This document shows, in pieces, positions 1 through 64,000 of a stretch of DNA of 64,000 nucleotides. The stretch comes from Candidatus Woesearchaeota archaeon. GTDB lineage: Archaea; Nanobdellota; Nanobdellia; Pacearchaeales; GW2011-AR1. Below the pieces are notes generated by a model. That model was not told the DNA's origin, did no database searches, and saw only the letters and a program-made list of their open reading frames with translations. The first letter of the stretch is position 1; each line of letters opens with the position of its first letter. Both the position numbers and the translations under genes were made by a program. The stretch is taken from positions 42,842 to 106,841 of the forward strand of contig CAYRXU010000001.1 of assembly GCA_964428325.1 (NCBI GenBank), written 5' to 3'.

Positions 1-1
1 A

Positions 2-397
2 ATTATGTATCCAGAGATTCCTCTTGAAGACCTTGAAGTAAGCGAGCACTATAGCAATTCCAAGAGCAATGAAGTAAGCGTAGGAAATCTTCATGACGAA
101 AGCATGTATCGATATGAAGAGGCCGATTATGATGACTACGAAGAACCACCAGCGAAGGAAGGTTTCTGCCTTGAGCTTCATGAGAAGAAGCATGATGCAA
201 ATAGCAACAACAAGAGCAATAATTATAGAAGTAAGCGCACTCGCAGGTTTAACATCTTCTGGCGGTTCAAATCCTTGAGGAAAGTTGTAATCAGTGTGAT
301 TTTCATAACTGTTTGTTGTTGTGTTGTAGGTTGTTACGACTGTCGGAGTGTATGCATGGTTGACGAAGATACCAATAAGTTGGGCTAGAACGAACAT
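2..397 (-). CDS. Hypothetical multi-pass membrane protein (partial, runs off window start); not in ORF track
   Basis: The minus-strand frame is open from ATG (397..395) to the window edge. The translation MFVLAQLIGIFVNH...LTSIIIALVVAICIMLLLMKL...WWFFVVIIIGLFISIHAF...AYFIALGIAIVLAYF has at least three clear TM helices. It lies 40 nt downstream of the FttA stop on the same strand. Confidence 0.45.
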   Translation of the reverse strand, partial: MFVLAQLIGIFVNHAYTPTVVTTYNTTTNSYENHTDYNFPQGFEPPEDVKPASALTSIIIALVVAICIMLLLMKLKAETFLRWWFFVVIIIGLFISIHAFVMKISYAYFIALGIAIVLAYFKVFKRNLWIHN

Positions 398-437
398 AGC
401 CAGAAGGACAGCTGTTATTTTCAGTGTATGCTTCACT

Positions 438-2318
438 TTACTTCAGCCTCACGGTTTCAAGGTTGCGTGGAGCAATGGTTTCAATGTGATTGAGTTTGTA
501 CAACGTTGATGCAAGATCAAGGCACTTGGAAGCTTCACCGTGATTGATAATGATGCGCTTTGGTTTAGGATTCATACGGCTGATGTACTGCAAGAGTTCA
601 TTTCGACCTGAGTGTGATGAAAGACCGTACATTGTCTCTACCTTGAGCTTAACTTCAACAGGTTCGTCGTTTGCTTTTACATGAGTAAGTCCTTCCTGTA
701 CTTGGCGACCTAGTGAGCTTGGTGCTTGGTACGAACCGAAAATGATCAAGTTCTTAGGATTGTCAGCAAGATGCTTGAAGTACTCAACAGACGCGCCTCC
801 AACCAACATACCAGATGTAGCGATAATTATGCAGGGTCCACCTTCAACGACTTCCTTGCGTTCTGCGGGTGAGCCAACGTGCTTGAAGACGGGAGAAGTA
901 AATGGATTGTTGTCCTGGAAGATTTGATTTCTAACAGAAGCACTCAAAAAGTCTGGGTAGGCTGTGTGGATAGCGTTGATATCGCGGAGAATACCATCAA
1001 GATAGACTGGAATTTCTGGGAGTTCTCCTGTTCGGATAGCCTCTTCGATACGTAGAACTGTTTCCTGAGCGTGGCCAAGACCCAATTCTGGGAGAAGAAT
1101 CTTTCCTCCTTCCATTATAGTCTCTTTAGCTAGCTGCATAAATCTGTCTTCAACTTCCTTTCGTGGAGGAAGGATGTCATCCTTTGAACCGTAAGTTGCT
1201 TCTAGAGTGACGGTTTCAACACGTGGGAAATAATTGACTGCTGGATCGAGCAAACGAGACTTTCGATAGTTGGTGTCTGCACTGTATACGAAGTTGTGAA
1301 GGCCATTGCCCACATTCACGTGAACTACGGCAGATCCCAGTACGTGACCAGCGTTGTAGAAGGTTATACGAATGTCAGGAGTGATGTCTGAAACTTCACC
1401 GTAGTTGAGGCAGATGCTATGGCGCACCATTTCCTTAATGTCTTCTGGCTTGTAGAGTGGTGTTGCTGCTTGCTTATAGGCGACCCCAATATAGTCTAGG
1501 GCTAGTAAAGCAGAAATGTCGCGTGTCGGTGGCGTCATGTAGATTGGGCCCTTGTAGCCCATCTTATACAAGTAAGGCAATAAACCGCAGTGGTCTGTGT
1601 GGGCATGTGATAGAATAATGGCGTCTATTGAGTTCAAGTCTCCAATCTCGGCTACGTCAAGGTAAGGAAATCTCTCTTGGCCTTCCGAGATACCAGGGTT
1701 GATACCGCAATCAAGCAAGACTCGTGATTTTGGAGTATGTAACAGCAAACATGAACGGCCTACCTGGCGTCCGCTTCCAAGATACGTCAAACGCACCCAC
1801 ATGTCCATCTTTTCAGGGTTCCAGTCGGTGTAGATTTTCTTTCCAACTTCGTTCAAGAACTTTCTTCGGTAAGTGTTGTTAGCGTAAAGAACAGAGCGGA
1901 TCTTTTCAGTGATCTTTGAAGGGATGGCTGGACTGCGCTGAACGGTTGGCGTCCACATTGTAACATTGCGAATATCGTTTAGGAGTGAGCCTTGCTTGCC
2001 TATGACCATGCCTGGTCTTTTGGCTTCAATAACTACAATACTTCTCTGAACATCAAAGATAATGCTCTCGATCTCTGCCTCTGCAGGGACAAGCTCACGG
2101 ATAGTCTTCTCAGTCTCTTCTTCGGAAGCGAGAATCTTTTGGTCGGCCCGGAGCTCGATGCGCTTCTTGATTTTATTCACTACATCCCTAATCTTTTCTT
2201 CACCATTGCGCACAAAATCTTTGTCGGCCGTGTAAAGAACGATATTTGCGCCTTCGAAGATTGCATCTGTAACTGTCTTGGGCAATTCCTCTAGAATACT
2301 TTTGATAATGTCTGCCAT
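438..2318 (-). CDS. fttA: Archaeal CPSF1/FttA beta-CASP ribonuclease with N-terminal KH domains (transcription termination factor)
   Basis: 626 aa with N-terminal KH-like region and a metallo-beta-lactamase HxHxDH motif (LSHAHTDHCGLLPYL). Length and architecture are typical of aCPSF1. Confidence 0.85.
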   Translation of the reverse strand: MADIIKSILEELPKTVTDAIFEGANIVLYTADKDFVRNGEEKIRDVVNKIKKRIELRADQKILASEEETEKTIRELVPAEAEIESIIFDVQRSIVVIEAKRPGMVIGKQGSLLNDIRNVTMWTPTVQRSPAIPSKITEKIRSVLYANNTYRRKFLNEVGKKIYTDWNPEKMDMWVRLTYLGSGRQVGRSCLLLHTPKSRVLLDCGINPGISEGQERFPYLDVAEIGDLNSIDAIILSHAHTDHCGLLPYLYKMGYKGPIYMTPPTRDISALLALDYIGVAYKQAATPLYKPEDIKEMVRHSICLNYGEVSDITPDIRITFYNAGHVLGSAVVHVNVGNGLHNFVYSADTNYRKSRLLDPAVNYFPRVETVTLEATYGSKDDILPPRKEVEDRFMQLAKETIMEGGKILLPELGLGHAQETVLRIEEAIRTGELPEIPVYLDGILRDINAIHTAYPDFLSASVRNQIFQDNNPFTSPVFKHVGSPAERKEVVEGGPCIIIATSGMLVGGASVEYFKHLADNPKNLIIFGSYQAPSSLGRQVQEGLTHVKANDEPVEVKLKVETMYGLSSHSGRNELLQYISRMNPKPKRIIINHGEASKCLDLASTLYKLNHIETIAPRNLETVRLK

Positions 2319-2345
2319 AATTCTTTAGATGAATGTGAAATGAAA

Positions 2346-2999
2346 TTAATTGTAATTAGGGGTGATTCTTTGGGAAACTGATTTCTTTATGCCTTCTTTT
2401 GTGATACTGTAAACATCAATGCCGTTTCCAGAAGCGCTGTCTCTTTGTGTGGAAGCCTTAAGTGCTTCTGTGACAAGATGTTCGCCTTCTTTGATTGACA
2501 TTTCTGGTTTCCACTGGCGTTCGAACAAGCCAAGGGCAAACGGCATTCCTGAACCAAAGTTTGCGTCGTAGTCAGTTACCTTGTAAACTCCTCCGGCTGG
2601 CTCGATTGTGTAAACTTCAGAGCTGCCATCTTCGTTGTAACCTCCAATGAGAGCACCTACAATGTGAGGCATCATAGAGGGCTGGCGAATATTGCGGTAG
2701 TACATCATTCCGACCAAGCTTGCAGCCTCTTGGACTGTAGGGCGTACTTTGTTTCGCAACTCTAGAAGCTTAAGTTCTGCAGCTATAACTTTGCTAGACA
2801 AGAATGCATCTGCTGCGTTGCCGCACCAAGACATGACAAGGTAATCGTTAATCTGCTGTACTTTATCTTGGTTCTTGCTCATGATGATGTTGCCAGCAGT
2901 CACACGGCGATCTGCACCCATAACTACGCCATCTTTACATACGACGGCCACTATAGTTGTACCTGTTTTTGCTACCGTTGTGTCAATTGTGGAGTTCAT
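2346..2999 (-). CDS. psmB: Proteasome beta subunit
   Basis: Ntn-hydrolase active-site Thr after the propeptide (GTTIVAVVCKDGVVMGADRR). 217 aa. Confidence 0.85.
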   Translation of the reverse strand: MNSTIDTTVAKTGTTIVAVVCKDGVVMGADRRVTAGNIIMSKNQDKVQQINDYLVMSWCGNAADAFLSSKVIAAELKLLELRNKVRPTVQEAASLVGMMYYRNIRQPSMMPHIVGALIGGYNEDGSSEVYTIEPAGGVYKVTDYDANFGSGMPFALGLFERQWKPEMSIKEGEHLVTEALKASTQRDSASGNGIDVYSITKEGIKKSVSQRITPNYN

Positions 3000-3070
3000 A
3001 AGAATACCAGAACCTCTGTTAATATGGGGAAAGGCGAGAGGTATTTAAATTTTGTGATAGATAATTCGGC

Positions 3071-5122
3071 CTAAGCACTCACCGGTTGCGATGCTCCGCC
3101 TTCTTTGGAGATGCGCATGACATTGTCTACGAAGCCCTCTATACGAGACTCATGACTGACTATGATGAGCTGAGTAACTGCAAGTTCCTTCAGGATGTCG
3201 CGTACCTTGTCAAGCTGTTTCTCCGAGAAACCATCTGTTGGCTCGTCAAGGATGATTAAGTCACGAGTTTTGATGTGACTGTGGACAGCATGGATGATTT
3301 GGTTGAGTGCAAGTCTGTATGCTAGAGCAATAGCTGTACGCTCTCCTCCTGAAAGGAATCCATAGTCTGTTTCAAACCCGTTGCGCATGATAACGGGAGT
3401 AAAGTTCTCATCCAGATGCACTGTGAAATCAACGCTTGTAAGAAGAACGAACCATTTGTTGAATAGTTTGGAGAATTCTTCGCGCAGACGAATGAGGATA
3501 CTTTTCTCAATGAGTGAAATCAGTGTAGAAAATTCTGATGAAAGCCAACTCTCAAGGGCAATAAGGCGATTGACTTGCTCTTTCTGTGCTTCTTTCTGTG
3601 CAACAATATCTTTCGTACGCTGAAGTTCGCGTAGAGTAATATCTTTCTCTCTTCTGTTTTCAGCGAGTTCAATTTCCTTCTTTTTCTCCTCATCAAATGC
3701 CTTTTTCAGGTCAAGTTCAACTTTTTTGAGTTGAGCATCATACTTCGCGAGAGCAAAGATAGATTCCTTCAGCGAGGAAATATGCATCTGGAGGCTGTCG
3801 ATGTCCTTATCTATGGTTTCTCTCTGGCGCTCCCACTCTTGCTTGCGCTGACGAGAGATATCTAGCTCTGCTTGTTTAACATGTGCGATCTCTAAACGAG
3901 ATTTTTCTGCTTCGAGAGTGGATTGTTCTTTCTGTGTTTGTGCAATGCTATTATCGATTTGCGTTTTCTGCTCACGTAGATTTGCTAGATTCTTCTCTAT
4001 AGCAGCCACGCGAGATTCTGTCTCATTTAGGATGTTATGCTTGTGGTTATCTGAAACGTCTTGGAGACAAGTCGGACACATCTTGATGTTGAAAACGCGA
4101 TTCTTTTTCTCAACATCTTCTGCCTTCTTGAGGTCAAATGAGCGGATGGAGCTTGTTATCTCTAGAAGTTTACCTCGGAGATGTTCGATACTCTTTTTGC
4201 TCTCTGCAAGTTTCTGTAGGGTAGCGCGATAATCACTCTCATTGAAATCTACGGCCGTTTTTGCAAGACGATCGGTAATTGTAGCGATGTCGCGTTCAAT
4301 ATCTGAACGCCTCTGCATTTTGTTTGTCAATTGCAGACTTGCCTTTTCGCGTTCAGTTTCGAGAGATTGTTTTTCAGTTATTTTTGTTTTCAACTCAAGC
4401 AGTTCTGTTTCGACACCTTTACGTGATTGTTTTCTTTCGTCTACCATTGATGAAAGGACTGAAATGGAACTGTCAAGTTTCTCCAGAGTGCGTCGATATT
4501 CTTGTATTCGCGTCTTGTGTAGATCAATATCCTTGAGCTCTGCTTGTACAAGTTTGCTTTTCTCACGTAATTTTATTGTGACTAGCGCGAGATTCTCTTG
4601 AATATTCTTGTATTTATCTATGGCAAAAATGTGCCTTAAGGTATCCAGCCGAGAATCTGGATCATCAAGGATAATTTGCTTCATCTCTTCTTGGGGAGAA
4701 TAAACAGTGTATCTGTAAAGCACGTTGGTTTTCTTCACGAATTCTTCAGGGTAACCGAGAAGTTCTAGGATTTTTAGTTTGAGTTCTGTGACTGCAAGCT
4801 CTTGCTTTGAGCCATTTACAGTAATCGCTGCGTAATCTTGATTGATTGTTTTTGCGCTTCGCTTAATAGTGCGCTCAATGACTATGGTGTCGTTATTTAT
4901 ATCCATTTCAAGTTCAACGCGACCCTCTGGAGCATTGTGCGAAAGTAATGACGATCCTCTTTGACCAGGTTGTAGACCGAAGAGTGCAAACTCTATGGAA
5001 AGAAGAATAGTTGTTTTACCTGCACCCACATCTCCAGAAAGAAGAATAGATCCATTAGGGAAAGTTATTTCTGCATTTTTGTAACTTCGGATGTTCTTTA
5101 AGGAGAGACGTTTGATTCTCAT
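3071..5122 (-). CDS. rad50: Rad50 ATPase (short coiled-coil form)
   Basis: Walker A GDVGAGKTT, zinc-hook CPTC within long coiled coils, ABC signature LSGGER, Walker B LIILDEPT. Only 683 aa. Confidence 0.8.
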   Translation of the reverse strand: MRIKRLSLKNIRSYKNAEITFPNGSILLSGDVGAGKTTILLSIEFALFGLQPGQRGSSLLSHNAPEGRVELEMDINNDTIVIERTIKRSAKTINQDYAAITVNGSKQELAVTELKLKILELLGYPEEFVKKTNVLYRYTVYSPQEEMKQIILDDPDSRLDTLRHIFAIDKYKNIQENLALVTIKLREKSKLVQAELKDIDLHKTRIQEYRRTLEKLDSSISVLSSMVDERKQSRKGVETELLELKTKITEKQSLETEREKASLQLTNKMQRRSDIERDIATITDRLAKTAVDFNESDYRATLQKLAESKKSIEHLRGKLLEITSSIRSFDLKKAEDVEKKNRVFNIKMCPTCLQDVSDNHKHNILNETESRVAAIEKNLANLREQKTQIDNSIAQTQKEQSTLEAEKSRLEIAHVKQAELDISRQRKQEWERQRETIDKDIDSLQMHISSLKESIFALAKYDAQLKKVELDLKKAFDEEKKKEIELAENRREKDITLRELQRTKDIVAQKEAQKEQVNRLIALESWLSSEFSTLISLIEKSILIRLREEFSKLFNKWFVLLTSVDFTVHLDENFTPVIMRNGFETDYGFLSGGERTAIALAYRLALNQIIHAVHSHIKTRDLIILDEPTDGFSEKQLDKVRDILKELAVTQLIIVSHESRIEGFVDNVMRISKEGGASQPVSA

Positions 5123-6297
5123 ATTTCAAGTAGCTTGTTTATTTCTCCCAACAAGCGAGCTTCGTAGATTTGCGTCCTTTCATCTTCTTTCTTCTCTATA
5201 CCCAATGCATGTACAAGCGTTTCAATAAGCTCATTGAATTGTGAAGGGTGCTCTTCCTTGAAACGTGAGATAAGCTTGTGTTCCACGTGTTCTGTTTGCT
5301 GTTCGAGACCGATCTCCATATCGCGAGTATAGAGTCGAGAAGTGTCACGCAAAACTGAGTAAGCTCCTTCTTTTCGTACTAGAGATTCCAATTGAGCAAT
5401 GTTTAGATTTGAGAGCTGACCCGAAGCCATGGTACCCTTCAGTTTGAGAATGACAACTGCGTCCTTGATTGCGTTGGAAGCTAGTTTTGTTCGCAAGATT
5501 TCTTCTACATTTGTCTCGTCTGCAATATCCAGTTCAAGAAGGATAACCTCTTTCAGACGGATTTCATGGCGCTCGATCTTGCCCTTTGTGTCTGCAATAT
5601 AATAAGAGCCGCCCTTAAGTTCTTCGAGCTCGAGAACGTTATTCGGAAACAGTGGGCCGCAGTAGACGCGATTCTTTCGTTCGTAGCGCACATGCAAATG
5701 GGCAAGAGCAACATAGTCTACAGGAGGCAATTTGTCTTGGTCTACTGCTGGAATTGGCAAGCTTCCTACTGCGTCACGCAAAGCTGTGTGGAGCATCAAA
5801 ATCTTGAAAAGCCCAGGGGCATCGTTCAGCTTTATCCTCGCAATTTCTTCTACTTCTAGAGCGGACTTCTTTCCAGGATAACCATAGATAGCTACGTTCT
5901 TGTAGATAACAGGGTTTAGTACAATTGAGCCTGCCCTGTCCTCTGGTTGGAAGACGTTTTTTGCGAAGCCAGCTTTTTCAAGCACATCAAGGAAAGTCTT
6001 GCCAGAAACAGAGTAGTCGTGGCTGCCTGCAATCAAGAACACTGGAATGTTAGCTTCCTTGAGTTTTCTAAATTCATTGAAGGCTTCTTTCATTACTTCA
6101 ATAGGAGGATAAGCTGAGTCGAATAAGTCTCCTGCTATTAGTACAAAATCAAGCTTTTCTTTGATGAACTTATCAACCGCATGCTGGAAGCTTTGAGTAT
6201 TAAGCGTGAGCATTTCAGGCTCGCGCCAGCCACCTAGATGACAATCCCCTATATGGCCAAAGCGCATAATAGAAACCTCCTCCGGGTTTCTATGCAT
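5119..6297 (-). CDS. mre11: Mre11 nuclease (calcineurin-like phosphoesterase)
   Basis: GDCHLG and GSHDY phosphoesterase motifs. The start overlaps the rad50 stop, the classic mre11–rad50 operon arrangement. Confidence 0.8.
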   Translation of the reverse strand: MHRNPEEVSIMRFGHIGDCHLGGWREPEMLTLNTQSFQHAVDKFIKEKLDFVLIAGDLFDSAYPPIEVMKEAFNEFRKLKEANIPVFLIAGSHDYSVSGKTFLDVLEKAGFAKNVFQPEDRAGSIVLNPVIYKNVAIYGYPGKKSALEVEEIARIKLNDAPGLFKILMLHTALRDAVGSLPIPAVDQDKLPPVDYVALAHLHVRYERKNRVYCGPLFPNNVLELEELKGGSYYIADTKGKIERHEIRLKEVILLELDIADETNVEEILRTKLASNAIKDAVVILKLKGTMASGQLSNLNIAQLESLVRKEGAYSVLRDTSRLYTRDMEIGLEQQTEHVEHKLISRFKEEHPSQFNELIETLVHALGIEKKEDERTQIYEARLLGEINKLLEI

Positions 6298-6366
6298 CCC
6301 GGAACCATATTCCTTGTATCCATTCTCTTTTTCATAAAAATAGTTTAAACGAGAGTTATAAATAGA

Positions 6367-6903
6367 TTATTGTGCTTTTCGGCTGAGGTGCCAGACCTCT
6401 AAGGTTTCCATGAAAACCGAGGTTTTGTCGATGACTTTTTTCGATAGGTGTTGCTTTTTGATAAGGCTGAGTAGTTTCTTTTGAGGAGTAAGAGAGGAGA
6501 GCACAATAAGAAGAGATCCTTTTGGTGCAAGGTGTCTTTGTGCTTGTCTGAAGAAACGTAACAACAATTCATCTCCTTTCTTACCGCCAGAAGTTATGCG
6601 AGCACTTTTTGCGTCCTCTCGCGCATCTTGTGGAAGATAGGGTGGATTGAAGATGATGAGGTCGAATGTGCCTTTGACATTTGTGAATAAGTTGGATTTG
6701 ATTGTCTTGAGGTGCTGTTTTTTGAGGTGGGCAACGACTTCACCGTCAATATCAACAGCTGTAACCTCGCAAGCCCCCGAGGCAAGAGCTGCTTGTGCTT
6801 GCACGCCTGAACCGCTTCCCATGTCAAGCACGCGCTTCCCTTTTGCGTATTTCTTAACTGCTTTTTCCAGAAGGAAGGAATCTTCTGCTGGTGTGTAGAT
6901 CAT
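6367..6903 (-). CDS. HemK/Mtq2-like N5-glutamine (release factor) methyltransferase
   Basis: SAM-binding VLDMGSGSGVQA and the NPPY motif. The 178 aa size fits Mtq2. Confidence 0.65.
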   Translation of the reverse strand: MIYTPAEDSFLLEKAVKKYAKGKRVLDMGSGSGVQAQAALASGACEVTAVDIDGEVVAHLKKQHLKTIKSNLFTNVKGTFDLIIFNPPYLPQDAREDAKSARITSGGKKGDELLLRFFRQAQRHLAPKGSLLIVLSSLTPQKKLLSLIKKQHLSKKVIDKTSVFMETLEVWHLSRKAQ

Positions 6904-6994
6904 TGGAGTAGAACGCTTTCTTGCTTTTTAGGTGTATTCATTGTACAACCATTCGCCGCCTACAGCCCGTTTAAAATAATTTTAAAAACTTCGA

Positions 6995-7420
6995 GTGCTT
7001 CTGAATAGAGTGAAGAAAAGAGTGAATGGCTTTTGCGGCAATATCGAGAAGGAGACTTTGTCGAATTCTAACTTTAGGCGCGTGGTCTACACAGCAAAAA
7101 ATAGTCAACTTGTAGTTATGTGTCTGAAGCCAGAAGAAGAAATCGGAATGGAGGTTCACCCCCACAATGATCAGTTTCTGCGATTTGAGAAGGGTGAAGG
7201 CGTATGCATCATAAATGGGCATAAGCATGAAGCGAGTGAGGGTTTCGCGATAATCGTGCCTGCGGGAGCAAAACATAACATTGTAAATAGGTCTAAAAGG
7301 CGCGAGTTAAAACTCTATACCGTTTATTCTCCGCCTCATCATAAAGACGGTACGGTGCATAAAACAAAGCAGCATTCTGACATGGATAAAGAAGAATTTG
7401 ATGGCAACACAACTGAATAA
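6995..7420 (+). CDS. Cupin-domain protein
   Basis: Cupin-like His-rich beta-barrel motifs (HPHNDQFLRFEKGEG...GHKHEA...PAGAKHNI). Confidence 0.45.
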   Translation: MLLNRVKKRVNGFCGNIEKETLSNSNFRRVVYTAKNSQLVVMCLKPEEEIGMEVHPHNDQFLRFEKGEGVCIINGHKHEASEGFAIIVPAGAKHNIVNRSKRRELKLYTVYSPPHHKDGTVHKTKQHSDMDKEEFDGNTTE

Positions 7421-7450
7421 CTAAAACATTGCCAGTCCTGAATTTATTTT

Positions 7451-7837
7451 CTATTGGAAGAAAGCCGCAATTTGTTCCCTGAACAAGATGGATGCTATGA
7501 AGGCTGCGACAGATAATACGAGAATTATAGCAAGAACTGTTACGAGAATAACTGAGCCGTGGCCTTGCTGCGGTTTTGGTGGTTGGAATTGCTGAGGTTG
7601 GGGCTTTGGTTGAACACGTTGAACGAGTGGTTGCACAGGCGTAGCTGGCCTGTTGAGAAGATTGGGAGCAGGTTTGGTTGCTTGTTCAATGTAGACCGAT
7701 CCAGTATCTAGATCGCGTGCCGCTTCTCGAACATCAGTATCTTTGTAGCCTGCTGTAACAAAACTCTGAATGGCTGCTTCAATAGGAACGCCGCGCTCAA
7801 GTGCGTTTCTTAAGCCGCCAACTAGGTCCTCCCTCAT
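7451..7837 (-). CDS. Hypothetical membrane-anchored protein (Pro/Gln-rich linker, C-terminal TM)
   Basis: The start overlaps the RNase J stop (ATGA). C-terminal TM helix VILVTVLAIILVLSVAAFIASILF. Confidence 0.4.
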   Translation of the reverse strand: MREDLVGGLRNALERGVPIEAAIQSFVTAGYKDTDVREAARDLDTGSVYIEQATKPAPNLLNRPATPVQPLVQRVQPKPQPQQFQPPKPQQGHGSVILVTVLAIILVLSVAAFIASILFREQIAAFFQ

Positions 7838-9171
7838 GCTAACTTAAGCTCCTGCGCGTTCGTCAGAATGTGAACTGTGGAATTCTTCTTGTAGCCCATC
7901 TCAACAGCCAGATCGAAACCTGCCTTCAGCTTACTAAAGTCTCCATGGGAAGGAATGACGTGTTCTGGTTGAGTGAGTTTGATGAGGTCGCGCAGATCTT
8001 CTTTTCCGCCGTGTCCGCTTACGTGAACGTTGTCAAAGATACGAACGTGTTGTTTCTTGAGGCGCTTCTCTAGTTGTGCCCTGTTAAGCTCGTTGATAGG
8101 GGCAGGGATTGTCTTTGAAGAGAAAATAATATGATCTTCATTACCGAATTTGTAAGGCAGTTCATGTCGTGATATACGGTCTAAAACAGATCCGGGCTCG
8201 CCTTGGTGGCCCGTGCATACAAGAACGTATTTCTCTCTGTTCTTGGAAATACGATTAAGAATTTTTTCTGTTTGTTTTCTGTAGGACGACATGAAAATCT
8301 GACTTCTGAACGGTGCTTTGCCGACTGCATTGGCTGCGGAGACGTATTTGTTCAGACTTCGGCCAACAAATACTACTTCTCGATTGAGTTTGCGGCCAAA
8401 CTCTACAATGGACTTGAGACGCGCGATATGTGAAGAGAACGTTGTGACAATCATACCCGCTTTTTGATTGTCAGTTGTGAAGAAAACATCTTCAAGCAAA
8501 CCCCTTGCTATCTTTTCCGAAGGAGTTTTTCTATCGTCTGGTGCGTAGAGGCAGTCGACAATCAAAGCCTTGACTCCGATCTTTGCCAACTCTTTCAGGC
8601 GACGGTAGTTTGGAGCATCTCCAAATGTCGGAGTGTTGTCTAGTTTGTAGTCGTTAGCGTAAAGAATGATGCCGTCAGGCGTATGGAGTGCGATTATGGT
8701 TGATTGGATAGTTGAGTGAGTCATGTTGATGAATTCTACTTTGTGATCTCTCGAGCCTTTGATTGTGTAGACTCCGTTAGGCCTTACAGGAATGAGAGGA
8801 TTCTTGATTTGTTGTTTGTTGTCTTCAATGAGAGTCTTCAGAACTTCGATAGTGAAAGGCGTACTTAGAACAGGAGCGTTGTATCTTTGTGCTACATATT
8901 GAACAGCACCAACATGGTCAAGATGGGCGTGGGACACAAGCAGTGCGCGAACTTTGTTTCTGAGATTTTTTCTGTCTAGATATAAGTCGTCTGGGACTGC
9001 GCCGAGTGAACGCATGCCTCTTTCAGTTGGAATGCGTTCGCGTTCTTCGACACCCACAATAGCCGGCAAGTAAAGACCAGCATCAAACAAGAAGACATCA
9101 TTGCCTGACTCGATCGCAGTCATGTTCTTACCCACCTCGTTGTAACCACCAATTGTATGAATCTTAAGCAT
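7834..9171 (-). CDS. rnj: Archaeal RNase J (beta-CASP 5'-3' exoribonuclease)
   Basis: 445 aa, MBL motif LVSHAHLDHVGA, beta-CASP region. Shorter than aCPSF1 and lacks KH domains. Confidence 0.75.
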   Translation of the reverse strand: MLKIHTIGGYNEVGKNMTAIESGNDVFLFDAGLYLPAIVGVEERERIPTERGMRSLGAVPDDLYLDRKNLRNKVRALLVSHAHLDHVGAVQYVAQRYNAPVLSTPFTIEVLKTLIEDNKQQIKNPLIPVRPNGVYTIKGSRDHKVEFINMTHSTIQSTIIALHTPDGIILYANDYKLDNTPTFGDAPNYRRLKELAKIGVKALIVDCLYAPDDRKTPSEKIARGLLEDVFFTTDNQKAGMIVTTFSSHIARLKSIVEFGRKLNREVVFVGRSLNKYVSAANAVGKAPFRSQIFMSSYRKQTEKILNRISKNREKYVLVCTGHQGEPGSVLDRISRHELPYKFGNEDHIIFSSKTIPAPINELNRAQLEKRLKKQHVRIFDNVHVSGHGGKEDLRDLIKLTQPEHVIPSHGDFSKLKAGFDLAVEMGYKKNSTVHILTNAQELKLA

Positions 9172-9244
9172 CCATCGTTAAAGAACGAGACGTTTATATA
9201 GCTTTTTGGCAAAACTATAAATAGCATTTTTCCTTCGACAAACC

Positions 9245-10072
9245 ATGCACCAGCATATCCGACGCCTGAAAGAGCATAGAAATGTGTTGTATGGTGCAGT
9301 GTGTTTTCTTTTCCTCATCCAGCTGGTGGCTTTGATTACACTCTCTGCTCAGCTTTCACAAGTGCGAACGGCACAGATTGTTGCTGCTAGTGAAACGCAA
9401 AGAGCTCTTGATGAGGCGCAGGAAGCTAATCATTATCAGATACAAGAGATTGCACGTGTTGTAAGCACGCAACGTACTGATCTTGAAGGACAGATAACGC
9501 TCTTGCGAGCATCTAATGATTTTTCTGGAACGGTGAATAATGTTATTCGAGGAGTTGTGAGCATTAATACGGACAAATCTGCAGGAACAGGATTTATTGT
9601 TCATTCTTCCGGATATATTGTGACTAACCATCACGTGATTGCTGACGCTCAGAAGATACAGGCGATCGATATTGCGGGCAAGACCCATGATGCAACCGTT
9701 GTCGCAGATGATAGCGCGAAAGATCTTGCTTTGTTGAAAGTGGATGGGACATTTGACGCCCTCTCGCTTGCTGATTCAGATAGAGTAGTCCTTGGAAGCA
9801 AAGTCATTGCCATTGGTAATCCTCTTGGTCTTTCTTTCAGCGTGACTGAGGGCATTGTATCTGCAGTTGATAGACAAGGACCTAATGGGCTTGCGAACTA
9901 TATTCAAACAGATGTTACGTTGAATCGTGGAAACTCTGGCGGGCCACTCATTAATACTGCTGGACAAGTTATTGGAGTGAACAACTTCAAGATAGGAGAA
10001 GCCGAAGGGCTTGGCTTTGCACTCGAGAGCAATATTGTGCGCGACTTCATCGCTTCGCACGTTCCTAACTAA
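9245..10072 (+). CDS. Membrane-anchored trypsin-like serine protease (S1/HtrA-like, no PDZ)
   Basis: N-terminal TM. Catalytic triad contexts HHVIAD, DLALLKV and GNSGGPL. Confidence 0.7.
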   Translation: MHQHIRRLKEHRNVLYGAVCFLFLIQLVALITLSAQLSQVRTAQIVAASETQRALDEAQEANHYQIQEIARVVSTQRTDLEGQITLLRASNDFSGTVNNVIRGVVSINTDKSAGTGFIVHSSGYIVTNHHVIADAQKIQAIDIAGKTHDATVVADDSAKDLALLKVDGTFDALSLADSDRVVLGSKVIAIGNPLGLSFSVTEGIVSAVDRQGPNGLANYIQTDVTLNRGNSGGPLINTAGQVIGVNNFKIGEAEGLGFALESNIVRDFIASHVPN

Positions 10073-10074
10073 CC

Positions 10075-10347
10075 ATGGCAAAAGTACCTTCAAGTGCGCG
10101 TCTGAACAGGAGATACCTCCTTGTGAGAGCGTCAAAGAGTAATGTAGAAGCTGCACTTATGGAGTATCTAGGTGTGTTGGGCTGGTCCCGTGCTGCCCCT
10201 GTTTTTCTTAAAGAGACTCAAAAAGGACTTATCTTTGCGGTCAACCGTGAAGAGTTGCAACATGTTGAGGCTGCTTGCGTTTTGTATAAGAATCCCATCC
10301 AGGTTCTGAAGGTTTCTGGGACGCTGAAGGGTTTGGGTCTGGCGTAG
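10075..10347 (+). CDS. rnp2: RNase P protein subunit Pop5 (Rnp2)
   Basis: The RRYLLVRA motif and overall pattern match archaeal Pop5. The position immediately upstream of psmA matches the conserved archaeal exosome/proteasome super-operon. Confidence 0.55.
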   Translation: MAKVPSSARLNRRYLLVRASKSNVEAALMEYLGVLGWSRAAPVFLKETQKGLIFAVNREELQHVEAACVLYKNPIQVLKVSGTLKGLGLA

Positions 10348-10412
10348 ATCAAAACATCACAAACCTTAAATAGACTGCAACGCAAGAATAGATATCTTAA
10401 GAGGATCTTACT

Positions 10413-11138
10413 ATGGAAATTCCTACTGAAATGCAGCATCAAGCTATGGGCTATGACCGTGCGGCAACTATGTTCTCGCCCGACGGACATTTGCTCCAGG
10501 TAGAGTATGCTGAAAAAACTGTTAAGCTTGGAAGCACAAGCATCGGGTTTGCCTGCAAGGAAGGCGTCGTTATTGTTTCTGATAGAAGAATTCGCGATAA
10601 GTTGATTGCTGCTGAGTCTGTTAACAAGATTTTCGAAGTTGATGAGCATGTGATTGCAACTGCAGCAGGTATTTTGTCTGATGCGCGAATGCTTGTTGAT
10701 GAAGCTCAGGTCGTTGCGCAGCAACATCGCGTAACTTATGGTTCTCCTATTGAGCCGCTTAATGTGATTCGCATGATTGCCGATAAGAAGCAGATGTTCA
10801 CGCAATATGGCGGCTCGAGACCATTTGGCGTTGCCGTTATGATTGCAGGTACTAACAAAGGGAGATCGCACCTTTACACGTCTGATGTTACAGGCAACTT
10901 CTTTGCTTTCCGAGCTAATGCTATCGGAGAGAATGATGAGCAGATCAAGGAAATTTTGAGAAGCGAGTTTAAGGATGATATGACTATTGATGAGTGCATC
11001 AAGTTTGCCATGGGCATCTTCAAGAAGTTCATGAACAAGAACTTTGAGGTTGAGCGTTTTGACGTGGCTTATGTTCCAAAAGCAACTGGAAAGCTTGTGC
11101 GCATTCACGGCGATGCTTTGAAGAAGTTCGCGAAGTAA
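10413..11138 (+). CDS. psmA: Proteasome alpha subunit
   Basis: N-terminal GYDRAATMFSPDGHLLQVEYA signature. 241 aa. Confidence 0.9.
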   Translation: MEIPTEMQHQAMGYDRAATMFSPDGHLLQVEYAEKTVKLGSTSIGFACKEGVVIVSDRRIRDKLIAAESVNKIFEVDEHVIATAAGILSDARMLVDEAQVVAQQHRVTYGSPIEPLNVIRMIADKKQMFTQYGGSRPFGVAVMIAGTNKGRSHLYTSDVTGNFFAFRANAIGENDEQIKEILRSEFKDDMTIDECIKFAMGIFKKFMNKNFEVERFDVAYVPKATGKLVRIHGDALKKFAK

Positions 11139-11174
11139 CGACATCTTTATATAGAACTCTTTTGAATTCTTGAT

Positions 11175-11849
11175 ATGACTATTGTTATGGCAAAACTTAA
11201 GGTCAAGAACAAGACTTTTGAGATATCGGTTGATTTTGAAGAGGCGATGAAGGTGCGATCTGGAGCGGAAGACATTATCCGCGCTCTTAATTCGAACAGT
11301 ATTTTCTATAATGCTAAAGAAGGAAGCGTTGCATCTAAAGCCGACTTAATGGAAGCTTTTGCTTCAACTGAACCTTATGCTATTGCTAAGACGATCATTA
11401 TGAAGGGCGAGTTGCAGAAGCCACAGGAATTCAGAGACGCTGAAAGAGAGAACAAGATTAAGCAAGTCATGTCTTTGCTTTTGCGCAATGCTGTCGATCA
11501 ACATGGAAGACCTTACACTGAAGATCGTCTAAAGAGAGCTATTCAGGAAGTACATTTCAACTTTGACAATAGACCTGCTGATAGACAGATGCCAGAGTTG
11601 CTTGAGAAGTTGAAGACAGTTATTCCTATTCGTGTTGAGACTAAGAGAATTAAGCTCATTATCCCTGCACGATTCTCAGGACAGGTTTATGGTTTGCTAA
11701 AGGATTACAAAGAAAGCGAAGACTGGCTTGGCAATGGTGACCTTCAAGCAATCATGAATATTCCTGCAGGTATGCAGCTTGATTTCTATGAGAAGCTCAA
11801 CAATGTAACGCATGGTGCTGTTGTAAGCGAGGAACTTGCAGAAAAATAA
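11175..11849 (+). CDS. sdo1: SBDS/Sdo1 ribosome maturation protein
   Basis: N-terminal FYSH domain pattern (KLKVKNKTFEISVDFEEAMKVRSG...), 224 aa, in the conserved operon position. Confidence 0.7.
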   Translation: MTIVMAKLKVKNKTFEISVDFEEAMKVRSGAEDIIRALNSNSIFYNAKEGSVASKADLMEAFASTEPYAIAKTIIMKGELQKPQEFRDAERENKIKQVMSLLLRNAVDQHGRPYTEDRLKRAIQEVHFNFDNRPADRQMPELLEKLKTVIPIRVETKRIKLIIPARFSGQVYGLLKDYKESEDWLGNGDLQAIMNIPAGMQLDFYEKLNNVTHGAVVSEELAEK

Positions 11850-12081
11850 TATGTTGCCCCCTACATATAGACCGATAAAAAGAGAATATAGTGGAGAGGG
11901 TCCAACTCCCGAACAAGTTAGGAGAGCTTTACAATTGGCACGAGATCCTAATAGAGTTCCTGCCAGGCATATCCCCTCGGTTGATTTTCAGGCCGCAGCT
12001 CAACCTCTTCTTGATCACCTTGCAGATTGCCAGAGAATTACTGCTGAAGATTTAGCAATGCGAATTGATTATAAAGACTAA
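11836..12081 (+). CDS. Hypothetical small protein
   Basis: 81 aa ORF between SBDS and Rrp4 with no recognisable motifs. It may not be expressed. Confidence 0.2.
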   Translation: MQKNNMLPPTYRPIKREYSGEGPTPEQVRRALQLARDPNRVPARHIPSVDFQAAAQPLLDHLADCQRITAEDLAMRIDYKD

Positions 12082-12139
12082 ACGAAATCTTTAAAAAGCA
12101 CTGGTTACAACTGAAAGAGTCGTTATACAGAAAAATCAT

Positions 12140-12880
12140 TTGATTATTCTGTCTCGAATGCCAATGAAACGAGCAACTGAGACATCGCAGGAAACTGCAA
12201 ACACTAAATCTGAAGAAACACCTAGTAAGCGAAGAGCCGTTGTACCTGGCGAGATTGTTGTTTCTGGAGAAGACTATTTACCTGGAGAAGGTGTTCGACG
12301 CGATGGCGATAATGTTGTAGCTATTAGATTTGGCATGGCTGAAGTTATTGGTCATGTTGTGAAAGTAATACCTGTTTCAGGAGCATTCGTTCCACGACGT
12401 AATAACACAGTTCTTGGTCGCGTAAAGGACATTTCATTCAATGGATGGATTGTTGATATTGATGCTGCTGGAAATGCATTCTTGCCTATTGCTGAATCGC
12501 CGCGCTTCGTGAACCAACATGAAATGGACCAGTTCCTTGCTATCGGAGACGTTATTTCTGCTAAGATTTGGAGCATCAAGGGCAAGGGTATTGACTTGAT
12601 GATCAATGGAAACGGCCTTGGTAAGCTTGAAGGCGGTTATATGTTCAAAGTTAGCGCTACACGCGTTCCACGCATCATTGGACGCGAGGGAAGTATGATT
12701 ATGTTGATTAAGGAGCATACAGGTTGTTCTGTTGCTGCTGGTCAAAACGGATGGGTCTGGGTGCACGGACCTTCTGTTGAAGCTATGTTCCGAGCGCGAA
12801 AGGCTATTGAGTACATTGCTGAGAACGTTCACATTTCTGGATTGACAGATCACATGGAGGAGTGGTTCACTAAGAATTAA
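12140..12880 (+). CDS. rrp4: Exosome RNA-binding subunit Rrp4 (S1 + KH)
   Basis: N-terminal domain GEIVVSGEDYLPGEG, then S1 and a C-terminal KH (GREGSMIMLIKEHTG). 246 aa. Confidence 0.8.
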   Translation: MIILSRMPMKRATETSQETANTKSEETPSKRRAVVPGEIVVSGEDYLPGEGVRRDGDNVVAIRFGMAEVIGHVVKVIPVSGAFVPRRNNTVLGRVKDISFNGWIVDIDAAGNAFLPIAESPRFVNQHEMDQFLAIGDVISAKIWSIKGKGIDLMINGNGLGKLEGGYMFKVSATRVPRIIGREGSMIMLIKEHTGCSVAAGQNGWVWVHGPSVEAMFRARKAIEYIAENVHISGLTDHMEEWFTKN

Positions 12881-12881
12881 C

Positions 12882-13580
12882 ATGACATTCAAGAGACACG
12901 ACGGACGAAAGATGGATGAAATGCGACCAATGACAGCTAAAGTTGGAGTTATTCCAAACGCTGATGGAAGCGCAAGTTTTGCATTTGGCGACACCGTTGC
13001 TATTGCTGCGGTTTACGGACCACGACAGCTACACCCGCAGCACATGCAGAACCCTGCTACAGGTATTCTACGAGTGAATTACGATCTTTTGAGCTTCTCT
13101 GTATATGATAGAAAGAAGCCAGGTCCATCTCGAAGAAGCCAGGAAATCTCCAAAGTTATTGAATGGTCGTTGCTTCCTGTTTTGGAGTTGAAGGAGTTCC
13201 CCAACACAGTTATTGACGTGCAAGTTTACATTCCACAGGCAGACGCAAGTACACGTGTTGCCGCTATTAACGCGGCTGCTCTGGCGTTGGCACATGCAGG
13301 AATACCGATGAAGGATTTGGTTTCAGCAGTATCTGTTGGTAAGCTTGACAAAGACCTTGTTGTTGATGTTGACAAGGAAGAGGAAGACTTCCATGAGGGT
13401 GAAGGGCCAACCGACTTCCCTATGGCTAAGATTGCTAACAGAAACGAGTTTACGTTGTTGCAGATGGATGGAAAGATCCAGCCAGAGCTTGTGAAGAAAG
13501 CCATTGCAATGGGTCAGAAGGCATGTAACGAAATTTATGAAGTTCAGCAGAAAGCCCTTAAGGAGGTAATTTCCCAATGA
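12882..13580 (+). CDS. rrp41: Exosome catalytic subunit Rrp41 (RNase PH-like)
   Basis: RNase PH domain (DGRKMDEMRPMTAKVGVIPNADGSASFAFGDT). The start is 2 nt after the rrp4 stop. Confidence 0.85.
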   Translation: MTFKRHDGRKMDEMRPMTAKVGVIPNADGSASFAFGDTVAIAAVYGPRQLHPQHMQNPATGILRVNYDLLSFSVYDRKKPGPSRRSQEISKVIEWSLLPVLELKEFPNTVIDVQVYIPQADASTRVAAINAAALALAHAGIPMKDLVSAVSVGKLDKDLVVDVDKEEEDFHEGEGPTDFPMAKIANRNEFTLLQMDGKIQPELVKKAIAMGQKACNEIYEVQQKALKEVISQ

Positions 13581-14395
13581 CAGGAATGGAAGTAAGCAAT
13601 GTAACTAAGCAATTCTTCAAGAAAGCTTTTGCTGAAGACAAGCGATACGATGGTCGAAAGTTGCTTGATTTGAACAAAGTTGATATTGAATATGGCGTCT
13701 CTAACAAGGCAGAAGGAAGCGCTCGTGTAAGACTTGGCAAGACTGAAGTTATTGCTGGAGTAAAGCTTGCTATTGGTACACCTTACCCTGATTCAAAGGA
13801 CAAAGGAAATCTTGTTGTTTCTGGAGATTTACTACCGTTGGCTTCACCACGGTTTGATCTTGGACCTCCAGGATTTGATGGTATTGAAGTTCCACGCCTT
13901 GTGGACAGAATGATTCGTGAGTCTGGTATGATTGATTTCAAGAAGCTCTGTATCAAAGAAGGCGAGAAAGTATGGACCTTGTATGTTGACATCTATCCTA
14001 TTAACGACGATGGTTCACTTGTTGATGCTGCAGGTATTGCTGCTGTTGCTGCTTTGAAAAATACTATTATTCCTGCTATTGACAAAGATGGCGCCATAGA
14101 TTACGATAAAGAGTCTAAGGAGAAGTTACCTTTGTCAAAAGAGACTGTCCCGCTTTCGCTAACTTTCTACAAACTTGGCAAGAGCATCCTTTTGCATCCA
14201 ACAAGAGAAGAGCAGGAAGCTTGCGACACTAAGGTTACATTTGGCGGATCTCACTGGAACGGTCAGCTTATGATTAACTCATGTCAGAAGGGATGGGAAA
14301 CAACTTTCACTGCAGATGAGATTAATCACATCGTGGACGTCTTCCCTAAGAAATACGAAGAGTTATATAAGCACATTTCTAAGGAGCTTAAATGA
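13577..14395 (+). CDS. rrp42: Exosome subunit Rrp42 (RNase PH-like, inactive)
   Basis: RNase PH-like sequence ([19 protein letters not shown]...[17 protein letters not shown]). The start overlaps the rrp41 stop. Confidence 0.8.
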
Positions 14396-14778
14396 CAGCT
14401 AAACTACACGAGACATTCACAAAGTACGAGATTGCACGTATCATAGGAGCACGAGCATTACAGATTGCTATGGATGCGCCTGTTCTGCTTAAAATTACCA
14501 AAGAAGAGTTGAACGCGATGCGCTTCGACCCATTGAAGATTGCTGAACGAGAATTTGAAGGAGATGTGTTGCCTATTAGCGTTTACAGACCTCTGCCAAA
14601 GAAGAGAATTGGTAAGTTGCTTGAACTTCGTGAGGAAAAGATCGATGATGAGAAAATTATTGCTAAAGAGAAAGAAATTGAAGAAGAAATGAGTGAAAAG
14701 GCTCTTGAGCAGGGTTTCGCTGAAGAAGACGACACAGATGCTGTTCAGGAAGAATCTTCTGGTGAAGAAGAGCAATAA
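14392..14778 (+). CDS. rpoK: RNA polymerase subunit K/Rpo6 with acidic C-terminal extension
   Basis: [23 protein letters not shown] matches the Rpo6/RpoK core. The C-terminal roughly 60 aa are Glu/Asp-rich. Confidence 0.65.
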
Positions 14779-14810
14779 AGATTTATTAATCGCTTTCTGT
14801 TTTAGTTACT

Positions 14811-15950
14811 ATGTTGATTAAAGAGGTTAGTGCGCGCATCATTAAGGATTCGCGTGGTGAAAAAACGATTGAAGTTTGTGTTAATGGCGCTTCCGCTGCT
14901 AGTTCACCCTCGGGAAAATCTACGGGAAAATATGAGACGAAACCTTACTACAAAGATTTGAAATTTTGCGTTGATTTTCTGAATAATTGGAACGAGATGT
15001 TGCAGATACGGAAGTTTGATGATCTGATTCTTGTTGAAGACGTGATTAAGAAGAAACTGAAGATAAAAGAAGCGCGATTTTTTGGAGGCAATGCATTGTT
15101 TGCATTTGAGAGCGCCATATTGAAGGCGCTTGCTAGCGATAATGGAGTTGAATTGTGGCAAGTCGTTAATTCTCGTGCGAAGAAATTCCCGCGACCTGTT
15201 GGAAATGCTATCGGCGGGGGGCTACACACAAAGGCGAAAGTAAAGCCTGCATTCCAAGAGTTTCTGCTGATACCTCATGAAAAAACATTCAAAGCGAATG
15301 TTGAGATGATGCAGATGATTTATCGGTCTATTGGCACTCAGCTAGGTGCGAAAGATATCAATGATGAGGGAGCTCACGTTGCAGAGATTAACGACGAAGA
15401 AGCCCTCAAGATGCTTTCTGAATATAGCAAACAGATCGACATGGGAACAGACATGGCTGCCTCGAGTTTCTTTGAGAAGAATGTTTATGATTATGGCAAA
15501 GTTGATAGAACGCGGCCTGCACAAGCAGAACATGTTTGGAAGCTTGTGAAAGATTATGGCGTCTTTTATGTTGAAGATCCTATGCAAGAAGAAGATTTCT
15601 CGGGTTTTGCGAATGTGAAGAAGAATTGTCGCGAAGCTATGGTCGTTGGGGACGATTTGACTGCAACACACATGGACAGACTTCAGCGAGCGATAAAAGA
15701 ACGTTCAATATCCGGAATGATCGTTAAGCCGAATCAGAATGGCTCTCTGCTTGAAGTGCGGGACATTATGGAATTCTGTAAGAAACATAAGATAAAGACA
15801 GTTATGTCGCATCGGTCTGGAGAAACCATGGATGATGCTCTTGCCGATTATGCGTTTGCATTTGGAGCGGATTTCATCAAATGCGGCATTGCAACACCTT
15901 GGAGAGAATGTAAGCTGAAGAGAATGATTGAGATTGAACAGCAGATTTAA
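14811..15950 (+). CDS. eno: Enolase (short form, 379 aa)
   Basis: N-terminal ARIIKDSRGEKTIEV, and catalytic motifs VGDDLTATH, IVKPNQNGSLLE and SHRSGETMDD. It sits in the conserved rpoK–eno–rps2 position. Confidence 0.75.
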   Translation: MLIKEVSARIIKDSRGEKTIEVCVNGASAASSPSGKSTGKYETKPYYKDLKFCVDFLNNWNEMLQIRKFDDLILVEDVIKKKLKIKEARFFGGNALFAFESAILKALASDNGVELWQVVNSRAKKFPRPVGNAIGGGLHTKAKVKPAFQEFLLIPHEKTFKANVEMMQMIYRSIGTQLGAKDINDEGAHVAEINDEEALKMLSEYSKQIDMGTDMAASSFFEKNVYDYGKVDRTRPAQAEHVWKLVKDYGVFYVEDPMQEEDFSGFANVKKNCREAMVVGDDLTATHMDRLQRAIKERSISGMIVKPNQNGSLLEVRDIMEFCKKHKIKTVMSHRSGETMDDALADYAFAFGADFIKCGIATPWRECKLKRMIEIEQQI

Positions 15951-16039
15951 AAACCCCTCAAACTAGGAGTTTTCAACATAGCAGGTACAGGCTGAAACAA
16001 ACCCTGATCAACCCCTGCGCTTGTTATTTACACATTACA

Positions 16040-16954
16040 ATGGCAAAAACCAAGAAAGACGAAGTTGACGCAATCGAGTCAGCAGTTGCTAAGGCAGCTA
16101 AGGAAGTTAAAGATAAAGTTGAAGAAGTTGTTGAAGATATTGTTGGCGATGTTAAGGATCTAGCTGACGAAACAACGGGCGCTAAGAAGAGTTCTAAGAA
16201 AGCTGCAAAGACAGACTCTGATGATAAGAAAGCTAAGCTTGATGCACTGAAAGAGAAGCTCAAAGAAAAGCTGAAGGGAATGGAGAAGAAGGTCAGCGGC
16301 GATGATAAGATCACGCTCAAGGAAAAAGTTACTGGAGAGAAAGAAGAGAAGAAAGAGATGCTTGTTCCTATTGAAGATTACTTGAAGTCAAGTATCCATC
16401 TTGGAACACGAGTTATTACACCTGATATGAGAAAGTACGTTTACAGACGACGTGCAGACGGACTTGCTGTATTCAACACATCACTACTTGACGATAAGAT
16501 GCGCGAAGCTGTTGATTATCTTGCTCAATTTGACCCTAAGGACATGATTGTTGTTTGCAAGAGAGAAGCTGGCTGGAAGGCAGTTAATGTTTTTGCTGAG
16601 ACACTTGGTATCCGAGCTTTCACTAAGAAATATCCTGCTGGAGTGCTAACGAACACAAATCTAGAGAACTTCTTCGAAACGGATTTAGTTTTTATTTGCG
16701 ACCCATGGCTTGACAAGAATGCAGTTTCAGATGCAAACCGTGTTAAGTTGAATGTTATGAGCATCTGTGACACAAACAATTTCACTGCGGGTATTGATTT
16801 TGTTCTCCCAGGTAATAACAAGAGTTGGAAGAGTTTGGGAATGGTATTTTACCTTTTGACAAAGGGATATATTGAAAAGAAGAAGTTGGACATCGAAGTT
16901 CCTCCAATCCAGAAGTTCATTGAAGGCTGGGATGCCTTGCAGCCACCTGCTTAA
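16040..16954 (+). CDS. rps2: Ribosomal protein uS2 with roughly 105 aa Lys/Glu-rich N-terminal extension
   Basis: The uS2 core starts at MLVPIEDYLKSSIHLGTRV (internal Met at nt 16358). The upstream in-frame low-complexity K/E/D-rich region has no stop. Confidence 0.8.
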   Translation: MAKTKKDEVDAIESAVAKAAKEVKDKVEEVVEDIVGDVKDLADETTGAKKSSKKAAKTDSDDKKAKLDALKEKLKEKLKGMEKKVSGDDKITLKEKVTGEKEEKKEMLVPIEDYLKSSIHLGTRVITPDMRKYVYRRRADGLAVFNTSLLDDKMREAVDYLAQFDPKDMIVVCKREAGWKAVNVFAETLGIRAFTKKYPAGVLTNTNLENFFETDLVFICDPWLDKNAVSDANRVKLNVMSICDTNNFTAGIDFVLPGNNKSWKSLGMVFYLLTKGYIEKKKLDIEVPPIQKFIEGWDALQPPA

Positions 16955-17010
16955 AGATAGTTATCTGAACGCCAGGATATTTTTATAAACTTCATTTATT
17001 CATTCTAGTC

Positions 17011-17316
17011 ATGAGCATCACAAAAACAAAATTCAAAGGTAACATAAAGATAAGAGGTCGGCCGCGTGAGCAAGCACGTGCTGAGATTATGTTGATGAAG
17101 CAACGTGAAGCATATGAAGGAAGACATCGAAGAAGACTATTTTTCACATTTCTTGATATCGTCGCTGTTGTCGCATTTCTAGGAGGGCTATATTCAATTT
17201 ACAAAGGTTCTATAATGAACGGTCTGCTTATGATAGCCGTTGGTGTAATTATCATAAGTTATTTTCTGATACGAAAGATTTCTAAAAATAAGACGCCAAA
17301 GAAAAATAATCAATAA
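17011..17316 (+). CDS. Hypothetical small membrane protein
   Basis: 101 aa. Basic N-terminus followed by two hydrophobic helices. Confidence 0.3.
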   Translation: MSITKTKFKGNIKIRGRPREQARAEIMLMKQREAYEGRHRRRLFFTFLDIVAVVAFLGGLYSIYKGSIMNGLLMIAVGVIIISYFLIRKISKNKTPKKNNQ

Positions 17317-17345
17317 ATTTCTCAACCCTGCTTTCCGACGCAAGG

Positions 17346-17353
17346 TTTAAATA
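17346..17353 (+). promoter_or_regulatory. Candidate archaeal TATA box (TTTAAATA) for the rRNA operon
   Basis: A TTTAAATA octamer about 280 nt upstream of the 16S 5' end, in a non-coding leader. Confidence 0.3.
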
Positions 17354-17456
17354 GTCCTCGAGCGGACAAAACATTACCTAAGATGTTAATCGTGATGAGT
17401 GCCTTAGTGACGCGTTGCGCGACGGTTTTGTCGACGGACGTATGCTATGGTATGAT

Positions 17457-17474
17457 GTATGCATAATACTACGT
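17457..17474. repeat. 16S processing-stem inverted repeat (upstream arm)
   Basis: GTATGCATAATACTACGT at 17457–17474 is the exact reverse complement of 19102–19119, which flanks the 16S gene. Confidence 0.7.
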
Positions 17475-17628
17475 TGTAATATTTTTCTGTGACCGTCAAT
17501 AAATTATTCATCACAATTTAACAATCATTATTGGAGGTTGTGTGTTCAGGATAGTAGATTAGCGGACTCTTCCGTGATATCTCCATCGTGTTAGATACGA
17601 TGTTTCCTAGATATGAAAATCATATTCT

Positions 17629-19065
<1,437 letters not shown>

Positions 19066-19101
19066 AAATTAAACATAGACGGAACATAGATCATATTCAA
19101 G

Positions 19102-19119
19102 ACGTAGTATTATGCATAC
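19102..19119. repeat. 16S processing-stem inverted repeat (downstream arm)
   Basis: Reverse complement of 17457–17474, a perfect 18 bp match. Confidence 0.7.
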
Positions 19120-19211
19120 GCACGATTAACGTCCCTAGGGACATGAATCGCATCCAACGGATGCGAGGATAGACATCAAGGATTAAAATCCGACAAGACG
19201 AAAGCTGTCAA

Positions 19212-19282
19212 GGGCCCATAGTCTAGTGGTAAAACACTCCGCTTGCACCGGTGAGTCCCGTGTTCGATTCACGGTGGGTCCA
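19212..19282 (+). tRNA. tRNA-Ala(TGC) in 16S–23S spacer
   Basis: 7 bp acceptor stem GGGCCCA/TGGGTCC, T-arm CCGTG-TTCGATT-CACGG, anticodon loop CTTGCAC. The spacer tRNA-Ala is typical of archaeal rRNA operons. Confidence 0.7.
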
Positions 19283-19469
19283 CTCTTTACAGTCGATTTT
19301 AATCATCACTTTCATAGTCACCTTTCATTAGGATGATCGCAAACCAAGCGATAATGGTAGCATCTTCGGATGCAGTGGTGTACGAGCGATGCGCCGTATA
19401 TCATGTAGAGAATTCCCCTGATAGACCAGGGAGTTTGGGCAAGCGAGCCCAGACAGTCATATTCAATGA

Positions 19470-19486
19470 CGCGCGTACGCAGGCAA
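19470..19486. repeat. 23S processing-stem inverted repeat (upstream arm)
   Basis: CGCGCGTACGCAGGCAA is the exact reverse complement of 22973–22989. Confidence 0.7.
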
Positions 19487-21407
19487 GATATCCATAGGAT
19501 AATATTAATGACAATTCTTTTAGAATTGTCGTCTTACATACTAATTGATGGATAGCTAGGCTCAGGTTGTGACGAAGGACGTGGCAAGCTGCGATAAGCC
19601 TGGGGGAGCTGCATGCGAGCTTTGAACCCAGGATCTCCGAATGTGAGAACGTTCCTCTTAGAGGAATGCCGAGAGGCAAATACACGCCGGGAATTGAAAC
19701 ATCTTAGTACCGGCAGGAATAGAAAACAACCGTGATTCCCTGATTAGCAGCGAGCGAAAGGGGAGAAGGGCAAACTGAATCTCCGTTTGAAAAGACGGCA
19801 GAGATGTGGTGGTGCTGAGGCTTCGGTTTGGAATCGAAGTTCGCTGGAACGCGGCGTCTTAGAGGGTGATAGCCCCGTAGATGAACATACCATGCCGTGC
19901 ACCGAACGAATAGGGCTCCCTAGAATGGAAGTCCGAATACAGCGGGATTAACCGCTAACCCTAAATATTGACCTGAGTCCGATAGTGAACGAGTACCGCG
20001 AGGGAAAGCTGAAAAGTACTCTTAACCGAGGGTTAAAAGACTTGAAATCAATTAGTTACATGATGGTTACTGCATTACGGTGTTGTAACGTACGTGTTGA
20101 AAAATGGGCCAGGGAGTTTTCTCATGTGGCGAGGTTAACGCAAGGAAGCCGTAGCGAAAGCGAGTCTGAAAAGGCGCGAGTCACGTGAGGCAGACCCGAA
20201 GCCGGTCGATCTATTCGTGGCCAGGACGAAGTTCTCCGAAAGGAGAATGGAGGTCCGAACCAGTGATGTGTACAAGCTCTTGGATGAGCCACGATTAGGG
20301 GTGAAAAGCCTATCTAGTCCGGCGATGGCTGGTTCCTGCTGAATTATGCCTCAGTATAGCCTCCATGTGTTTGTCGACGGGGTAAAGTACGGATGAAGTT
20401 TGCAGAGCCGAACGGCTACGAAACTTATTCCAACTCAGAACCTGTTGACTGCTTATATGGGGAGTGGGCGGCGGTGCGTAAGGTACCGTCGCGAGATCAG
20501 AACAAAGAAGACTGGGGTTAAGGTCCCAAAATATATGCTCAGTGTAACAAAAGGAGTCTTGAACCTAAGACAGCGGAGATGTAGGCTTAGAAGCAGCCAC
20601 CATTTAAAGAAAGCGTAACAGCTCATTCGTTGAGGTTCGAGGCCCTGAAGATGGACGGGGCTAAGCATATTACCGATACCCCAGAGGTACGCGCAAGCGT
20701 ATTCTGGTAAGCAGGCGTCTGTTCTGCGCAGAAGTCTTTCCGAGAGGAATGATGGAGCGGGACGGAATGAAAATCCTGGTGTTAGTAAGATCAGATTATC
20801 CTGAGAATGGATAGCGTCGAAAGAGCACGGTTTCCTCGGCACTATATGTTAACCGAGGGTTAGTCGGCACCTAAGTTTTCTCTTAACTGCAGAACGCGAA
20901 TGGAAATCAGGTTAATATTCCTGAACTCTGTGGGGAGCGTCGAACTATGTGTGCGCTTTGGGATATGCTGCATCTCGAGAGGGATGTGCTGCACGAAGAT
21001 GATGGATCGTCATGATAAGAAGTCATCGAATTGTAGCAAGCGATCAGTTGATTCCTAGAGCCCGTGAAACGTACATAGGGAGCGAGCCACGAGCCGTACC
21101 TAGAACTGACACTGGTGCTCAGGTTGAATAGACCAAGACGTGTAAGGTTAAACTGGCTTAGGGAATTCGGCATAATTAGCCCTGTAGCTTCGGTAGAAAG
21201 GGTGTCCATAGTTGTCCTTGATATTAGAGGGCAACGGTGGATCGCAGTGACAAGGACCGCCCGACTGTTTATCAAAAACGTAGCCGATTGCGAATCAGAA
21301 ATGATGTGTATAATCGGTGAGACCTGCCCAGTCGCGGTGTTTCAAACTTCCGTACAAGGGAGCTAAGACCCGTGAAACGGCGGGCCTAACTATGAGGCTC
21401 TTAAGGT

Positions 21408-21717
21408 TGAACTATTAAGAACTGCCTTACGGCACTCTACATTGAGTGACGCTTTAGGCCGCATAGAAAGGCGAAAATAAACAGGAACATTAAAGAAAAT
21501 CAAGCTATATGCTGGAACGTCCGAGTATTTTTGAATACTTGAAAAAGTAAAAATTTCAAAATGCGGATTATCAGCAGGAAAGACTTCTCTAAAGAAGAAT
21601 CCTCAGAGACTGAACGCTTGAACTACGAAAGTAGTAAGATACAGTCCGATCCTTATAGCGATATAAGGTGTCAAGAAAGAAATAGTGTCTAATAATTATT
21701 GACAGTAAAACTCATTG
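21408..21717 (+). other. 23S rRNA intron 1 (~310 nt, AT-rich, no ORF)
   Basis: The conserved ...CTTAAGGT|AGCGAAATTCCTTGTCG... sequence is interrupted. The exon resumes at AGCGTAATGCCTTGTCG. The insert has no long ORF. Confidence 0.6.
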
Positions 21718-22366
21718 AGCGTAATGCCTTGTCGTCTGAATGGCGACGTGCATGAATGGTTCAACGAGGTGGTCACTGTCCCGAGCCAGAACCTTCTGAA
21801 CCCACTTACCGGTGAAAATGCCGGTGTCGCCTAGTGGGAAGCGAAGACCTTGTAAACCTTTACTGCAACTTGTTGTTGTGGTATCGAGAGGGATGCATAG
21901 CGTAGGGAGGAGCATCGATGTCCGCGTTTTGGCGCGGGCGGAGCGCCCCTGTAACACTCCTCATTTCTCTCGGTACTGCTCACCCCTAACGGGGGACACC
22001 AGCAGGCGGGCAGTTTGGCTGGGGCGGCACCCTGCCGAAAAGATATCGGTAGGGCCTAATGACAAGCTCAGTCAGGTTGGAAATCTGACGTTGAGTGCGA
22101 AGGCAAATGCTTGTCTGACTGTATTCCAAACAGCACGGAATGCAGAGATGAAAGTCGGGCTTAGCGACCCCACGTAGCTTTTTAATAGGGCTCGTGTGTG
22201 ACAGAAAAGGTACTTCAAGGATAACAGGCTTGTCGCGCCCGATAGTCCATATTGACGGCGCGGTTTGGTACATCGCTGTCGGCTCTTCCTATCCTGGTGG
22301 TGCATAAGCCACCAAGGGTGTCGGAGTTCACGCATTAAAAGGGATCGTTAGCTGGGTTAAGAACGT

Positions 22367-22675
22367 AAACAATAAACTAACGAATCCAGACCAAATCGCA
22401 ACTATCAAAAATAGCGGCGTTGCACACTTGTGAAGGTGTGAAAAATTAAATCGACTCATATCGGTGAAGCCCTACCATCCAAAAGATGTTGGGTAACCCC
22501 GAGGGAAGTTCTGAAAAAGAACCCCGTAGAGACTTAAGATTTTCTTAACTGAATAGAGCCCGTCAAGCTCGAGAAATCTTGGATCCGGAATACCCGGATA
22601 AGACGTCGATCTCTCAGTAACATGAGATGAAGGTATAGTCCATACAACGCAAAGAAATAAGCGTTGAGTAATATA
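22367..22675 (+). other. 23S rRNA intron 2 (~309 nt, no ORF)
   Basis: The conserved GCTGGGTTAAGAACGT|CGTGAGACAGTT is interrupted. The exon resumes at CGCGAGACAGTTTG just upstream of the sarcin-ricin loop. Confidence 0.6.
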
Positions 22676-22972
22676 CGCGAGACAGTTTGTTTGATATCTA
22701 CTAGGTGCGTGGTTGACTGAGTGGAACGAGTATCTAGTACGAGAGGAACGATACTCGGTGGCCTCTGGTGGGCGGTTGTTATTATAGCAGGCCGCGCAGC
22801 TACGCCATGTATCGATAAGTGCTGAAAGCATCTAAGCACGAAGCGATCCGCAAGACGAGTCAACAAAGGCCGTGATAAAAGATCACGTTGATAGAGTTGG
22901 TGTGTAATCTCCAAGAACCCGAGGAGTTTAGCATGCAACTACTAAAAGCCTCACTTTATTACCTATAATATT

Positions 22973-22989
22973 TTGCCTGCGTACGCGCG
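22973..22989. repeat. 23S processing-stem inverted repeat (downstream arm)
   Basis: TTGCCTGCGTACGCGCG, a perfect 17 bp complement of 19470–19486. Confidence 0.7.
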
Positions 22990-23334
22990 TTGTTTGATTA
23001 TATTTCTAAAACTATGAGAAAACAATCAAATCAAAAAGATTCTCGTATTCCAGAAGATGGTCGTTATGTACATGGGATTGTTCGTGTTACTATTTCTGGA
23101 TTGCCTGCGTATGGAGATAATAACTCTCTGATTTATGAGTGGAGGCTTCAACATGGTTTGAGGGAAGAAAAAGGTAGGGCACAGCATTATGTTATTGGTC
23201 GCGGATGTGTTGATACAGAAGATGTGCGTGAGCAAGTTGCAGCTTCTGTGATAAGGGTGTGCTGTAAAGAATATCTAGGAATAGACTGCGCGTGGAAAAA
23301 GCCGCGCAAGTACGTGTCTATTACAAAGATGTAA
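22990..23334 (+). CDS. Hypothetical protein
   Basis: 114 aa ORF immediately after the rRNA processing stem, with no recognisable domain. Confidence 0.3.
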   Translation: MFDYISKTMRKQSNQKDSRIPEDGRYVHGIVRVTISGLPAYGDNNSLIYEWRLQHGLREEKGRAQHYVIGRGCVDTEDVREQVAASVIRVCCKEYLGIDCAWKKPRKYVSITKM

Positions 23335-23377
23335 TTGTTGTATCTAATTAGTAGTTACAAATAGAAAGGTTTAAAAA

Positions 23378-23746
23378 GTGTGTTTTTACGTGTTTTGTAT
23401 GGAAAAGATAGAACATATCATATTCGATAAGAGTGAGAATAGTGAAACCGCTCTGAGAAACAATCCTGAAAGGAAGGTCGTACAACATCAGATGGACGGC
23501 GTTATCTATGCGTGTAAGGGAACTGCTCTAAGCAATCGAGATGGCGGGCTGCCAAGCGAGTGGCAAAATCTTGATGTCTGGAGAGTTGAAAGAGTTGGCG
23601 GACGCTTCAACAATACAGGCTTTGCTCAATATGTGACGGATCCTTGGGAATATTCTCAAGTCGGTGCAAGTCTCATGGAAAGAATTAGATATACTCTCAA
23701 GCAAAAGAGGCTAGATGCTAAAAAAAGAGCGGCACCGAATAACTAA
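23378..23746 (+). CDS. Hypothetical protein
   Basis: 122 aa ORF with no recognisable domain. Confidence 0.3.
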   Translation: MCFYVFCMEKIEHIIFDKSENSETALRNNPERKVVQHQMDGVIYACKGTALSNRDGGLPSEWQNLDVWRVERVGGRFNNTGFAQYVTDPWEYSQVGASLMERIRYTLKQKRLDAKKRAAPNN

Positions 23747-23774
23747 TACTACTTAGCTTTAAATACCGTCAATT

Positions 23775-24041
23775 TTGAATTATAGTATGACATATCACCC
23801 AACGAGAATAGATCACCCTGAATTGTGGAGATTGTTCCAGTATGACGGTCGAGACTATGCAGCGTTGCCAGGAGATTTGACTATTCTTGAAGTTGCTGAG
23901 GGTTCAGTTAGACGAGTGAAGGGAGTAGACCAATTCAATCTTAATGTAAAGGGTTGTATTGGAGCAAGAGAAGTGACACATGACCCGACAATTAGAAGAA
24001 GCTTATCTCAGATTATTTCTCGGCTCGACTCTTCCCTATAA
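23775..24041 (+). CDS. Hypothetical protein
   Basis: 88 aa ORF. It shares a weak GR.YAALPGDLTIL-like motif with the 26864 ORF. Confidence 0.3.
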   Translation: MNYSMTYHPTRIDHPELWRLFQYDGRDYAALPGDLTILEVAEGSVRRVKGVDQFNLNVKGCIGAREVTHDPTIRRSLSQIISRLDSSL

Positions 24042-24411
24042 AGAAGAATATTACTAGATAAATTGCAGTTCCAAGAGCGCCAATTGTTGCAAATGATAGC
24101 GTGTAGGGTCCGGAATAGCGTGCGAATAATGCGCTTATGATTGCGATGATTCCAAGTACGCCTATACCTAGTCCGAGATAAGGGTTTGAGAGCACTAGAT
24201 CTCTATTCCAGCTGAAGATAAGTGCAAGAAGCCAAGAGAGCCCAATTGAGAAAATGATTTCCATAGCCCCGAATTCTGCGTTGGTTTCTTGTGCAAGCAT
24301 CACAAAGAAGATTATTGTGATTGTAAGATAGAACGCAAATAGAACCCAGCTATGCCATGGAGGGAGAATATGCGGATTGTTTTTTACTTGTTGCACATCA
24401 CTCTTTTTCAT
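24013..24411 (-). CDS. Hypothetical 4-TM membrane protein
   Basis: 132 aa with four hydrophobic helices. Confidence 0.4.
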   Translation of the reverse strand: MKKSDVQQVKNNPHILPPWHSWVLFAFYLTITIIFFVMLAQETNAEFGAMEIIFSIGLSWLLALIFSWNRDLVLSNPYLGLGIGVLGIIAIISALFARYSGPYTLSFATIGALGTAIYLVIFFFIGKSRAEK

Positions 24412-24454
24412 GTCGAAATATAGAATGATAATTTAAATAGTTGCCTGCGTACAA

Positions 24455-26389
24455 ATGAGAATGGAATTTCCACGTGATAAGCTAACTATTGTTCTATGTT
24501 TACTAGCGTTTGCTATTTTGATTAGCTTTTTTGCTTTTGGAGCATATTATGCGTACTCTGATTTGAACATGTTGGAAGAAACTGGGCAGTTACCTGTGAC
24601 AGTTCCGACAAATGAGCCTATTACAAATAGCACTCCACTTGGAGGCAATCCTCCTGCTGCTCCAAACGGAACTATCTCCCGAGGTGGAGGTGGAGGCGGC
24701 GGTGGAGGAGGCGGAGGAGGATCTGGCCCTGCACCTGAGCCAACTACACCTCAATGTAGCGACGGTGTGGACAATGATAATGATGGGTACGTTGACTATC
24801 CTGCAGATCGAGCATGTAATGATGCAAATGACAATAATGAATCCCCGACTTTAGTTTGTACCGCTCAAGATTTGAGCGAAGTTAGTTTGAATCTTAATGG
24901 AGAATACATACAAACATGCGACATAGATTTAAGCAATTACAGTAGTTGGACACCTATCGGAGGATATAGCAGTAATCCCGCTTCGCTTGTTCCATTTACC
25001 GGAAGTTATGACGGTGCGGGACATACAATATACAATTTCACATACTACAACTTAGATAGCCCTGATATTGCCGTAGGATTGTTCGGGGAAGTCAGTAATG
25101 ATGGTTTTGTAAGTAATATTAACTTGGTTAATTTCAACATAACCGTAATTCAGAATAGCACTTCTCAAGCAGGTGTTTTCACAGGTTCAGTCTTTGGCTT
25201 CTATGATGGACGAGGTGAACATAAGGTTATTGAAAACATAAGCGTTCAAGGGAGTATCCGCCTAAGGGCTCCAAATGGTTTCCTTGGAGGAATTGTTGGT
25301 GATGCAAGATATGCCAATCTATCAAATCTACACTCAAATGTGACTATCTATCGAGAGTTCACAGATAAAGTTCTGGCTGGAGCAACATCATCTTATGTTG
25401 GAGGAATAGCAGGTATGTCTACATCGGTTAGGAATTCTAGTGCTGTAGGGACCATCCAATCGTATAACTTAGTGGTCAATAACGAAACCCCTGTGCGCTC
25501 AGCTGCGGGATTGGCAGCATATGTATCAGGAGATATAGAAAATTCTTATGCTGAAATGAATATAACTTTTGATAGCTCTACTCTTGGAGGACTTGGCGGT
25601 TTAGCGGATACAGTTATAGGCGACATACTCCGTTCTGGATTCAGAGGCACCTTGAACGGAAATAATTCAATAGGTGGAGTGGCCGTGATAGCATATGGAA
25701 ATGTTACTGAATCATTTGCAAGAGGAACCATAACGGGTCATTGGGCCATTGGGGGTCTCATTAGCGTTTATAGCCCAGAAGGCGGGGCGCAGATGACCGA
25801 TTCTTATGCAAGAGTGGATATATATGCAACAGGCCAAAATGTGGGAGGTCTCGTTTATAGAACTTCGAATGAAGGTATCTCCATTGATCGAAGTTACGCT
25901 TCCGGAAATATAACTGCGCAATCTCCTAAAGGGGGCCTTATAGGTTATTTCTCATCGCCTCCGAGTTCTGCAGTTGTGAATAATTCGTACTGGGACGTTA
26001 ATGTAAGCGGCCTCAATACAAGCATAGGAGGAGGATCTGGAAATACGACTGAGCAAATGTTTAATCAAAGCATTTATGTTGGGTGGGACTTTACAAATGT
26101 TTGGGAAATGAATCCTAACGGACCTGATTATCCACACTTGCTATGGGAGCAGGGCGTATGTGGGCCATTGCGATGTTCGCCATTTACCAGCATTACAGAG
26201 TTGAGAGAATCGCGATTGTTCAGTAGAACGGCAGGCATCGTTCTAGGGCTGCATATTCTTCTCTTTGTCTTGATTATTGTGTCTCTTCTTGTACATATAC
26301 GTCATGAGAAGCGAGATGCTCTTCTTGAGTTGCGCCAGGCGTTCCCTGAGATGCAAGAGCAGACTGATCCTTATTTGGGCGGACAGTAA
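24455..26389 (+). CDS. Large surface protein with N-terminal anchor, poly-Gly linker, GLUG-like repeats and C-terminal TM anchor
   Basis: N-terminal TM, a G13 run, and repeated GG(I/L)(A/V)G...N(S/T)YA.G motifs resembling GLUG repeats. C-terminal hydrophobic segment IVLGLHILLFVLIIVSLLV followed by a basic tail. Confidence 0.5.
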   Translation: MRMEFPRDKLTIVLCLLAFAILISFFAFGAYYAYSDLNMLEETGQLPVTVPTNEPITNSTPLGGNPPAAPNGTISRGGGGGGGGGGGGGSGPAPEPTTPQCSDGVDNDNDGYVDYPADRACNDANDNNESPTLVCTAQDLSEVSLNLNGEYIQTCDIDLSNYSSWTPIGGYSSNPASLVPFTGSYDGAGHTIYNFTYYNLDSPDIAVGLFGEVSNDGFVSNINLVNFNITVIQNSTSQAGVFTGSVFGFYDGRGEHKVIENISVQGSIRLRAPNGFLGGIVGDARYANLSNLHSNVTIYREFTDKVLAGATSSYVGGIAGMSTSVRNSSAVGTIQSYNLVVNNETPVRSAAGLAAYVSGDIENSYAEMNITFDSSTLGGLGGLADTVIGDILRSGFRGTLNGNNSIGGVAVIAYGNVTESFARGTITGHWAIGGLISVYSPEGGAQMTDSYARVDIYATGQNVGGLVYRTSNEGISIDRSYASGNITAQSPKGGLIGYFSSPPSSAVVNNSYWDVNVSGLNTSIGGGSGNTTEQMFNQSIYVGWDFTNVWEMNPNGPDYPHLLWEQGVCGPLRCSPFTSITELRESRLFSRTAGIVLGLHILLFVLIIVSLLVHIRHEKRDALLELRQAFPEMQEQTDPYLGGQ

Positions 26390-26420
26390 GTTTAAAAAGC
26401 GTCAAAAAGCTCTTTCTTAT

Positions 26421-26801
26421 GTGAGTCGGACAGCTGACTCCGGGAGTGCACTTGAATGTGCGAAGACTGATAATGAGTTTTCTCCTGAGGAAGGTCCGGA
26501 CATCTCTCTATGCAAATAGAGAACAACACGATCCGCTGAAAGGCGGCTACGTGCGAGCGTAAGCAACGTAACAGAAACGACACAGCCTCAATTGAGCTAT
26601 GAACCGTGAGGGAAGCTTTGAGATTGAGGATTTGATGAAACGTCGAGAATGATAATTCTCGGGGTGATCAAGAACGAAAGTTCTTGACACGGACGCCTTC
26701 GTGGATGCAACCACTTTAACCGTGGGCGCAGTCAGATGTCAGCACGCACAGTTTGCGCGTTATGGCGCGATGTTCGACAGAATCTGGCCTACGTCCGACT
26801 C
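26421..26801 (+). ncRNA. rnpB: Candidate RNase P RNA (rnpB)
   Basis: An 11 bp terminal helix, GTGAGTCGGAC (26421–26431) pairing with GTCCGACTCAC (26789–26799). Also a GAGGAAGGTCCGGAC (P4 5', CR-I-like) sequence, AACAGAAACGAC (CR-III-like) and GACAGAATCTGGCCTAC (P4 3', CR-V-like). The region is GC-rich relative to its surroundings, and TTTAAAAA lies about 25 nt upstream. Confidence 0.55.
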
Positions 26802-26863
26802 ACATCCTTAATTGTTTAGTTTATCATATGAATACTTATTAAGGAAGAGAGTATTGTTATTGG

Positions 26864-27346
26864 ATGGTTAAGTTTGACTTTCAAAACCTCCCATCTTCTG
26901 TTTTTTCTAGATTGCGCAATGATTATGGTTCAAGTAACAAAGTAATAGAACTAATAAATCGTGGTGATATTGAATATCGCGAGGGCGAGACTAGACAAGA
27001 GGTGCGTATGTGGGGAGGAAGACTTGCTTTTGCCTTGGCTCCAGGGCAGCTTATAAGCTGTTATAGATCCGATTTACTCGATGTTGAACGGCCAACGTAT
27101 CAACGCCTTGCCGAACTTCTGTCTCTAGGAGAAAGTCATGCTAATGGTAGGCACTTGAATCATTTAAGAAGAGGATTTATAGTTGAATATGATGATAGGT
27201 CAAGACAAGAAATAGAGCGGATTGCAGGTCTACCGATATCTCGGAGCGTTCGAGTTCGCCATGAGATAGGAAAGATTGTAGACCATAGCACAATGTTTGA
27301 AGCGATTTGGAAAGTTGCCGTTAAACCCCTAATATCTATCTCTTAA
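26864..27346 (+). CDS. Hypothetical protein
   Basis: 160 aa with no recognisable domain. Confidence 0.35.
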   Translation: MVKFDFQNLPSSVFSRLRNDYGSSNKVIELINRGDIEYREGETRQEVRMWGGRLAFALAPGQLISCYRSDLLDVERPTYQRLAELLSLGESHANGRHLNHLRRGFIVEYDDRSRQEIERIAGLPISRSVRVRHEIGKIVDHSTMFEAIWKVAVKPLISIS

Positions 27347-27392
27347 CGGTTTACTAAACCTTTAAAAGCTGTTTTTTACTGTGTTTTCATAT

Positions 27393-27464
27393 GGGAGTGT
27401 AGCTCAGTGGGAGAGCGTTCGACTGAAGCTCGATAGGTCGGGGGTTCGATTCCCTCCACTCCCA
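27393..27464 (+). tRNA. tRNA-Phe(GAA)
   Basis: Acceptor GGGAGTG/CACTCCC, D-arm GCTC-AGTGGGA-GAGC, anticodon loop CTGAAGC, T-arm TCGGGGGTTCGATTCCCTC. Confidence 0.8.
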
Positions 27465-27495
27465 TTTCTGGCGACGTTACGTATTTATAGCAAGT

Positions 27496-28782
27496 TTGGC
27501 TCGAGAGATAATGAATTGGCCTTATCTTGCTGTTGGTGCTCTTGCTGGAGTTATATTGATTATTTTTGCTTCGTATGTGACTATTACAGGCTTTACGGTG
27601 AATGAAGAGTTTTTTAGTGCTCAGCTTGGTGCTGCTTACACCGAACAAGTTGGAGTTGGGCTTGCTGATGGCGAAGAGCACGATTTTGTCCCTACGATAA
27701 GCTGTTATGAAGAAGGATGTGGCATTATCTCGCTGAAGATATCGGGAGAGATTCATGCCAATCGTTCAGGGACAGTGCGCGTGTATGTTGATGATGACAA
27801 GGAGAGATACCTTGTTCTGGAAGAAAGTATTCTTCTTGGGTCGCATGACATCACTGAGAGTGTAATGAGTGAGGAAAATGTAAGCTTCTTCAACGAGACA
27901 ACGAATGAGACTGAAGTGCAGACGTTCTATACGACGCACGAAAATACTTACAGCATAGAGGAACCGGGCACGTCATCTTTTAAGCACGTTTGTGATGAGA
28001 GTTGCGAGTTCTTTCTTGCGAGCCGCGTGATGTACTCCCTAAGTGTTGAAGCACCTGAAGACGTAGATATTGAGATCAAAGATGTGACTTACGTATGGGA
28101 AATTCCTGGTCGCGAGATTGTTGAGATTGAGGTATTGAATGATAGTGATGTGAATATGACAACCCCGGAGCTGAAGAATGAGACTAACATGACACTTTCT
28201 CCTCCGATTGTATCCGGAATTACAGGATTTGCATCTGTTGATTTTAGTGCTAGAGAGAATGTAAGCAACCTGCCTGCGAACTGGTTCGTAAAATCAGAGC
28301 CTAGTTTAGATGATGTTGACTCTGCTAATTGGGAATGGGAGCCATATTCTGATTTAGAAAGTGGGATAAATATCCCTCTTGGTGTGATGAAGAGGCCTCA
28401 AGAAGAATACGCAAGCGTTGAAGTTAGATTATACTCTAGGACAGTTGAAATTCAAGAAAACGCTTCTCTTGAGATTGAGTTCGTATATGATATAGATGCT
28501 AGGGACGAATGTGCGCAACTAACCTTTGAGACCTATGGAAATAATAGTCTCCCGGAGACAAGTTACATGATTACCCTATCTGGAAAAAGAATAGATTCCG
28601 AGCAAGACTTTAGTCTAAATTACACCTTCTCGGATAGAAAGACGACCCTCAGGGCTCGTACAATAGCTCAAGTTAAAGGAAAAATTGGACAATTTTCCTT
28701 GACCCCATTGTGCTACGATGGGACGATAAATGTCCAGAATTTAACCTATATGTTTATAAATAATTTTGAGCACTACGAGTAA
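27496..28782 (+). CDS. Secreted or membrane-anchored acidic protein with many N-glycosylation sequons
   Basis: N-terminal signal/TM. The protein is acidic and N-x-S/T rich. Confidence 0.45.
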   Translation: MAREIMNWPYLAVGALAGVILIIFASYVTITGFTVNEEFFSAQLGAAYTEQVGVGLADGEEHDFVPTISCYEEGCGIISLKISGEIHANRSGTVRVYVDDDKERYLVLEESILLGSHDITESVMSEENVSFFNETTNETEVQTFYTTHENTYSIEEPGTSSFKHVCDESCEFFLASRVMYSLSVEAPEDVDIEIKDVTYVWEIPGREIVEIEVLNDSDVNMTTPELKNETNMTLSPPIVSGITGFASVDFSARENVSNLPANWFVKSEPSLDDVDSANWEWEPYSDLESGINIPLGVMKRPQEEYASVEVRLYSRTVEIQENASLEIEFVYDIDARDECAQLTFETYGNNSLPETSYMITLSGKRIDSEQDFSLNYTFSDRKTTLRARTIAQVKGKIGQFSLTPLCYDGTINVQNLTYMFINNFEHYE

Positions 28783-28783
28783 T

Positions 28784-30400
28784 ATGAAGAGAGGGGAGAT
28801 AATTATAATTTTATTGATCTGCGCGATATTTATCTCTCCGATATGCTCTGCTAGAGTTGTCCCTTATTCTGAAATAAAAACTGTTGAATTCTTTGTCGGG
28901 CAGGATACGACGCAATCTGCAAATACTACTTCTCGTGGATATGGTCTATCTTTTTATTTGCCAGAGACTGATGTCGCCAAGAGATATGCATGGTTTGAGA
29001 TGACTAATATATTGACTGCTGTTGTGGACAATGTTGTTGACGTTAACCTTAGCCAAGTTGCTGGCGACTCTTATTCTATAGACAGCGCAGGGGAGACTCA
29101 AGAGAGCCTGATAAGATATGCCTTTCAGCCGCAGGTAAATCCTGGAATAAATGGACCCTATACCCTATATTCTAAGACCTCAATTGGAGGACCATTATCT
29201 GCGGAGTCTGCTAAATTATTGTTGACTTACGAGTACGACTCTACTTCCCCAAGACAGTTAAAAACAGTTAAGTACCTAGTGGGGCAAGATAATTTAAGTC
29301 GGGCTTCTGCGGCAACCTTGTCTCTTCCATTCTCTATTTTTCTTCCTGAAACTGGAATAGTTGTCAGATCTGCCTTTGTTGAGGTAACTGGAGTAAGCAG
29401 AGGTAATGCTGACCAGTCTATCTTTGTAAATACGACTGCTGGCGTTTCCTTGACTGCTTCGATCGATAGTAGCGCAGCTACACAAGCCTATACCTTGTTA
29501 TACAACGCAACAGAATTGTATTCAATCAATTCTCCAGGAACATATTCTAAAACCTTAAATGTGCAAGCAACTGGAGGCAGCCAGACTTTGGTTGGAGCGG
29601 TAGCGACAATAACTTATGAATATGATTCTAACTCAACAAACCAGTTGAGAACAGTAAGATATAACGCCATGGAGCTTAACAACAGTTACGCGACAAATAC
29701 TCTAGTTAGTCAAGATTTTAGTTTTGAGGTTGCCGAGGATGCAATTCAAGTACAATCTGCATTTATCAAGTTTAATGCCTGGATAACTGCGACCGCGAGC
29801 ATTTTGGCAAATATAAGTAATGTAGGGCATAGGAACTCAACGGTAACCATCTTGACTGAAGGCACTCATTTTACGCATTATACAAACTTCACACAGGCTT
29901 ATGCGATAAATTCTGCAGGAGACTATGGGCCATATACGCTTAACTATCGTCTTATTGGTCCAACAACTACAGTTCCAATGGCGCAATTTTTCCTGACCTA
30001 TAACTATTCAACCAGTACACCTAAGAAGATGAAGACAGTAGAGTTTGGCCCATTCACTGATGATACACAGCGTGCAGCTAACATTGATTATGATAGGGCC
30101 ATATTTATGATTACTCCAGAATATAATGTTAGCATGAGATCAGTTTACATGGAATCAAGTGCTGTAGCTTCATCTACTGGAGCGACACATACGCTTTTTG
30201 CCGGATTTGGTGATGATCCTAGAAGATTTACTAAATCAACAACAGGGGAAACTTCAATGAGCTACTTGATAAGAAACGCAACAGATACTCTGTACGATGC
30301 AAGTACAGGCACTAATGGCGCATTCCAATTATTCAGACAGGACAGCGGTATTTCTTCTGTTACTAGCGGGAAGGTGATTGCTACCTATTTTTTTCAGTAA
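28784..30400 (+). CDS. Secreted protein with four tandem ~130 aa repeats
   Basis: Signal peptide MKRGEIIIILLICAIFISPICSA. The repeat unit recurs four times: TV(E/K/R)(F/Y)..GQD...FLPET....AF.E....YTL....L.YEYDS.S..QLKTV. Confidence 0.5.
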   Translation: MKRGEIIIILLICAIFISPICSARVVPYSEIKTVEFFVGQDTTQSANTTSRGYGLSFYLPETDVAKRYAWFEMTNILTAVVDNVVDVNLSQVAGDSYSIDSAGETQESLIRYAFQPQVNPGINGPYTLYSKTSIGGPLSAESAKLLLTYEYDSTSPRQLKTVKYLVGQDNLSRASAATLSLPFSIFLPETGIVVRSAFVEVTGVSRGNADQSIFVNTTAGVSLTASIDSSAATQAYTLLYNATELYSINSPGTYSKTLNVQATGGSQTLVGAVATITYEYDSNSTNQLRTVRYNAMELNNSYATNTLVSQDFSFEVAEDAIQVQSAFIKFNAWITATASILANISNVGHRNSTVTILTEGTHFTHYTNFTQAYAINSAGDYGPYTLNYRLIGPTTTVPMAQFFLTYNYSTSTPKKMKTVEFGPFTDDTQRAANIDYDRAIFMITPEYNVSMRSVYMESSAVASSTGATHTLFAGFGDDPRRFTKSTTGETSMSYLIRNATDTLYDASTGTNGAFQLFRQDSGISSVTSGKVIATYFFQ

Positions 30401-30555
30401 TTAGTGGACCTCAATGGGACAACCCTGCAAAAAATCAAAGCATAGTATCTCAGAATGACATCATAGCGTTTAATACCAGCTGGAGTAGCAGTTACAATCT
30501 GCAAAGATATATTTTCTCTATAAATCAGACAGGGCAATGGATAAATAGCGAACAA

Positions 30556-31491
30556 GTGCTATTCAGCGGCAAGAACAATGTATCAACTAATGTAACTAGA
30601 ATAACTGCCTCTCAAGGCACCACGGTGGAATGGAAATTTTACGCACAAGACATATATGGTACCTGGAATGTAACAGACATACAGACTTTTGTTGTTGGCG
30701 GAAATAGCGGCACCTTAAGCGCTATGCTAATATCCCCTACTGGATCTAACAACCAACCTGCTAACCAAACCTTCGTCCTACACGCTAACGTCACATGCTC
30801 AGGTTCCGGAGGAGCTAGCTGCGGTAGCGTCAATGGGACATTGCTCTATAACGCAACTTCAGCCAATCCTTCAAATAATATAACTGGAGGAGGAAATTTC
30901 AACACTCCTTTCTACGCATTGCAGAATAACCCTCTTGCCTGTGGAAGCATGACTTCCTCAAGTGCTCCTTGTGCGCTGAACTGGACCATAAATACCACGG
31001 GAAATATAGGCAGCACATGGGGACTTGCTGTTAACTTTAGCTCGACCGATAGTGGCGTGAGTGCTTCACTTACGAATACGACCAATATAACTATTATTGA
31101 TGCCTCGCTAAGCATTACGATTTCAACTACTCTGCAGAATGTGAACTTTGGAAGTAACCTTAATCCTGGAAGCTACAATAATAGCGCAGTTAACAACTCG
31201 AATAATGTTTACAATATAACTTGCGGATATCTCGCAGGTAACTGTAACATCTCCATCAAGGCGAATGATGAGCTTGTTGCAGGCATAACTCGCATAGGGG
31301 CGACTAATGTAACTTGGAATCAAGCGAATACCATTATAGGGTCTAAAAGATTGTCTCTGGTTTACCAAGTTATCAATCTAACCCTTTCAAATTTGGCCAC
31401 CCAGCCCATCTACTTCTGGCTGGACATTCCGAATGGAACAGTTGCAGGAAATTATGTAGGTAACTTTACTATACAAGGACAACCGAATTAA
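30556..31491 (+). CDS. Secreted protein, paralog of the 31516 gene; the frame is open upstream to 30367 (possible frameshift fusion with upstream gene)
   Basis: GTG start given by the ORF track. Shares the FGSNLNPGSYN and C-terminal FWLDIPNGTVAGNYVGNFTIQ motifs with the next gene. Confidence 0.45.
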   Translation: MLFSGKNNVSTNVTRITASQGTTVEWKFYAQDIYGTWNVTDIQTFVVGGNSGTLSAMLISPTGSNNQPANQTFVLHANVTCSGSGGASCGSVNGTLLYNATSANPSNNITGGGNFNTPFYALQNNPLACGSMTSSSAPCALNWTINTTGNIGSTWGLAVNFSSTDSGVSASLTNTTNITIIDASLSITISTTLQNVNFGSNLNPGSYNNSAVNNSNNVYNITCGYLAGNCNISIKANDELVAGITRIGATNVTWNQANTIIGSKRLSLVYQVINLTLSNLATQPIYFWLDIPNGTVAGNYVGNFTIQGQPN

Positions 31492-31515
31492 ATTTATAAA
31501 GGAGCAAGCGATAAG

Positions 31516-32133
31516 ATGGCTATGAAAAGAGCGAAGAGGGGTAGTGTGAATACTATGCACTATATGGTGCTACTTCTTGCGGTTGTGATTGTTGCTCTTG
31601 CAGTGACCTTTCTCGTATCGCATGATAGCCCTCCTGTCATTACAGGTTATGCTACTTCGCAAGTAGGTAACTTGAGCGCCAGTATTGCGACTTATCTCTC
31701 GTGTACTTGGAGTAATGATGCCCTTTCTATTAGTTTTGGAAGTAACCTTAATCCTGGAAGTTATGACATTAACGCTACTCAAAACTTTAATCTTACTACA
31801 TTTAATAACACATTCTACAACGTTACCGTTGACACATTCAGTAATGTTGCTGCGAATATTACCGTAAAGGGAGAAAATCTGGTATCTGGCAGTAATATCA
31901 TCGGGGTTACTAACATTACCTGGGCAAGTAACGGTACACATGCAAATGGAACAAATATGATTAGCGGTAATGGAATTGTGTTAAATACTACGTTCAACAT
32001 TGGCAATGCTGTTGGAGTAGCACGCAGCGTTGGGAGTACTACTCACTTCAGATTCTGGGTAGACATTCCAAACGGAACGGTAGCAGGAAGCTACACAGGT
32101 AACTACACTATGCAGTGTGCAGGAGCGACATAA
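31516..32133 (+). CDS. Secreted protein, paralog of the 30556 gene
   Basis: Signal peptide. Shared motifs FGSNLNPGSYD and FRFWVDIPNGTVAGSYTGNYTMQ. Confidence 0.45.
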   Translation: MAMKRAKRGSVNTMHYMVLLLAVVIVALAVTFLVSHDSPPVITGYATSQVGNLSASIATYLSCTWSNDALSISFGSNLNPGSYDINATQNFNLTTFNNTFYNVTVDTFSNVAANITVKGENLVSGSNIIGVTNITWASNGTHANGTNMISGNGIVLNTTFNIGNAVGVARSVGSTTHFRFWVDIPNGTVAGSYTGNYTMQCAGAT

Positions 32134-32723
32134 TGAAATATATTGTACAAATGAGCATGATCAGCATCTTATGTCTAGTTTTTGTTATGCATGGAGTCAT
32201 GGCAGATGTTGGCGTCGGCATTTCGCCTACGAAGGTGGTGCTCCAATTTGAAAGTGGAAGAGAAAGCCAGTTTTCGCTTCTTGTTTTCAATTCAGGAGAT
32301 AGTGACCTTAAGATATCGCTTTCTGCCGAAGGAGACATAGCCGAGTTTGTGAAGATTTCGCCTACAGAAGAAAACATTGAACCAGAACCTCGTCCGCATG
32401 CATTACCTATCAGAAATGGAGAGAATTTCGTAGTGACATTTGATGCCCCTCGCGTCTCACGACCTACTAAATATACTGGCACAATAGCTGCTGTTGGAAC
32501 ACCTGGGGAAGGATCTCAGTTCGGCGGAAGTGTTGGTGTGGCTACACAAGTTGAGATTACAGTTGTCCCTTCTGAATCATTGTTCCAGCGCATACCTCCA
32601 GTTTATCTTTATGTTGCAGCAGGCATTGTTGCCCTCGTAGTTATTGTATTTGCCCTGCGCAGAATGCACATGCATATTAGCTTTGGGTCTGAAACAAAAG
32701 TGCCTTCTGAAGAGAGGCCATAA
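32115..32723 (+). CDS. Hypothetical protein with signal peptide and C-terminal TM anchor
   Basis: N-terminal hydrophobic segment and a C-terminal TM (VYLYVAAGIVALVVIVFAL) followed by a basic tail. Confidence 0.4.
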   Translation: MCRSDIMKYIVQMSMISILCLVFVMHGVMADVGVGISPTKVVLQFESGRESQFSLLVFNSGDSDLKISLSAEGDIAEFVKISPTEENIEPEPRPHALPIRNGENFVVTFDAPRVSRPTKYTGTIAAVGTPGEGSQFGGSVGVATQVEITVVPSESLFQRIPPVYLYVAAGIVALVVIVFALRRMHMHISFGSETKVPSEERP

Positions 32724-32744
32724 AATCAAGCGGTGTGATGTGAC

Positions 32745-34628
32745 ATGGTGAATACGTCACGCGCTATTGGGGTTGTTCTTGTCCTTACGGTTATGGTAGT
32801 GCTTACTCTTCTGCCTAGTATGCCAACGGGTTTCTTTGTTGGCGATTTTAGGGTCCTTGTTGGAGTGAATGAAAGCGATATAACTAATAACACTGAGCCT
32901 CCTTCACCGAGTGGAGGCCCTAGTGGGGGAGGTGGAGGCGGCGGTGGAGGTGGAGGAACTATGGCGACGCCTTCCTTTGAAGTCACTCCAGGAATTATTG
33001 TTGAAAATCTTCGCCAAGGTATGGGGAGAACCATCCCGATTACGGTAAAGAACCTTTATAGCGATCAGCTTATTGTGCGTACTTCCTTGAACAACTTGAG
33101 TGACGTTGCTGTCCTGCATCAGGATGAGATAGAAATTGCTCCAAATGCTTCTTATGTATTCTTTATGGATATATTCGCTACACTTGACACTAAAGCTGGA
33201 ACTTATATTGGCAAGTTGGTTATTGACGATTTGTCAGGGGTAGATAAAGTGATAGGTGTTGTAATTGGTGTTCGTGAGCGTAGTTCGCTCTTTGATATTG
33301 TTGTGTCAGTGCCCCCAGCTTATGAGAGCGTTACGCCAGGTGCTACGTTGCTTGTTCAGGTCGATCTTGAAAATATAGGTTTGCGTGGCGATCCTGTTGA
33401 TGTTCCACTTACGGTAACTGTTATAGATCCTGATGGAAATGAGATAATTGAATCTATTAAGAAAACGGTTGCAGTGAGTACTTCGTATAGTACAGTCCAA
33501 GAATTGTCTATTCCAAGCTATGCGCCTGAAGGATTGTACATTGTAAAGGCCTCTATTGTGTATGGAAATAATGTTACTGTTGAAGCATATGACATCTTTG
33601 AGGTAGATGGTAGCTTCCTTCTCCATAACCAGTCCATGATAGTGGCTACAGTTATCCTTGGAGTTGTTCTTGTTAGCATTATTGGTGCAGGCGCTTGGTT
33701 CTTCAGATTGCAAAATATGCAGATAGCTCGTATTGAGAAGATTGAGCGTAAAAACTCTGTAAGTGATAGGGTCTTGGCAAGAGAGTTACGTCATTATCCC
33801 GAAATAATGCGACACAGTAAGGCTGTTGCTCGAGGTGTGCACCCGACAAGAGCATTTGTGTTAGTGATGTTTGCGGCCTTAGCTATTCTTGTTGCTGCGC
33901 GATTGAATGACACTCCCCTCACAGGAAATGTCATTGCCCTCCTTTCTCCTGACGTTACTCTAGACTTGCCTTGGAATCTCATCATATTGTCTATTGTAGC
34001 ATTTGCACCAGGACTCCTGATCTTCATTTATGCATTACGTAACCGAAGCATATTCTCCACTCATCTTGCTATATTTTTCTTCTTTATGTCTGCTCAGAGC
34101 ATAGCTAGATTCTTTGCACTAGCATACCCTGACCCTTCACTCTTCTTCGTGCACAGAATATTCCTGGCAGGATCTTCAGTTTTTGTACTCTTGGCGCTTG
34201 CCTCAATTGGTGTGCGCACTATAACCAGATTGAAGATACCGATTGTCTTTGCAGTTGCAACGGTCATCTTTGCGTTTATCGACGCTTATTTGCTTGGAGG
34301 TCTCCTTGGAGATTACGATCATCCTTTCCTTATGATGCTCACGAGTCAGCTTGTTGCGGCACTAGGTTTGGCATTTGCAGCTTACGGATTTGCACGATAT
34401 GGTGGGCGTCTATCGTCATTGGGAAGATGGATTCTCGTTGTAGCGTTTGCGATCGGAGCTATCCTTACTGAAACTCGGAGTCTTCTCGCCTACTTCGGAT
34501 TTGCTTCTAAAGTTCCTCTAATTGTAGCAGCCATTGCAATAGCAATTGCAGTAGGATGGATTGCTTGCGCTTTGGCAAGTAAAAAAGATGATACATCGTC
34601 CGAATCTTTAAAAACTTCGGCAAAGTAG
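32745..34628 (+). CDS. Membrane protein: N-terminal TM, poly-Gly linker, extracellular beta-rich domain, C-terminal polytopic (~8 TM) domain
   Basis: A G11 run at the linker, then LYIVKASIVYGNNVTVEAYDIFEV-type beta segments. The C-terminal 300 aa are highly hydrophobic. Confidence 0.5.
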   Translation: MVNTSRAIGVVLVLTVMVVLTLLPSMPTGFFVGDFRVLVGVNESDITNNTEPPSPSGGPSGGGGGGGGGGGTMATPSFEVTPGIIVENLRQGMGRTIPITVKNLYSDQLIVRTSLNNLSDVAVLHQDEIEIAPNASYVFFMDIFATLDTKAGTYIGKLVIDDLSGVDKVIGVVIGVRERSSLFDIVVSVPPAYESVTPGATLLVQVDLENIGLRGDPVDVPLTVTVIDPDGNEIIESIKKTVAVSTSYSTVQELSIPSYAPEGLYIVKASIVYGNNVTVEAYDIFEVDGSFLLHNQSMIVATVILGVVLVSIIGAGAWFFRLQNMQIARIEKIERKNSVSDRVLARELRHYPEIMRHSKAVARGVHPTRAFVLVMFAALAILVAARLNDTPLTGNVIALLSPDVTLDLPWNLIILSIVAFAPGLLIFIYALRNRSIFSTHLAIFFFFMSAQSIARFFALAYPDPSLFFVHRIFLAGSSVFVLLALASIGVRTITRLKIPIVFAVATVIFAFIDAYLLGGLLGDYDHPFLMMLTSQLVAALGLAFAAYGFARYGGRLSSLGRWILVVAFAIGAILTETRSLLAYFGFASKVPLIVAAIAIAIAVGWIACALASKKDDTSSESLKTSAK

Positions 34629-34635
34629 GCAGGTC

Positions 34636-35031
34636 ATGATCAGTTTATTGTTTATTCTCGCGGTAGCAGGAATAGTGTTGTCATTCTATGCACTTCATGT
34701 TGAGCAATATGCCGGCAGAAAGAAAGGATATCAGGCCGTATGCGACATTAATGAAGAACTCTCTTGTACTCGGGCATTCACTAGCGATTATGGCCAGACA
34801 TGGGGTGTATCGAATGCAGTCTATGGGATATTCTTTTATTTGATTGTGCTTATGCTTTCGATTGCAAATGAAAGCGGATACATTCTTGTACTCTCTCTTC
34901 TTGCAGTTGTTGGAAGCATATACCTGGCTTATGTTCAATATGGTAAGTTGAAAACACTTTGCGTTGTGTGTACTGCAATCTATCTTGTGAATATTCTCCT
35001 ACTTATCTTCTCGTTCCGGGTTGCATTCTAA
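34636..35031 (+). CDS. VKOR-like (vitamin K epoxide reductase family) thiol-disulfide oxidoreductase
   Basis: Four TM helices, a loop Cys pair (CDINEELSC) and a CxxC in the last TM helix (LCVVCTAIY). Confidence 0.5.
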   Translation: MISLLFILAVAGIVLSFYALHVEQYAGRKKGYQAVCDINEELSCTRAFTSDYGQTWGVSNAVYGIFFYLIVLMLSIANESGYILVLSLLAVVGSIYLAYVQYGKLKTLCVVCTAIYLVNILLLIFSFRVAF

Positions 35032-35084
35032 CATCATTACATTCTTGACATAAGGTTTATAAAACGGAAAGCGCTCTTAGAGTA

Positions 35085-35387
35085 ATGAAGAAAGAGGGTG
35101 TGACGACGGAAAATAGTCTTGGTCTTGCAAGTGTCGTACTTGGTATTGTGGGAATTGCATTGAGCTTGTTTAGCAGTCCTGTCGCAGGGATTGCCCTGGG
35201 TATTGTGGGGATCGTGTTCTCATATAAGCAGGAAAAATATGCAAAGAATAGCTGGTCTAAATCAGGACGTATTCTTGGAATTGTAAGCATTGCTGTCGCG
35301 ATATTTGTCATAATATTGTTTGTTGCTGTTGGGAGTTATCTTGCGCAAAATCCTCTTGCAATTCCATCATTGGAAGGACTTCAATAA
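35085..35387 (+). CDS. Small DUF4190-like membrane protein
   Basis: Repeated GI(A)LGIVGIV hydrophobic motifs. Confidence 0.4.
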   Translation: MKKEGVTTENSLGLASVVLGIVGIALSLFSSPVAGIALGIVGIVFSYKQEKYAKNSWSKSGRILGIVSIAVAIFVIILFVAVGSYLAQNPLAIPSLEGLQ

Positions 35388-35388
35388 A

Positions 35389-35949
35389 ATGCAATCAAAA
35401 CGTGCAGCCCTCGAGCTTTCTGTCGGAACTATAGTGGTTATTGTTTTGGGAGTTACAATGTTGATCATTGGAATGGTTCTTGTGAGGAATATTATGTGTG
35501 GCGCACTTGGATTGACAAGTGACATCAACGGTAAAGTTCGTGGAGAGATTACGCGATTGTTTGGAAGCTCGCAGGGAGAGATTGAGTGTATTGGTGCCGT
35601 CGGAGATCCTGTTCAGATGGTTCCAGGAGAGTTGAACTCTGCTTATTGTGGCATTAATGCTGAACAAGCAGCTAATTATGAAATTACTATCACTAGTATT
35701 GAACCTCCTCAAGGCGTGACACAGCAGCAAGTTCAGAGCTGGACGCGAGGAACGCTAGGTTGGAAGGGAGCTGTATCCCCTGGAGATACCGAACCCAAGA
35801 GAATTGTACGATTTGATGTGCCGAATAATGCTAATGAGGGTCTTTTGACAATTAATGTTGAAGTCAAGCGTGATGGCTCGCTTATCTCAACAAAGGCCCT
35901 TGATTTTGATGTTAAGCGTGTTGGTCTTGTGAAATCAACTGTTTGCTAG
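35389..35949 (+). CDS. Putative archaeal type IV pilin-like protein (class III signal peptide)
   Basis: MQSKRAALELSVGTIVVIVLGVTMLIIGMVLV has a short basic N-terminus, then KRA, then a hydrophobic stretch with Glu. The start is placed at the internal ATG 35389 rather than the 35320 given by the ORF track, which overlaps the upstream gene. Confidence 0.45.
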   Translation: MQSKRAALELSVGTIVVIVLGVTMLIIGMVLVRNIMCGALGLTSDINGKVRGEITRLFGSSQGEIECIGAVGDPVQMVPGELNSAYCGINAEQAANYEITITSIEPPQGVTQQQVQSWTRGTLGWKGAVSPGDTEPKRIVRFDVPNNANEGLLTINVEVKRDGSLISTKALDFDVKRVGLVKSTVC

Positions 35950-35984
35950 ACATATCTTTATTAATAAATTAAAGATAGAATATT

Positions 35985-36386
35985 ATGGGGACACTTATTG
36001 AGATTAATGATACACTGAAAATTTCAGTAGAAAGAGGATTTCCAGATGAACTAAAACTCGCGGAATATCTTAAAGACCCTGTAAAAACAGCTGAGAAATT
36101 TATAGGAAAAGAGTTTTCTTTTTGGAATAAAGATGAACGTCTATATCATAGGGCGCCAACTAGAGTTTTTCTTGTACAAGAAATTGATGGAAAGTGGCTG
36201 TATTGGGGAAATGCGTGGGTGATTGAACAAACAGTCTCTCAGGGAAAGACTGCAGGCAAGTATAGGATAACTAAGATATATACAAATCCAGAGTTTCAGA
36301 AGAACATGACTAACACGGAATCTCCTCCTAATAAGAGCTTTTTCGCGGGGTATCCTGTAGCAACAGTAGATCCTCAAGGATATTAG
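35985..36386 (+). CDS. Hypothetical protein
   Basis: 133 aa with no recognisable motif. Confidence 0.35.
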   Translation: MGTLIEINDTLKISVERGFPDELKLAEYLKDPVKTAEKFIGKEFSFWNKDERLYHRAPTRVFLVQEIDGKWLYWGNAWVIEQTVSQGKTAGKYRITKIYTNPEFQKNMTNTESPPNKSFFAGYPVATVDPQGY

Positions 36387-36426
36387 CGTTCCAAACGCTT
36401 AAAAACGCCTTTTCTTTGTTTTATAG

Positions 36427-36996
36427 ATGAATAACTATACTAAATATCGTTGGTTTTATACGTCGAATAATACGCTTGTTGTAGGTGGCAAAAGCGCGAC
36501 GCAGAATGATGAGTTATTGTCTTCTGTGGTAAATAACAAGAAAAAATACTACGTTCTTCATACTAGTGCGCCAGGAAGTCCATTTAGCATCGTCATGAAG
36601 GAAAGAGGCAAAGTCGCGAATGGAGAATTGAGGGAAGTTGCAGTATTTACAGCATGCTTCAGTCAAGCATGGAAGAAAGGTGTGAAGAAAGCACAAGTGC
36701 ATATTTTTACTACAGACCAACTAAGCAAACCGAAGGGCGCTAAAGTTGGTACGTGGCATGTTAAGGGCAGCGTCAGGAAAGTTGATGCCGAACTTGCTTT
36801 AGTATTGACACGTCAGAAAGATGTGCTGCGAGCAGTTCCTGCCGCAAGTGCGAAGAAAGTGCTTGCCCAAGTAGTGCCTGGCAAGCTTGACAAGCAAGCA
36901 GCTGTCGCTCAGTGCGAAGTTATCCTCGATAATAATGTAAGCCACGAAGAGCTCATGGGGGCCTTGCCTGCCGGAAACATGGCGGTGAGAGCATGA
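36427..36996 (+). CDS. NFACT-R_1 (DUF814) domain protein
   Basis: Matches DUF814 and NFACT-R_1: YRWFYTSNNTLVVGGKSATQNDEL...YYVLHTSAPGSPFSIV...AAVFTACFSQAWKKG. Confidence 0.5.
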   Translation: MNNYTKYRWFYTSNNTLVVGGKSATQNDELLSSVVNNKKKYYVLHTSAPGSPFSIVMKERGKVANGELREVAVFTACFSQAWKKGVKKAQVHIFTTDQLSKPKGAKVGTWHVKGSVRKVDAELALVLTRQKDVLRAVPAASAKKVLAQVVPGKLDKQAAVAQCEVILDNNVSHEELMGALPAGNMAVRA

Positions 36997-37247
36997 TACA
37001 GTTCATGAAATTCCAGATTGGAAAGTCTGGTGTAAATGAAGGCGTCCTTGAGAGTTTGCGACTTGGTTTTAAGACACATAAAGTGATACGCATTTCTGTG
37101 CTCAAGAACTTTGCACCAACAAAGGAAAAAGTGAAAGAAGTTGCAGATATGCTTGTGCGCGACCTTGGAGGACATTATACTTATGCCCTTATTGGCTTTA
37201 CTATCGTCATGAGGAGACTTTCTGCGCCCAAGAGAAAGGTTGGGTAA
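36993..37247 (+). CDS. YhbY/CRM-domain RNA-binding protein
   Basis: FQIGKSGVNEGVLESLRLGFKTHKVIRISVL...ALIGFTIVMRR matches the YhbY/CRS1 (CRM) fold consensus. Confidence 0.55.
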   Translation: MIQFMKFQIGKSGVNEGVLESLRLGFKTHKVIRISVLKNFAPTKEKVKEVADMLVRDLGGHYTYALIGFTIVMRRLSAPKRKVG

Positions 37248-37280
37248 GATTTATAAGGGGTCCTTTTTACTTCTTAGAAC

Positions 37281-37691
37281 ATGGCACATACACATACTGT
37301 TGATCCTCAAGAGCATAATAAGCAGCTAGCGCTCGAGTTGAAGAAGTCTGGAGACTTCACCCCTCCTGAGTGGGTTTCTCTCGTTAAGAGCGGTGCAGGA
37401 AGAATGAGACCTATCGATGATCCTGATTTCTGGTACAAGAGAGCGGCAAGTATTCTAAGGCAAATGCATATGCGCGGTATTGTTGGTGTTGAACGTTTGA
37501 GAACGCGATACGGAAACAGAAAGAATAGAGGCATGAGACCTGCTGAATTCAGAAAGAGCGCAGGTAAACTTATTCGAGTGATCTTACAGCAAGCTGAAAC
37601 TGCAGGCCTTGTTGAAAAAGCTAAGGGAAAGAAAGCTGGGAGACAGTTGACTGCTCAAGGTAAGAAATTAATTGAAGAGGTAAAGGCATGA
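37281..37691 (+). CDS. rps19e: Ribosomal protein eS19
   Basis: PEWVSLVKSGAGRMRPIDDPDFWYKRAASILRQMHMRGIVGVERLRTRYGNRKNRGMRP is a strong S19e match. Confidence 0.85.
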   Translation: MAHTHTVDPQEHNKQLALELKKSGDFTPPEWVSLVKSGAGRMRPIDDPDFWYKRAASILRQMHMRGIVGVERLRTRYGNRKNRGMRPAEFRKSAGKLIRVILQQAETAGLVEKAKGKKAGRQLTAQGKKLIEEVKA

Positions 37692-37999
37692 TAGCAATTT
37701 CGTCTTCTCAGGAAGATAAAAGGAATTTTGATATTCCTCTTGGATTAGTTATTACGAGATCGAGAGGTGAATCTCTTGCCGTTGTGAATAGAGATAGTGG
37801 AGATTCTATTGTTCTTACCCTAGGGGATAGAAAGGGCAACAAAGCACGGATCGGGATAAATGCAGGAGATAACTATGAAATTGTACGTGCTGAATTGACT
37901 CACGGAGTACCAGGTTTATATGAGGCTATTCGTGAAGGCAAACCAATAACTAAAGAGATGTTAAAAGGTTATGATGTTATGAGGGAAATGGGAAGATGA
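37688..37999 (+). CDS. CsrA/RsmA-like RNA-binding protein (bacterial-type fold) with N- and C-terminal extensions
   Basis: LVITRSRGESLAVVNRDSGDSIVLTLGDRKGNKARIGINAGDNYEIVRAEL aligns to the CsrA consensus MLILTRrvGEtlmIGDdv.vtVLgvkGNqVRiGInAPkevsvhReEi. Start and stop overlap the neighbouring genes (ATGA). Confidence 0.5.
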   Translation: MIAISSSQEDKRNFDIPLGLVITRSRGESLAVVNRDSGDSIVLTLGDRKGNKARIGINAGDNYEIVRAELTHGVPGLYEAIREGKPITKEMLKGYDVMREMGR

Positions 38000-38196
38000 C
38001 GCAGCATTATCACAAAAAAGTTGTTCTTGGAGTACATGGTCGAAGAACAAAGTGGGCACCATTTTGGGCAGTTATCCGTGCATTTGGTAAGGGTAAGAGG
38101 GCGCATCCTTCACAATTGACTCACGTTAGAAGATCATGGAGACGCTCAAAGCTGAAGATCAAGCCGCGTAGAGCTCACAAGACGCATCTAGGATAA
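37996..38196 (+). CDS. rpl39e: Ribosomal protein eL39
   Basis: KWAPFWAVIRAFGKGKRAHP...RRSWRRSKLKI matches L39e. It is extended by about 15 aa at the N-terminus. Confidence 0.75.
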   Translation: MTQHYHKKVVLGVHGRRTKWAPFWAVIRAFGKGKRAHPSQLTHVRRSWRRSKLKIKPRRAHKTHLG

Positions 38197-38200
38197 TAAC

Positions 38201-38722
38201 ATGGCCGAAACAAAACAACACACTGAAAGAACATACGTCATTCCTCTGAAGAAGGAATGGTCAAAGGTACCTAGCTATAAGCGAACGCGCAAGGCCATTG
38301 TGGCGATTAAGCAGTTCGTTGCACGGCACATGAAAGTTTACGATAGAGACTTGGACAAGATCAAAGTTGACAAGTACTTGAACAATGAAATCTGGTCGAG
38401 AGGATCAACTAATGCACCTACTCGTGTGAAGGTGAAGGCTATCCAAGAGAAAGACCATGTTAGAGTAACTTTTGCTGAAACTCCAAAGCACATTACTTTC
38501 ACTCACGAGAAGCATTCACGCCATCACAAGAAAGCTGAGAAGAAAGCTCCTGCCGTTGAAGAGAAAAAAGAGAAGACTGCTGAAGAAGCTAAGGCAGAGC
38601 AAGAGAAAGAACAGTCAGCCGCTATTGTTAAGGAACAGATTGCAGAACAGCAGACAAAGGCCGCTAAGCACACCACCAAGGTGAAGACTCCTGAAATCCA
38701 GAGAATGGCTTTGAAGAAGTAA
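38201..38722 (+). CDS. rpl31e: Ribosomal protein eL31 with Lys-rich C-terminal extension
   Basis: ERTYVIPLKKEWSKVPSYKRTRKAIVAIKQFVARHMKV...LNNEIWSRGSTNAPTRVKVK matches the L31e core. The C-terminal ~70 aa are K/E/A-rich. Confidence 0.8.
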   Translation: MAETKQHTERTYVIPLKKEWSKVPSYKRTRKAIVAIKQFVARHMKVYDRDLDKIKVDKYLNNEIWSRGSTNAPTRVKVKAIQEKDHVRVTFAETPKHITFTHEKHSRHHKKAEKKAPAVEEKKEKTAEEAKAEQEKEQSAAIVKEQIAEQQTKAAKHTTKVKTPEIQRMALKK

Positions 38723-38751
38723 GTTTAAATTTTACTTTTCTAACTAGATTT

Positions 38752-39450
38752 ATGCATCTTAAAGAACACATTAAAAATAGTGCTTCTGCTGAGCGTGCTC
38801 GTGTATCTCAACGATTTTTCAAAACAGGTAAAGGAGAATATGGTGAAGGAGATGTTTTCGTTGGATTAACTGTGCCGCAATGCCGGGAGATTGCGAAGAA
38901 GTTTGCGCACCTATCCCTAGAAGAGATTAGGGGACATTTAGCCTCAGAATTGCATGAAGAAAGAATGATCGCCTTATTGATTTTAGTTGAGAAATACAAT
39001 AATGAAAAAGATAGCAGAAATATTATATTTAATTTCTATTTAGATAACATGAGTCGAATTAATAATTGGGACCTAGTAGATTTAAGTGCGGATAAGATTG
39101 TAGGTAAATTTTTATTTGAGCAAAATAAAGATGGAAAGATTCTAACTTCTCTTACAAAGTCAAATGTTCTCTGGGAGCGCCGTATAGCCATAGTTTCTAC
39201 ACTCTACTTTATCAGAAAAAATAAATTTGATTTGACTTTTGAAATGTGTGAGTTGCTTATGAAAGACAAGCAGGATCTTATTCACAAGGCTTGTGGATGG
39301 ATGTTACGCGAAGTTGGCAAGAAAGATGAAAAGGTTCTTAAGGTGTTTTTGAAGAAGCATTATATGAACATGCCTCGAACGATGTTACGTTATGCTATTG
39401 AAAGATTTTCCCAAGACGAGAGGAAGAGATATTTGGAGGGAACAATATGA
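38752..39450 (+). CDS. DNA alkylation repair protein (AlkD/AlkC HEAT-like repeat family)
   Basis: The N-terminal RFFKTGKGEYGEGDVFVGLTVPQCREIAKKF pattern is characteristic of the DNA_alkylation (PF08713) family. 232 aa. Confidence 0.6.
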   Translation: MHLKEHIKNSASAERARVSQRFFKTGKGEYGEGDVFVGLTVPQCREIAKKFAHLSLEEIRGHLASELHEERMIALLILVEKYNNEKDSRNIIFNFYLDNMSRINNWDLVDLSADKIVGKFLFEQNKDGKILTSLTKSNVLWERRIAIVSTLYFIRKNKFDLTFEMCELLMKDKQDLIHKACGWMLREVGKKDEKVLKVFLKKHYMNMPRTMLRYAIERFSQDERKRYLEGTI

Positions 39451-40334
39451 GGGGAGACGAAAGTATGGAAGAGCTGCTTGAGTTTGCCTTTTTTAATATC
39501 GATAAGCCATCTGGACCTACGAGTTTCCAGGTTTCTGAACATGTGATGGAAATACTTGGTGTGCGTAAGACATCACACCTTGGTACGCTTGATCCGCAGG
39601 TTAGCGGAGTGTTGCCTATAGCCACAAACAGAGCTTGCAGACTGGCCAAGTATCTTATGCGCAAGGAGAAAAGTTATGTTGGAATTATGAGGTTGCACGA
39701 AGATATAGGCGAGAAAGATTTGAAAGAAGCTATGGCGAGCTTTGTTGGACTTATCAAACAAATGCCTCCGGTGCGTTCGAGTGTCAAGCGTGCTGAACGC
39801 GAACGTAGCGTGTATGGTTTTAAGATAATTGAAAAGAAAGGCAAAGATGTTGTGTTTGAGTGTGACGTTGAAGCAGGTACTTATGTGAGAACACTTATCC
39901 ACGATCTAGGCAAGAAAATTGGAGGCGCGCATATGCTCGAGTTAAGGAGGACACATGCAGGAGTGTTTGATGAGAAGGATTCTATTAAACTTGGAGATTT
40001 GCAACATGCTGTTGATATTGCCACTCAAGAAAGAGATCAGACTTTGTTGCGCGGTGCGCTTATACCTGGCGAGCAACTCGTGCGACAAGCGTTTCCTCGG
40101 ATATATGTAAAGGAGGGTTCTCTACCCCAATTGTTGCGAGGCAAGCCGATTCACAAGAGAGATGTTATAGGTAAGCCCGAGCCGCCAATGAGACAGTCGC
40201 GTACTTTGGCACCATTTGAAGGCTTGGAGAAAGGCACGTATATTGGCGTATGGTGCAAAGATAGATTCGTAGAGATTGCTCGCGTCATCAACTCTGGTGA
40301 TCTCGTTGCCGTGCCTGATTTTGTTTTCAACTAG
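39447..40334 (+). CDS. cbf5: H/ACA RNP pseudouridine synthase Cbf5 (TruB family with PUA domain)
   Basis: Motif I IDKPSGPTSFQV, catalytic GTLDP, and a C-terminal PUA-like region. 295 aa. Confidence 0.85.
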   Translation: MRGDESMEELLEFAFFNIDKPSGPTSFQVSEHVMEILGVRKTSHLGTLDPQVSGVLPIATNRACRLAKYLMRKEKSYVGIMRLHEDIGEKDLKEAMASFVGLIKQMPPVRSSVKRAERERSVYGFKIIEKKGKDVVFECDVEAGTYVRTLIHDLGKKIGGAHMLELRRTHAGVFDEKDSIKLGDLQHAVDIATQERDQTLLRGALIPGEQLVRQAFPRIYVKEGSLPQLLRGKPIHKRDVIGKPEPPMRQSRTLAPFEGLEKGTYIGVWCKDRFVEIARVINSGDLVAVPDFVFN

Positions 40335-40912
40335 GGCTTAAGAGCGAGCCTGCGGATTATCCATTCGATTAAGTAGAAGGCTACTGCAATAATAACTGCA
40401 ATCAGAAGAAGTTTCTCTATACCCTTCGCGATTTTCAGCCCAAGTGTAAATCCTTTGGCTGTGAGCCAGGCCAGAGGAACCATGATTACGGCCCAGAGTG
40501 CATAAGCGCCGAGATCATATAGGAAGAACTTCTTCCATTTCATCTTTCTTCCAATGTAGAATACCGATATGTAGCGCAGACCATAAATGAACTTGGTAAT
40601 GAAAAGCATCAAAAAAGGCCTCTCTTTGTGAAGCTTGTGCATCAAGACGCCGAGGCGTTGAGACTTCCTCGAGAAAATACGCCAGCGTTTTATGTGAAAG
40701 GCAAGGTGCGATCTGGCAAGCCAGAATATAATGTTGTCAATAAGGAGTATGCCTACGGTTCCGATGAGAAGAACCTGCCAAAGAGGGATAAGACCTTGTC
40801 CTGCAAAGATAGAATAGAGAATTATAGTTTCTTCTCCTGGATAGATTGAACCAATTATAAGTATCAGAAGCTTGTAGGGAGCTAGCGCATGCAACAGCTC
40901 TTGGAAGATCAT
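40331..40912 (-). CDS. DedA/SNARE-associated family membrane protein
   Basis: 193 aa polytopic membrane protein with a DedA-like pattern (G..GEETIILYS...LIDNIIFWLAR). Confidence 0.4.
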   Translation of the reverse strand: MIFQELLHALAPYKLLILIIGSIYPGEETIILYSIFAGQGLIPLWQVLLIGTVGILLIDNIIFWLARSHLAFHIKRWRIFSRKSQRLGVLMHKLHKERPFLMLFITKFIYGLRYISVFYIGRKMKWKKFFLYDLGAYALWAVIMVPLAWLTAKGFTLGLKIAKGIEKLLLIAVIIAVAFYLIEWIIRRLALKP

Positions 40913-40991
40913 TTCAGAGTTAATGGATGATGGTTTTTAACCCTTATCGATGGCGAGAAAGGTTTAAAGCGTCTGTAAGGTAAGACTAGCT

Positions 40992-41606
40992 ATGAGAGAA
41001 TTCATCTATTATTCGCGGACAGCGCCTACTGCGGGAAGTATGGTAAAGGACGATCTACAGGAGTCTGGTAGAATTGATATCGCAGTGCATACAGTCATAG
41101 GGGTGTTTTTCTTGAGCCATAAGATCCGCACAGATGCTAAACTGCATATGTTATTTGCTGGACCACCAGACCCTGTGAAGCATCTTGAGATTCATCCTGT
41201 GACTGAAGGAAAGACTGGCATCGATAAAATCTATCTTTCAAAGAAAGATGTTTCTGGCGTGTTGAAGAAGATGTTGTATAAGTATCGCGAAGGAGAAAAA
41301 CGTGAGGTTTTTCCGGGTTTTTGGATTGAGAAGAAGAATTTCCTTGAGCTTGTTAAAGATCTCGATAAGCAAGGAAGAAATCTGTACATTCTTGATGCTG
41401 ATGGCGAAGATATCCGAACTGCTAAGATTGAGAAAGACCCGATCTTTATCCTGGGAGACCATAAAGGACTACCCGATAGAGAATTCAAGCGCCTTAGGCA
41501 ATATTGCACACCAATATCGGTAGGTAAGCGAACGTACTTTGCTTCACAGACTGTCTCTATTGTGAATAATGAGATCGATAGGCGGGAAGACGAAGGGCGA
41601 TTGTAA
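40992..41606 (+). CDS. trmY: tRNA pseudouridine-54 N1-methyltransferase TrmY (SPOUT, COG1901)
   Basis: MREFIYYSRTAP...GRIDIAVHTVIGVFFLSHKIRTDAKLHMLF...NLYILDADGEDI...DPIFILGDHKGLPD...CTPISVGKRTYFASQTVSIVNNEID follows the TrmY family pattern. Confidence 0.6.
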   Translation: MREFIYYSRTAPTAGSMVKDDLQESGRIDIAVHTVIGVFFLSHKIRTDAKLHMLFAGPPDPVKHLEIHPVTEGKTGIDKIYLSKKDVSGVLKKMLYKYREGEKREVFPGFWIEKKNFLELVKDLDKQGRNLYILDADGEDIRTAKIEKDPIFILGDHKGLPDREFKRLRQYCTPISVGKRTYFASQTVSIVNNEIDRREDEGRL

Positions 41607-41658
41607 GCATACCATCTTAGCATAACAATACTTAAAAAGCGCAAGGCGATGGAGAAGC

Positions 41659-42444
41659 ATGGTAAAAGGAGTGTCGATAAAGTTCAGTTCTTATAATGAG
41701 AGTGTTCCTAAATTGCTTAAGCTTATCAAGCTCGATCAAGAATTGAAGAAGCATGAGCGCATTGTTATTAAGCCTCTTTTAACTGGCGAGAAGGAAAAGA
41801 GCACGCAGGTCGAGTTTGTTGAATCTCTTGTTGCTTTCTGTGCAGCCAATAAGAACCCTACTGCCGAGATCTTTGTTGCGGAGGGTGTTGATGGTGCTGA
41901 TACTATGGAAACATACGATGCTATGGGCTATAGAAGACTTGCAGAGAGCTATGGAATTGGTCTTGTTGATCTGAATAAGACCGCGTGCGAAACAATCGGT
42001 AAAAACGAATTTATGGGCTTTGAGACTATTCTTTATCCAACTATTCTGAAAGACAGTTTTGTCATATCTGCATCTCCCTTGAGGGCAGATGAAGCCACAG
42101 TTATTGCAGGAAGCGTTGCTAACATGCGCGGAGCATTCCCTGCGCGGCATTACAAAGGCTTTTTCTCGAGCAGAAAGAACAAGCTTGACGGTTACCCTAT
42201 GAAGTATCAGCTGCATGATATTGCTCTGTGTAAAATACCTAACTTGGGCGTTATTGATGGTGCAGCTCAAGGGACCATCATTGCAGGTCAACCTATTGAG
42301 ATTGATAAGCAAGCCGCCAAGGTGATTGGTCTTGACCCTAAGGCAATTGGACACTTGCGTATGCTTGAAGAAACATTGGCGCAAATAGCCGAGAAAGAAG
42401 CTGCACAAGCTAAGGCAGAGAAGGATGCTGCTGTACCGCAATAA
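41659..42444 (+). CDS. DUF362-like protein
   Basis: General resemblance to the DUF362/COG2006 family (IVIKPLL..., ...GVIDGAAQGTIIAGQPIEIDKQAAKVIGLDP). Low certainty. Confidence 0.35.
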   Translation: MVKGVSIKFSSYNESVPKLLKLIKLDQELKKHERIVIKPLLTGEKEKSTQVEFVESLVAFCAANKNPTAEIFVAEGVDGADTMETYDAMGYRRLAESYGIGLVDLNKTACETIGKNEFMGFETILYPTILKDSFVISASPLRADEATVIAGSVANMRGAFPARHYKGFFSSRKNKLDGYPMKYQLHDIALCKIPNLGVIDGAAQGTIIAGQPIEIDKQAAKVIGLDPKAIGHLRMLEETLAQIAEKEAAQAKAEKDAAVPQ

Positions 42445-42475
42445 ATTATATTAAGCTACTAGGACTAGTTATTCT

Positions 42476-42751
42476 ATGAAAAAGAGTATGCGATTGATTT
42501 TGAGCGGTTCTGTACAGCCTATGTTCTTTATGCCTTACTTGAAGGATGAAGCTACTAAGTTAAATGTTCGTGGTTTTGCACGGGAGCTTGAGGATAAGAG
42601 GATTGAGGTGTTTATTGAGGGAGATCTTGCTGCAGTTGAAGCAATGATTCCTAAGTGTAAGACTGGGCCGTATAACACCAAGATAAGAAGCGCTGAAGAG
42701 AAGGTTGAGCGCTTTCAGGATTATAAGGATTTCAAGATTCTGAAGATTTGA
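42476..42751 (+). CDS. Acylphosphatase-like protein
   Basis: 91 aa. LSGSVQPMFFMPYLKDEATKLNVRGFAREL.DKRIEVFIEGD resembles the acylphosphatase beta-alpha-beta fold signature. Confidence 0.4.
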   Translation: MKKSMRLILSGSVQPMFFMPYLKDEATKLNVRGFARELEDKRIEVFIEGDLAAVEAMIPKCKTGPYNTKIRSAEEKVERFQDYKDFKILKI

Positions 42752-42793
42752 CTATAGCATTATCTATTTAAACCACTTTTCTTTTGTTGTAGA

Positions 42794-44323
42794 ATGGGAC
42801 GTCAAGATGAGATTGTTGCTGAACGATTGAAGAAGCTGAAAGAATTGCGTGAGCTTGGAGTGAACCCTTATCCTAATAAGTTTGAGAAAAGCCATTCTAG
42901 TGCACAACTACAAGAAGAACACGCTAAGCTTAAGAACGAGGCCTATACGAAAGATAAAGTGTCTGTTGCTGGGAGATTGTTGCAGGTGAGAGATATGGGA
43001 AAGATAGCTTTTGGTACGCTTTATGACGGTACTGCAAATATTCAGATCGTATTACAGGAGAAAGAAACTAATGATGATGTGCGAGAGTTCTTCAAGAAGT
43101 TTGTCGATGGAGGAGATTTCGTGGGCATAGAGGGGACGGTTTTTAGAACGAAACGCGGAGAGTTATCCATCCTTGTGAAGAAGCTTGAGCTGCTCACGAA
43201 GTCTATGTTGCCTTTGCCAGACAAGTTCCATGGCATTTCGGATGATGAAGAGCGCTTGAGAAAGAGATATCTTGAGATTATCACTAATGCTGAGACGCGC
43301 GAGATGTTTATTCGCAAGTCTAAATTCTGGGGTGCGATGCGATCGTTCTTGCATAGTAGAAACTTCCTCGAAGTTGAAACACCTGTGCTTGAAAATGCAG
43401 CAGGAGGAGCAAGTGCAACACCTTTTGCAACGCACCACAATGCACTTGATCTCGATGTGTATTTGCGTATTTCTATGGGAGAATTGTGGCAGAAGAAGCT
43501 GATGGTCGCAGGTTATCCAAAAACGTTTGAGATTGGCCGCCAGTTTAGAAATGAAGGAATGGATGCCGAACACTTGCAAGACTACACACAGATGGAATTC
43601 TATTGGGGTTATGCTAATTATGAAGATGGAATGAAGCTTGTCGAAGAAATGTACAAAACTCTTGCTAAAGAAGTGTACGGTAAGACGAAGTTTAGTTATG
43701 CTGGGCACGAGTTTGACCTTGGTAAGAAGTGGGGAGTTATTGATTATGCAGACACTATCAAGAAAGAACTGAAAATTGATGTTTTCATTGCGTCAAAGCA
43801 AGATATGGAGAAGAAGCTGCGAGAGCTGAAACAAGATTTTGCACCGAATTTGGAGCGCGGACGCTTGATGGACTTGCTATGGAAAGTATGCCGCAAGAAG
43901 ATTGCAGGGCCTGCGTTTTTGACAGGACAGCCAGTTGAAGTTTCGCCTCTTGCGAAACGCAATCCAAAGGATGCCCGCAAAGTAGAGCAGTTCCAAGTTA
44001 TTATTGGGGGAAGCGAAATGGGTAATGGATATAGCGAGCTGAACGATCCTTTTGATCAGGCAGCTAGGTTTGAAGAGCAAAGAAGAATGAAAGAAGCAGG
44101 AGATACAGAAGCTCAGGAACATGATGAAACTTTCGTTGAAGCTCTTAAGTACGGAATGCCTCCTACATGTGGCTTTGGAGTGTCAGAGAGATTGTTTGCC
44201 GTGTTTGAAAATAAGCCTTTGCGTGAATGTGTGATATTCCCGCTTATGAGGCCAACTCAGACAGGTGAGGAAAAGAGGGAGGAAAAAGAGGATGGAAGAC
44301 ATCGATCTAGTAATAAAAAGTAA
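42794..44323 (+). CDS. lysS: Lysyl-tRNA synthetase, class II
   Basis: N-terminal OB anticodon-binding domain. Class II motifs (FLEVETPVL; motif 2 FEIGRQFRNEG; motif 3 GGSEMGNGYSELNDP...PPTCGFGVSERL). Confidence 0.85.
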   Translation: MGRQDEIVAERLKKLKELRELGVNPYPNKFEKSHSSAQLQEEHAKLKNEAYTKDKVSVAGRLLQVRDMGKIAFGTLYDGTANIQIVLQEKETNDDVREFFKKFVDGGDFVGIEGTVFRTKRGELSILVKKLELLTKSMLPLPDKFHGISDDEERLRKRYLEIITNAETREMFIRKSKFWGAMRSFLHSRNFLEVETPVLENAAGGASATPFATHHNALDLDVYLRISMGELWQKKLMVAGYPKTFEIGRQFRNEGMDAEHLQDYTQMEFYWGYANYEDGMKLVEEMYKTLAKEVYGKTKFSYAGHEFDLGKKWGVIDYADTIKKELKIDVFIASKQDMEKKLRELKQDFAPNLERGRLMDLLWKVCRKKIAGPAFLTGQPVEVSPLAKRNPKDARKVEQFQVIIGGSEMGNGYSELNDPFDQAARFEEQRRMKEAGDTEAQEHDETFVEALKYGMPPTCGFGVSERLFAVFENKPLRECVIFPLMRPTQTGEEKREEKEDGRHRSSNKK

Positions 44324-44465
44324 GATTAAGTCAGCAGTGCCTGAGTTGAGTGTTTCGAGTGATGTGCCAGATGCGCTGAACAAGAAAGTTCTAGAGATTC
44401 TTGATGCTGCTGCAAAGCGGGCTAAGCTTAACGGTAGAAGAACACTGCAGGCAAAAGACTTGTAG
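44292..44465 (+). CDS. Archaeal histone (histone-fold protein)
   Basis: LVIKSKIKSAVPELSVSSDVPDALNKKVLEILDAAAKRAKLNGRRTLQAKDL matches the HMf-like histone fold, which ends ...GRKTIKAEDI. The start is set at the internal Met; the ORF track start (44265) overlaps lysS further. Confidence 0.55.
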   Translation: MEDIDLVIKSKIKSAVPELSVSSDVPDALNKKVLEILDAAAKRAKLNGRRTLQAKDL

Positions 44466-44505
44466 TCTACATTAGTTATATAAACGATTTTGGCTTTTTG
44501 ATAGG

Positions 44506-45252
44506 ATGCGATTACTGAAGATATTATTTGTTTTTGTAATGCTTATAGCTCCTGCATCTGCAGCCACCGAGATCAATATTTACGTGGATAATATTGGAGA
44601 TGCTCTTTTCCTGGGTGTGACAGACGCTAATGTAACGCTTCCTGAGGGGGTGACTGCAGTTAATGGAAGGATTAGCGGCTATACCTCAAACTTGACAGTA
44701 AAACAGGGAGAGACCTGGACCTTCGCATATATCCTTGCAGGTGCTGACTTGCACGTAACCTTGCCTGAAGGTGCAGTTATTAAAAGTGTAAGCTCAAGCG
44801 AGATATCACTTGATCGCGGACAGATATCTCTATATGCAGCTAACAGTGTGCGAGCAATGTACACTATAGAAAAGGTTGATGACAATTCGTCAAATGTAAT
44901 TCTCATTTGGATTATTGTTGCGCTAGTCTTTCTTGTGGGAGGCGTATATGGTTGGAATTACCTCAAGAAGCATGTAAAGAGTGTTGTGAAGACATCTCTG
45001 CAGAAGAAGCAGGCACGTGCAAATACCGTGGTTGAAAAACAGTCAACCGAACAGCTTAAGCACCTACTTCATGAGCGTGAAAACTTGATTATAGGCAAGC
45101 TTAGAGAGATGGGCAAGACCAAAATGTCGTACCTTCGCAAGGCGTGCGAGATGCCGAAGGCTTCTTTCTCACGACATGTGCATGAGCTAGAAAAGAAGAA
45201 GCTTGTTTTGCTTTCTGGCGACGGGAAGAACAGGTTTATTGAGCTTGCTTGA
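44506..45252 (+). CDS. Single-pass membrane protein with extracellular domain and cytoplasmic winged-HTH (transmembrane one-component regulator)
   Basis: Signal peptide, an extracellular ~130 aa domain, TM (VILIWIIVALVFLVGGVYGW), then a C-terminal wHTH-like SYLRKACEMPKASFSRHVHELEKKKLVLLSGDGKNRFIEL. Confidence 0.4.
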   Translation: MRLLKILFVFVMLIAPASAATEINIYVDNIGDALFLGVTDANVTLPEGVTAVNGRISGYTSNLTVKQGETWTFAYILAGADLHVTLPEGAVIKSVSSSEISLDRGQISLYAANSVRAMYTIEKVDDNSSNVILIWIIVALVFLVGGVYGWNYLKKHVKSVVKTSLQKKQARANTVVEKQSTEQLKHLLHERENLIIGKLREMGKTKMSYLRKACEMPKASFSRHVHELEKKKLVLLSGDGKNRFIELA

Positions 45253-45353
45253 TAGTTCCAAGATCGTTCCAGTTTGGTTCCAGCCAGGACATATATACTA
45301 ACCTATTCTAGTTCGGATATGAAAAATCAATACCTGAAAGGAGGTAGTGAAGC

Positions 45354-46334
45354 ATGAAAGCAATTATGACAGTTATGAGTATGCTGCTTATAGCAAGCAT
45401 ATTCGCAACAGGTTTTGCTGCCGCTGAAAGCGGATCAGGAAGAGCTGGAACTCTCTATTCAGATAGTAGAGTGAAAATATCTGACGATTCGATTGATTCA
45501 GTCTCTATCGAAAGCGAGATTGAAGTTGAGGACTCGATTATTGAGTCTTCCGAAACTAGCCTTGAGAGTGAGGTTGACGCCTCAGTAGATAGCACCAAAT
45601 ATAGAGGCTATCCTGCACATGTTTTTGTAGGTAGCGGTTGGGCTATTGACGGTGACAAGAAAGGATATCTTGCTACTATGCACTGGGTTAGCAAAGTGTT
45701 TGTCTCTAAAGACACGCCTAACGCAATCGGAAGTGAAGTAGTCCGCGGAATTGCCCGAGTAGGAGATATGAAGTTCATATTTACCTCTGAGAGTACACCG
45801 GATTCAGACGAAGACAGAGAGTTCTCTGTTTACACAAGCAGAGGAGAAGGCCGGACAAAGGTCGGTACCCTTAAGCTTGAACAGCAATCGCGTTATGGCG
45901 AAGTTGTTGTCTGGGAAGGTAAACTAGCGCTTGATAGCGGTGCTGTATATGAAGTACACATCGCAACTAAGGAACGCACATCGAAGAGCGATTCCTCAGG
46001 CAAGCGAATGGTAAGCGCAACCAGCGTACAGGTTGAGTGCTACAGCGGAGCGAAGGAGACTTTCTCTCTTGAAGGCGGAAACGCTGAAGAGATCTACGCT
46101 AAAGCACGCACATTCTGCGCAAACGAGTGCAAGAATGGAAAGTGCGGAATCAACAAGCTTCAAGCAGTAAATGCTGAAGGTGATGTTGAAACCAAGACGA
46201 AAGTCAAGGTAGATAGCGGAAAGATTGAGATAGAGGAAGAGACTGAGGCAGAGGCAACAGCATCTGCTGACGCATCTGGCAAAGGCCTTGTTAACTTCTG
46301 GAAGCGCGTATTTAGTCGTTCAGGGAGTAACTAA
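45354..46334 (+). CDS. Secreted acidic protein
   Basis: Signal peptide. Asp/Glu/Ser-rich. A Cys pair near the C-terminus. Confidence 0.4.
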   Translation: MKAIMTVMSMLLIASIFATGFAAAESGSGRAGTLYSDSRVKISDDSIDSVSIESEIEVEDSIIESSETSLESEVDASVDSTKYRGYPAHVFVGSGWAIDGDKKGYLATMHWVSKVFVSKDTPNAIGSEVVRGIARVGDMKFIFTSESTPDSDEDREFSVYTSRGEGRTKVGTLKLEQQSRYGEVVVWEGKLALDSGAVYEVHIATKERTSKSDSSGKRMVSATSVQVECYSGAKETFSLEGGNAEEIYAKARTFCANECKNGKCGINKLQAVNAEGDVETKTKVKVDSGKIEIEEETEAEATASADASGKGLVNFWKRVFSRSGSN

Positions 46335-46337
46335 AAC

Positions 46338-46370
46338 TGATTTTTTATTTTTTTATTTTATTTTATTTTT
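46338..46370 (+). terminator. Oligo-T tract (archaeal terminator candidate)
   Basis: TTTTTTATTTTTTTATTTTATTTTATTTTT immediately after the stop of the 45354 gene. Confidence 0.4.
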
Positions 46371-46408
46371 CTCGAGAGATTTATATAACTTGAAAGACAT
46401 AAGGGCAT

Positions 46409-46801
46409 ATGTCGAATAAAGCAAAGGGGTCAAAGAGTGAGCGTGAGCTTGTGGAGATGTTTACGCAGCAGGGATGGAGAGCTGCAAGGGTTGCTGGCTC
46501 GGGCGTGAATGATAACTCTCCATGTGATATATTCGCTGGAAAGATTGGGAAACAAGGATGTGTCGTTGAGTGCAAGTCAAGCAAGAAGACAAGAATCTAC
46601 ATAACGCGAGCACAGATTGAAGATTTCGTGAAGTTTGGGCACATGATGGGGCTTCGTACAGTCGTGGCTGCACGATTTAATCGCGAAGGATGGTTTTTTT
46701 TAGAGACGAGTCAGCTTGAAGATACAGGAGCTAATTGGGTCGTATCGCTTGAGCTGTGTAAGACGCAGGGAAAGAGATTCGGACAGTTCTTTGAGAATTA
46801 A
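46409..46801 (+). CDS. hjc: Holliday junction resolvase Hjc
   Basis: SKSERELVEMFTQQGWRAARVAGSG...DIFAGKIGKQGCVVECKSSKK...IYI shows nuclease-fold motifs typical of Hjc. 130 aa. Confidence 0.65.
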   Translation: MSNKAKGSKSERELVEMFTQQGWRAARVAGSGVNDNSPCDIFAGKIGKQGCVVECKSSKKTRIYITRAQIEDFVKFGHMMGLRTVVAARFNREGWFFLETSQLEDTGANWVVSLELCKTQGKRFGQFFEN

Positions 46802-46803
46802 TT

Positions 46804-47754
46804 TTATTTCGCCTTCTGGATATACTCGTACGCACTGAAGGCTGCGGTGCAGCCTTCTGCAACGCCTGTAATGGCTTGCTTGAAGGGCTTGTCAGCTACG
46901 TCGCCAGCTGCGTATACACCAGGGACATTTGTTTCAGAGGTTTTGTGATCTAGGATGATTTCATTCTTTTCGTTTAGCTTCACTCCGAGAGGTTTTGCAA
47001 GCTCTGATAGGACAATGTGACCGATTGCTACGAAAAGACCTTGGAGAGGAAGCTCTTTTGAGCCTTCGTAAGTTCTATCAAGAACGACTTTCTCAATTGC
47101 GCGCGATCCTTTTACTTCAAGCACGTTTGCTTTGTTGATTACTTCAATCTTCTTATTTGCTGCAATGCGCTGCTGGTTGATTGGTTCTGCGCGGATGGTA
47201 TCCCCACGATAGATAATGTAAACTTTCTTAGCATGTTCTGCAAGGAGGAGTGCATCTTTTGCAGCCGAGTCTGAACCGCCCACTACGCCAACAATTTTGT
47301 TCCTATAAAGAGGACCATCGCACAACGCGCAGTAAGCTACGCCTTTATTTTCAAATTCCTTTGAACCTGGAACTTCAAGTCTTCGCCACTTGGTGCCAGT
47401 TGCAAATAGAACAGTTTTAACTTGATATTCGCTCGAGTCTGATTTAAGAATGAATAGATTATTTTTCTTTGTAACTGATATTATTTTCTCTTCCTTCAAG
47501 GTAACAAGGTCATATGAAAGAGCATGATCTTTTATCTTATCTGCGAGTTCTGTACCAGTAAGTCGAATGAAACCAGGATAGTTTTCAACGACATTTGTCG
47601 TAGTTATGACTCCGCCGACAGTCATTTCAGATCCATGGGAATGGCCGAAACAGATTGTCTTTAGGCCTAGGCGTGCACCATACATAGCTGCTGAAAGTCC
47701 TGTGACTCCTGCGCCGAGAATACCGAAATCGTACACTTCTTTTGTCATGCGCAC
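46804..47754 (-). CDS. trxB: Thioredoxin reductase (FAD/NAD(P)-binding)
   Basis: GxGxxG FAD site (GILGAGVTGLSAAMYGAR), redox-active CALCDG, and a second Rossmann motif VVGGSDSAAKDA. 316 aa. Confidence 0.8.
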   Translation of the reverse strand: MRMTKEVYDFGILGAGVTGLSAAMYGARLGLKTICFGHSHGSEMTVGGVITTTNVVENYPGFIRLTGTELADKIKDHALSYDLVTLKEEKIISVTKKNNLFILKSDSSEYQVKTVLFATGTKWRRLEVPGSKEFENKGVAYCALCDGPLYRNKIVGVVGGSDSAAKDALLLAEHAKKVYIIYRGDTIRAEPINQQRIAANKKIEVINKANVLEVKGSRAIEKVVLDRTYEGSKELPLQGLFVAIGHIVLSELAKPLGVKLNEKNEIILDHKTSETNVPGVYAAGDVADKPFKQAITGVAEGCTAAFSAYEYIQKAK

Positions 47755-47796
47755 AGGAGCGAAAAAGTGTATATAAACATTTTTAGCACAGAACAG

Positions 47797-48075
47797 TCAC
47801 TTCTTATCTTTATCTGATTTCTTGCTTACCAGAACATCAAGCTTCTTGTTTATTTCTTCCAAGGTCTGTTGCATCGACTTAATGCGGAGTGCTTGTCTCG
47901 TTTGAACAACTGCCTTCACAATCAAAAAGGCAATATAGACTAAGACGGCAATTCCTACGGCTTTGGCAAGCGTGAGAACGAAAGAAAGCCCTCCTGTAAG
48001 TTCTAAAGGCAAACCTTGCCAGAGAGCCTGTGCAATAGACGCCCCATCAACTGAAATATTGAGCGGATCAGCCAT
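47797..48075 (-). CDS. Hypothetical small membrane protein
   Basis: 92 aa with one or two TM helices. Confidence 0.3.
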   Translation of the reverse strand: MADPLNISVDGASIAQALWQGLPLELTGGLSFVLTLAKAVGIAVLVYIAFLIVKAVVQTRQALRIKSMQQTLEEINKKLDVLVSKKSDKDKK

Positions 48076-48113
48076 GTTCTTTTCAAGGGAGGCTTTTTTA
48101 AGAACCTTTCTTT

Positions 48114-48866
48114 TTGAGGAACATGGATAAAAAGTACGCTCTTTTCTTTGCTATTGCTATAACTGCACTTATTGCCGTCAACTATTGGTACTTTTCACAC
48201 TATGAAAATGGAAGGCCTGTTGATAGAGAAAGTGTCATTGTTTCACGCGTTATAGATGGAGATACTTTTGACCTTGCCGATGGCAGGCGTGTGCGCATGC
48301 TTAATATCAATACCCCCGAGAAAGGAGAGTTTGGCTCTGATGAGGCGATTGCATATACGAAACAGTTTGAAAATAAGAGTATTGAGATTCAAATTATCGG
48401 AAGAGAGACTTATGGGAGATTGCTTGCGCGAGTTTATGCTCCGACCTATGTCAATCTTGAGCTTGTACGTCGCGGTCTCGCACGGACCCTTCTTGTAGAT
48501 GAAAGCGAAGTTAAGATTTTTGCCGAAGCAGAGGATGAAGCGTTTGAAGCTAGCAGAGGAGTTTGGGAACGATCAGAGAGTTATGAATGTCTTACAGGGG
48601 AAATTGATAAAAAGGAAGAGTACGTCGTGTTTGATAAGAGGTGTGATGTCAGCCTCGTAGGTTGGACCATAAGTGATGAAACAACACGAAAGTATACTTT
48701 CAAGAGTGATCCGGCAGAACATTTTATGTTCTATTCAGTTGATGGAAAAGAAAACGAAACCTCGCTCTTCTGGAAACGCGGAAACGCATGGAATTATGAT
48801 CGAGACGCGCTCATTGTGCGCGATCGCGATGGGAAGCTTGTTTACTATACTGATTATGGTTATTAG
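48114..48866 (+). CDS. Secreted staphylococcal-nuclease-like (SNase) nuclease with C-terminal lamin-tail-like domain
   Basis: N-terminal TM/signal. SNase core VIDGDTFDLADGRRVRMLNINTPEKGE...YGRLLARVY...NLELVRRGLAR. The C-terminal ~100 aa are beta-rich and LTD-like. Confidence 0.65.
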   Translation: MRNMDKKYALFFAIAITALIAVNYWYFSHYENGRPVDRESVIVSRVIDGDTFDLADGRRVRMLNINTPEKGEFGSDEAIAYTKQFENKSIEIQIIGRETYGRLLARVYAPTYVNLELVRRGLARTLLVDESEVKIFAEAEDEAFEASRGVWERSESYECLTGEIDKKEEYVVFDKRCDVSLVGWTISDETTRKYTFKSDPAEHFMFYSVDGKENETSLFWKRGNAWNYDRDALIVRDRDGKLVYYTDYGY

Positions 48867-49386
48867 TTTTTTTGCTCTTGTGCCCCAGGTATCTGCGCTT
48901 GATTTCACGATTGATGCTCCAGATAATGTGGTCGAAGATGTTCCATTTGATGTCATGATCAATTTTGATGCGTCAGAGAGTTATGATGTAAAGATATTTG
49001 CGCACCAAGGAGATAAGAATAGTTATATCTCACAGGTAAAAGATGGAGAAGTGTGGAGAAGCCCGCGAACATATATGAAAGAAGCTTTTCCCGCTCAACA
49101 GATGTATGAGATAAATATTCTGGATTTTGCCGGTGAAGCGGATCTATGCGTACGTTTGCGAAAAACAGGAGCCAGTTCATTTAGCGAACTATGCCAGCCC
49201 ATCAATGTTGGAGAGACTATTAGAGAGGAGATTGAAGAAGAGTTTATGAATGAAGAGATAAAGATAGATTCGCCAGTAAAGCAAGAAAATAAGATGCATG
49301 TTAACCCGTTGCGCACTCGTATTGTGTATGCATTTATGATTTTCTGTGCAGTAGTTATAGGCTTACTGTGGTTTGAAAAACTCTGA
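48829..49386 (+). CDS. Secreted or membrane-anchored hypothetical protein
   Basis: Signal peptide MGSLFTILIMVISFFALVPQVSA and a C-terminal TM anchor. The start is the internal Met of track ORF 48673, overlapping the upstream gene by 38 nt in another frame. Confidence 0.4.
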   Translation: MGSLFTILIMVISFFALVPQVSALDFTIDAPDNVVEDVPFDVMINFDASESYDVKIFAHQGDKNSYISQVKDGEVWRSPRTYMKEAFPAQQMYEINILDFAGEADLCVRLRKTGASSFSELCQPINVGETIREEIEEEFMNEEIKIDSPVKQENKMHVNPLRTRIVYAFMIFCAVVIGLLWFEKL

Positions 49387-49422
49387 TAGTTAGTATTTTA
49401 AAGCCGTTTTCTATAGAGCGTT

Positions 49423-49956
49423 ATGGAAAATATTCAAGCACGCCTTCTAATTGAAATGATGGGCAGGCCAGCAGAGCACCTTACAGCCACACTTAATGCT
49501 CTGATTGATCGTCTTGGTACTGAAAAAGGTGTCAAGATAACCCAGAAGAAGATGTACGAGGCTGCGCCTATAAAAGAGTCTAAAGACTTGTTTAGTGCCT
49601 TTGTTGAGCTTGAAGTTACATTTGATTCCCTGAACGTGCTTCTTGGAATTATGTTCGCCTATATGCCTTCTAATGTAGAGATAATTTCTCCGCAGAAGCT
49701 ATCATTCTCGCGCGAGGATATTAGCTCCCTTTCGAACAATCTTGTCGCTCGTTTGCATGGATATGATGGTGCGGCTAAGAACCTAATCAACCAGAGAGAC
49801 ATGGCTTACAACCAGTTAAGATTGCTTCTTGCAAATCATCCTGAACTGAAAGATGAGCTTATCAAGAGCCAGCAGCAACCTCGTTCTGCACAAGCAACAC
49901 CCGATGTTGCTGAGAAAAAGACAGATAAGAAAAGCAAAAAGAAATCTAAGCGTTAA
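49423..49956 (+). CDS. Hypothetical protein with Lys-rich C-terminus
   Basis: 177 aa with no recognisable domain. Confidence 0.35.
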   Translation: MENIQARLLIEMMGRPAEHLTATLNALIDRLGTEKGVKITQKKMYEAAPIKESKDLFSAFVELEVTFDSLNVLLGIMFAYMPSNVEIISPQKLSFSREDISSLSNNLVARLHGYDGAAKNLINQRDMAYNQLRLLLANHPELKDELIKSQQQPRSAQATPDVAEKKTDKKSKKKSKR

Positions 49957-51158
49957 GGTTTTTCAATCTTGGCCACGCGGCTTGTAAGACCCATCGGAGC
50001 AGATTGTGAGTTTCGTGCCTTGAGATATTTACCGCCGATTATAACAAGAATTACTAAGATAAGGGCCCCAATGAGATAACCTATCCATGCCAAGCTTGAT
50101 TTTTCTGGCACCGTACATGAACCAATACAACATGAACCACTCAAAGAGGTTACTGTCGAACCAGAACATTGTTCGCCTGCTGTACAAATCTTACCGCCTA
50201 GCTCATTGCAGTAAAAGCCTTGTACGGATGCGTTTGTGGCGTTGAGCGTGGTTGCTGTTGTTTGATTATAGGAGATGCGTATAGGAATATCGAAGGACTC
50301 GTCTCCGGCTTGTACTTGGATTGAGTCATCGTAGACTGCGTTGAAATCCTTGAGAGTGACATTTACTGAAATGGATTTATTGACATCTATCGAACTGACT
50401 TTTGAAGGCGTTAATGTATAGCGAGATTCGTTATAGATGAACACTACACGATTAAGATCTTCTGTGCCGATATTACGTACGATGAAGTGTACCGAAGGTT
50501 CTCTTCCCCGGACGAAGACCTGTTCGATGCGCCTTGGAGAGATATCAACAAAGTTGGAAATTGGAGGCGTGTTGTCCACTTCTTGAGAATTGTAGACTGG
50601 AAGAGCGTAAGGACCTATCATGAAGAAAGACAAACCTGGTGTGAATGGGTTAATAGAAAACATACGGGACGTTTCTCCTGAAGGTAGAGTGAGATTTGAG
50701 TTTAGAGGTGTGCCAAGAGGAATATTCAAAGACTGATCCGCGAATGATGTAAAAGTAAGCTCAAAGTCTGTGTCTGTATATATGAGTGCAGGACGCACAT
50801 TGTAAGGCACTGAACTGTTTGTGGTGGAGAAGTTCTTCTCAAGAGTTACAAGCTGTCGCTCCCCGTTGACAGTTGTGTCAACATCACGTAAGATGAGCGT
50901 GTAGTTATTCTGGTTGCGAGGTGTGATGAAGTAAACGAAGTATCGATCACCTAACTTTTTGATATCATAGTTAACCACCGTCTGAACGTGGCCCCTGAAG
51001 AACTGAATCTGTGATGAAGATATAGGCGTGAAGACCGTGCCTTCGATTTCAACTACGACTGTTTGAGATTGGTCATATTGGCCTTCTAGGTCGAGCGTTA
51101 GAGCATGTACTGAAGGAAATACTAGCAAAAGAAGCAGACACACGAGCAATAGTCTCAT
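49953..51158 (-). CDS. Cell-surface protein with C-terminal Cys-rich module and TM anchor
   Basis: Signal peptide, a beta-rich ectodomain, CNELGGKICTAGEQCSGSTVTSLSGSCCIGSCT, then TM LAWIGYLIGALILVILVIIGG and a basic tail. Confidence 0.45.
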   Translation of the reverse strand: MRLLLVCLLLLLVFPSVHALTLDLEGQYDQSQTVVVEIEGTVFTPISSSQIQFFRGHVQTVVNYDIKKLGDRYFVYFITPRNQNNYTLILRDVDTTVNGERQLVTLEKNFSTTNSSVPYNVRPALIYTDTDFELTFTSFADQSLNIPLGTPLNSNLTLPSGETSRMFSINPFTPGLSFFMIGPYALPVYNSQEVDNTPPISNFVDISPRRIEQVFVRGREPSVHFIVRNIGTEDLNRVVFIYNESRYTLTPSKVSSIDVNKSISVNVTLKDFNAVYDDSIQVQAGDESFDIPIRISYNQTTATTLNATNASVQGFYCNELGGKICTAGEQCSGSTVTSLSGSCCIGSCTVPEKSSLAWIGYLIGALILVILVIIGGKYLKARNSQSAPMGLTSRVAKIEKP

Positions 51159-51188
51159 GGATTGATAGAATGTTTTTCTTATATAAAG

Positions 51189-53009
51189 TTATTTGCCGAT
51201 TTCACGCAGCTTCCTGAGCGTCTCTTCCATTTCTTTATCAATTCCCGAAGCTGGCTGGCGAGGTTGCATTGGCATCTGAGGACGACGCATAGGCATCACT
51301 GGAGGAGAGCTCGAAGGAGGGAATGGAGGTCTGCGTTGTTGTGATATAGGTGTTGAGGAAACTCCGCCTTGGCGTCTCTTGAATAGCCAGAGTTGGATCT
51401 TTTGGCGATAGATTATTGCTAAAGCTACAATCGCGATTAGCACGAGAAGAATGATTATCCAGATAATCCAGCTTGATCCATTTGAGGATTCTTCTGTCAA
51501 AGGTATGCAACAGACATCACCAGATAGAGAACATTGCTCACTGCTTTCAGTTTCTGTGTCTGGATCACAACTAAGACTGCATGTACCTCCTGCTTGTGAA
51601 CAAAGATCATCGTTTGTAGCGATAGGAGTACAACGTTCGAGGCAACATGAGCCATCTGCAGCTTCTCTTTCAGAACCAGAACATTGTTCGTTTGACGCAC
51701 AGATTCGACCATTGAGAGTTGAACAAAGCTCGCGTTGTGGGGCGACTGAACAGCATCTCAAGGCACCAGAACAAGCAAACTGAGAGAGAGGATTGCCGCC
51801 TGCGGTTCGGCACACTAGATCAGATTGGACACAGGCATAACCTGGATTTACGGCCAAACAGCTTTCGACAGTTCCTGAACCACTACCGGATGAACGAACA
51901 GCGCGTGGCCATCCAGCATAAAGAAGGAAAGAGGTGTCTCTAAGATTGTTGCTGTTCCAGCAACCGCTTGTACCTTGAACGTTGAATAGATATCGCTGCG
52001 CATTGGTTGTTTCAGCAATAGACTTGCCTTGAAGAGCTAGAAGAGCAAGTGCAGTATCGTAGAATTTGTTATAGGGTGTTGATGGGGCTTCCCAGAATTG
52101 AGAATTTCTCTGGGATTGGACGATAGAAGAATAGGCGTCTTGGCTTGTTGATAGCTTGTAGATGAATGCATCCGAGAGGAAGCGCTCGTTATCTGGTGAG
52201 AAGGCGATAAGGTATGGGATATATTGAGCCATATCGTGTCCTGTTTCGTCTAGAGCGAGTGCTGCCCACAAAGTACCTTCGTAATCACACTCATTGGTTT
52301 GAGCAAAGCAGCGTGATCGGATAGATTCAGTCGTAGTTCCTGAAGATGAAGCAGAATTAGCTGTTGGTGAAACGTAGATAGTATCTGAACCGCTCTTTTG
52401 GTATAGCAATGTCGTTATGAAATCCTTGTTACAAGAAATTTGGAATGATTGTGTAAGACAAGAAGGCGATATTTCGAGCCAGTAGCCGTCTGGGTTGACA
52501 TTGAGGCAACTGCCACCGTTGCCTGAAATTCGCATGTCATCTCCGATTGTTATGGATTGCTCATTGCCGGTGTAGGTTAATGTACATGTTGAAGACTCTT
52601 GATTTTGAATATCGATCTCAAGAAACCATTGCAAACCTGTTGCAGGAACACTACGTGAAAGAAGATAGTTCTCTGCGCTGTCAGTATTCTTACCAATAAG
52701 ATCGTAGGCAAGAAGTGCTTGTGCAGTGTCCCTAAGGCGACAACCTGCTTGAGGCCAGCACGTTGTGTTGCCTGACGTGCGCTTTTCAGCGTCGATTTTT
52801 TGTTCAGCTTTTGCGTTGCTGCCAAGAGCTAGTATGGAGAAGGTTGCCTCTTCAAGAGATAACTGAGCAGATGTGCGATTAGCAATTAGGTTCTCTACGC
52901 ATTGGTAGGCGCGTGAAATATGTGACTCATCAGTTTCGTTGGTTGCTGCAGCAGCAAGGGGTACAAGAGTTAAGATAAGAAACGCAAAAATCCACACACC
53001 CTTTTTCAT
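51189..53009 (-). CDS. Cell-surface protein: alpha/alpha-toroid-like repeats, two Cys-rich modules, TM anchor, Pro-rich cytoplasmic tail
   Basis: Signal peptide. Repeats resembling the prenyltransferase/terpene-cyclase fold (LLAYDLIGKN, WAALALDETGHD, DTALALLALQGKS). CSTLNGRICASNEQCSGSEREAADGSCCLERCT. TM WIIWIIILLVLIAIVALAII. Confidence 0.45.
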   Translation of the reverse strand: MKKGVWIFAFLILTLVPLAAAATNETDESHISRAYQCVENLIANRTSAQLSLEEATFSILALGSNAKAEQKIDAEKRTSGNTTCWPQAGCRLRDTAQALLAYDLIGKNTDSAENYLLSRSVPATGLQWFLEIDIQNQESSTCTLTYTGNEQSITIGDDMRISGNGGSCLNVNPDGYWLEISPSCLTQSFQISCNKDFITTLLYQKSGSDTIYVSPTANSASSSGTTTESIRSRCFAQTNECDYEGTLWAALALDETGHDMAQYIPYLIAFSPDNERFLSDAFIYKLSTSQDAYSSIVQSQRNSQFWEAPSTPYNKFYDTALALLALQGKSIAETTNAQRYLFNVQGTSGCWNSNNLRDTSFLLYAGWPRAVRSSGSGSGTVESCLAVNPGYACVQSDLVCRTAGGNPLSQFACSGALRCCSVAPQRELCSTLNGRICASNEQCSGSEREAADGSCCLERCTPIATNDDLCSQAGGTCSLSCDPDTETESSEQCSLSGDVCCIPLTEESSNGSSWIIWIIILLVLIAIVALAIIYRQKIQLWLFKRRQGGVSSTPISQQRRPPFPPSSSPPVMPMRRPQMPMQPRQPASGIDKEMEETLRKLREIGK

Positions 53010-53041
53010 TAACTTCCTATGTCGGGATTGTTTAAAAAGAT

Positions 53042-54646
53042 TTAGTCATGCTCGGGGCTGCGTCGAAGGAGGCGCATGACATCAACAAGAGGATTTTTTG
53101 TCTGTGCCGGCTTCTCAAGTAGGCCTAGATCCTTGTAAAAACTAGGGTTGTCATAGTTAGGAGGGAGTATCTTCCTTGTCTGTCTGAAGTGCCATTGGAG
53201 TTGACTTTTGACGTAACCTTCCTTGAGAGGAGGGGCGTTTCTCTCATTCCACTCGTAAACACGCTTCTCGATGTCGACGTCTGGAATGTTGAGTGCTCGC
53301 AGAAAGGTGATTAGTATGAACAATCCCCTCTTTCTTCCCTCTGATAGACCGCGTAAGAGTTTTTTGATGGCTGCAGGGAAGTGATCTTCGGTGACACCCT
53401 TGAGTAACTCAATATCTCGCTCGCTCATCTGCACAGATTGCGTGCCTTGAGTAGCAACCGATTCACGCTGTGGCTTGTCTGCATCTTGCTTACGTTTCCA
53501 AGCAAGTGCAGTCTGAAGGAGGAGTGTTGCCTCGCCGCGTACAGCATTTGGGTAGTAAGGTAGAATCTGAGCCGTAAGAGGATCTGCTTTTTTCGGGGTA
53601 AATGAGGCAATGTCTTCTTTTTTGATAACTACGCTTGCAAGAGAAGTTTTTTCATGTAGTGAGTAAGGCATACGAAATAAGTGGCGAGGAGAAACTAGTA
53701 CGAAGTCCAGGGAGCCCAGATTCTCAAGGAACATCTGTTCTGTTACTGAAGCTGTTGCCTGCTTTTGACTATATACTACCTTATTAGACGAATCTGCCTG
53801 CTTATTGAGTGAAGAGGTATTACATTTAGGGCATTTAACAAACTCTCTTTCATTGACAAGGTTGAAAAAACCCGAACACACTGGGTCGATACATCTAAGC
53901 TTGCGTTTAGTGATTTTGACATCTGGTCTTTCGTAGCGCGTTCTACAACGGTCACACTCAAAAGTCATCATAACATGCTTCTCCATCACAGAATTGCATA
54001 TATCGCATGTTGCCTGAACTAGTTCGTCTTTAGTGACCTTGGTGCGGCGCTCAATTGCCTTAAAGTCGATGCCAAGATTGGCAAGATGTCTATTGTATGC
54101 AGGCTTAATCTCTTGCAGCAAGAATTCAGTTATCGCTCTAGGCCATTCTGGAAACATAGTGCGCGTTTGTGTACCTTCAAATACCTCGGGAAATGCAGTC
54201 CAAGGAACAATTATGTGTAATCCCTTACTGCCAGAGTATTTGATCCCATAATTTTTGATACCATATCTTTCGAGTAGTTCGATAAGTAGCTCGCCTGCAA
54301 GTTTAGAATAATCTAGATACGGGGAGTCGATATCTAAAAGTAGATCCCAGCCTTCGCGCAGGTCGTCGAACGCTGGGCGCTGCATATCGGTGTTGAGTTG
54401 TAGTGGATCGCGCCAGATTTCTTCAGAAGCGTGAAAGGATGTTGCGCCTTTCTGGACAAGAGCCATTATATCTGCAGGATAGGTTATTGCATCGGGGCGT
54501 TTGCCGAATCCTTCAAAGTAACGTGGTACGGTTTCTCTTCGGTTTGCAAATTCAAAAAGAGCCTTCTGGACTTCAGGTTTAGAGTAATAGATATGAGTGA
54601 TAGAACGTATGCGCAACTCGTTTGGAGAGACCTCATTTTCAGCCAT
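53042..54646 (-). CDS. priS: DNA primase: PriS catalytic subunit fused to a PriL C-terminal-domain-like region
   Basis: Catalytic LLLDIDSPY (DxD), motif YSGSKGLHIIVPW, and a Zn knuckle CDICN...CDRC...C..C...CPKC. The C-terminal HFPAAIKKLLRGLSEGRKRGLFILITFLRALNIP resembles the PriL-CTD FPPCM...GR...F.L..FL segment, but without the Cys. Confidence 0.7.
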   Translation of the reverse strand: MAENEVSPNELRIRSITHIYYSKPEVQKALFEFANRRETVPRYFEGFGKRPDAITYPADIMALVQKGATSFHASEEIWRDPLQLNTDMQRPAFDDLREGWDLLLDIDSPYLDYSKLAGELLIELLERYGIKNYGIKYSGSKGLHIIVPWTAFPEVFEGTQTRTMFPEWPRAITEFLLQEIKPAYNRHLANLGIDFKAIERRTKVTKDELVQATCDICNSVMEKHVMMTFECDRCRTRYERPDVKITKRKLRCIDPVCSGFFNLVNEREFVKCPKCNTSSLNKQADSSNKVVYSQKQATASVTEQMFLENLGSLDFVLVSPRHLFRMPYSLHEKTSLASVVIKKEDIASFTPKKADPLTAQILPYYPNAVRGEATLLLQTALAWKRKQDADKPQRESVATQGTQSVQMSERDIELLKGVTEDHFPAAIKKLLRGLSEGRKRGLFILITFLRALNIPDVDIEKRVYEWNERNAPPLKEGYVKSQLQWHFRQTRKILPPNYDNPSFYKDLGLLEKPAQTKNPLVDVMRLLRRSPEHD

Positions 54647-54747
54647 AGCTCGGGAAACATCACCCTCTTTTTATGGTTTGTTGTGCATGTCTAAAGACGG
54701 CTTTTCATTACAACAAAGCTTAAAAGTATCCGATATGAGGCATTAAT

Positions 54748-55476
54748 ATGTTGTTAAAATTGGATGATGCTCGCTTTTTTGGGACACTTGTAGGAATCAT
54801 TTCTGAACTTGTTACAGAAGTTAGACTTAAAGTAACAAAAGATGGTATGCGGCTCGTTGCTCTTGACCCTGCTAATGTTGCAATGGTGCACTTCCATATT
54901 CCTGCTGAGCTCTTCTCACAGTTTCACCTTGACAAGGAACAGATATTAGGAGTAAATCTTGATAATCTCAATTCTGTATTGCGCAGATGTAGTCTGGGAA
55001 GCTCCCTGATCTTGGCAAGAGAGGAAAATACACTCAAAATTACTATTCAGGACAAGATCAAACGCGATTTCACTTTGGCGCTTATTAGCGTTGAAGGCGA
55101 AGATCGGGAATTGCCTCACTGGGAATTCAAGAGTGTGATAAAGATGGATGCTCAGACATTCGTGGAAGTTGTAGAAGACTGCCTTGTAGTGTCTGATGCA
55201 TGCACTTTTTCTGCAGAACAGAATAAGTTCACTGTCGAAGCCAGAGGATTGAACTCGGCAAAAGTAGAATTCTCAAGTGATGAAGTAGAGATTTATTCTG
55301 ATGTGAGCAGTGCACGCTTTTCCCTAGAATACTTGAGCAAGTTCGTCAAGGGTGCAAAGATTGCAAACAAGGTAGAGATCAACTTCTCAGACAATCATCC
55401 TATGCGCATCAACTTCCCGACTGGAAAGGTTATGCTTTCTTTTGTTCTAGCTCCTCGCATTGAGCAGGATGATTAA
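54748..55476 (+). CDS. pcn: PCNA sliding clamp
   Basis: 242 aa. LKLDDARFFGTLVGIISELVTEVRLKVTKDGMRLVALDPANVAMV is the typical PCNA N-terminal pattern. Confidence 0.85.
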   Translation: MLLKLDDARFFGTLVGIISELVTEVRLKVTKDGMRLVALDPANVAMVHFHIPAELFSQFHLDKEQILGVNLDNLNSVLRRCSLGSSLILAREENTLKITIQDKIKRDFTLALISVEGEDRELPHWEFKSVIKMDAQTFVEVVEDCLVVSDACTFSAEQNKFTVEARGLNSAKVEFSSDEVEIYSDVSSARFSLEYLSKFVKGAKIANKVEINFSDNHPMRINFPTGKVMLSFVLAPRIEQDD

Positions 55477-55576
55477 TCTTTCTTAGACCTCTTTGATTTT
55501 CTTATTTGCATAAATCGAGAGTATTACTTTGTATTATCAGATAGATTTAATAAGATAAAGTATATTTTGTAATATA

Positions 55577-55723
55577 ATGAAAGAGAGAGTTTCTGCAACT
55601 ATAGACCCTGTCACAAGTAAAGTGCTGAAAGATATTCTCAAAAAAGGAAGATATCGCAACCAGTCGCATATTATCGAGGAAGCCATCAAACTACTCGTGG
55701 AGAGGGAGAAACATGAGAAGTAA
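55577..55723 (+). CDS. Ribbon-helix-helix (CopG-like) small DNA-binding protein (below ORF-track size cutoff)
   Basis: A 48 aa ORF, MKERVSATIDPVTSKVLKDILKKGRYRNQSHIIEEAIKLLVEREKHEK, with a beta-strand then two helices typical of RHH. Its stop overlaps the start of the next gene. Confidence 0.4.
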   Translation: MKERVSATIDPVTSKVLKDILKKGRYRNQSHIIEEAIKLLVEREKHEK

Positions 55724-56477
55724 CAGGGGCCAGATAGCAATCTTCGTTATTGCTTCGCTTATCATTGTGGCTATGATTGTTATTGTGTTGATTGCTCGTG
55801 GTGGGCCTAACATTCCCCTCCCTGGAGAAGCGTTCAGTCCAGATAGCTATCTTTCATCGTGTGTACGAGACGTTGTTAATACTGAGAGTGCAGTTATGAT
55901 GAAACAAGGAGGATTTGTTGACCCAAGAGATTATGCAAGTTATAATAACGAAAAAGTTGCTTATGTTTGTAAGAACGTTAACTATTATGAACCATGCGTA
56001 AATCAGTACCCTCGTTATGTTGAGTCTGTACGACTTGAGCTTCTAAGAAATGTGAAGGAGCAAGTTAAGACTTGCCTCGATGCGCTTGATGCTGAACTTC
56101 AAAGACAACAATATAATGTTGAGCGTGTGCCTGACCCTGTTGTCCGTGTAGATTTGCAGGAAGATAATGTTGTTGTTGAAAGCGAGGTGGCTATGACCCT
56201 GGCCAAGAGAGGAGTTAGCCAGCAATATGACACTCTAAGCACTAAAGTGCGCGTGCCTCTCTTTAATCTAGCAACAGTGGCTAATGAAATTGTACGGCAA
56301 GAGAGCGAATTCTGTTACTTTTCTAATGAAGGCTTCAGCTTACTCTATCCTGATTTCGATATACGAAGGGATATGTTACAAGAAGGTACAAAGATATATA
56401 CGATAAAGCATACTGTCAGTGAAAGTGTTATGAATATCGCCATACGTGGTTGCGTTATACCGCAGGGAGTTGGATAA
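55713..56477 (+). CDS. N-terminally anchored extracytoplasmic protein (module A partner)
   Basis: TM IAIFVIASLIIVAMIVIVLIA. Paralog of 60301..61098, sharing a Y..C.....Y.PC pattern. The stop overlaps the next start (TAATG). Confidence 0.45.
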   Translation: MRSNRGQIAIFVIASLIIVAMIVIVLIARGGPNIPLPGEAFSPDSYLSSCVRDVVNTESAVMMKQGGFVDPRDYASYNNEKVAYVCKNVNYYEPCVNQYPRYVESVRLELLRNVKEQVKTCLDALDAELQRQQYNVERVPDPVVRVDLQEDNVVVESEVAMTLAKRGVSQQYDTLSTKVRVPLFNLATVANEIVRQESEFCYFSNEGFSLLYPDFDIRRDMLQEGTKIYTIKHTVSESVMNIAIRGCVIPQGVG

Positions 56478-59400
56478 TGAAAAAGACGATTGCGTGGGGC
56501 GAAATGTTTTTGCTTGTTTGTGCTAGTCTTGCTTTCGCTTACATTGTACATGAGAGCGATAGTGCATTTGGAAGCGCCATCCCCGTGAGAGAGGAGAGCG
56601 AACTGGTGAAGATCTTGCGAGCCGCATTTATCGGTTTATTTTCATATGGCCTTGTATCTGCAGCCGATGAAGGATTATGGACGTGCCCTCAGAATACCGA
56701 TGGGACTTTGTGTCAAGAGTACCCTGCGCAAGTTTGCAATTCAGTGTGCGGGGGTACGTGTTTCCCAGGATTAAGACGGGACTTTGCTGATTGCGCTCTT
56801 GGAACATGTATAGATCCTGCGCAAGGAACATGCTTAGGAAGTACGCCTCGTGCAGCATGTACGGCGCAGGGTGGACAGTGGGACTCTCGTGCCGTGACTG
56901 AAATAGCAAGTTGCCGTCCAGGATGTTGTGTTGGGGCAGACCAAGCACTCTTCAGGACAGAGCAACAATGTAACGTATTGCGTTCAAGTTTGGGCATACC
57001 TTTTGAATTTAGGCCCGTGACAAGCGAGCTTGCATGTCTTGCACTTGCCAAACCTAAGGAAGAAGGTGCTTGTGTACTCAATACTCAAAACGAAGAAGGT
57101 AAATATGCTTGCGTGTTTACAACGCGAGAGAGTTGTAATAGCCGTGGGGGAACGATGTACGGAGGTATGCTCTGTTCAAATCCTCAGCTTAACACATCTT
57201 GTACGCGACAAGCGCGAACATCATGTATGCCTGGAAAAGATGAAGTTTACTGGCTAGACTCCTGCGGTAATCGAGAAAACATTTATGATATCAATCGGGT
57301 GCAGAGTTGGAATAGTGGCCTTGTGCTTGCTAAAAACGCGAGCTGTGTACTTGGCTCTGTTGTTAACCCTATAACGCATCAAGCATCTTGTGGTAATTGC
57401 AATTATCTTGGAGGAAGTAAGTGCGGCACACCTACAAGTAAAGACGCTAAACCTTCTATCGGGAATTACGTTTGTCGCGATCTTTCATGTGTGGATGAAA
57501 CAGGAGCAAAGCGAAAGAATGGCGAAAGCTGGTGTTCATTTGAAAGCAAGATTGGAGTCGAAGGTACAGGCAATGCATTACGCAGCGTTGATGTTCCCGG
57601 AAGCGAGCATTCTCGTAAGGTTTGTTTGAATGGAGAAGTGCGAACAGAGCCATGTGGTAGTGCACGTAATGGTATTTGCGTTGAAAATCGAGACGAACAG
57701 ATAAAATTCTCTTCTGCTGCCTGTCGCGCTAACCAGTGGCAGTTATGCGTTGAAGCGAATAATGCGGCAGATGGTATCGATGACCCTGTTGCTGCGGCTG
57801 CTGCGGTAAAAGATGCATGTGAAGAACATACTGATTGTGTGTTGAAGGGAATTGATTTGACTGGGGGAAGAGGAACGTTTAAGTTCAATGTATGTACTCC
57901 TCGCTATCCGCCCGGATTCGATTCGCAGAGCGACGCTGGTGTTGAAAATGCCAAACAGTTGTGTGGTCTTGCTACTGCTGAGTGCAAGTATGTGACTGTG
58001 AAGGGTCTATTTGGCAGCGGCAAGAAATACAACGTTGTGTGCAACCAACCTGCTGGAGCAGAAGCGATGAACAATCTCTGTATGAGTCTTGGTGATTGTG
58101 GGGCTAGCGCTAACGTTGAAGGCGATGTTACAACCTCGGGATTCAAAGTTAAGTCTAATCGTGGACAACCGCCGGCTCTTAGTACAGCTTACACAAACGC
58201 ACTCAAGTTACTTGCAACGCCTGTTCGAGGACAGAAAGTTGCTCCGTTGAGCGAGGGTGAGCTGACAGAACTATTCGGATTGCAAAATCAAGTTGGAGAT
58301 CCGCAGAGTAGTTCGGGACAGGGTGCGCAGTTGCAGCAGCTTGCCATGATCAGCGGTGCGCTTGGGGCTCTTGCGGCCTATGGGGCTTACAGCGGATGGG
58401 GCTCGAGCGTATTCGTTACAAGTCAAACATTGCCTGCAGGGTTTGTCGGACCTCCCGCCCCTATTATGCTTAACGCGTTTGTCGGAGCAGCTGCAGGTGC
58501 GCTTATTGGCGCTGCAGGCGTGGCATATCTTCTCAATGCGTTAGGTATCAGCGAAGGTCTGCCTCCTGCAGTCACTTACGCGCTTATAGCAGGAGGAGCG
58601 TTTGGAGGATATGCCCTCGGAGGTAATCTAGTATCAAGTTCTTTCGCGAGTAGTACGTTTGGAGTTGGACTTACAACAGGGATTATTGCCATTGTTGTGA
58701 TAATTGTCATTATTGCAATTTTCGCATTCTTGGGCATCGGTAAGAAAAAGGAGACCAAGATAACCTATCAGTGTTTGCCATGGCAGCCACCTATTGGAGG
58801 AGCGAAGTGTGGTGAATGTGGTGCTGATGGAAAACCATGTACGCAGTATCAATGTCATAGTCTAGGACAGGCATGCAAGTATGTAGCAAATAGCGCAGAA
58901 GGTTCGTGCGTGAACAGTGCGCCAAATGATGTTCTTGCACCATTTATATCTCCTGACGCAAGTGTGCTGCTTTCTGGTTATCGTTATGAACAAGTATCCG
59001 AAAGAGGATTTATACTCAAGAGCGGGGCGTCAGATGGATGCGTGCCGCGCTATACGAACATCAAAGTCGGTATAAGTGTAAATGAACTCTCGCAGTGTAA
59101 ATTCTCAAATGTACATACTGATAATTATGATAGTATGCCTTCATACTTCCATGCGCCTAATGGACGTGAAGAAAATGCATTCAGGCGTAATCATACCTTG
59201 AGCTTCAATATCATGGGCGAGGAACTGATTGACGCAGAGCAGCAGCTTGATGCTGAATTTGATGATGAAGAAGGAGAGTCTGCATTACATTTGAATGAAT
59301 TGTTCGCTCCCGATCAGAGCGGGAATGTTAATCTCTACGTCAGATGTATCGATGTAAATGGGAATGGAAAGACAAGTGCGGAGTACAACATTAATTTCTG

Positions 59401-60301
59401 CGCCTCTCAGGGGCCGGATAGAACCGCTCCTGCAATAAACGGTTTCATTCCAGCCACTCCAGCTTATAGCTCGTATAATGCGACTGAACAGAAAGTCTCG
59501 TTCTTTACTAACGAACCTGCTGAATGTAAGTGGGACACACAAGATAGCGCATATGAAAATATGATGCAAAGTGCAAGTTGCGCTAATGTCGCTGCAGATG
59601 CGACTCCAAGCGGATGGTATTGTAATGCAACATTGCCGCTGTCATTCGCAGGGACAGATCAAGAGACATTCTACTTCCGATGTATGGACCAACCTTTTGC
59701 TAACGCAACTGACAGGAACACTAACCAGCAAGGCACAAGTTATATTGTGAGAAAGACACTTACGCCGCTACGAATTGTAAGTGTTGATCCTCAGAATAAG
59801 GATATTGTAACTAACGGTCTTCCTGCGATTACAGATCTCAAGGTAACAACAGGTGGTGGTGCGCCTGGTACGACGCGACAGTGTGAATTCCAGTTTGGAG
59901 ATAGATATATTCCATTCTTTGAGACAGGCAGCGACAATCACAGGCAGCCTAATCTAAGATTCTTCAATGTAGGAGCATATAATATCCCTATACGCTGTAC
60001 CGATAGTGCAGGCAATAGTGTGACAGGCAACTCACAGTTCAACATAAGCGTAGATAGCATGGGGCCACGCATAACGCGCGTTTACAACAATAACGGGCTC
60101 GTCGTTGTGACGAATGAGAATGCTCGTTGCGCATATTCGCTTTCAAGTTGTAGTTTCGCATTTGTAAATGGAACATTAATGAGCGGAGAGTCGCGAGTGC
60201 ATAGCAGTTCGCTCAGCGGAGATTCTACTCAGTATGTCATATGCCGAGACAGATTTGAAAACCCAAGTGCATGTGTTGCCGTACGGAAGGGAGGACTTTA
60301 A
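56477..60301 (+). CDS. Giant (1274 aa) cysteine-rich secreted/membrane protein (module A)
   Basis: Signal peptide MKKTIAWGEMFLLVCASLAFA. About 60 Cys in the N-terminal 650 aa (SCMPGKDEVYWLDSCGNRENIYD, ASCGNCNYLGGSKCG, YVCRDLSCVDETGAKRKNGESWC). A central Gly/Ala-rich multi-TM region (58300–58760), then a C-terminal ~500 aa Cys-containing beta-rich ectodomain. Confidence 0.55.
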   Translation: MKKTIAWGEMFLLVCASLAFAYIVHESDSAFGSAIPVREESELVKILRAAFIGLFSYGLVSAADEGLWTCPQNTDGTLCQEYPAQVCNSVCGGTCFPGLRRDFADCALGTCIDPAQGTCLGSTPRAACTAQGGQWDSRAVTEIASCRPGCCVGADQALFRTEQQCNVLRSSLGIPFEFRPVTSELACLALAKPKEEGACVLNTQNEEGKYACVFTTRESCNSRGGTMYGGMLCSNPQLNTSCTRQARTSCMPGKDEVYWLDSCGNRENIYDINRVQSWNSGLVLAKNASCVLGSVVNPITHQASCGNCNYLGGSKCGTPTSKDAKPSIGNYVCRDLSCVDETGAKRKNGESWCSFESKIGVEGTGNALRSVDVPGSEHSRKVCLNGEVRTEPCGSARNGICVENRDEQIKFSSAACRANQWQLCVEANNAADGIDDPVAAAAAVKDACEEHTDCVLKGIDLTGGRGTFKFNVCTPRYPPGFDSQSDAGVENAKQLCGLATAECKYVTVKGLFGSGKKYNVVCNQPAGAEAMNNLCMSLGDCGASANVEGDVTTSGFKVKSNRGQPPALSTAYTNALKLLATPVRGQKVAPLSEGELTELFGLQNQVGDPQSSSGQGAQLQQLAMISGALGALAAYGAYSGWGSSVFVTSQTLPAGFVGPPAPIMLNAFVGAAAGALIGAAGVAYLLNALGISEGLPPAVTYALIAGGAFGGYALGGNLVSSSFASSTFGVGLTTGIIAIVVIIVIIAIFAFLGIGKKKETKITYQCLPWQPPIGGAKCGECGADGKPCTQYQCHSLGQACKYVANSAEGSCVNSAPNDVLAPFISPDASVLLSGYRYEQVSERGFILKSGASDGCVPRYTNIKVGISVNELSQCKFSNVHTDNYDSMPSYFHAPNGREENAFRRNHTLSFNIMGEELIDAEQQLDAEFDDEEGESALHLNELFAPDQSGNVNLYVRCIDVNGNGKTSAEYNINFCASQGPDRTAPAINGFIPATPAYSSYNATEQKVSFFTNEPAECKWDTQDSAYENMMQSASCANVAADATPSGWYCNATLPLSFAGTDQETFYFRCMDQPFANATDRNTNQQGTSYIVRKTLTPLRIVSVDPQNKDIVTNGLPAITDLKVTTGGGAPGTTRQCEFQFGDRYIPFFETGSDNHRQPNLRFFNVGAYNIPIRCTDSAGNSVTGNSQFNISVDSMGPRITRVYNNNGLVVVTNENARCAYSLSSCSFAFVNGTLMSGESRVHSSSLSGDSTQYVICRDRFENPSACVAVRKGGL

Positions 60302-61098
60302 TGCGAAAGCGTTATAAAGAAATAGACGCATCTATCGTCATGGAAAAGAGAGGACAGGTTGCATTCTTCGTCATTCTCGCAGTTGTGATTGTTGGAGTGT
60401 TTGCGTTGCTTGTTGTCTATCCACGCATTAGCGTTTCTACTAACGAAGCAAACCCTTCTCAGTTCTTACGTGATTGTCTTGAACCTTCTATTGATGAAGT
60501 CTTGCCTGAGATTATGATGCATGGAGGATATAGACAACCTGCACCTTATGTGCTGTTCGAGGGAGAAAGAGTGCAGTATCTGTGTTATACTGCTGAAGAT
60601 TATCAGCCTTGTATAGTACAGCAGCCTTTGCTAGTAAATCATGTAGAGGGAGAGATAAAGCGTTCAATTGAGCCACGTGCGCGAGAGTGCATGCAAAACG
60701 TTGTAGAAATATATGAGGGTCAAGGCTATCAGGTTTCTGCTGCGGCCGTGACAGTCAATGTCTCTCTAGAGCCGCAAAAGATGGAGATATTTTTCGCGAC
60801 ACCTTTGACTCTTACACGTGAGGGCGCTCAAACGTTTAGAAGCGTTTCATTTACCAAGTCCAGCGAAGCTTATGACTTGCTGATGATTGCTACAAGCATA
60901 GTCGACTTTTCATCTACCTTAGGAGACTCTGAAACATTGAATTATATTCAGTTCTACCCTGATCTGAAAATAGAAAAACTCAAAAAGGAAGGAGATACGA
61001 TATACACATTAACAAACGTGGTGACTAACGAACAATTCAGATTTGCGACGCGAAGTCTTGTCTGGCCAGCAGGGTATTCAGAAGGGGCAGTTGCATGA
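60301..61098 (+). CDS. N-terminally anchored extracytoplasmic protein (module B partner; paralog of 55713)
   Basis: TM VAFFVILAVVIVGVFALLVV. ATG 60301 overlaps the stop of the giant gene (TAATG). The track start (60271) is an in-frame alternative. Confidence 0.45.
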   Translation: MRKRYKEIDASIVMEKRGQVAFFVILAVVIVGVFALLVVYPRISVSTNEANPSQFLRDCLEPSIDEVLPEIMMHGGYRQPAPYVLFEGERVQYLCYTAEDYQPCIVQQPLLVNHVEGEIKRSIEPRARECMQNVVEIYEGQGYQVSAAAVTVNVSLEPQKMEIFFATPLTLTREGAQTFRSVSFTKSSEAYDLLMIATSIVDFSSTLGDSETLNYIQFYPDLKIEKLKKEGDTIYTLTNVVTNEQFRFATRSLVWPAGYSEGAVA

Positions 61099-62609
61099 GA
61101 ATAACGTTACTCGTTATGATTGCATTTATTGCAGTAGCAAGTGTTTCTCTAGTAAGCGCAGCGGAAGCTACGGTATGTTGTGAAAGAACGACCAATGGAG
61201 CTTTATGCCAAAACGTTCCGGCAGCAGCATGTGACCCTTCTTCGCGACAAGTGCCAACAAGTTGCGAGTCAACATCATATTGTGGACTTGGAACGTGTTA
61301 CGACTCAAATGAAGGCACTTGTTTGGATAATACTCCCCAACTTGTGTGCCAGGCAAACGGAGGAGTTTGGAGTGCTGAGAGGCCAGCCCAATGCAATTTA
61401 GGATGTTGTGTGCTTGGAGATCAGGCTGCTTTTGTTTCCCTTGTGAGATGTAAAAAGCTCTCTGCCTCGCTCGGACTGAAGACAAACTATGACACGAGTA
61501 TAAACTCTGAGATCGCTTGTGTTGCACGCGTTCAGCAGCAAGATAGAGGTGCGTGCGTGTATGAGTTTGAATTCCAAAAGACATGCAAGTTCACAACAAG
61601 ATCGGAGTGTGCAGGATCAACATCAAGCCTTAACGGCAGTATTGGCCAAGGAACTTTTCATAAAGATAAGCTCTGTTCTGCTGAAGAGCTCGGTACGATT
61701 TGCGGACCTTCACAGAAGACAAGCTGCATGCCTGGAAAAGATGAAGTGTATTTCTTAGACACGTGTGGCAATCCTGCTAATATTTACGATGCGTCTAAAG
61801 CACGCGATAAAGAATATTGGACTAATGTAAAAACCAAGAGTGACAGCTGTAATCCCCTCGATCCAAACTCTCGCAGCGCAAGCTGTGGAAATTGTAATTA
61901 TCTCCTGGGGAGTGTCTGTAGGACCAGCACAGTAGGAACAAGACCAACTTATGGTAATGCTATTTGTGCCGATCTCTCTTGTGTGGATGAAGATGGCCAG
62001 AAGAGAAAGCACGGAGAGAGCTGGTGCTTGACAGATAGCGTCAGAAATGAAGAGAATAGTGTGGGCTCAAGATTCTTCAGGCGTATTTGCATGAACGGAG
62101 AGGTTGTTACTGAGCCATGTTCTGATTTCCGAAATGAAGAGTGTGTACAAGATAAAATAGAGACGAGCGCTGGAAGCTTCTCCCAGGCAGCGTGCAGGGT
62201 TAATAGATGGCAGGACTGCCTCGCACAAACTGAAAAGATTGACTGTGAGAACAGCGACAGAAGAGATTGTAAATGGAGAGAAGGAGTAACCTTAGGCAAT
62301 ACGACCATCAATGGAGTATGTACTCCTAAGACTGCACCAGGACTTAATTTCTGGAGCAGTGAAGAAAGCAAGGTTGTTTGCGGTGTGGGGAATAAGATAT
62401 GTGTTGTAAAATATGAGAAAGGATTATTTGGTGGAGAGTCGTGTGTCGACAATTGTGAATGTTTGACCCCTGGATGGGAGAAAGATTACGGGGAAGTATG
62501 CTCTTCTCTTGGTGACTGCGGTGCGAAAGTCAATTATGCAGGCAAGTTGGGACTTAAAGACGGAATACGCATTCTGATAGATGGAAAGAATGCCAGCTCA
62601 CAAAGATAG
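61095..62609 (+). CDS. Cysteine-rich secreted protein (module B; paralog of the N-terminal half of 56477)
   Basis: Signal peptide. Conserved blocks SCMPGKDEVYFLDTCGNPANIYD, ASCGNCNYLLGSVCR, AICADLSCVDEDGQKRKHGESWC. ATGA overlap with the upstream gene. Confidence 0.5.
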   Translation: MRITLLVMIAFIAVASVSLVSAAEATVCCERTTNGALCQNVPAAACDPSSRQVPTSCESTSYCGLGTCYDSNEGTCLDNTPQLVCQANGGVWSAERPAQCNLGCCVLGDQAAFVSLVRCKKLSASLGLKTNYDTSINSEIACVARVQQQDRGACVYEFEFQKTCKFTTRSECAGSTSSLNGSIGQGTFHKDKLCSAEELGTICGPSQKTSCMPGKDEVYFLDTCGNPANIYDASKARDKEYWTNVKTKSDSCNPLDPNSRSASCGNCNYLLGSVCRTSTVGTRPTYGNAICADLSCVDEDGQKRKHGESWCLTDSVRNEENSVGSRFFRRICMNGEVVTEPCSDFRNEECVQDKIETSAGSFSQAACRVNRWQDCLAQTEKIDCENSDRRDCKWREGVTLGNTTINGVCTPKTAPGLNFWSSEESKVVCGVGNKICVVKYEKGLFGGESCVDNCECLTPGWEKDYGEVCSSLGDCGAKVNYAGKLGLKDGIRILIDGKNASSQR

Positions 62610-62639
62610 TAGAAAAGCTAGACCTTAACATTAATCCCA

Positions 62640-63287
62640 TTACTGTCTGGATACAATCTCAAAAGTCCTGCTACTTACTGTATTACCATCAATTGTCCCG
62701 ACAACACGATAACTTCCAGGAGCAAAGTCGTTAGAGTTAAAGTTCAAACCGCTATCGAGCGCTGCACTCCCAGAGAAAGCACTGCCGTTTGAGTATACCT
62801 TTTTTCCATTTGAGTCGTAAATAGAGATATTGCATACGCTATTAGGTCTGTCTGGCGCGAAGAAATTTGTCCCGTCTGACTTTTTGAACCATCCGTCATT
62901 TTTTAATGCGGGGCCGGCAGGATTAACGAATGTAGCTGCCAAACCTATATTTCCGCCTTGAAAGAAGACTGCAGGATTGTCCCGCTTCTCTCCAGAAATA
63001 TCGGCCATTGAAAGAGATGTCGGGTCTCCGTCACGAGCAGCGTCTACTGAATCACATAAGAGAATAATGTTGGACAAAGATCTTGATCTTGGGGTGCTTG
63101 CCTGTCCCCTTTGATAATTTGCCACTTCATAATCATGCATAGCTGCTCCGAATATAGCTCCTGCGGCTGCCATGCGCGGATCGCGTTGCTGTAGTGAAGC
63201 ATATTGGATAGATGGGCCGCAGCCGTTTAGTAGAGTGCTTGCTCCTAGAATGCTGCCAAGACTTGCTGCAAACGTGCCTTTATTCAT
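62640..63287 (-). CDS. Secreted hypothetical protein
   Basis: Signal peptide. Contains a GWFKKSDGTNFFAP motif shared with the downstream plus-strand partial gene. Confidence 0.4.
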   Translation of the reverse strand: MNKGTFAASLGSILGASTLLNGCGPSIQYASLQQRDPRMAAAGAIFGAAMHDYEVANYQRGQASTPRSRSLSNIILLCDSVDAARDGDPTSLSMADISGEKRDNPAVFFQGGNIGLAATFVNPAGPALKNDGWFKKSDGTNFFAPDRPNSVCNISIYDSNGKKVYSNGSAFSGSAALDSGLNFNSNDFAPGSYRVVGTIDGNTVSSRTFEIVSRQ

Positions 63288-63420
63288 CTTTGGATTAATG
63301 CGAACATCTATATAAATGTTACCATTACTCTAAAGTGACATATATAATCAAAGTTTCCGACAGATTTAATTTCTCCGAGGAGCGCACAATATTTATAAGC
63401 AATCTCTCTGTTTAACAGGA

Positions 63421-64000
63421 ATGCAAAGAAAGAGGATGAGTAAGGTCTTACAGTATGTTGCATGTGGCGAAATAAGTTTTATTGTTCTTGCGACTTTTGC
63501 CGTCGCTATGATTCTTGCGCAGACGCACACGGTCAGTGCAAATCATATCCCTGGGCATACGGGAATGGGTCCGCCAGTAGACCTGGGAAAAGTCTCTTCC
63601 ACACAAAGCCCAACTCGATCATCAGGGTGGTTTCGTAACGCTGATGGATCAAACTATTTTGCACCCAAGGATGGGGCTGCTGCCTCAGCACCTGGAGCAG
63701 CAGGGAGTTCCGAAGGGCCCTTGAGTATAGTTAATGATATTTATAGCGGAAAGACTTTCGACGGTGGAATCGCAGGACATTTAGTCTCAGCGCTTGCCTG
63801 GGCTACAACTGCCTATCTTGCAGTCAAGTTCATTGCTCCTCTGTTTGGAGTCGATGAGAAAACGACTAACGCTCTCGCTGCTGCAGTAGGTCTGGGGGCT
63901 GGCCTTGGTCGTGCTACTTATTTTGCCATAGGCGAGGGTGGAAAAACGGTCTTTGGTTCCGCTGCGCAAACCGGTTTTGTTGTTGGTGTTGCAGTAGCAG
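63421..64000 (+). CDS. Secreted/membrane hypothetical protein (partial, runs off window end; not in ORF track)
   Basis: The frame is open from ATG 63421 to the window end: MQRKRMSKVLQYVACGEISFIVLATFAVAMILAQTHTVSA...SGWFRNADGSNYFAP...; Gly/Ala-rich hydrophobic C-terminal part. Confidence 0.4.
   Translation, partial: MQRKRMSKVLQYVACGEISFIVLATFAVAMILAQTHTVSANHIPGHTGMGPPVDLGKVSSTQSPTRSSGWFRNADGSNYFAPKDGAAASAPGAAGSSEGPLSIVNDIYSGKTFDGGIAGHLVSALAWATTAYLAVKFIAPLFGVDEKTTNALAAAVGLGAGLGRATYFAIGEGGKTVFGSAAQTGFVVGVAVA

What the first reader, a model, noticed from the sequence alone, without database searches (positions are those of the whole stretch)
37688..37999. Bacterial-type CsrA/RsmA-like gene embedded in the conserved archaeal S19e–L39e–L31e ribosomal protein cluster
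The 103 aa product aligns over about 50 residues with the CsrA consensus: L-TR-.GE-L-.-...D-.V-LT.LG.-.GN-.RIGINA...-.I.R.EL. Its start overlaps the eS19 stop and its stop overlaps the eL39 start (ATGA overlaps), so it is translationally coupled to ribosomal protein genes. In most archaea this slot between S19e and L39e holds a PDCD5-like DNA-binding protein (COG2118). CsrA is a bacterial post-transcriptional regulator and is not an expected archaeal protein. Here it carries an 18 aa N-terminal and a ~30 aa C-terminal extension. It could be a horizontally acquired RNA-binding regulator co-opted into the translation apparatus.
Basis: partly seen in the sequence, partly recalled or inferred. Interest (0 to 1): 0.6.

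Follow-up and report, generated by a model that had tools for sequence, protein, structure and literature searches.

The report
CsrA-type RNA-binding gene in archaeal ribosomal operon
A tiny DPANN archaeon carries a real but diverged copy of CsrA, an RNA-binding translation regulator so far reported only from bacteria and their phages and plasmids, wedged between two ribosomal protein genes in a slot that related archaea fill with different small genes or leave empty.

Summary
ORF 37688-37999 (+, 103 aa) overlaps the eS19 stop and the eL39 start by ATGA. It matches Pfam CsrA above the curated cutoff (34.4 vs 27 bits). A confident AlphaFold model (pLDDT 82) hits only CsrA/RsmA/RsmE chains in the PDB. 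The host is a DPANN archaeon of the Pacearchaeota/Woesearchaeota group.

The gene belongs to a small, rare archaeal CsrA subfamily with a conserved C-terminal helical extension (LYxAIRxGxPLTxEM). The RNA-binding Arg44 equivalent is invariant in 18/18 members.

Five of six extended-family members whose context was looked up sit in the same S19e-L39e slot. The distribution is patchy, at 8 of 80 related species genomes. The slot is empty in 51, holds unrelated ORFans in 19 and the canonical PDCD5-like gene in 3; one genome has PDCD5-like and CsrA-like together. Against the closest relative the gene is a precise cassette swap, and it has the lowest GC3 of 59 window genes.

Its nearest non-archaeal relatives share a loop insertion and Tyr40, and lie on phage-like contigs.

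RNA binding and translational regulation are inferred, not shown. No targets, partner protein or decoy RNA were found. I found no published archaeal CsrA. Verdict: new variant of a known kind, interest about 0.6.

The parts
37688..37999 (+). CsrA-like gene (103 aa plus stop), the subject of the finding
   Evidence: ORF listing. Pfam CsrA 34.4 bits against a cutoff of 27. AF2 model pLDDT 81.9. Foldseek PDB top 13 hits are all CsrA/RsmA/RsmE.
37688..37741 (+). N-terminal extension, aa 1-18, predicted disordered
   Evidence: pLDDT below 50 for residues 1-13. No internal start codon before the core. Homologues have extensions of 0-25 aa, and P0003 shares the 'MIA' start.
37742..37900 (+). CsrA core, aa 19-71 (beta1-beta5 and the start of helix 1), including the R67 codon (equivalent to E. 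coli R44) and a loop insertion of about 5 aa between beta2 and beta3
   Evidence: Pfam alignment covers residues 20-71. Residue mapping to E. coli CsrA gives R44 in 18/18 members, L2 in 17/18, L4, V42 and I47 hydrophobic in 18/18, and E46 in 15/18. Insertion and Tyr40 were scored.
37901..37996 (+). C-terminal helical extension, aa 72-103, carrying the subfamily motif LYxAIRxGxPLTxEM
   Evidence: Conserved across 15 homologues, with G84 nearly invariant. Predicted helices at 77-82 and 89-100 with pLDDT about 90. No Pfam match and no similarity to PDCD5-like proteins.
37281..37691 (+). eS19 gene, whose stop overlaps the CsrA-like start (ATGA)
   Evidence: Pfam Ribosomal_S19e E=1.7e-40. Sequence read.
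37996..38196 (+). eL39 gene (66 aa, lineage-specific insertion and C-terminal tail), whose start overlaps the CsrA-like stop (ATGA)
   Evidence: Profile of 10 orthologues against the PDB: the top hits are all eL39. The gene is conserved between S19e and L31e in nearly all of the 80 related loci.
38201..38722 (+). eL31 gene, the last ribosomal gene of the cluster
   Evidence: Pfam Ribosomal_L31e E=1.5e-11. NCBIfam 73.3 bits against a cutoff of 68.
36993..37247 (+). YhbY/CRM-domain RNA-binding protein gene, a conserved upstream neighbour
   Evidence: Pfam CRS1_YhbY E=8.5e-10. Same position in L003 and L010.
36427..36996 (+). NFACT-R domain protein gene, a conserved upstream neighbour
   Evidence: Pfam NFACT-R_1 E=7.3e-17. 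Same position in L003 and L010.
37250..37256 (+). TTTATAA, a TATA-box-like element about 28 nt before the S19e ATG. It is a possible promoter of a leaderless S19e-CsrA-L39e-L31e transcript (inference only).
   Evidence: Sequence read. TATA-like motifs lie at this distance upstream of 21 of 60 window genes.

Best explanation
The ORF encodes a functional, diverged member of the CsrA/RsmA family of small dimeric RNA-binding proteins. It belongs to a rare subfamily found in DPANN archaea of the Pacearchaeota/Woesearchaeota group. The subfamily is marked by an insertion of about 5 residues in the beta2-beta3 loop, Tyr at CsrA position 40, and a roughly 30-residue C-terminal helical extension with the motif LYxAIRxGxPLTxEM.

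It is an accessory gene cassette in a hypervariable slot between eS19 and eL39. There it is co-transcribed with the ribosomal protein genes and translationally coupled to them through ATGA overlaps on both sides, so its output should follow ribosomal protein synthesis.

Shown here: family membership, fold, conservation of the RNA-contacting residues, operon embedding, recurrence in the same slot in independent genomes, patchy distribution, and kinship with phage-borne CsrAs.

Inferred: it forms the usual interdigitated homodimer and binds GGA-type motifs in RNA through the beta1/beta5 surface carrying the invariant Arg. It thereby modulates translation of SD-led cistrons, as bacterial and phage CsrAs do. 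The C-terminal helices would then be a docking site for an unknown partner.

Likely origin (inferred): transfer from a bacterial phage or mobile-element CsrA subclass into a DPANN ancestor. This would be followed by loss, or by exchange between DPANN genomes through recombination in the conserved flanking ribosomal genes.
For: Family and fold:
- Pfam CsrA is above the gathering score.
- The best PDB sequence hits are all CsrA.
- The AF2 model has pLDDT 81.9, with beta2-4 forming a sheet and beta1 and beta5 unpaired, as expected for a chain from a swapped dimer.
- Foldseek top 13 PDB hits and top 7 BFVD hits are all CsrA at probability about 1.

Selection on function:
- R44 is kept in 18/18 members, L2 in 17/18, L4, V42 and I47 stay hydrophobic in 18/18, E46 is kept in 15/18 and R6 in 14/18, although overall identity is only 15-42%.
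- PMC7366521 names R44 as essential for RNA binding.

Genuinely archaeal and recurrent:
- Archaeal 16S and 23S rRNA lie in the window.
- The same S19e/CsrA-like/L39e order with 4-nt overlaps occurs in P0021 (Pacearchaeota GCA_018304205.1), P0026, P0025 and P0012, and in 8 of 80 GTDB species loci.

Accessory cassette:
- The distribution on the r-protein tree is patchy.
- Against the closest relative L016, nucleotide homology stops at 37669 and resumes at 37997.
- GC3 of 0.25 is the lowest of 59 genes.
- P0016's genome has the gene elsewhere and an empty slot.

Origin:
- The best non-family hits of an exhaustive search share the insertion and Tyr/Phe40.
- Four of four contexts examined are phage- or MGE-like.
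- Relatives are present in IMG/VR genomes.

Feasibility of the mechanism:
- The 16S 3' end carries CCUCC.
- SD-like motifs are enriched twofold upstream of starts.
Against: - No RNA target was identified. GGA motifs upstream of L39e are not enriched in loci that carry the gene (0.83 vs 1.43 per locus), and the gene has no GGA in its own leader.
- No CsrB/RsmZ-type decoy RNA was found in the window (Rfam; GGA density).
- No FliW-like or other co-occurring partner was found within about 8 kb.
- NCBIfam CsrA equivalog models score far below their cutoffs (26.6 vs 73 and 19.2 vs 70.1), so it is not an orthologue of canonical CsrA.
- R7 is poorly conserved and V40 is replaced by Tyr, so RNA specificity may differ.
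- The dimer could not be modelled.
- The slot also accepts unrelated ORFans, so operon position is weak evidence for a translation-related role.
- The co-divergence test was negative but underpowered (rho -0.04).
Confidence: 0.6

Rival explanations
1. It is a ribosome-associated or ribosome-biogenesis factor. On this reading the CsrA fold has been recruited to bind rRNA, for example a GGA-containing loop such as the GGAA loop of 16S helix 45 or the 3' tail, or to bind a ribosomal protein through the C-terminal helices. It would fill the role of the missing PDCD5-like protein and would not be an mRNA regulator.
For: It is translationally coupled to eS19 and eL39 at both junctions in most genomes that have it. 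It sits in the slot that canonically holds COG2118, and no PDCD5-like gene is present in the window. The subfamily has a conserved extension that could dock on a partner. The 16S 3' region contains GGA motifs.
Against: L052 has both PDCD5-like and CsrA-like genes, so they are not simple substitutes. Of the related genomes, 51/80 have neither gene in the slot. Only about 10% of relatives have the gene, which is unlike a core ribosome component. P0016's genome encodes it away from ribosomal genes. It evolves much faster than the r-proteins, at a mean of 24% identity against 54%.
Confidence: 0.15
2. It is a conflict-related or selfish accessory gene of viral or mobile-element origin. It would act, for example, in virus-host or symbiont-host interference with translation. 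Its position would be incidental, because the S19e-L39e junction is simply a recombination-friendly, highly expressed landing site.
For: The nearest relatives are on phage-like contigs and in IMG/VR. PHROGs and BFVD contain phage CsrA families. GC3 is the lowest in the window. The gene is a cassette swap against L016. The distribution is patchy and there is no co-divergence. The same slot and a second slot hold many unrelated ORFans with no Pfam domain.
Against: No integrase, transposase or flanking repeats lie at the locus. There is no PADLOC hit. No match to the archaeal subfamily itself was found in viral contigs. Precise ATGA coupling and a subfamily-specific conserved extension indicate long residence and host-level selection. 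This rival concerns origin and role and is compatible with the RNA-binding mechanism of the best explanation.
Confidence: 0.2
3. It is a highly diverged PDCD5-like (COG2118) protein, or a fusion that retains the PDCD5 C-terminus. This is the alternative the first reader named as a refutation.
For: The gene occupies the canonical COG2118 position. The C-terminal motif G-x-P-I-T-x-E-M-L looks superficially like the G-x-x-E-I-D-D-x-x-L-K-E-I-L of PDCD5-like proteins in L052, L073 and L085 (by eye).
Against: No dsDNA_bind hit appeared at E<=1 for the ORF. A local PDCD5 HMM finds nothing in the window. A profile-profile comparison of the extension with the PDCD5-like alignment gives probability 0.13%. 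None of 15 extension segments hits dsDNA_bind. In L052 the two genes coexist as separate ORFs.
Confidence: 0.02
4. It is a decaying, non-functional insert or a spurious ORF.
For: GC3 is low. The protein is a singleton at the 90% identity level.
Against: The reading frame is intact with precise overlaps. Homologues at 26-43% identity keep the same length class, the same key residues and the same C-terminal motif in independent genomes. The structure prediction is confident.
Confidence: 0.03

Closest known systems
CsrA/RsmA/RsmE family (Pfam PF02599), e.g. E. coli CsrA, P. aeruginosa RsmA, P. protegens RsmE
   Same: It has the beta1-beta5 plus helix core and a Pfam match above the gathering score. 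The predicted chain superposes on CsrA/RsmA/RsmE chains with target-normalised TM of 0.56-0.78. Arg44 is invariant and the hydrophobic beta1/beta5 residues are conserved.
   Different: The host is archaeal. It has an 18-aa N-terminal extension and a roughly 30-aa conserved helical C-terminal extension. It also has a loop insertion of about 5 aa, Tyr instead of Val40, and poor conservation of R7. It falls far below the NCBIfam equivalog cutoffs. No Csr/Rsm decoy sRNA was found nearby. It is embedded in a ribosomal protein operon.
Phage- and plasmid-borne CsrA homologues (PHROG 9500/5527; RsmQ of plasmid pQBR103; RsmM-type phage alleles; PMC7366521, PMC9928087)
   Same: It is an accessory, horizontally mobile copy of the family. 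The specific subclass found on IMG/VR and jumbo-phage-like contigs (P0022, P0080, P0087 and others) shares the beta2-beta3 insertion and Tyr40 with the archaeal proteins.
   Different: The phage proteins are 60-80 aa and lack the LYxAIRxGxPLTxEM extension. They sit among phage genes (sigma factor, ClpX-like, HNH), not in a cellular ribosomal operon. No archaeal-type member was found in viral contigs.
FliW-regulated CsrA of Firmicutes and others (Geobacillus CsrA-FliW complex, PDB 5DMB)
   Same: It is a CsrA with a functional C-terminal extension beyond the core. 5dmb_D is the best Foldseek hit by E-value. By analogy, the extension may be a docking site for a protein antagonist.
   Different: The extension sequences are unrelated. 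No FliW or any other co-occurring partner gene lies in the neighbourhood. Archaea lack the bacterial flagellar system to which FliW-CsrA is tied (established knowledge).
Archaeal PDCD5-like DNA-binding protein (COG2118, Pfam dsDNA_bind PF01984), the canonical occupant of the S19e-L39e slot
   Same: It has the same genomic position and a similar size, and is also coupled to S19e and L39e.
   Different: There is no sequence or profile similarity. The fold class differs, with a beta-rich CsrA core against a helical bundle. Both genes coexist in L052.

Membership tests
CsrA/RsmA family (Pfam PF02599) | Significant match to the family HMM above the curated gathering score | tested here: met
   E=2.1e-8 and 34.4 bits against GA 27, with residues 20-71 matching model positions 2-48 of 53. 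Slot homologues L052 (35.3 bits) and L076 (43.7 bits) also pass. P0026, L028 and L034 do not pass on their own but join through the subfamily HMM.
CsrA/RsmA family (Pfam PF02599) | beta1-beta5 plus C-terminal helix fold | tested here: met
   AF2 model pLDDT 81.9. Foldseek PDB ranks 1-13 are all CsrA/RsmA/RsmE at probability 0.97-1.00 with TMt 0.56-0.78. BFVD ranks 1-7 are all phage CsrA.
CsrA/RsmA family (Pfam PF02599) | Interdigitated (strand-swapped) homodimer | not testable with these tools
   Only monomer prediction was available. The monomer model leaves beta1 and beta5 without intramolecular partners, which is consistent with a swapped dimer but does not prove it.
CsrA/RsmA family (Pfam PF02599) | Conserved RNA-binding residues, above all Arg44 (essential according to PMC7366521, citing Heeb 2006 and Schubert 2007), plus beta1 L2/L4/R6 and beta5 V42/I47 | tested here: met
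   Across 18 subfamily members: R44 18/18, L2 17/18, L4 (L/I) 18/18, V42 (I/V/L) 18/18, I47 (V/I/L) 18/18, E46 15/18, R6 14/18. R7 is kept as R/K in only 8/18, and V40 is replaced by Tyr in 13/18.
CsrA/RsmA family (Pfam PF02599) | Binding to GGA motifs in mRNA leaders or SD regions | tested here: inconclusive
   No enrichment of GGA upstream of L39e in carrier loci. SD-type initiation exists in this genome. Binding itself needs an experiment.
Canonical Csr/Rsm system (CsrA equivalog plus antagonist) | Score above the NCBIfam equivalog cutoffs (TIGR00202, NF002469) | tested here: not met
   26.6 bits against 73 and 19.2 bits against 70.1. It is a family member but not an orthologue of canonical CsrA.
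Canonical Csr/Rsm system (CsrA equivalog plus antagonist) | Antagonist decoy sRNA (CsrB/C, RsmX/Y/Z) or protein antagonist (FliW, CesT) | tested here: not met
   No Rfam Csr/Rsm RNA in the 64-kb window. No GGA-dense non-coding region. No co-occurring neighbour gene in 12 carrier loci against 72 non-carrier loci. Only the window and about 8 kb per locus could be examined, not whole genomes.
PDCD5-like / COG2118 (Pfam dsDNA_bind PF01984) | Match to the dsDNA_bind HMM or to PDCD5-like proteins of relatives | tested here: not met
   No hit at E<=1. The local HMM from L052, L073 and L085 finds nothing in the window. hhalign of the extension against the PDCD5-like alignment gives probability 0.13%.

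The most novel reading that the evidence does not exclude
A CsrA of phage or mobile-element origin has been domesticated in DPANN archaea as a bacterial-type post-transcriptional regulator. It would be produced in step with the ribosomal proteins and would use a new C-terminal docking module. This would be the first Csr-like translational control system in Archaea. In addition, the S19e-L39e junction would be an exchangeable cassette site, where conserved ribosomal genes act as recombination arms for swapping small accessory RNA- or ribosome-binding factors between DPANN genomes.
Probability: 0.25. Interest if true: 0.8.

Novelty: new variant of a known kind. Interest (0 to 1): 0.62.

Why it matters
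CsrA is one of the best-studied global post-transcriptional regulators of bacteria. A 2020 family-wide survey stated that it had been found only in bacteria, and predicted that metagenomes might reveal archaeal homologues (PMC7366521). I found no later report of one in the library searched.

These data show a recurrent, selectively maintained archaeal subfamily. It has its own signature extension and is hard-wired into a ribosomal protein operon of ultra-small DPANN archaea. If it binds RNA as its conserved residues suggest, it extends Csr-type control of SD-dependent translation to Archaea and gives a concrete protein to test by EMSA, CLIP or a structure.

The work also exposes a hypervariable gene slot inside an otherwise highly conserved archaeal ribosomal cluster, and a probable route of gene flow from bacterial phages or mobile elements into archaea. 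Both bear on how DPANN genomes acquire bacterial-type functions.

Tried and rejected
1. Conserved autoregulatory CsrA site at the L39e ribosome-binding site. The window has gagGGAaatgGGAagATG, but across loci GGA counts are lower in carriers (0.83) than in empty-slot loci (1.43). Rejected.
2. C-terminal extension as a remnant of the displaced PDCD5-like gene. hhalign probability is 0.13% and there are no dsDNA_bind hits. Rejected.
3. Slot ORFans as diverged CsrA homologues, especially the 131-aa ORF of the closest relative L016. No HMM similarity for L016; L089 and L025/L026 are borderline only (E about 0.01). Not supported.
4. CsrB-like decoy RNA in the window. Nothing from Rfam or from the GGA density scan.
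5. Partner or antagonist gene co-occurring in the neighbourhood. None found.
6. Co-divergence with the ribosomal proteins as a test of vertical descent. Mantel rho is -0.04 with p=0.57. The test has low power because r-protein identities span only 48-69% and the protein is short.
7. Purifying selection from synonymous variation. Independent assemblies of the window gene and of P0021 are identical at the nucleotide level, so this is uninformative.
8. Defence-system membership. No PADLOC hit.
9. Archaeal subfamily on viral contigs. Two scans found nothing.
10. Insertion scars. Only short chance repeats.
12. Large repeat proteins (P0002, P0004, P0005 and others) in the exhaustive search are low-complexity or bias matches, not homologues.
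Full report
**1. The observation**

The ORF listing and the raw sequence confirm an ORF at 37688..37999 (+) encoding 103 aa. Its ATG overlaps the TGA of the upstream gene (ATGA, 37688-37691). Its TGA overlaps the ATG of the downstream gene (ATGA, 37996-37999).

The upstream gene is eS19 (Pfam Ribosomal_S19e, E=1.7e-40). The 66-aa downstream ORF scored only weakly as L39e on its own (NCBIfam E=0.15). A profile of ten orthologues, however, hits eL39 chains of archaeal and eukaryotic ribosomes at the top of the PDB list. eL31 follows.

The window is archaeal. It holds an archaeal 16S rRNA (17630-19065), tRNA-Ala and an archaeal 23S rRNA (19523-22967).

**2. Is it CsrA?**

- Pfam CsrA (PF02599) matches residues 20-71 to model positions 2-48 of 53, with E=2.1e-8 and 34.4 bits. 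This is above the gathering score of 27.
- The eight best sequence matches in the PDB are CsrA/RsmA proteins.
- An AlphaFold2 model built on a 26-sequence alignment has mean pLDDT 81.9. Residues 1-13 are disordered. Strands lie at 29-33, 40-49 and 52-59, and helices at 68-71, 77-82 and 89-100.
- Foldseek against the PDB returns only CsrA/RsmA/RsmE chains in ranks 1-13, at probability about 1 and target-normalised TM of 0.56-0.78.
- Against viral structures, ranks 1-7 are phage CsrAs.
- There is no similarity to the PDCD5/dsDNA_bind family.
- The NCBIfam CsrA equivalog models score far below their cutoffs (26.6 vs 73). The protein is therefore a family member but not an orthologue of canonical CsrA.

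**3. A distinct subfamily**

An exhaustive HMMER search of 1.84 billion representative proteins found only 28 hits at E<=1e-3. Several are low-complexity giants, which I treat as noise.

The real hits include small proteins of 86-118 aa. They share the CsrA core and also the query's C-terminal extension, with the motif LYxAIRxGxPLTxEM.

I aligned 18 members with E. coli CsrA:
- The Arg44 equivalent is invariant (18/18). PMC7366521 names this residue as essential for RNA binding.
- L2 is kept in 17/18.
- L4, V42 and I47 stay hydrophobic in 18/18.
- E46 is kept in 15/18 and R6 in 14/18.
- R7 is not conserved, and V40 is Tyr in 13/18.

Pairwise identity among members is only 15-42%. Retention of exactly the RNA-contacting residues therefore argues for selection on RNA binding.

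The extension is predicted helical with pLDDT about 90. It matches no Pfam family.

**4. Genomic context elsewhere**

I looked up six extended-family members by exact sequence. Five sit between S19e and the 66-aa L39e, mostly with 4-nt overlaps:
- the window protein itself
- P0021, which NCBI annotates as [quoted passage not shown] (GCA_018304205.1)
- P0026 (GCA_964357565.1)
- P0025
- P0012

Where the contig is long enough, the same upstream NFACT-R and YhbY/CRM genes are present.

P0016 is the exception. It lies next to a nitroreductase gene, and the S19e locus of the same assembly (L022) has an empty slot.

The gene is therefore genuinely archaeal and recurrent. It is not a binning or assembly artefact.

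**5. The slot is hypervariable**

A scan of GTDB species genomes with an S19e alignment returned 80 loci, all from Pacearchaeota, Woesearchaeota or "Nanoarchaeota" MAGs. I classified the S19e-to-L39e interval in each:

| Slot content | Loci |
|---|---|
| Empty (L39e coupled directly to S19e) | 51 |
| Unrelated ORFans of 55-264 aa | 19 |
| CsrA-like | 8 of the 80 (12 of the 84 loci classified, counting the window, L003, L010, L013 and L014) |
| PDCD5-like (L052, L073; L085 borderline) | 3 |

- The PDCD5-like calls rest on Pfam dsDNA_bind.
- L052 has S19e, PDCD5-like, CsrA-like and L39e in that order.
- PMC10833476 reports that S19e-COG2118-L39e is conserved in all archaea it examined except Thaumarchaeota.
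- A second variable slot, between L39e and L31e, holds other ORFans.
- None of the 20 ORFans I tested has a Pfam domain.

**6. Evolutionary behaviour**

- On a neighbour-joining tree of S19e+L39e+L31e, the CsrA-like gene is scattered across the whole tree.
- CsrA-like divergence does not track r-protein divergence (Mantel rho -0.04, p=0.57). The test has low power.
- Against the closest relative L016 (S19e 79% identical), nucleotide homology of about 70% runs up to 37669 and resumes at 37997. L016 has an unrelated 131-aa ORF in between. This is a precise cassette swap.
- No repeats, integrases or transposases flank the gene.
- The gene has the lowest GC3 of 59 window genes: 0.25 against a mean of 0.397 and an sd of 0.05.
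- The second lowest GC3 belongs to the 133-aa ORF at 35985-36386, which is also absent from L016.

Together these mark an accessory gene with turnover by loss or exchange. Recombination in the conserved flanking ribosomal genes is a plausible vehicle, but this is inference.

**7. Origin**

The best non-family hits of the exhaustive search are P0009, P0020, P0022, P0024 and P0028. They share two derived characters with the archaeal proteins: an insertion of about 5 residues between beta2 and beta3, and Tyr/Phe at position 40.

Canonical CsrAs, including those named as Planctomycetaceae, have neither.

All four contexts I examined for this subclass look like phage or mobile elements:
- P0022 sits with a sigma factor, a ClpX-like protein (phrog_4339, E=1.7e-98), HNH and ParB_N.
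- P0087 has the same gene set on a 271-kb contig.
- P0020 lies among ORFans and a RecD-like helicase.
- P0080 lies with integrase-like, PriCT and SNF2 genes and an intein-containing helicase.

Relatives of P0087 and P0080 occur in IMG/VR viral genomes, including two of 145-155 kb. The archaeal subfamily itself was not found in viral contigs.

PMC7366521 documents csrA alleles on phages and plasmids. A phage or mobile-element donor is therefore the best-supported origin. It rests on shared indel and residue characters and on context, not on a resolved phylogeny.

**8. Mechanism**

Shown:
- the CsrA fold
- conserved RNA-binding residues
- co-orientation and start/stop overlap with ribosomal protein genes
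- a TATA-like TTTATAA about 28 nt upstream of the S19e ATG, which is compatible with a leaderless operon transcript
- a 16S 3' end carrying CCUCC
- SD-like motifs enriched about twofold upstream of starts (21/60 vs 10/60)

Inferred: a strand-swapped homodimer binds GGA-type motifs and modulates translation of SD-led cistrons. Its amount would be tied to ribosomal protein output, and the C-terminal helices would serve as a partner-docking module.

Not supported:
- a conserved binding site at the L39e RBS
- a decoy sRNA in the window
- a neighbouring partner gene
- a defence-system role
- a PDCD5-derived extension

**9. Comparison with the known, and novelty**

The protein is a member of the CsrA family: the HMM, fold and key-residue tests are met. 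It differs from every described branch in four ways:
- its host domain
- its conserved C-terminal module
- the loop insertion with Tyr40, which it shares only with a phage-borne subclass
- its residence in a ribosomal protein operon

PMC7366521 (2020) states that the family had been detected exclusively in bacteria and anticipates archaeal remote homologues. Full-text searches found no paper describing an archaeal CsrA. PMC9938205 lists csrA among highly expressed genes of ultra-small groundwater prokaryotes, without resolving the domain. Automated annotation already labels at least one member as "carbon storage regulator" in a Pacearchaeota MAG, so the existence of such ORFs is on record, though uncommented.

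I rate it a new variant of a known kind.

**10. Verdict**

The family assignment and the horizontal origin hold. "Replacement of PDCD5" and "co-option into the translation apparatus" need qualification, because the slot is a hypervariable cassette site.

Interest is 0.62. It is a surprising host range for a textbook bacterial regulator, it comes with directly testable predictions, and its function is not yet demonstrated.

Noticed in passing
L016-L095 (S19e-L39e and L39e-L31e intervals); window 37688-37999 and 38197-38200: The S19e-L39e-L31e operon of Pacearchaeota/Woesearchaeota has two hypervariable slots. They hold unrelated small ORFans, in 19 loci for slot 1 and about 20 loci (22 ORFs) for slot 2. 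Most are start/stop-coupled to the ribosomal genes. None of the 20 tested has a Pfam domain. A few form small families (L045/L050/L038, L025/L026, L034/L061).
   Followed up: partly
window 35985-36386 (+): This 133-aa ORF has no Pfam hit and the second-lowest GC3 in the window (0.29). It is absent from the closest relative L016, where homology jumps from window 35947 to 36388. It is another accessory insertion, just upstream of the NFACT-R gene.
   Followed up: partly
window 37996-38196; alignment A6: eL39 in this lineage is 66 aa against about 51 aa in solved ribosomes. It has an internal insertion of about 7 aa (GKGKRxHP) and a conserved basic C-terminal tail (KPRxxxKxHLG) across the related loci. 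Single-sequence HMMs barely recognise it.
   Followed up: partly
window 19523-22967: The 23S rRNA match spans 3445 nt against a 2987-nt model, so it carries about 460 nt of insertions (possible introns or expansion segments). ORFs inside or next to it have no Pfam domain.
   Followed up: partly
L096, L099 (271-kb contig CAYVOK010000001.1), L102, L103 (IMG/VR UViGs of 155 and 145 kb): A conserved module occurs on jumbo-phage-like contigs: sigma factor, GGACT, ClpX-like AAA+, a small ORF, CsrA (insertion/Tyr40 subclass), a ParB_N-like gene, a glycosyltransferase and HNH. It suggests phage-encoded control of translation and proteolysis.
   Followed up: partly
window 38201-38722: eL31 is 173 aa against a model of about 83 aa. 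It has a long Lys/Glu/Ala-rich C-terminal extension, and similar lengths (170-265 aa) occur in the related loci.
   Followed up: no
window 38752-39450: A DNA alkylation repair (AlkD-like) gene with low GC3 (0.33) follows eL31, where the canonical archaeal cluster has eIF6. Cbf5/TruB follows it with a 4-nt overlap. L016 has about 700 extra nt between these two genes.
   Followed up: no
P0010 (138 aa), P0014 (173 aa): These are single-chain proteins with two tandem CsrA domains. They could form a covalently linked pseudo-dimer.
   Followed up: no

What the first reader, a model, noticed from the sequence alone, without database searches (positions are those of the whole stretch)
55577..62609. 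Tightly coupled 5-gene operon: RHH regulator, then two copies of a TM-protein + giant cysteine-rich secreted-protein module
The five genes are joined by overlapping start and stop codons (TAATG at 56475–56479 and 60299–60303, ATGA at 61095–61098). The first is a 48 aa ribbon-helix-helix ORF. The other four form two modules. Each module is an N-terminally anchored ~260 aa protein followed by a cysteine-rich secreted protein (1274 aa, then 504 aa). The two cysteine-rich proteins share long, near-identical Cys-spacing blocks: SCMPGKDEVY(W/F)LD(S/T)CGN..NIYD, ASCGNCNYL.GS.C and (Y/A)(V/I)C.DLSCVDE.G.KRK.GESWC. The giant copy also carries a Gly/Ala-rich multi-TM hinge (GxxxG-like) and a second ~500 aa ectodomain. 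I cannot place any of the four structural proteins in a known family. The architecture, a regulator plus a duplicated two-component surface module, suggests a dedicated cell-surface or host-interaction system. That would fit a small-genome, possibly episymbiotic archaeon. It could also be a membrane-fusion or adhesion apparatus.
Basis: seen in the sequence. Interest (0 to 1): 0.7.

Follow-up and report, generated by a model that had tools for sequence, protein, structure and literature searches.

The report
Pilin-anchored cysteine-rich surface gene cluster
This is a real operon, conserved across a whole lineage of tiny DPANN (Pacearchaeota-type) archaea, that pairs pilin-like membrane proteins with very large disulfide-rich surface proteins of no known fold; it is most likely part of an undescribed cell-envelope or attachment apparatus.

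Summary
The five ORFs, their overlapping junctions, the two paralogous pairs (26% and 39% identity) and the shared Cys motifs are all present, so this is not an assembly artefact.

The window comes from a DPANN archaeon (relatives are named Pacearchaeota, Woesearchaeota or Nanoarchaeota).

Three points change the reading:
- **The giant protein is a fusion.** It joins the 504-aa Cys-rich "A" domain to a membrane/Ig-like "B" module. B also exists as a separate gene that starts at 63436. Each module is therefore pilin-like + A + B, and the operon extends beyond the reported end.
- **The gene order is conserved.** The order g2-g3-g4-g5(-B) recurs in about 80 species genomes. In the nearer relatives four more prepilin-like genes and the S-layer gene follow.

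The A domain has 1614 clusters in the protein library, all 43 Cys conserved, and no match in Pfam, PDB or viral structures. The fusexin idea is not supported. A conserved palindrome, GTAWTAC-N3-GTAWTAY, precedes the RHH gene.

Best reading: a type-IV-pilin-anchored envelope or adhesion complex. No assembly ATPase or peptidase lies nearby, and function is inferred.

The parts
55521..55537 (.). Palindromic operator-like site GTATTACTTTGTATTAT (consensus GTAWTAC-N3-GTAWTAY), upstream of the TATA-like box
   Evidence: It is the only exact match in the 64 kb window (0.09 expected at <=1 mismatch). The same motif recurs upstream of the RHH gene in relatives: 2.65 sites/kb in the 210 nt upstream against 0.027/kb elsewhere in 75 loci.
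55546..55553 (+). TATA-like box TTTAATAA, about 24 nt before the g1 ATG (suggests a leaderless g1 transcript)
   Evidence: Read from the sequence. Relatives carry TTTAAATA at the equivalent place between two operator copies. Promoter function is inferred.
55559..55575 (.). Second, degenerate operator copy (right half-site GTAATAT intact) abutting the g1 start codon
   Evidence: Sequence. In L001 the equivalent copy is a perfect GTATTACTTTGTAATAT ending at the ATG.
55577..55723 (+). g1: 48-aa ribbon-helix-helix (CopG/Arc/ParD-like) regulator
   Evidence: Pfam RHH_1 E=0.003; TIGR02606 E=3.6e-5. JGI name for identical proteins. Conserved at this position in relatives.
55713..56477 (+). g2: 254-aa prepilin-like protein (MRSNRG|QIAIFVI..., class III-type signal) with an extracellular alpha/beta domain and 6 conserved Cys
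56477..60301 (+). g3: 1274-aa giant protein = N-terminal TM + A domain + B module
   Evidence: Exact sequence on record as 1274 aa. Orthologs of 1228-1303 aa sit in the same position.
56666..58156 (+). g3 A domain (aa 64-560), Cys-rich, paralog of g5
   Evidence: 39% identity to g5, E=1e-89. 49-53% identity to orthologs.
58334..58741 (+). g3 Gly/Ala-rich hydrophobic region (aa 620-755), ending in a strong TM (736-754) followed by KKKETK
   Evidence: Hydropathy. Conserved consensus with 2-4 hydrophobic helices and a basic cluster in both the g3 and stand-alone B families. Topology unresolved.
58766..60298 (+). g3 C-terminal B ectodomain candidate: 7-Cys knot (CLPWQPP...CxxC...) plus about four Ig-like repeats (Y.RC.D..GN)
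   Evidence: 36.7% identity over 578 aa to the stand-alone 710-aa protein of L001. All 21 Cys are present in >=92% of 38 sequences, and C855/C975 are present or absent together. Big_13 matches 30 of 36 family members.
60301..61098 (+). g4: 265-aa prepilin-like paralog of g2 (..MEKRG|QVAFFVI..)
   Evidence: E=4e-29 to g2. hhalign probability 100%. [KR]GQ[VILM] in 72 of 81 orthologs. The C201/C247-equivalent Cys pair is lost together.
61095..62609 (+). g5: 504-aa secreted A-domain protein (Sec signal ...VSAA|EA, 43 Cys), the most conserved envelope gene of the cluster
   Evidence: 1562 homologs, the best 120 at 57-100% identity. All 43 Cys conserved in >=90%. 1614 clusters at 50% identity. AF2 pLDDT 79.5 with no PDB or BFVD fold match.
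62640..63287 (-). 215-aa lipobox-like (LLNGCG) protein between g5 and the B gene; membership in the system is uncertain
   Evidence: The weakly similar gene in L001 is on the + strand.
63436..64000 (+). 5' part of a stand-alone B-module gene (signal/TM, then a Gly/Ala-rich hydrophobic region); it runs off the window end
   Evidence: Translation. 38% identity over 163 aa to the L001 710-aa B protein. tblastn map. The same gene was called on short contigs that carry the identical g5.

Best explanation
The locus is the front part of a lineage-wide cell-envelope gene cluster of Pacearchaeota-type DPANN archaea, built from type-IV-pilin-like proteins and very large disulfide-rich partner proteins.

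Proposed mechanism:
1. A small RHH repressor (g1) binds palindromic GTAWTAC-N3-GTAWTAY operators that flank the TATA box and autoregulates a translationally coupled operon. This step is inferred from motif conservation.
2. g2 and g4 are made as prepilin-like precursors. A class III (EppA/PibD-type) signal peptidase cuts between Gly and the invariant +1 Gln. This leaves an N-terminal hydrophobic helix that either anchors them in the membrane or inserts them into a short pilin-type fibre. The motif is shown; cleavage is inferred.
3. Each pilin-like protein works with a Cys-rich A domain (secreted g5, or the A part of g3) and a B module made of Gly/Ala-rich TM helices plus an Ig-like stalk. A and B must act together, because they are one polypeptide in g3 and separate genes in g5 plus the gene at 63436 (Rosetta-stone inference).
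4. Together with four further prepilin-like proteins encoded just downstream in relatives, these form a surface-exposed complex, analogous to a minor-pilin tip or pseudopilus complex carrying bulky adhesin modules. It would mediate attachment to, or contact with, a partner surface or the cell's own S-layer (inferred).
For: - Paralogous pairs and junctions verified.
- Gene order g2-g3-g4-g5(-B) is repeated in nearly all of 80 species-level loci; 237 candidate stretches in the species-genome collection encode a relative.
- Downstream genes p171, p305, p155 and p170 all have [KR]G[Q/F/D] followed by a hydrophobic helix.
- G6 and Q7 are near-invariant in the g2/g4 family.
- Experimentally studied M. 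maripaludis EppA substrates have KGQV/KGQI/KGQL sites and need +1 Gln (PMC4371748).
- The six small families resemble each other only in the N-terminal helix, as pilins do.
- Extracellular disulfide signatures: all 43 Cys of g5 conserved; all 21 Cys of the B domain conserved, with one pair present or absent together; one Cys pair lost together in g4.
- Ig-like Big_13 in the B domain.
- The A-B fusion versus split arrangement.
- Operator enrichment about 100-fold.
Against: - No pilus assembly ATPase, platform protein or A24 prepilin peptidase was found in the 64-kb window or within +/-10 kb of the cluster in about 80 loci. The single exception is one PilT-like gene in L065.
- Pfam class-III-signal and pilin models do not hit g2 or g4.
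- In the AF2 model the TM helix (5-28) is separated from the globular domain by a low-confidence linker, rather than forming the continuous alpha1 helix of canonical pilins.
- g5 is unusually conserved for an adhesin: 56-66% identity against 51-55% for primase in the same genome pairs. That fits a self-directed structural role better than host recognition.
- The basic cluster after the last TM of the B module would, by the positive-inside rule, put the Ig-like domain in the cytoplasm.
Confidence: 0.45

Rival explanations
1. A non-filamentous envelope scaffold. The class III-type N-termini only serve as membrane anchors, as for Sulfolobus bindosome sugar-binding proteins. The P-A-B complexes would be structural elements of the pseudo-periplasm that organise or anchor the S-layer, or otherwise maintain envelope integrity, rather than adhesins on a fibre.
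For: - g5 is the most conserved envelope protein of the cluster, at the level of primase and above the S-layer protein.
- The cluster sits in a housekeeping region next to PCNA and primase and, in relatives, a few kb from the S-layer gene.
- No assembly ATPase or platform gene lies in the locus.
- The g2 model has a flexible linker after the TM helix.
- Archaeal class III signals are known on non-pilin envelope proteins (PMC4371748).
Against: - Six different prepilin-like families in one cluster, some small (155-171 aa), is the typical make-up of a type IV filament or pseudopilus gene set.
- There is no detectable similarity to S-layer or SlaB-type anchors.
- S-layer adjacency is seen in only 16 of 46 loci with enough flank.
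Confidence: 0.3
2. An uptake or conduit apparatus. The prepilin-like proteins form a Com/T2SS-like pseudopilus. The Gly/Ala-rich (glycine-zipper-like) helices of the B modules form a membrane channel, so the system would import DNA or nutrients or bridge to a host cell. This would fit an auxotrophic DPANN lifestyle.
For: - Multi-pilin gene set.
- Conserved Gly/Ala-rich helices in both g3 and the stand-alone B protein.
- Literature reports of pili-mediated contacts and competence-type genes in ultra-small prokaryotes (PMC9938205) and of intercellular conduits in DPANN co-cultures (PMC11329633).
Against: - There is no ComEC-like, nuclease or ATPase gene in the conserved cluster.
- Channel formation is pure inference from composition.
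- In the one DPANN system imaged, the nanotubes originate from the host.
Confidence: 0.1
3. A membrane-fusion (fusexin/HAP2-like) or virus-derived entry apparatus.
Against: - No match to predicted viral structures.
- No relatives on viral contigs.
- The cluster is a syntenic chromosomal core locus, not a mobile element.
- g5 has no TM anchor.
Confidence: 0.04

Closest known systems
Euryarchaeal Epd-type type IV pili (Methanococcus maripaludis EpdA-E, processed by EppA); archaeal TFF 'system 1'
   Same: Several co-encoded prepilin-like proteins with a [KR]G|Q processing-site motif followed by a hydrophobic helix. Only the N-terminal helix is shared between families. System 1 is reported in some DPANN (bioRxiv 10.64898/2026.04.22.720090).
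   Different: No ATPase, platform or EppA gene lies in the locus. g2 and g4 are large (about 250 aa) with a novel three-unit alpha/beta domain. There is no +5 Glu. The genes are interleaved with 500-1300-aa Cys-rich proteins that have no counterpart in Epd loci.
Bacterial minor-pilin/tip complexes with bulky adhesins (GspI-J-K pseudopilus tip; FimU-PilVWX-PilY1; modular pilins PilB/PilC of Streptococcus sanguinis)
   Different: No sequence homology. The large partners here have their own signal peptides or TM helices and a different, disulfide-rich fold, with no PilY1-type beta-propeller. The organism is an archaeon with a single membrane and an S-layer.
Sulfolobus bindosome (class III-signal sugar-binding proteins plus Bas pilin-like proteins)
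   Same: Class III-type N-termini used on large globular envelope proteins. Small pilin-like helpers are encoded nearby (PMC4371748).
   Different: No solute-binding-protein fold or ABC transporter genes. The Cys-rich A and B proteins are unrelated.
Ig-like (Big_13/He_PIG-type) repeats of bacterial and archaeal surface proteins
   Same: The B-module C-terminus carries about four Y.RC.D..GN beta-sandwich-type repeats, and Big_13 hits 30 of 36 family members.
   Different: They are preceded by a unique 7-Cys knot and a Gly/Ala-rich TM region. The window's own copy falls below Pfam thresholds (part A).
Archaeal fusexin Fsx1 / HAP2
   Same: A Cys-containing archaeal ectodomain of similar size.

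Membership tests
Type IV pilin-like proteins (class III signal peptide proteins) - g2, g4 | Short basic leader ending in Gly/Ala, immediately followed by a hydrophobic stretch of about 20 residues (processing site N-terminal to the h-region) | tested here: met
   MRSNRG|QIAIFVIASLIIVAMIVIVLIA and MEKRG|QVAFFVILAVVIVGVFALLVVY. G6 and Q7 conserved in >=90%. FlaFind-type pattern in 55/65 (g2) and 72/81 (g4) orthologs.
Type IV pilin-like proteins (class III signal peptide proteins) - g2, g4 | +1 Gln, as in EppA-processed euryarchaeal pilins | tested here: met
   RGQI / RGQV here; KGQV / KGQI / KGQL in EpdB-E (PMC4371748 Table 1). The +5 Glu mentioned there is absent.
Type IV pilin-like proteins (class III signal peptide proteins) - g2, g4 | Pilin fold: a continuous N-terminal alpha1 helix packed on a beta-sheet globular domain | tested here: inconclusive
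Type IV pilin-like proteins (class III signal peptide proteins) - g2, g4 | Match to curated pilin or class-III-signal models (Pfam, NCBIfam) | tested here: not met
   No family at E<=0.1.
Type IV filament (TFF) system | Dedicated assembly ATPase, platform protein and A24 prepilin peptidase encoded with the pilins or elsewhere in the genome | tested here: not met
   Not found in the window or within +/-10 kb in about 80 loci. Presence elsewhere in the genome could not be tested with the sequence held.
Type IV filament (TFF) system | Signal-peptide cleavage and filament assembly demonstrated | not testable with these tools
   Needs N-terminal proteomics or cryo-EM on an enrichment culture.
Ribbon-helix-helix (CopG/Arc/MetJ/ParD) regulators - g1 | A beta-alpha-alpha domain of about 45 aa that matches RHH profiles | tested here: inconclusive
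   RHH_1 18.0 bits against a cutoff of 20.5 (E=0.003). TIGR02606 E=3.6e-5, below its cutoff. Orthologs are called RHH_1 (weak) or named Arc/MetJ-type.
Ribbon-helix-helix (CopG/Arc/MetJ/ParD) regulators - g1 | Palindromic or repeated operator in its own promoter | tested here: met
   GTATTACTTTGTATTAT at 55521-55537. The motif is enriched about 100-fold upstream of the RHH gene across loci. Binding itself was not tested.
Fusexin / HAP2 class II fusogens - g3, g5 | Three-domain class II fusion fold with a C-terminal TM anchor | tested here: not met
PilY1-type pilus tip adhesins - g3, g5 | C-terminal beta-propeller / vWA architecture | tested here: not met
Archaeal S-layer proteins | Homology to S-layer domains (for example S_layer_C) | tested here: not met
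   No hit for g2-g5. A separate S_layer_C protein is encoded downstream in relatives.
Bacterial Ig-like domain Big_13 - g3 C-terminus / B module | Profile match to PF19077 | tested here: inconclusive
   30 of 36 family members match. L001 B scores 33.4 bits, above the cutoff of 27. The window's own g3 C-terminus gives no hit at E<=0.01, so its membership rests on homology (36.7% identity).

The most novel reading that the evidence does not exclude
The cluster encodes a previously unrecognised, lineage-defining trans-envelope machine of Pacearchaeota-type DPANN archaea. A pilin-anchored, disulfide-rich complex would use its Gly/Ala-rich B-module helices to form a membrane conduit and its A and Ig-like domains to dock onto a partner cell. 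That would make it the long-sought attachment and exchange apparatus of these uncultivated episymbionts, built around a protein fold (the A domain) with no known relative.
Probability: 0.15. Interest if true: 0.85.

Novelty: new variant of a known kind. Interest (0 to 1): 0.6.

Why it matters
How Pacearchaeota and Woesearchaeota-type DPANN archaea build their envelope and contact other cells is essentially unknown, because none is cultivated. This work defines a syntenic gene set that can now be tested:
- six prepilin-like families;
- a Cys-rich protein family with 1614 clusters, no Pfam model and no structural neighbour;
- a membrane/Ig-like partner linked to that family by gene fusion;
- a candidate repressor with a candidate operator.

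The A domain is conserved as strongly as the primase. It is therefore a good marker and a good antigen candidate for imaging these cells. The fusion and split arrangement gives concrete predictions of which proteins interact.

Tried and rejected
- **Family scans.** Pfam and NCBIfam scans of all five proteins and their neighbours found nothing for g2-g5.
- **PDB by sequence.** phmmer and profile searches with g2, g3, A1, A3 and A4 gave only noise.
- **Viral origin.** No relatives on viral contigs.
- **AFDB fold search.** Unavailable.
- **Assembly artefact.** Rejected, since the paralogs are only 26% and 39% identical.
- **Alternative g3 start.** A start at the internal signal-like VKILRAAFIGLFSYGLVSAA was rejected. 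The N-terminal TM (x-A/G-L/F-F/G-E-I/M-x-L-L-V ... ES[ND]) is conserved in orthologs and in the stand-alone B family.
- **Assembly genes.** A motif search for secretion ATPase Walker A and the A24 GxGDxK motif in 1.5 Mb of loci gave only one PilT-like gene (L065) and chance matches.
- **Literature.** Searches on Pacearchaeota surface, pilin and Cys-rich proteins found no description of this cluster.
- **B-module topology.** Hydropathy and charge analysis remained ambiguous.
Full report
**Observation.** All five ORFs exist at the stated coordinates. The same protein sequences, with these starts, are on record in public collections. The junctions read TAATG (56475-56479 and 60299-60303) and ATGA (61095-61098), and g1 overlaps g2 by 11 nt. 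Each of g2-g5 is preceded by a GGAG/GGGAG motif complementary to the 3' end of the window's own 16S rRNA. g1 instead follows an AT-rich stretch with a TATA-like TTTAATAA about 24 nt upstream, which suggests a leaderless first gene. g2 and g4 are 26% identical (E=4e-29). g3 residues 42-551 and g5 are 39% identical (E=1e-89), and the quoted motif blocks are visible in that alignment. These are diverged paralogs, not an assembly duplication.

**Organism and setting.** The window carries archaeal 16S and 23S rRNA genes and housekeeping genes: proteasome, exosome, SBDS, enolase, AspRS, FttA, Rad50/Mre11, PCNA and primase. Every relative of g5 with a name is a Pacearchaeota, Woesearchaeota or Nanoarchaeota MAG. 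The locus is therefore chromosomal core DNA of a DPANN archaeon. No relatives occur on viral contigs.

**Architecture: three components, not two.** The C-terminal half of g3 (aa 655-1272) is 36.7% identical over 578 aa to a stand-alone 710-aa protein encoded just after the g5 ortholog in relative L001. The window has the same gene. It starts at 63436 and runs off the end (38% identity over 163 aa). The N-terminal TM of g3 and of this "B" family share a motif (x-A/G-L/F-F/G-E-I/M-x-L-L-V ... ES[ND]). So g3 is a B-type protein with an A domain (g5-like, aa 64-560) inserted after its N-terminal helix.
- Module 1 is g2 + g3 (A-B fused).
- Module 2 is g4 + g5 (A) + a separate B.

By the gene-fusion argument, A and B act together. 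This is an inference.

**Conservation.** The A-domain profile finds 1614 clusters at 50% identity (888 at E<=1e-30), in two length classes of about 500-600 aa and about 1200-1350 aa. A pattern scan of species-representative genomes gave 237 stretches that encode a relative. In the 80 loci fetched, a tblastn map shows g4 directly before g5 in 78. Upstream, g2-g3 is present wherever the flank allows, except in L040 and L080; in L087 module 1 is inverted downstream. B follows in 50 of 63 loci with enough flank. In the nearer relatives the order continues with four small genes (p171, p305, p155, p170), a divergent HVO_A0114-type regulator and an S_layer_C protein, while PCNA and primase lie upstream. 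For the window against L001 and L003, identities are:

| Protein | vs L001 | vs L003 |
|---|---|---|
| PCNA | 84% | 72% |
| g5 | 66% | 61% |
| primase | 55% | 51% |
| g4 | 50% | 49% |
| g3 | 46% | 44% |
| g2 | 41% | 42% |

The S-layer protein is 47% identical between L001 and L003. g5 is thus the most conserved envelope protein of the cluster.

**Prepilin-like proteins.** g2 and g4 begin MRSNRG-QIAIFVI... and ...MEKRG-QVAFFVI.... In alignments of 55-59 homologs, G6 and Q7 are conserved in at least 90%. A FlaFind-type pattern directly precedes the hydrophobic core in 55 of 65 g2 orthologs and 72 of 81 g4 orthologs. The four downstream families in relatives have the same kind of N-terminus:
- p155: [KR][GA]Q.K[IV]QQMAFV
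- p170: [KR]GQEE[IL]VGF
- p305: [KN]GFEFSFAWLF
- p171: [KR]G[QDF]

. M. maripaludis Epd pilins, which are processed by EppA, have KGQV, KGQI or KGQL sites and require +1 Gln (PMC4371748). Profile-profile comparison shows that g2 and g4 are homologous throughout (probability 100%). The other families resemble them only in the N-terminal helix (g2-p170 91% over residues 3-51; p171-p305 95.7% over residues 2-56). That is the pattern expected of pilins.

**The B module.** A conserved Gly/Ala-rich hydrophobic region ends in a strong TM helix and a basic cluster (KKKETK or KKEKKK). The sequence CLPW.PP..G..C..C follows immediately. All 21 Cys of the C-terminal domain are present in at least 92% of 38 g3 and B sequences, despite 32-53% overall identity. 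C855 and C975 are present together in 35 sequences and absent together in 3. Big_13 matches 30 of 36 family members, DUF4625 matches 17 and Y_Y_Y matches 8. Four Y.RC.D..GN repeats are visible. These features argue for an extracellular Ig-like stalk reached through a hairpin of 2 or 4 TM helices. The positive-inside rule argues for a cytoplasmic C-terminus instead. Topology is unresolved.

**Regulator.** g1 is a sub-threshold RHH match, and orthologs are annotated as RHH. Upstream of it lies GTATTACTTTGTATTAT (55521-55537), the only exact match to GTAWTAC-N3-GTAWTAY in the window (0.09 expected at <=1 mismatch). A degenerate second copy abuts the ATG. In relatives, two such palindromes bracket a TTTAAATA box. 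Site density is 2.65 per kb in the 210 nt upstream against 0.027 per kb elsewhere in 75 loci. Autoregulation by g1 is the natural inference, but binding was not tested.

**What is missing.** No secretion-type ATPase, platform protein or A24 peptidase lies in the window or within +/-10 kb of the cluster in about 80 loci. The single exception is a PilT-like gene in L065. Whether such genes exist elsewhere in these genomes could not be tested here. A 2026 preprint reports type IV filament "system 1" and Aap-like systems in some DPANN. No paper found describes this cluster.

**Interpretation.**
- **Preferred reading (about 0.45).** A type-IV-pilin-anchored surface complex. Processed pilin-like g2 and g4, plus four more downstream, carry or dock the A and B proteins. 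This is functionally analogous to minor-pilin tip or pseudopilus complexes with bulky adhesins.
- **Main rival (about 0.3).** The same proteins form a non-filamentous, bindosome-like envelope scaffold, possibly linked to the S-layer. The unusually high conservation of g5 and the absence of assembly genes nearby favour this reading.
- **Conduit or uptake role (about 0.1).** The Gly/Ala-rich helices could form a channel. This is speculative.
- **Fusogen idea.** Disfavoured.

**Novelty.** The pilin-like framing makes this a new variant of a known kind. The A-domain family and the A-B-pilin module itself are undescribed.

Noticed in passing
window 19523-22967: The 23S rRNA match spans 3445 nt for a 2987-nt Rfam model. 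About 450 nt of extra sequence (an insertion or intron?) must therefore lie inside the gene.
   Followed up: no
window 51189-53009 (-): A 606-aa type I membrane protein with a signal peptide, 28 Cys, a C-terminal TM and a Pro-rich tail. It has no Pfam match. It is conserved upstream of primase/PCNA in relatives (51% identity to the L001 590-aa protein) and may be a further envelope component of the same neighbourhood.
   Followed up: partly
window 24455-34628: A run of large + strand ORFs (644 aa with a GLUG motif, then 428, 544, 311, 205 and 627 aa) with no Pfam families. Some have signal-like N-termini. This may be another surface-protein cluster.
   Followed up: no
window 62640-63287 (-): A 215-aa protein with a lipobox-like LLNGCG and a weak T9SS-sorting-domain-like C-terminus (E 0.011). 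It is wedged between g5 and the B gene on the opposite strand. The weakly similar gene in L001 (23% identity, E 2e-4) is on the + strand.
   Followed up: partly
L065 2338-3444 (-): A 368-aa PilT-like secretion ATPase (Walker A GVTGSGKST) lies next to the g5 homolog in one 'Woesearchaeota' MAG contig. It is the only ATPase seen near the cluster in about 80 loci.
   Followed up: partly
L082, L040, L080, L087: Rearrangements of the cluster. L082 has the g2-g3 module in tandem duplicate. L040 and L080 have g4-g5(-B) without g2-g3 within 10 kb. L087 has module 1 inverted downstream. The two modules can therefore be separated.
   Followed up: no
L003/L025 5250-5477: An extra 75-aa basic ORF is inserted between g2 and g3 in one Pacearchaeota lineage. 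It is absent from the window.
   Followed up: no
L001 16746-17102 (-) and 17471-19909 (+); the same in L003: A divergently transcribed HVO_A0114-type winged-helix regulator and an S_layer_C protein follow the prepilin-like genes in the nearer relatives. This places the cluster beside the S-layer locus.
   Followed up: partly
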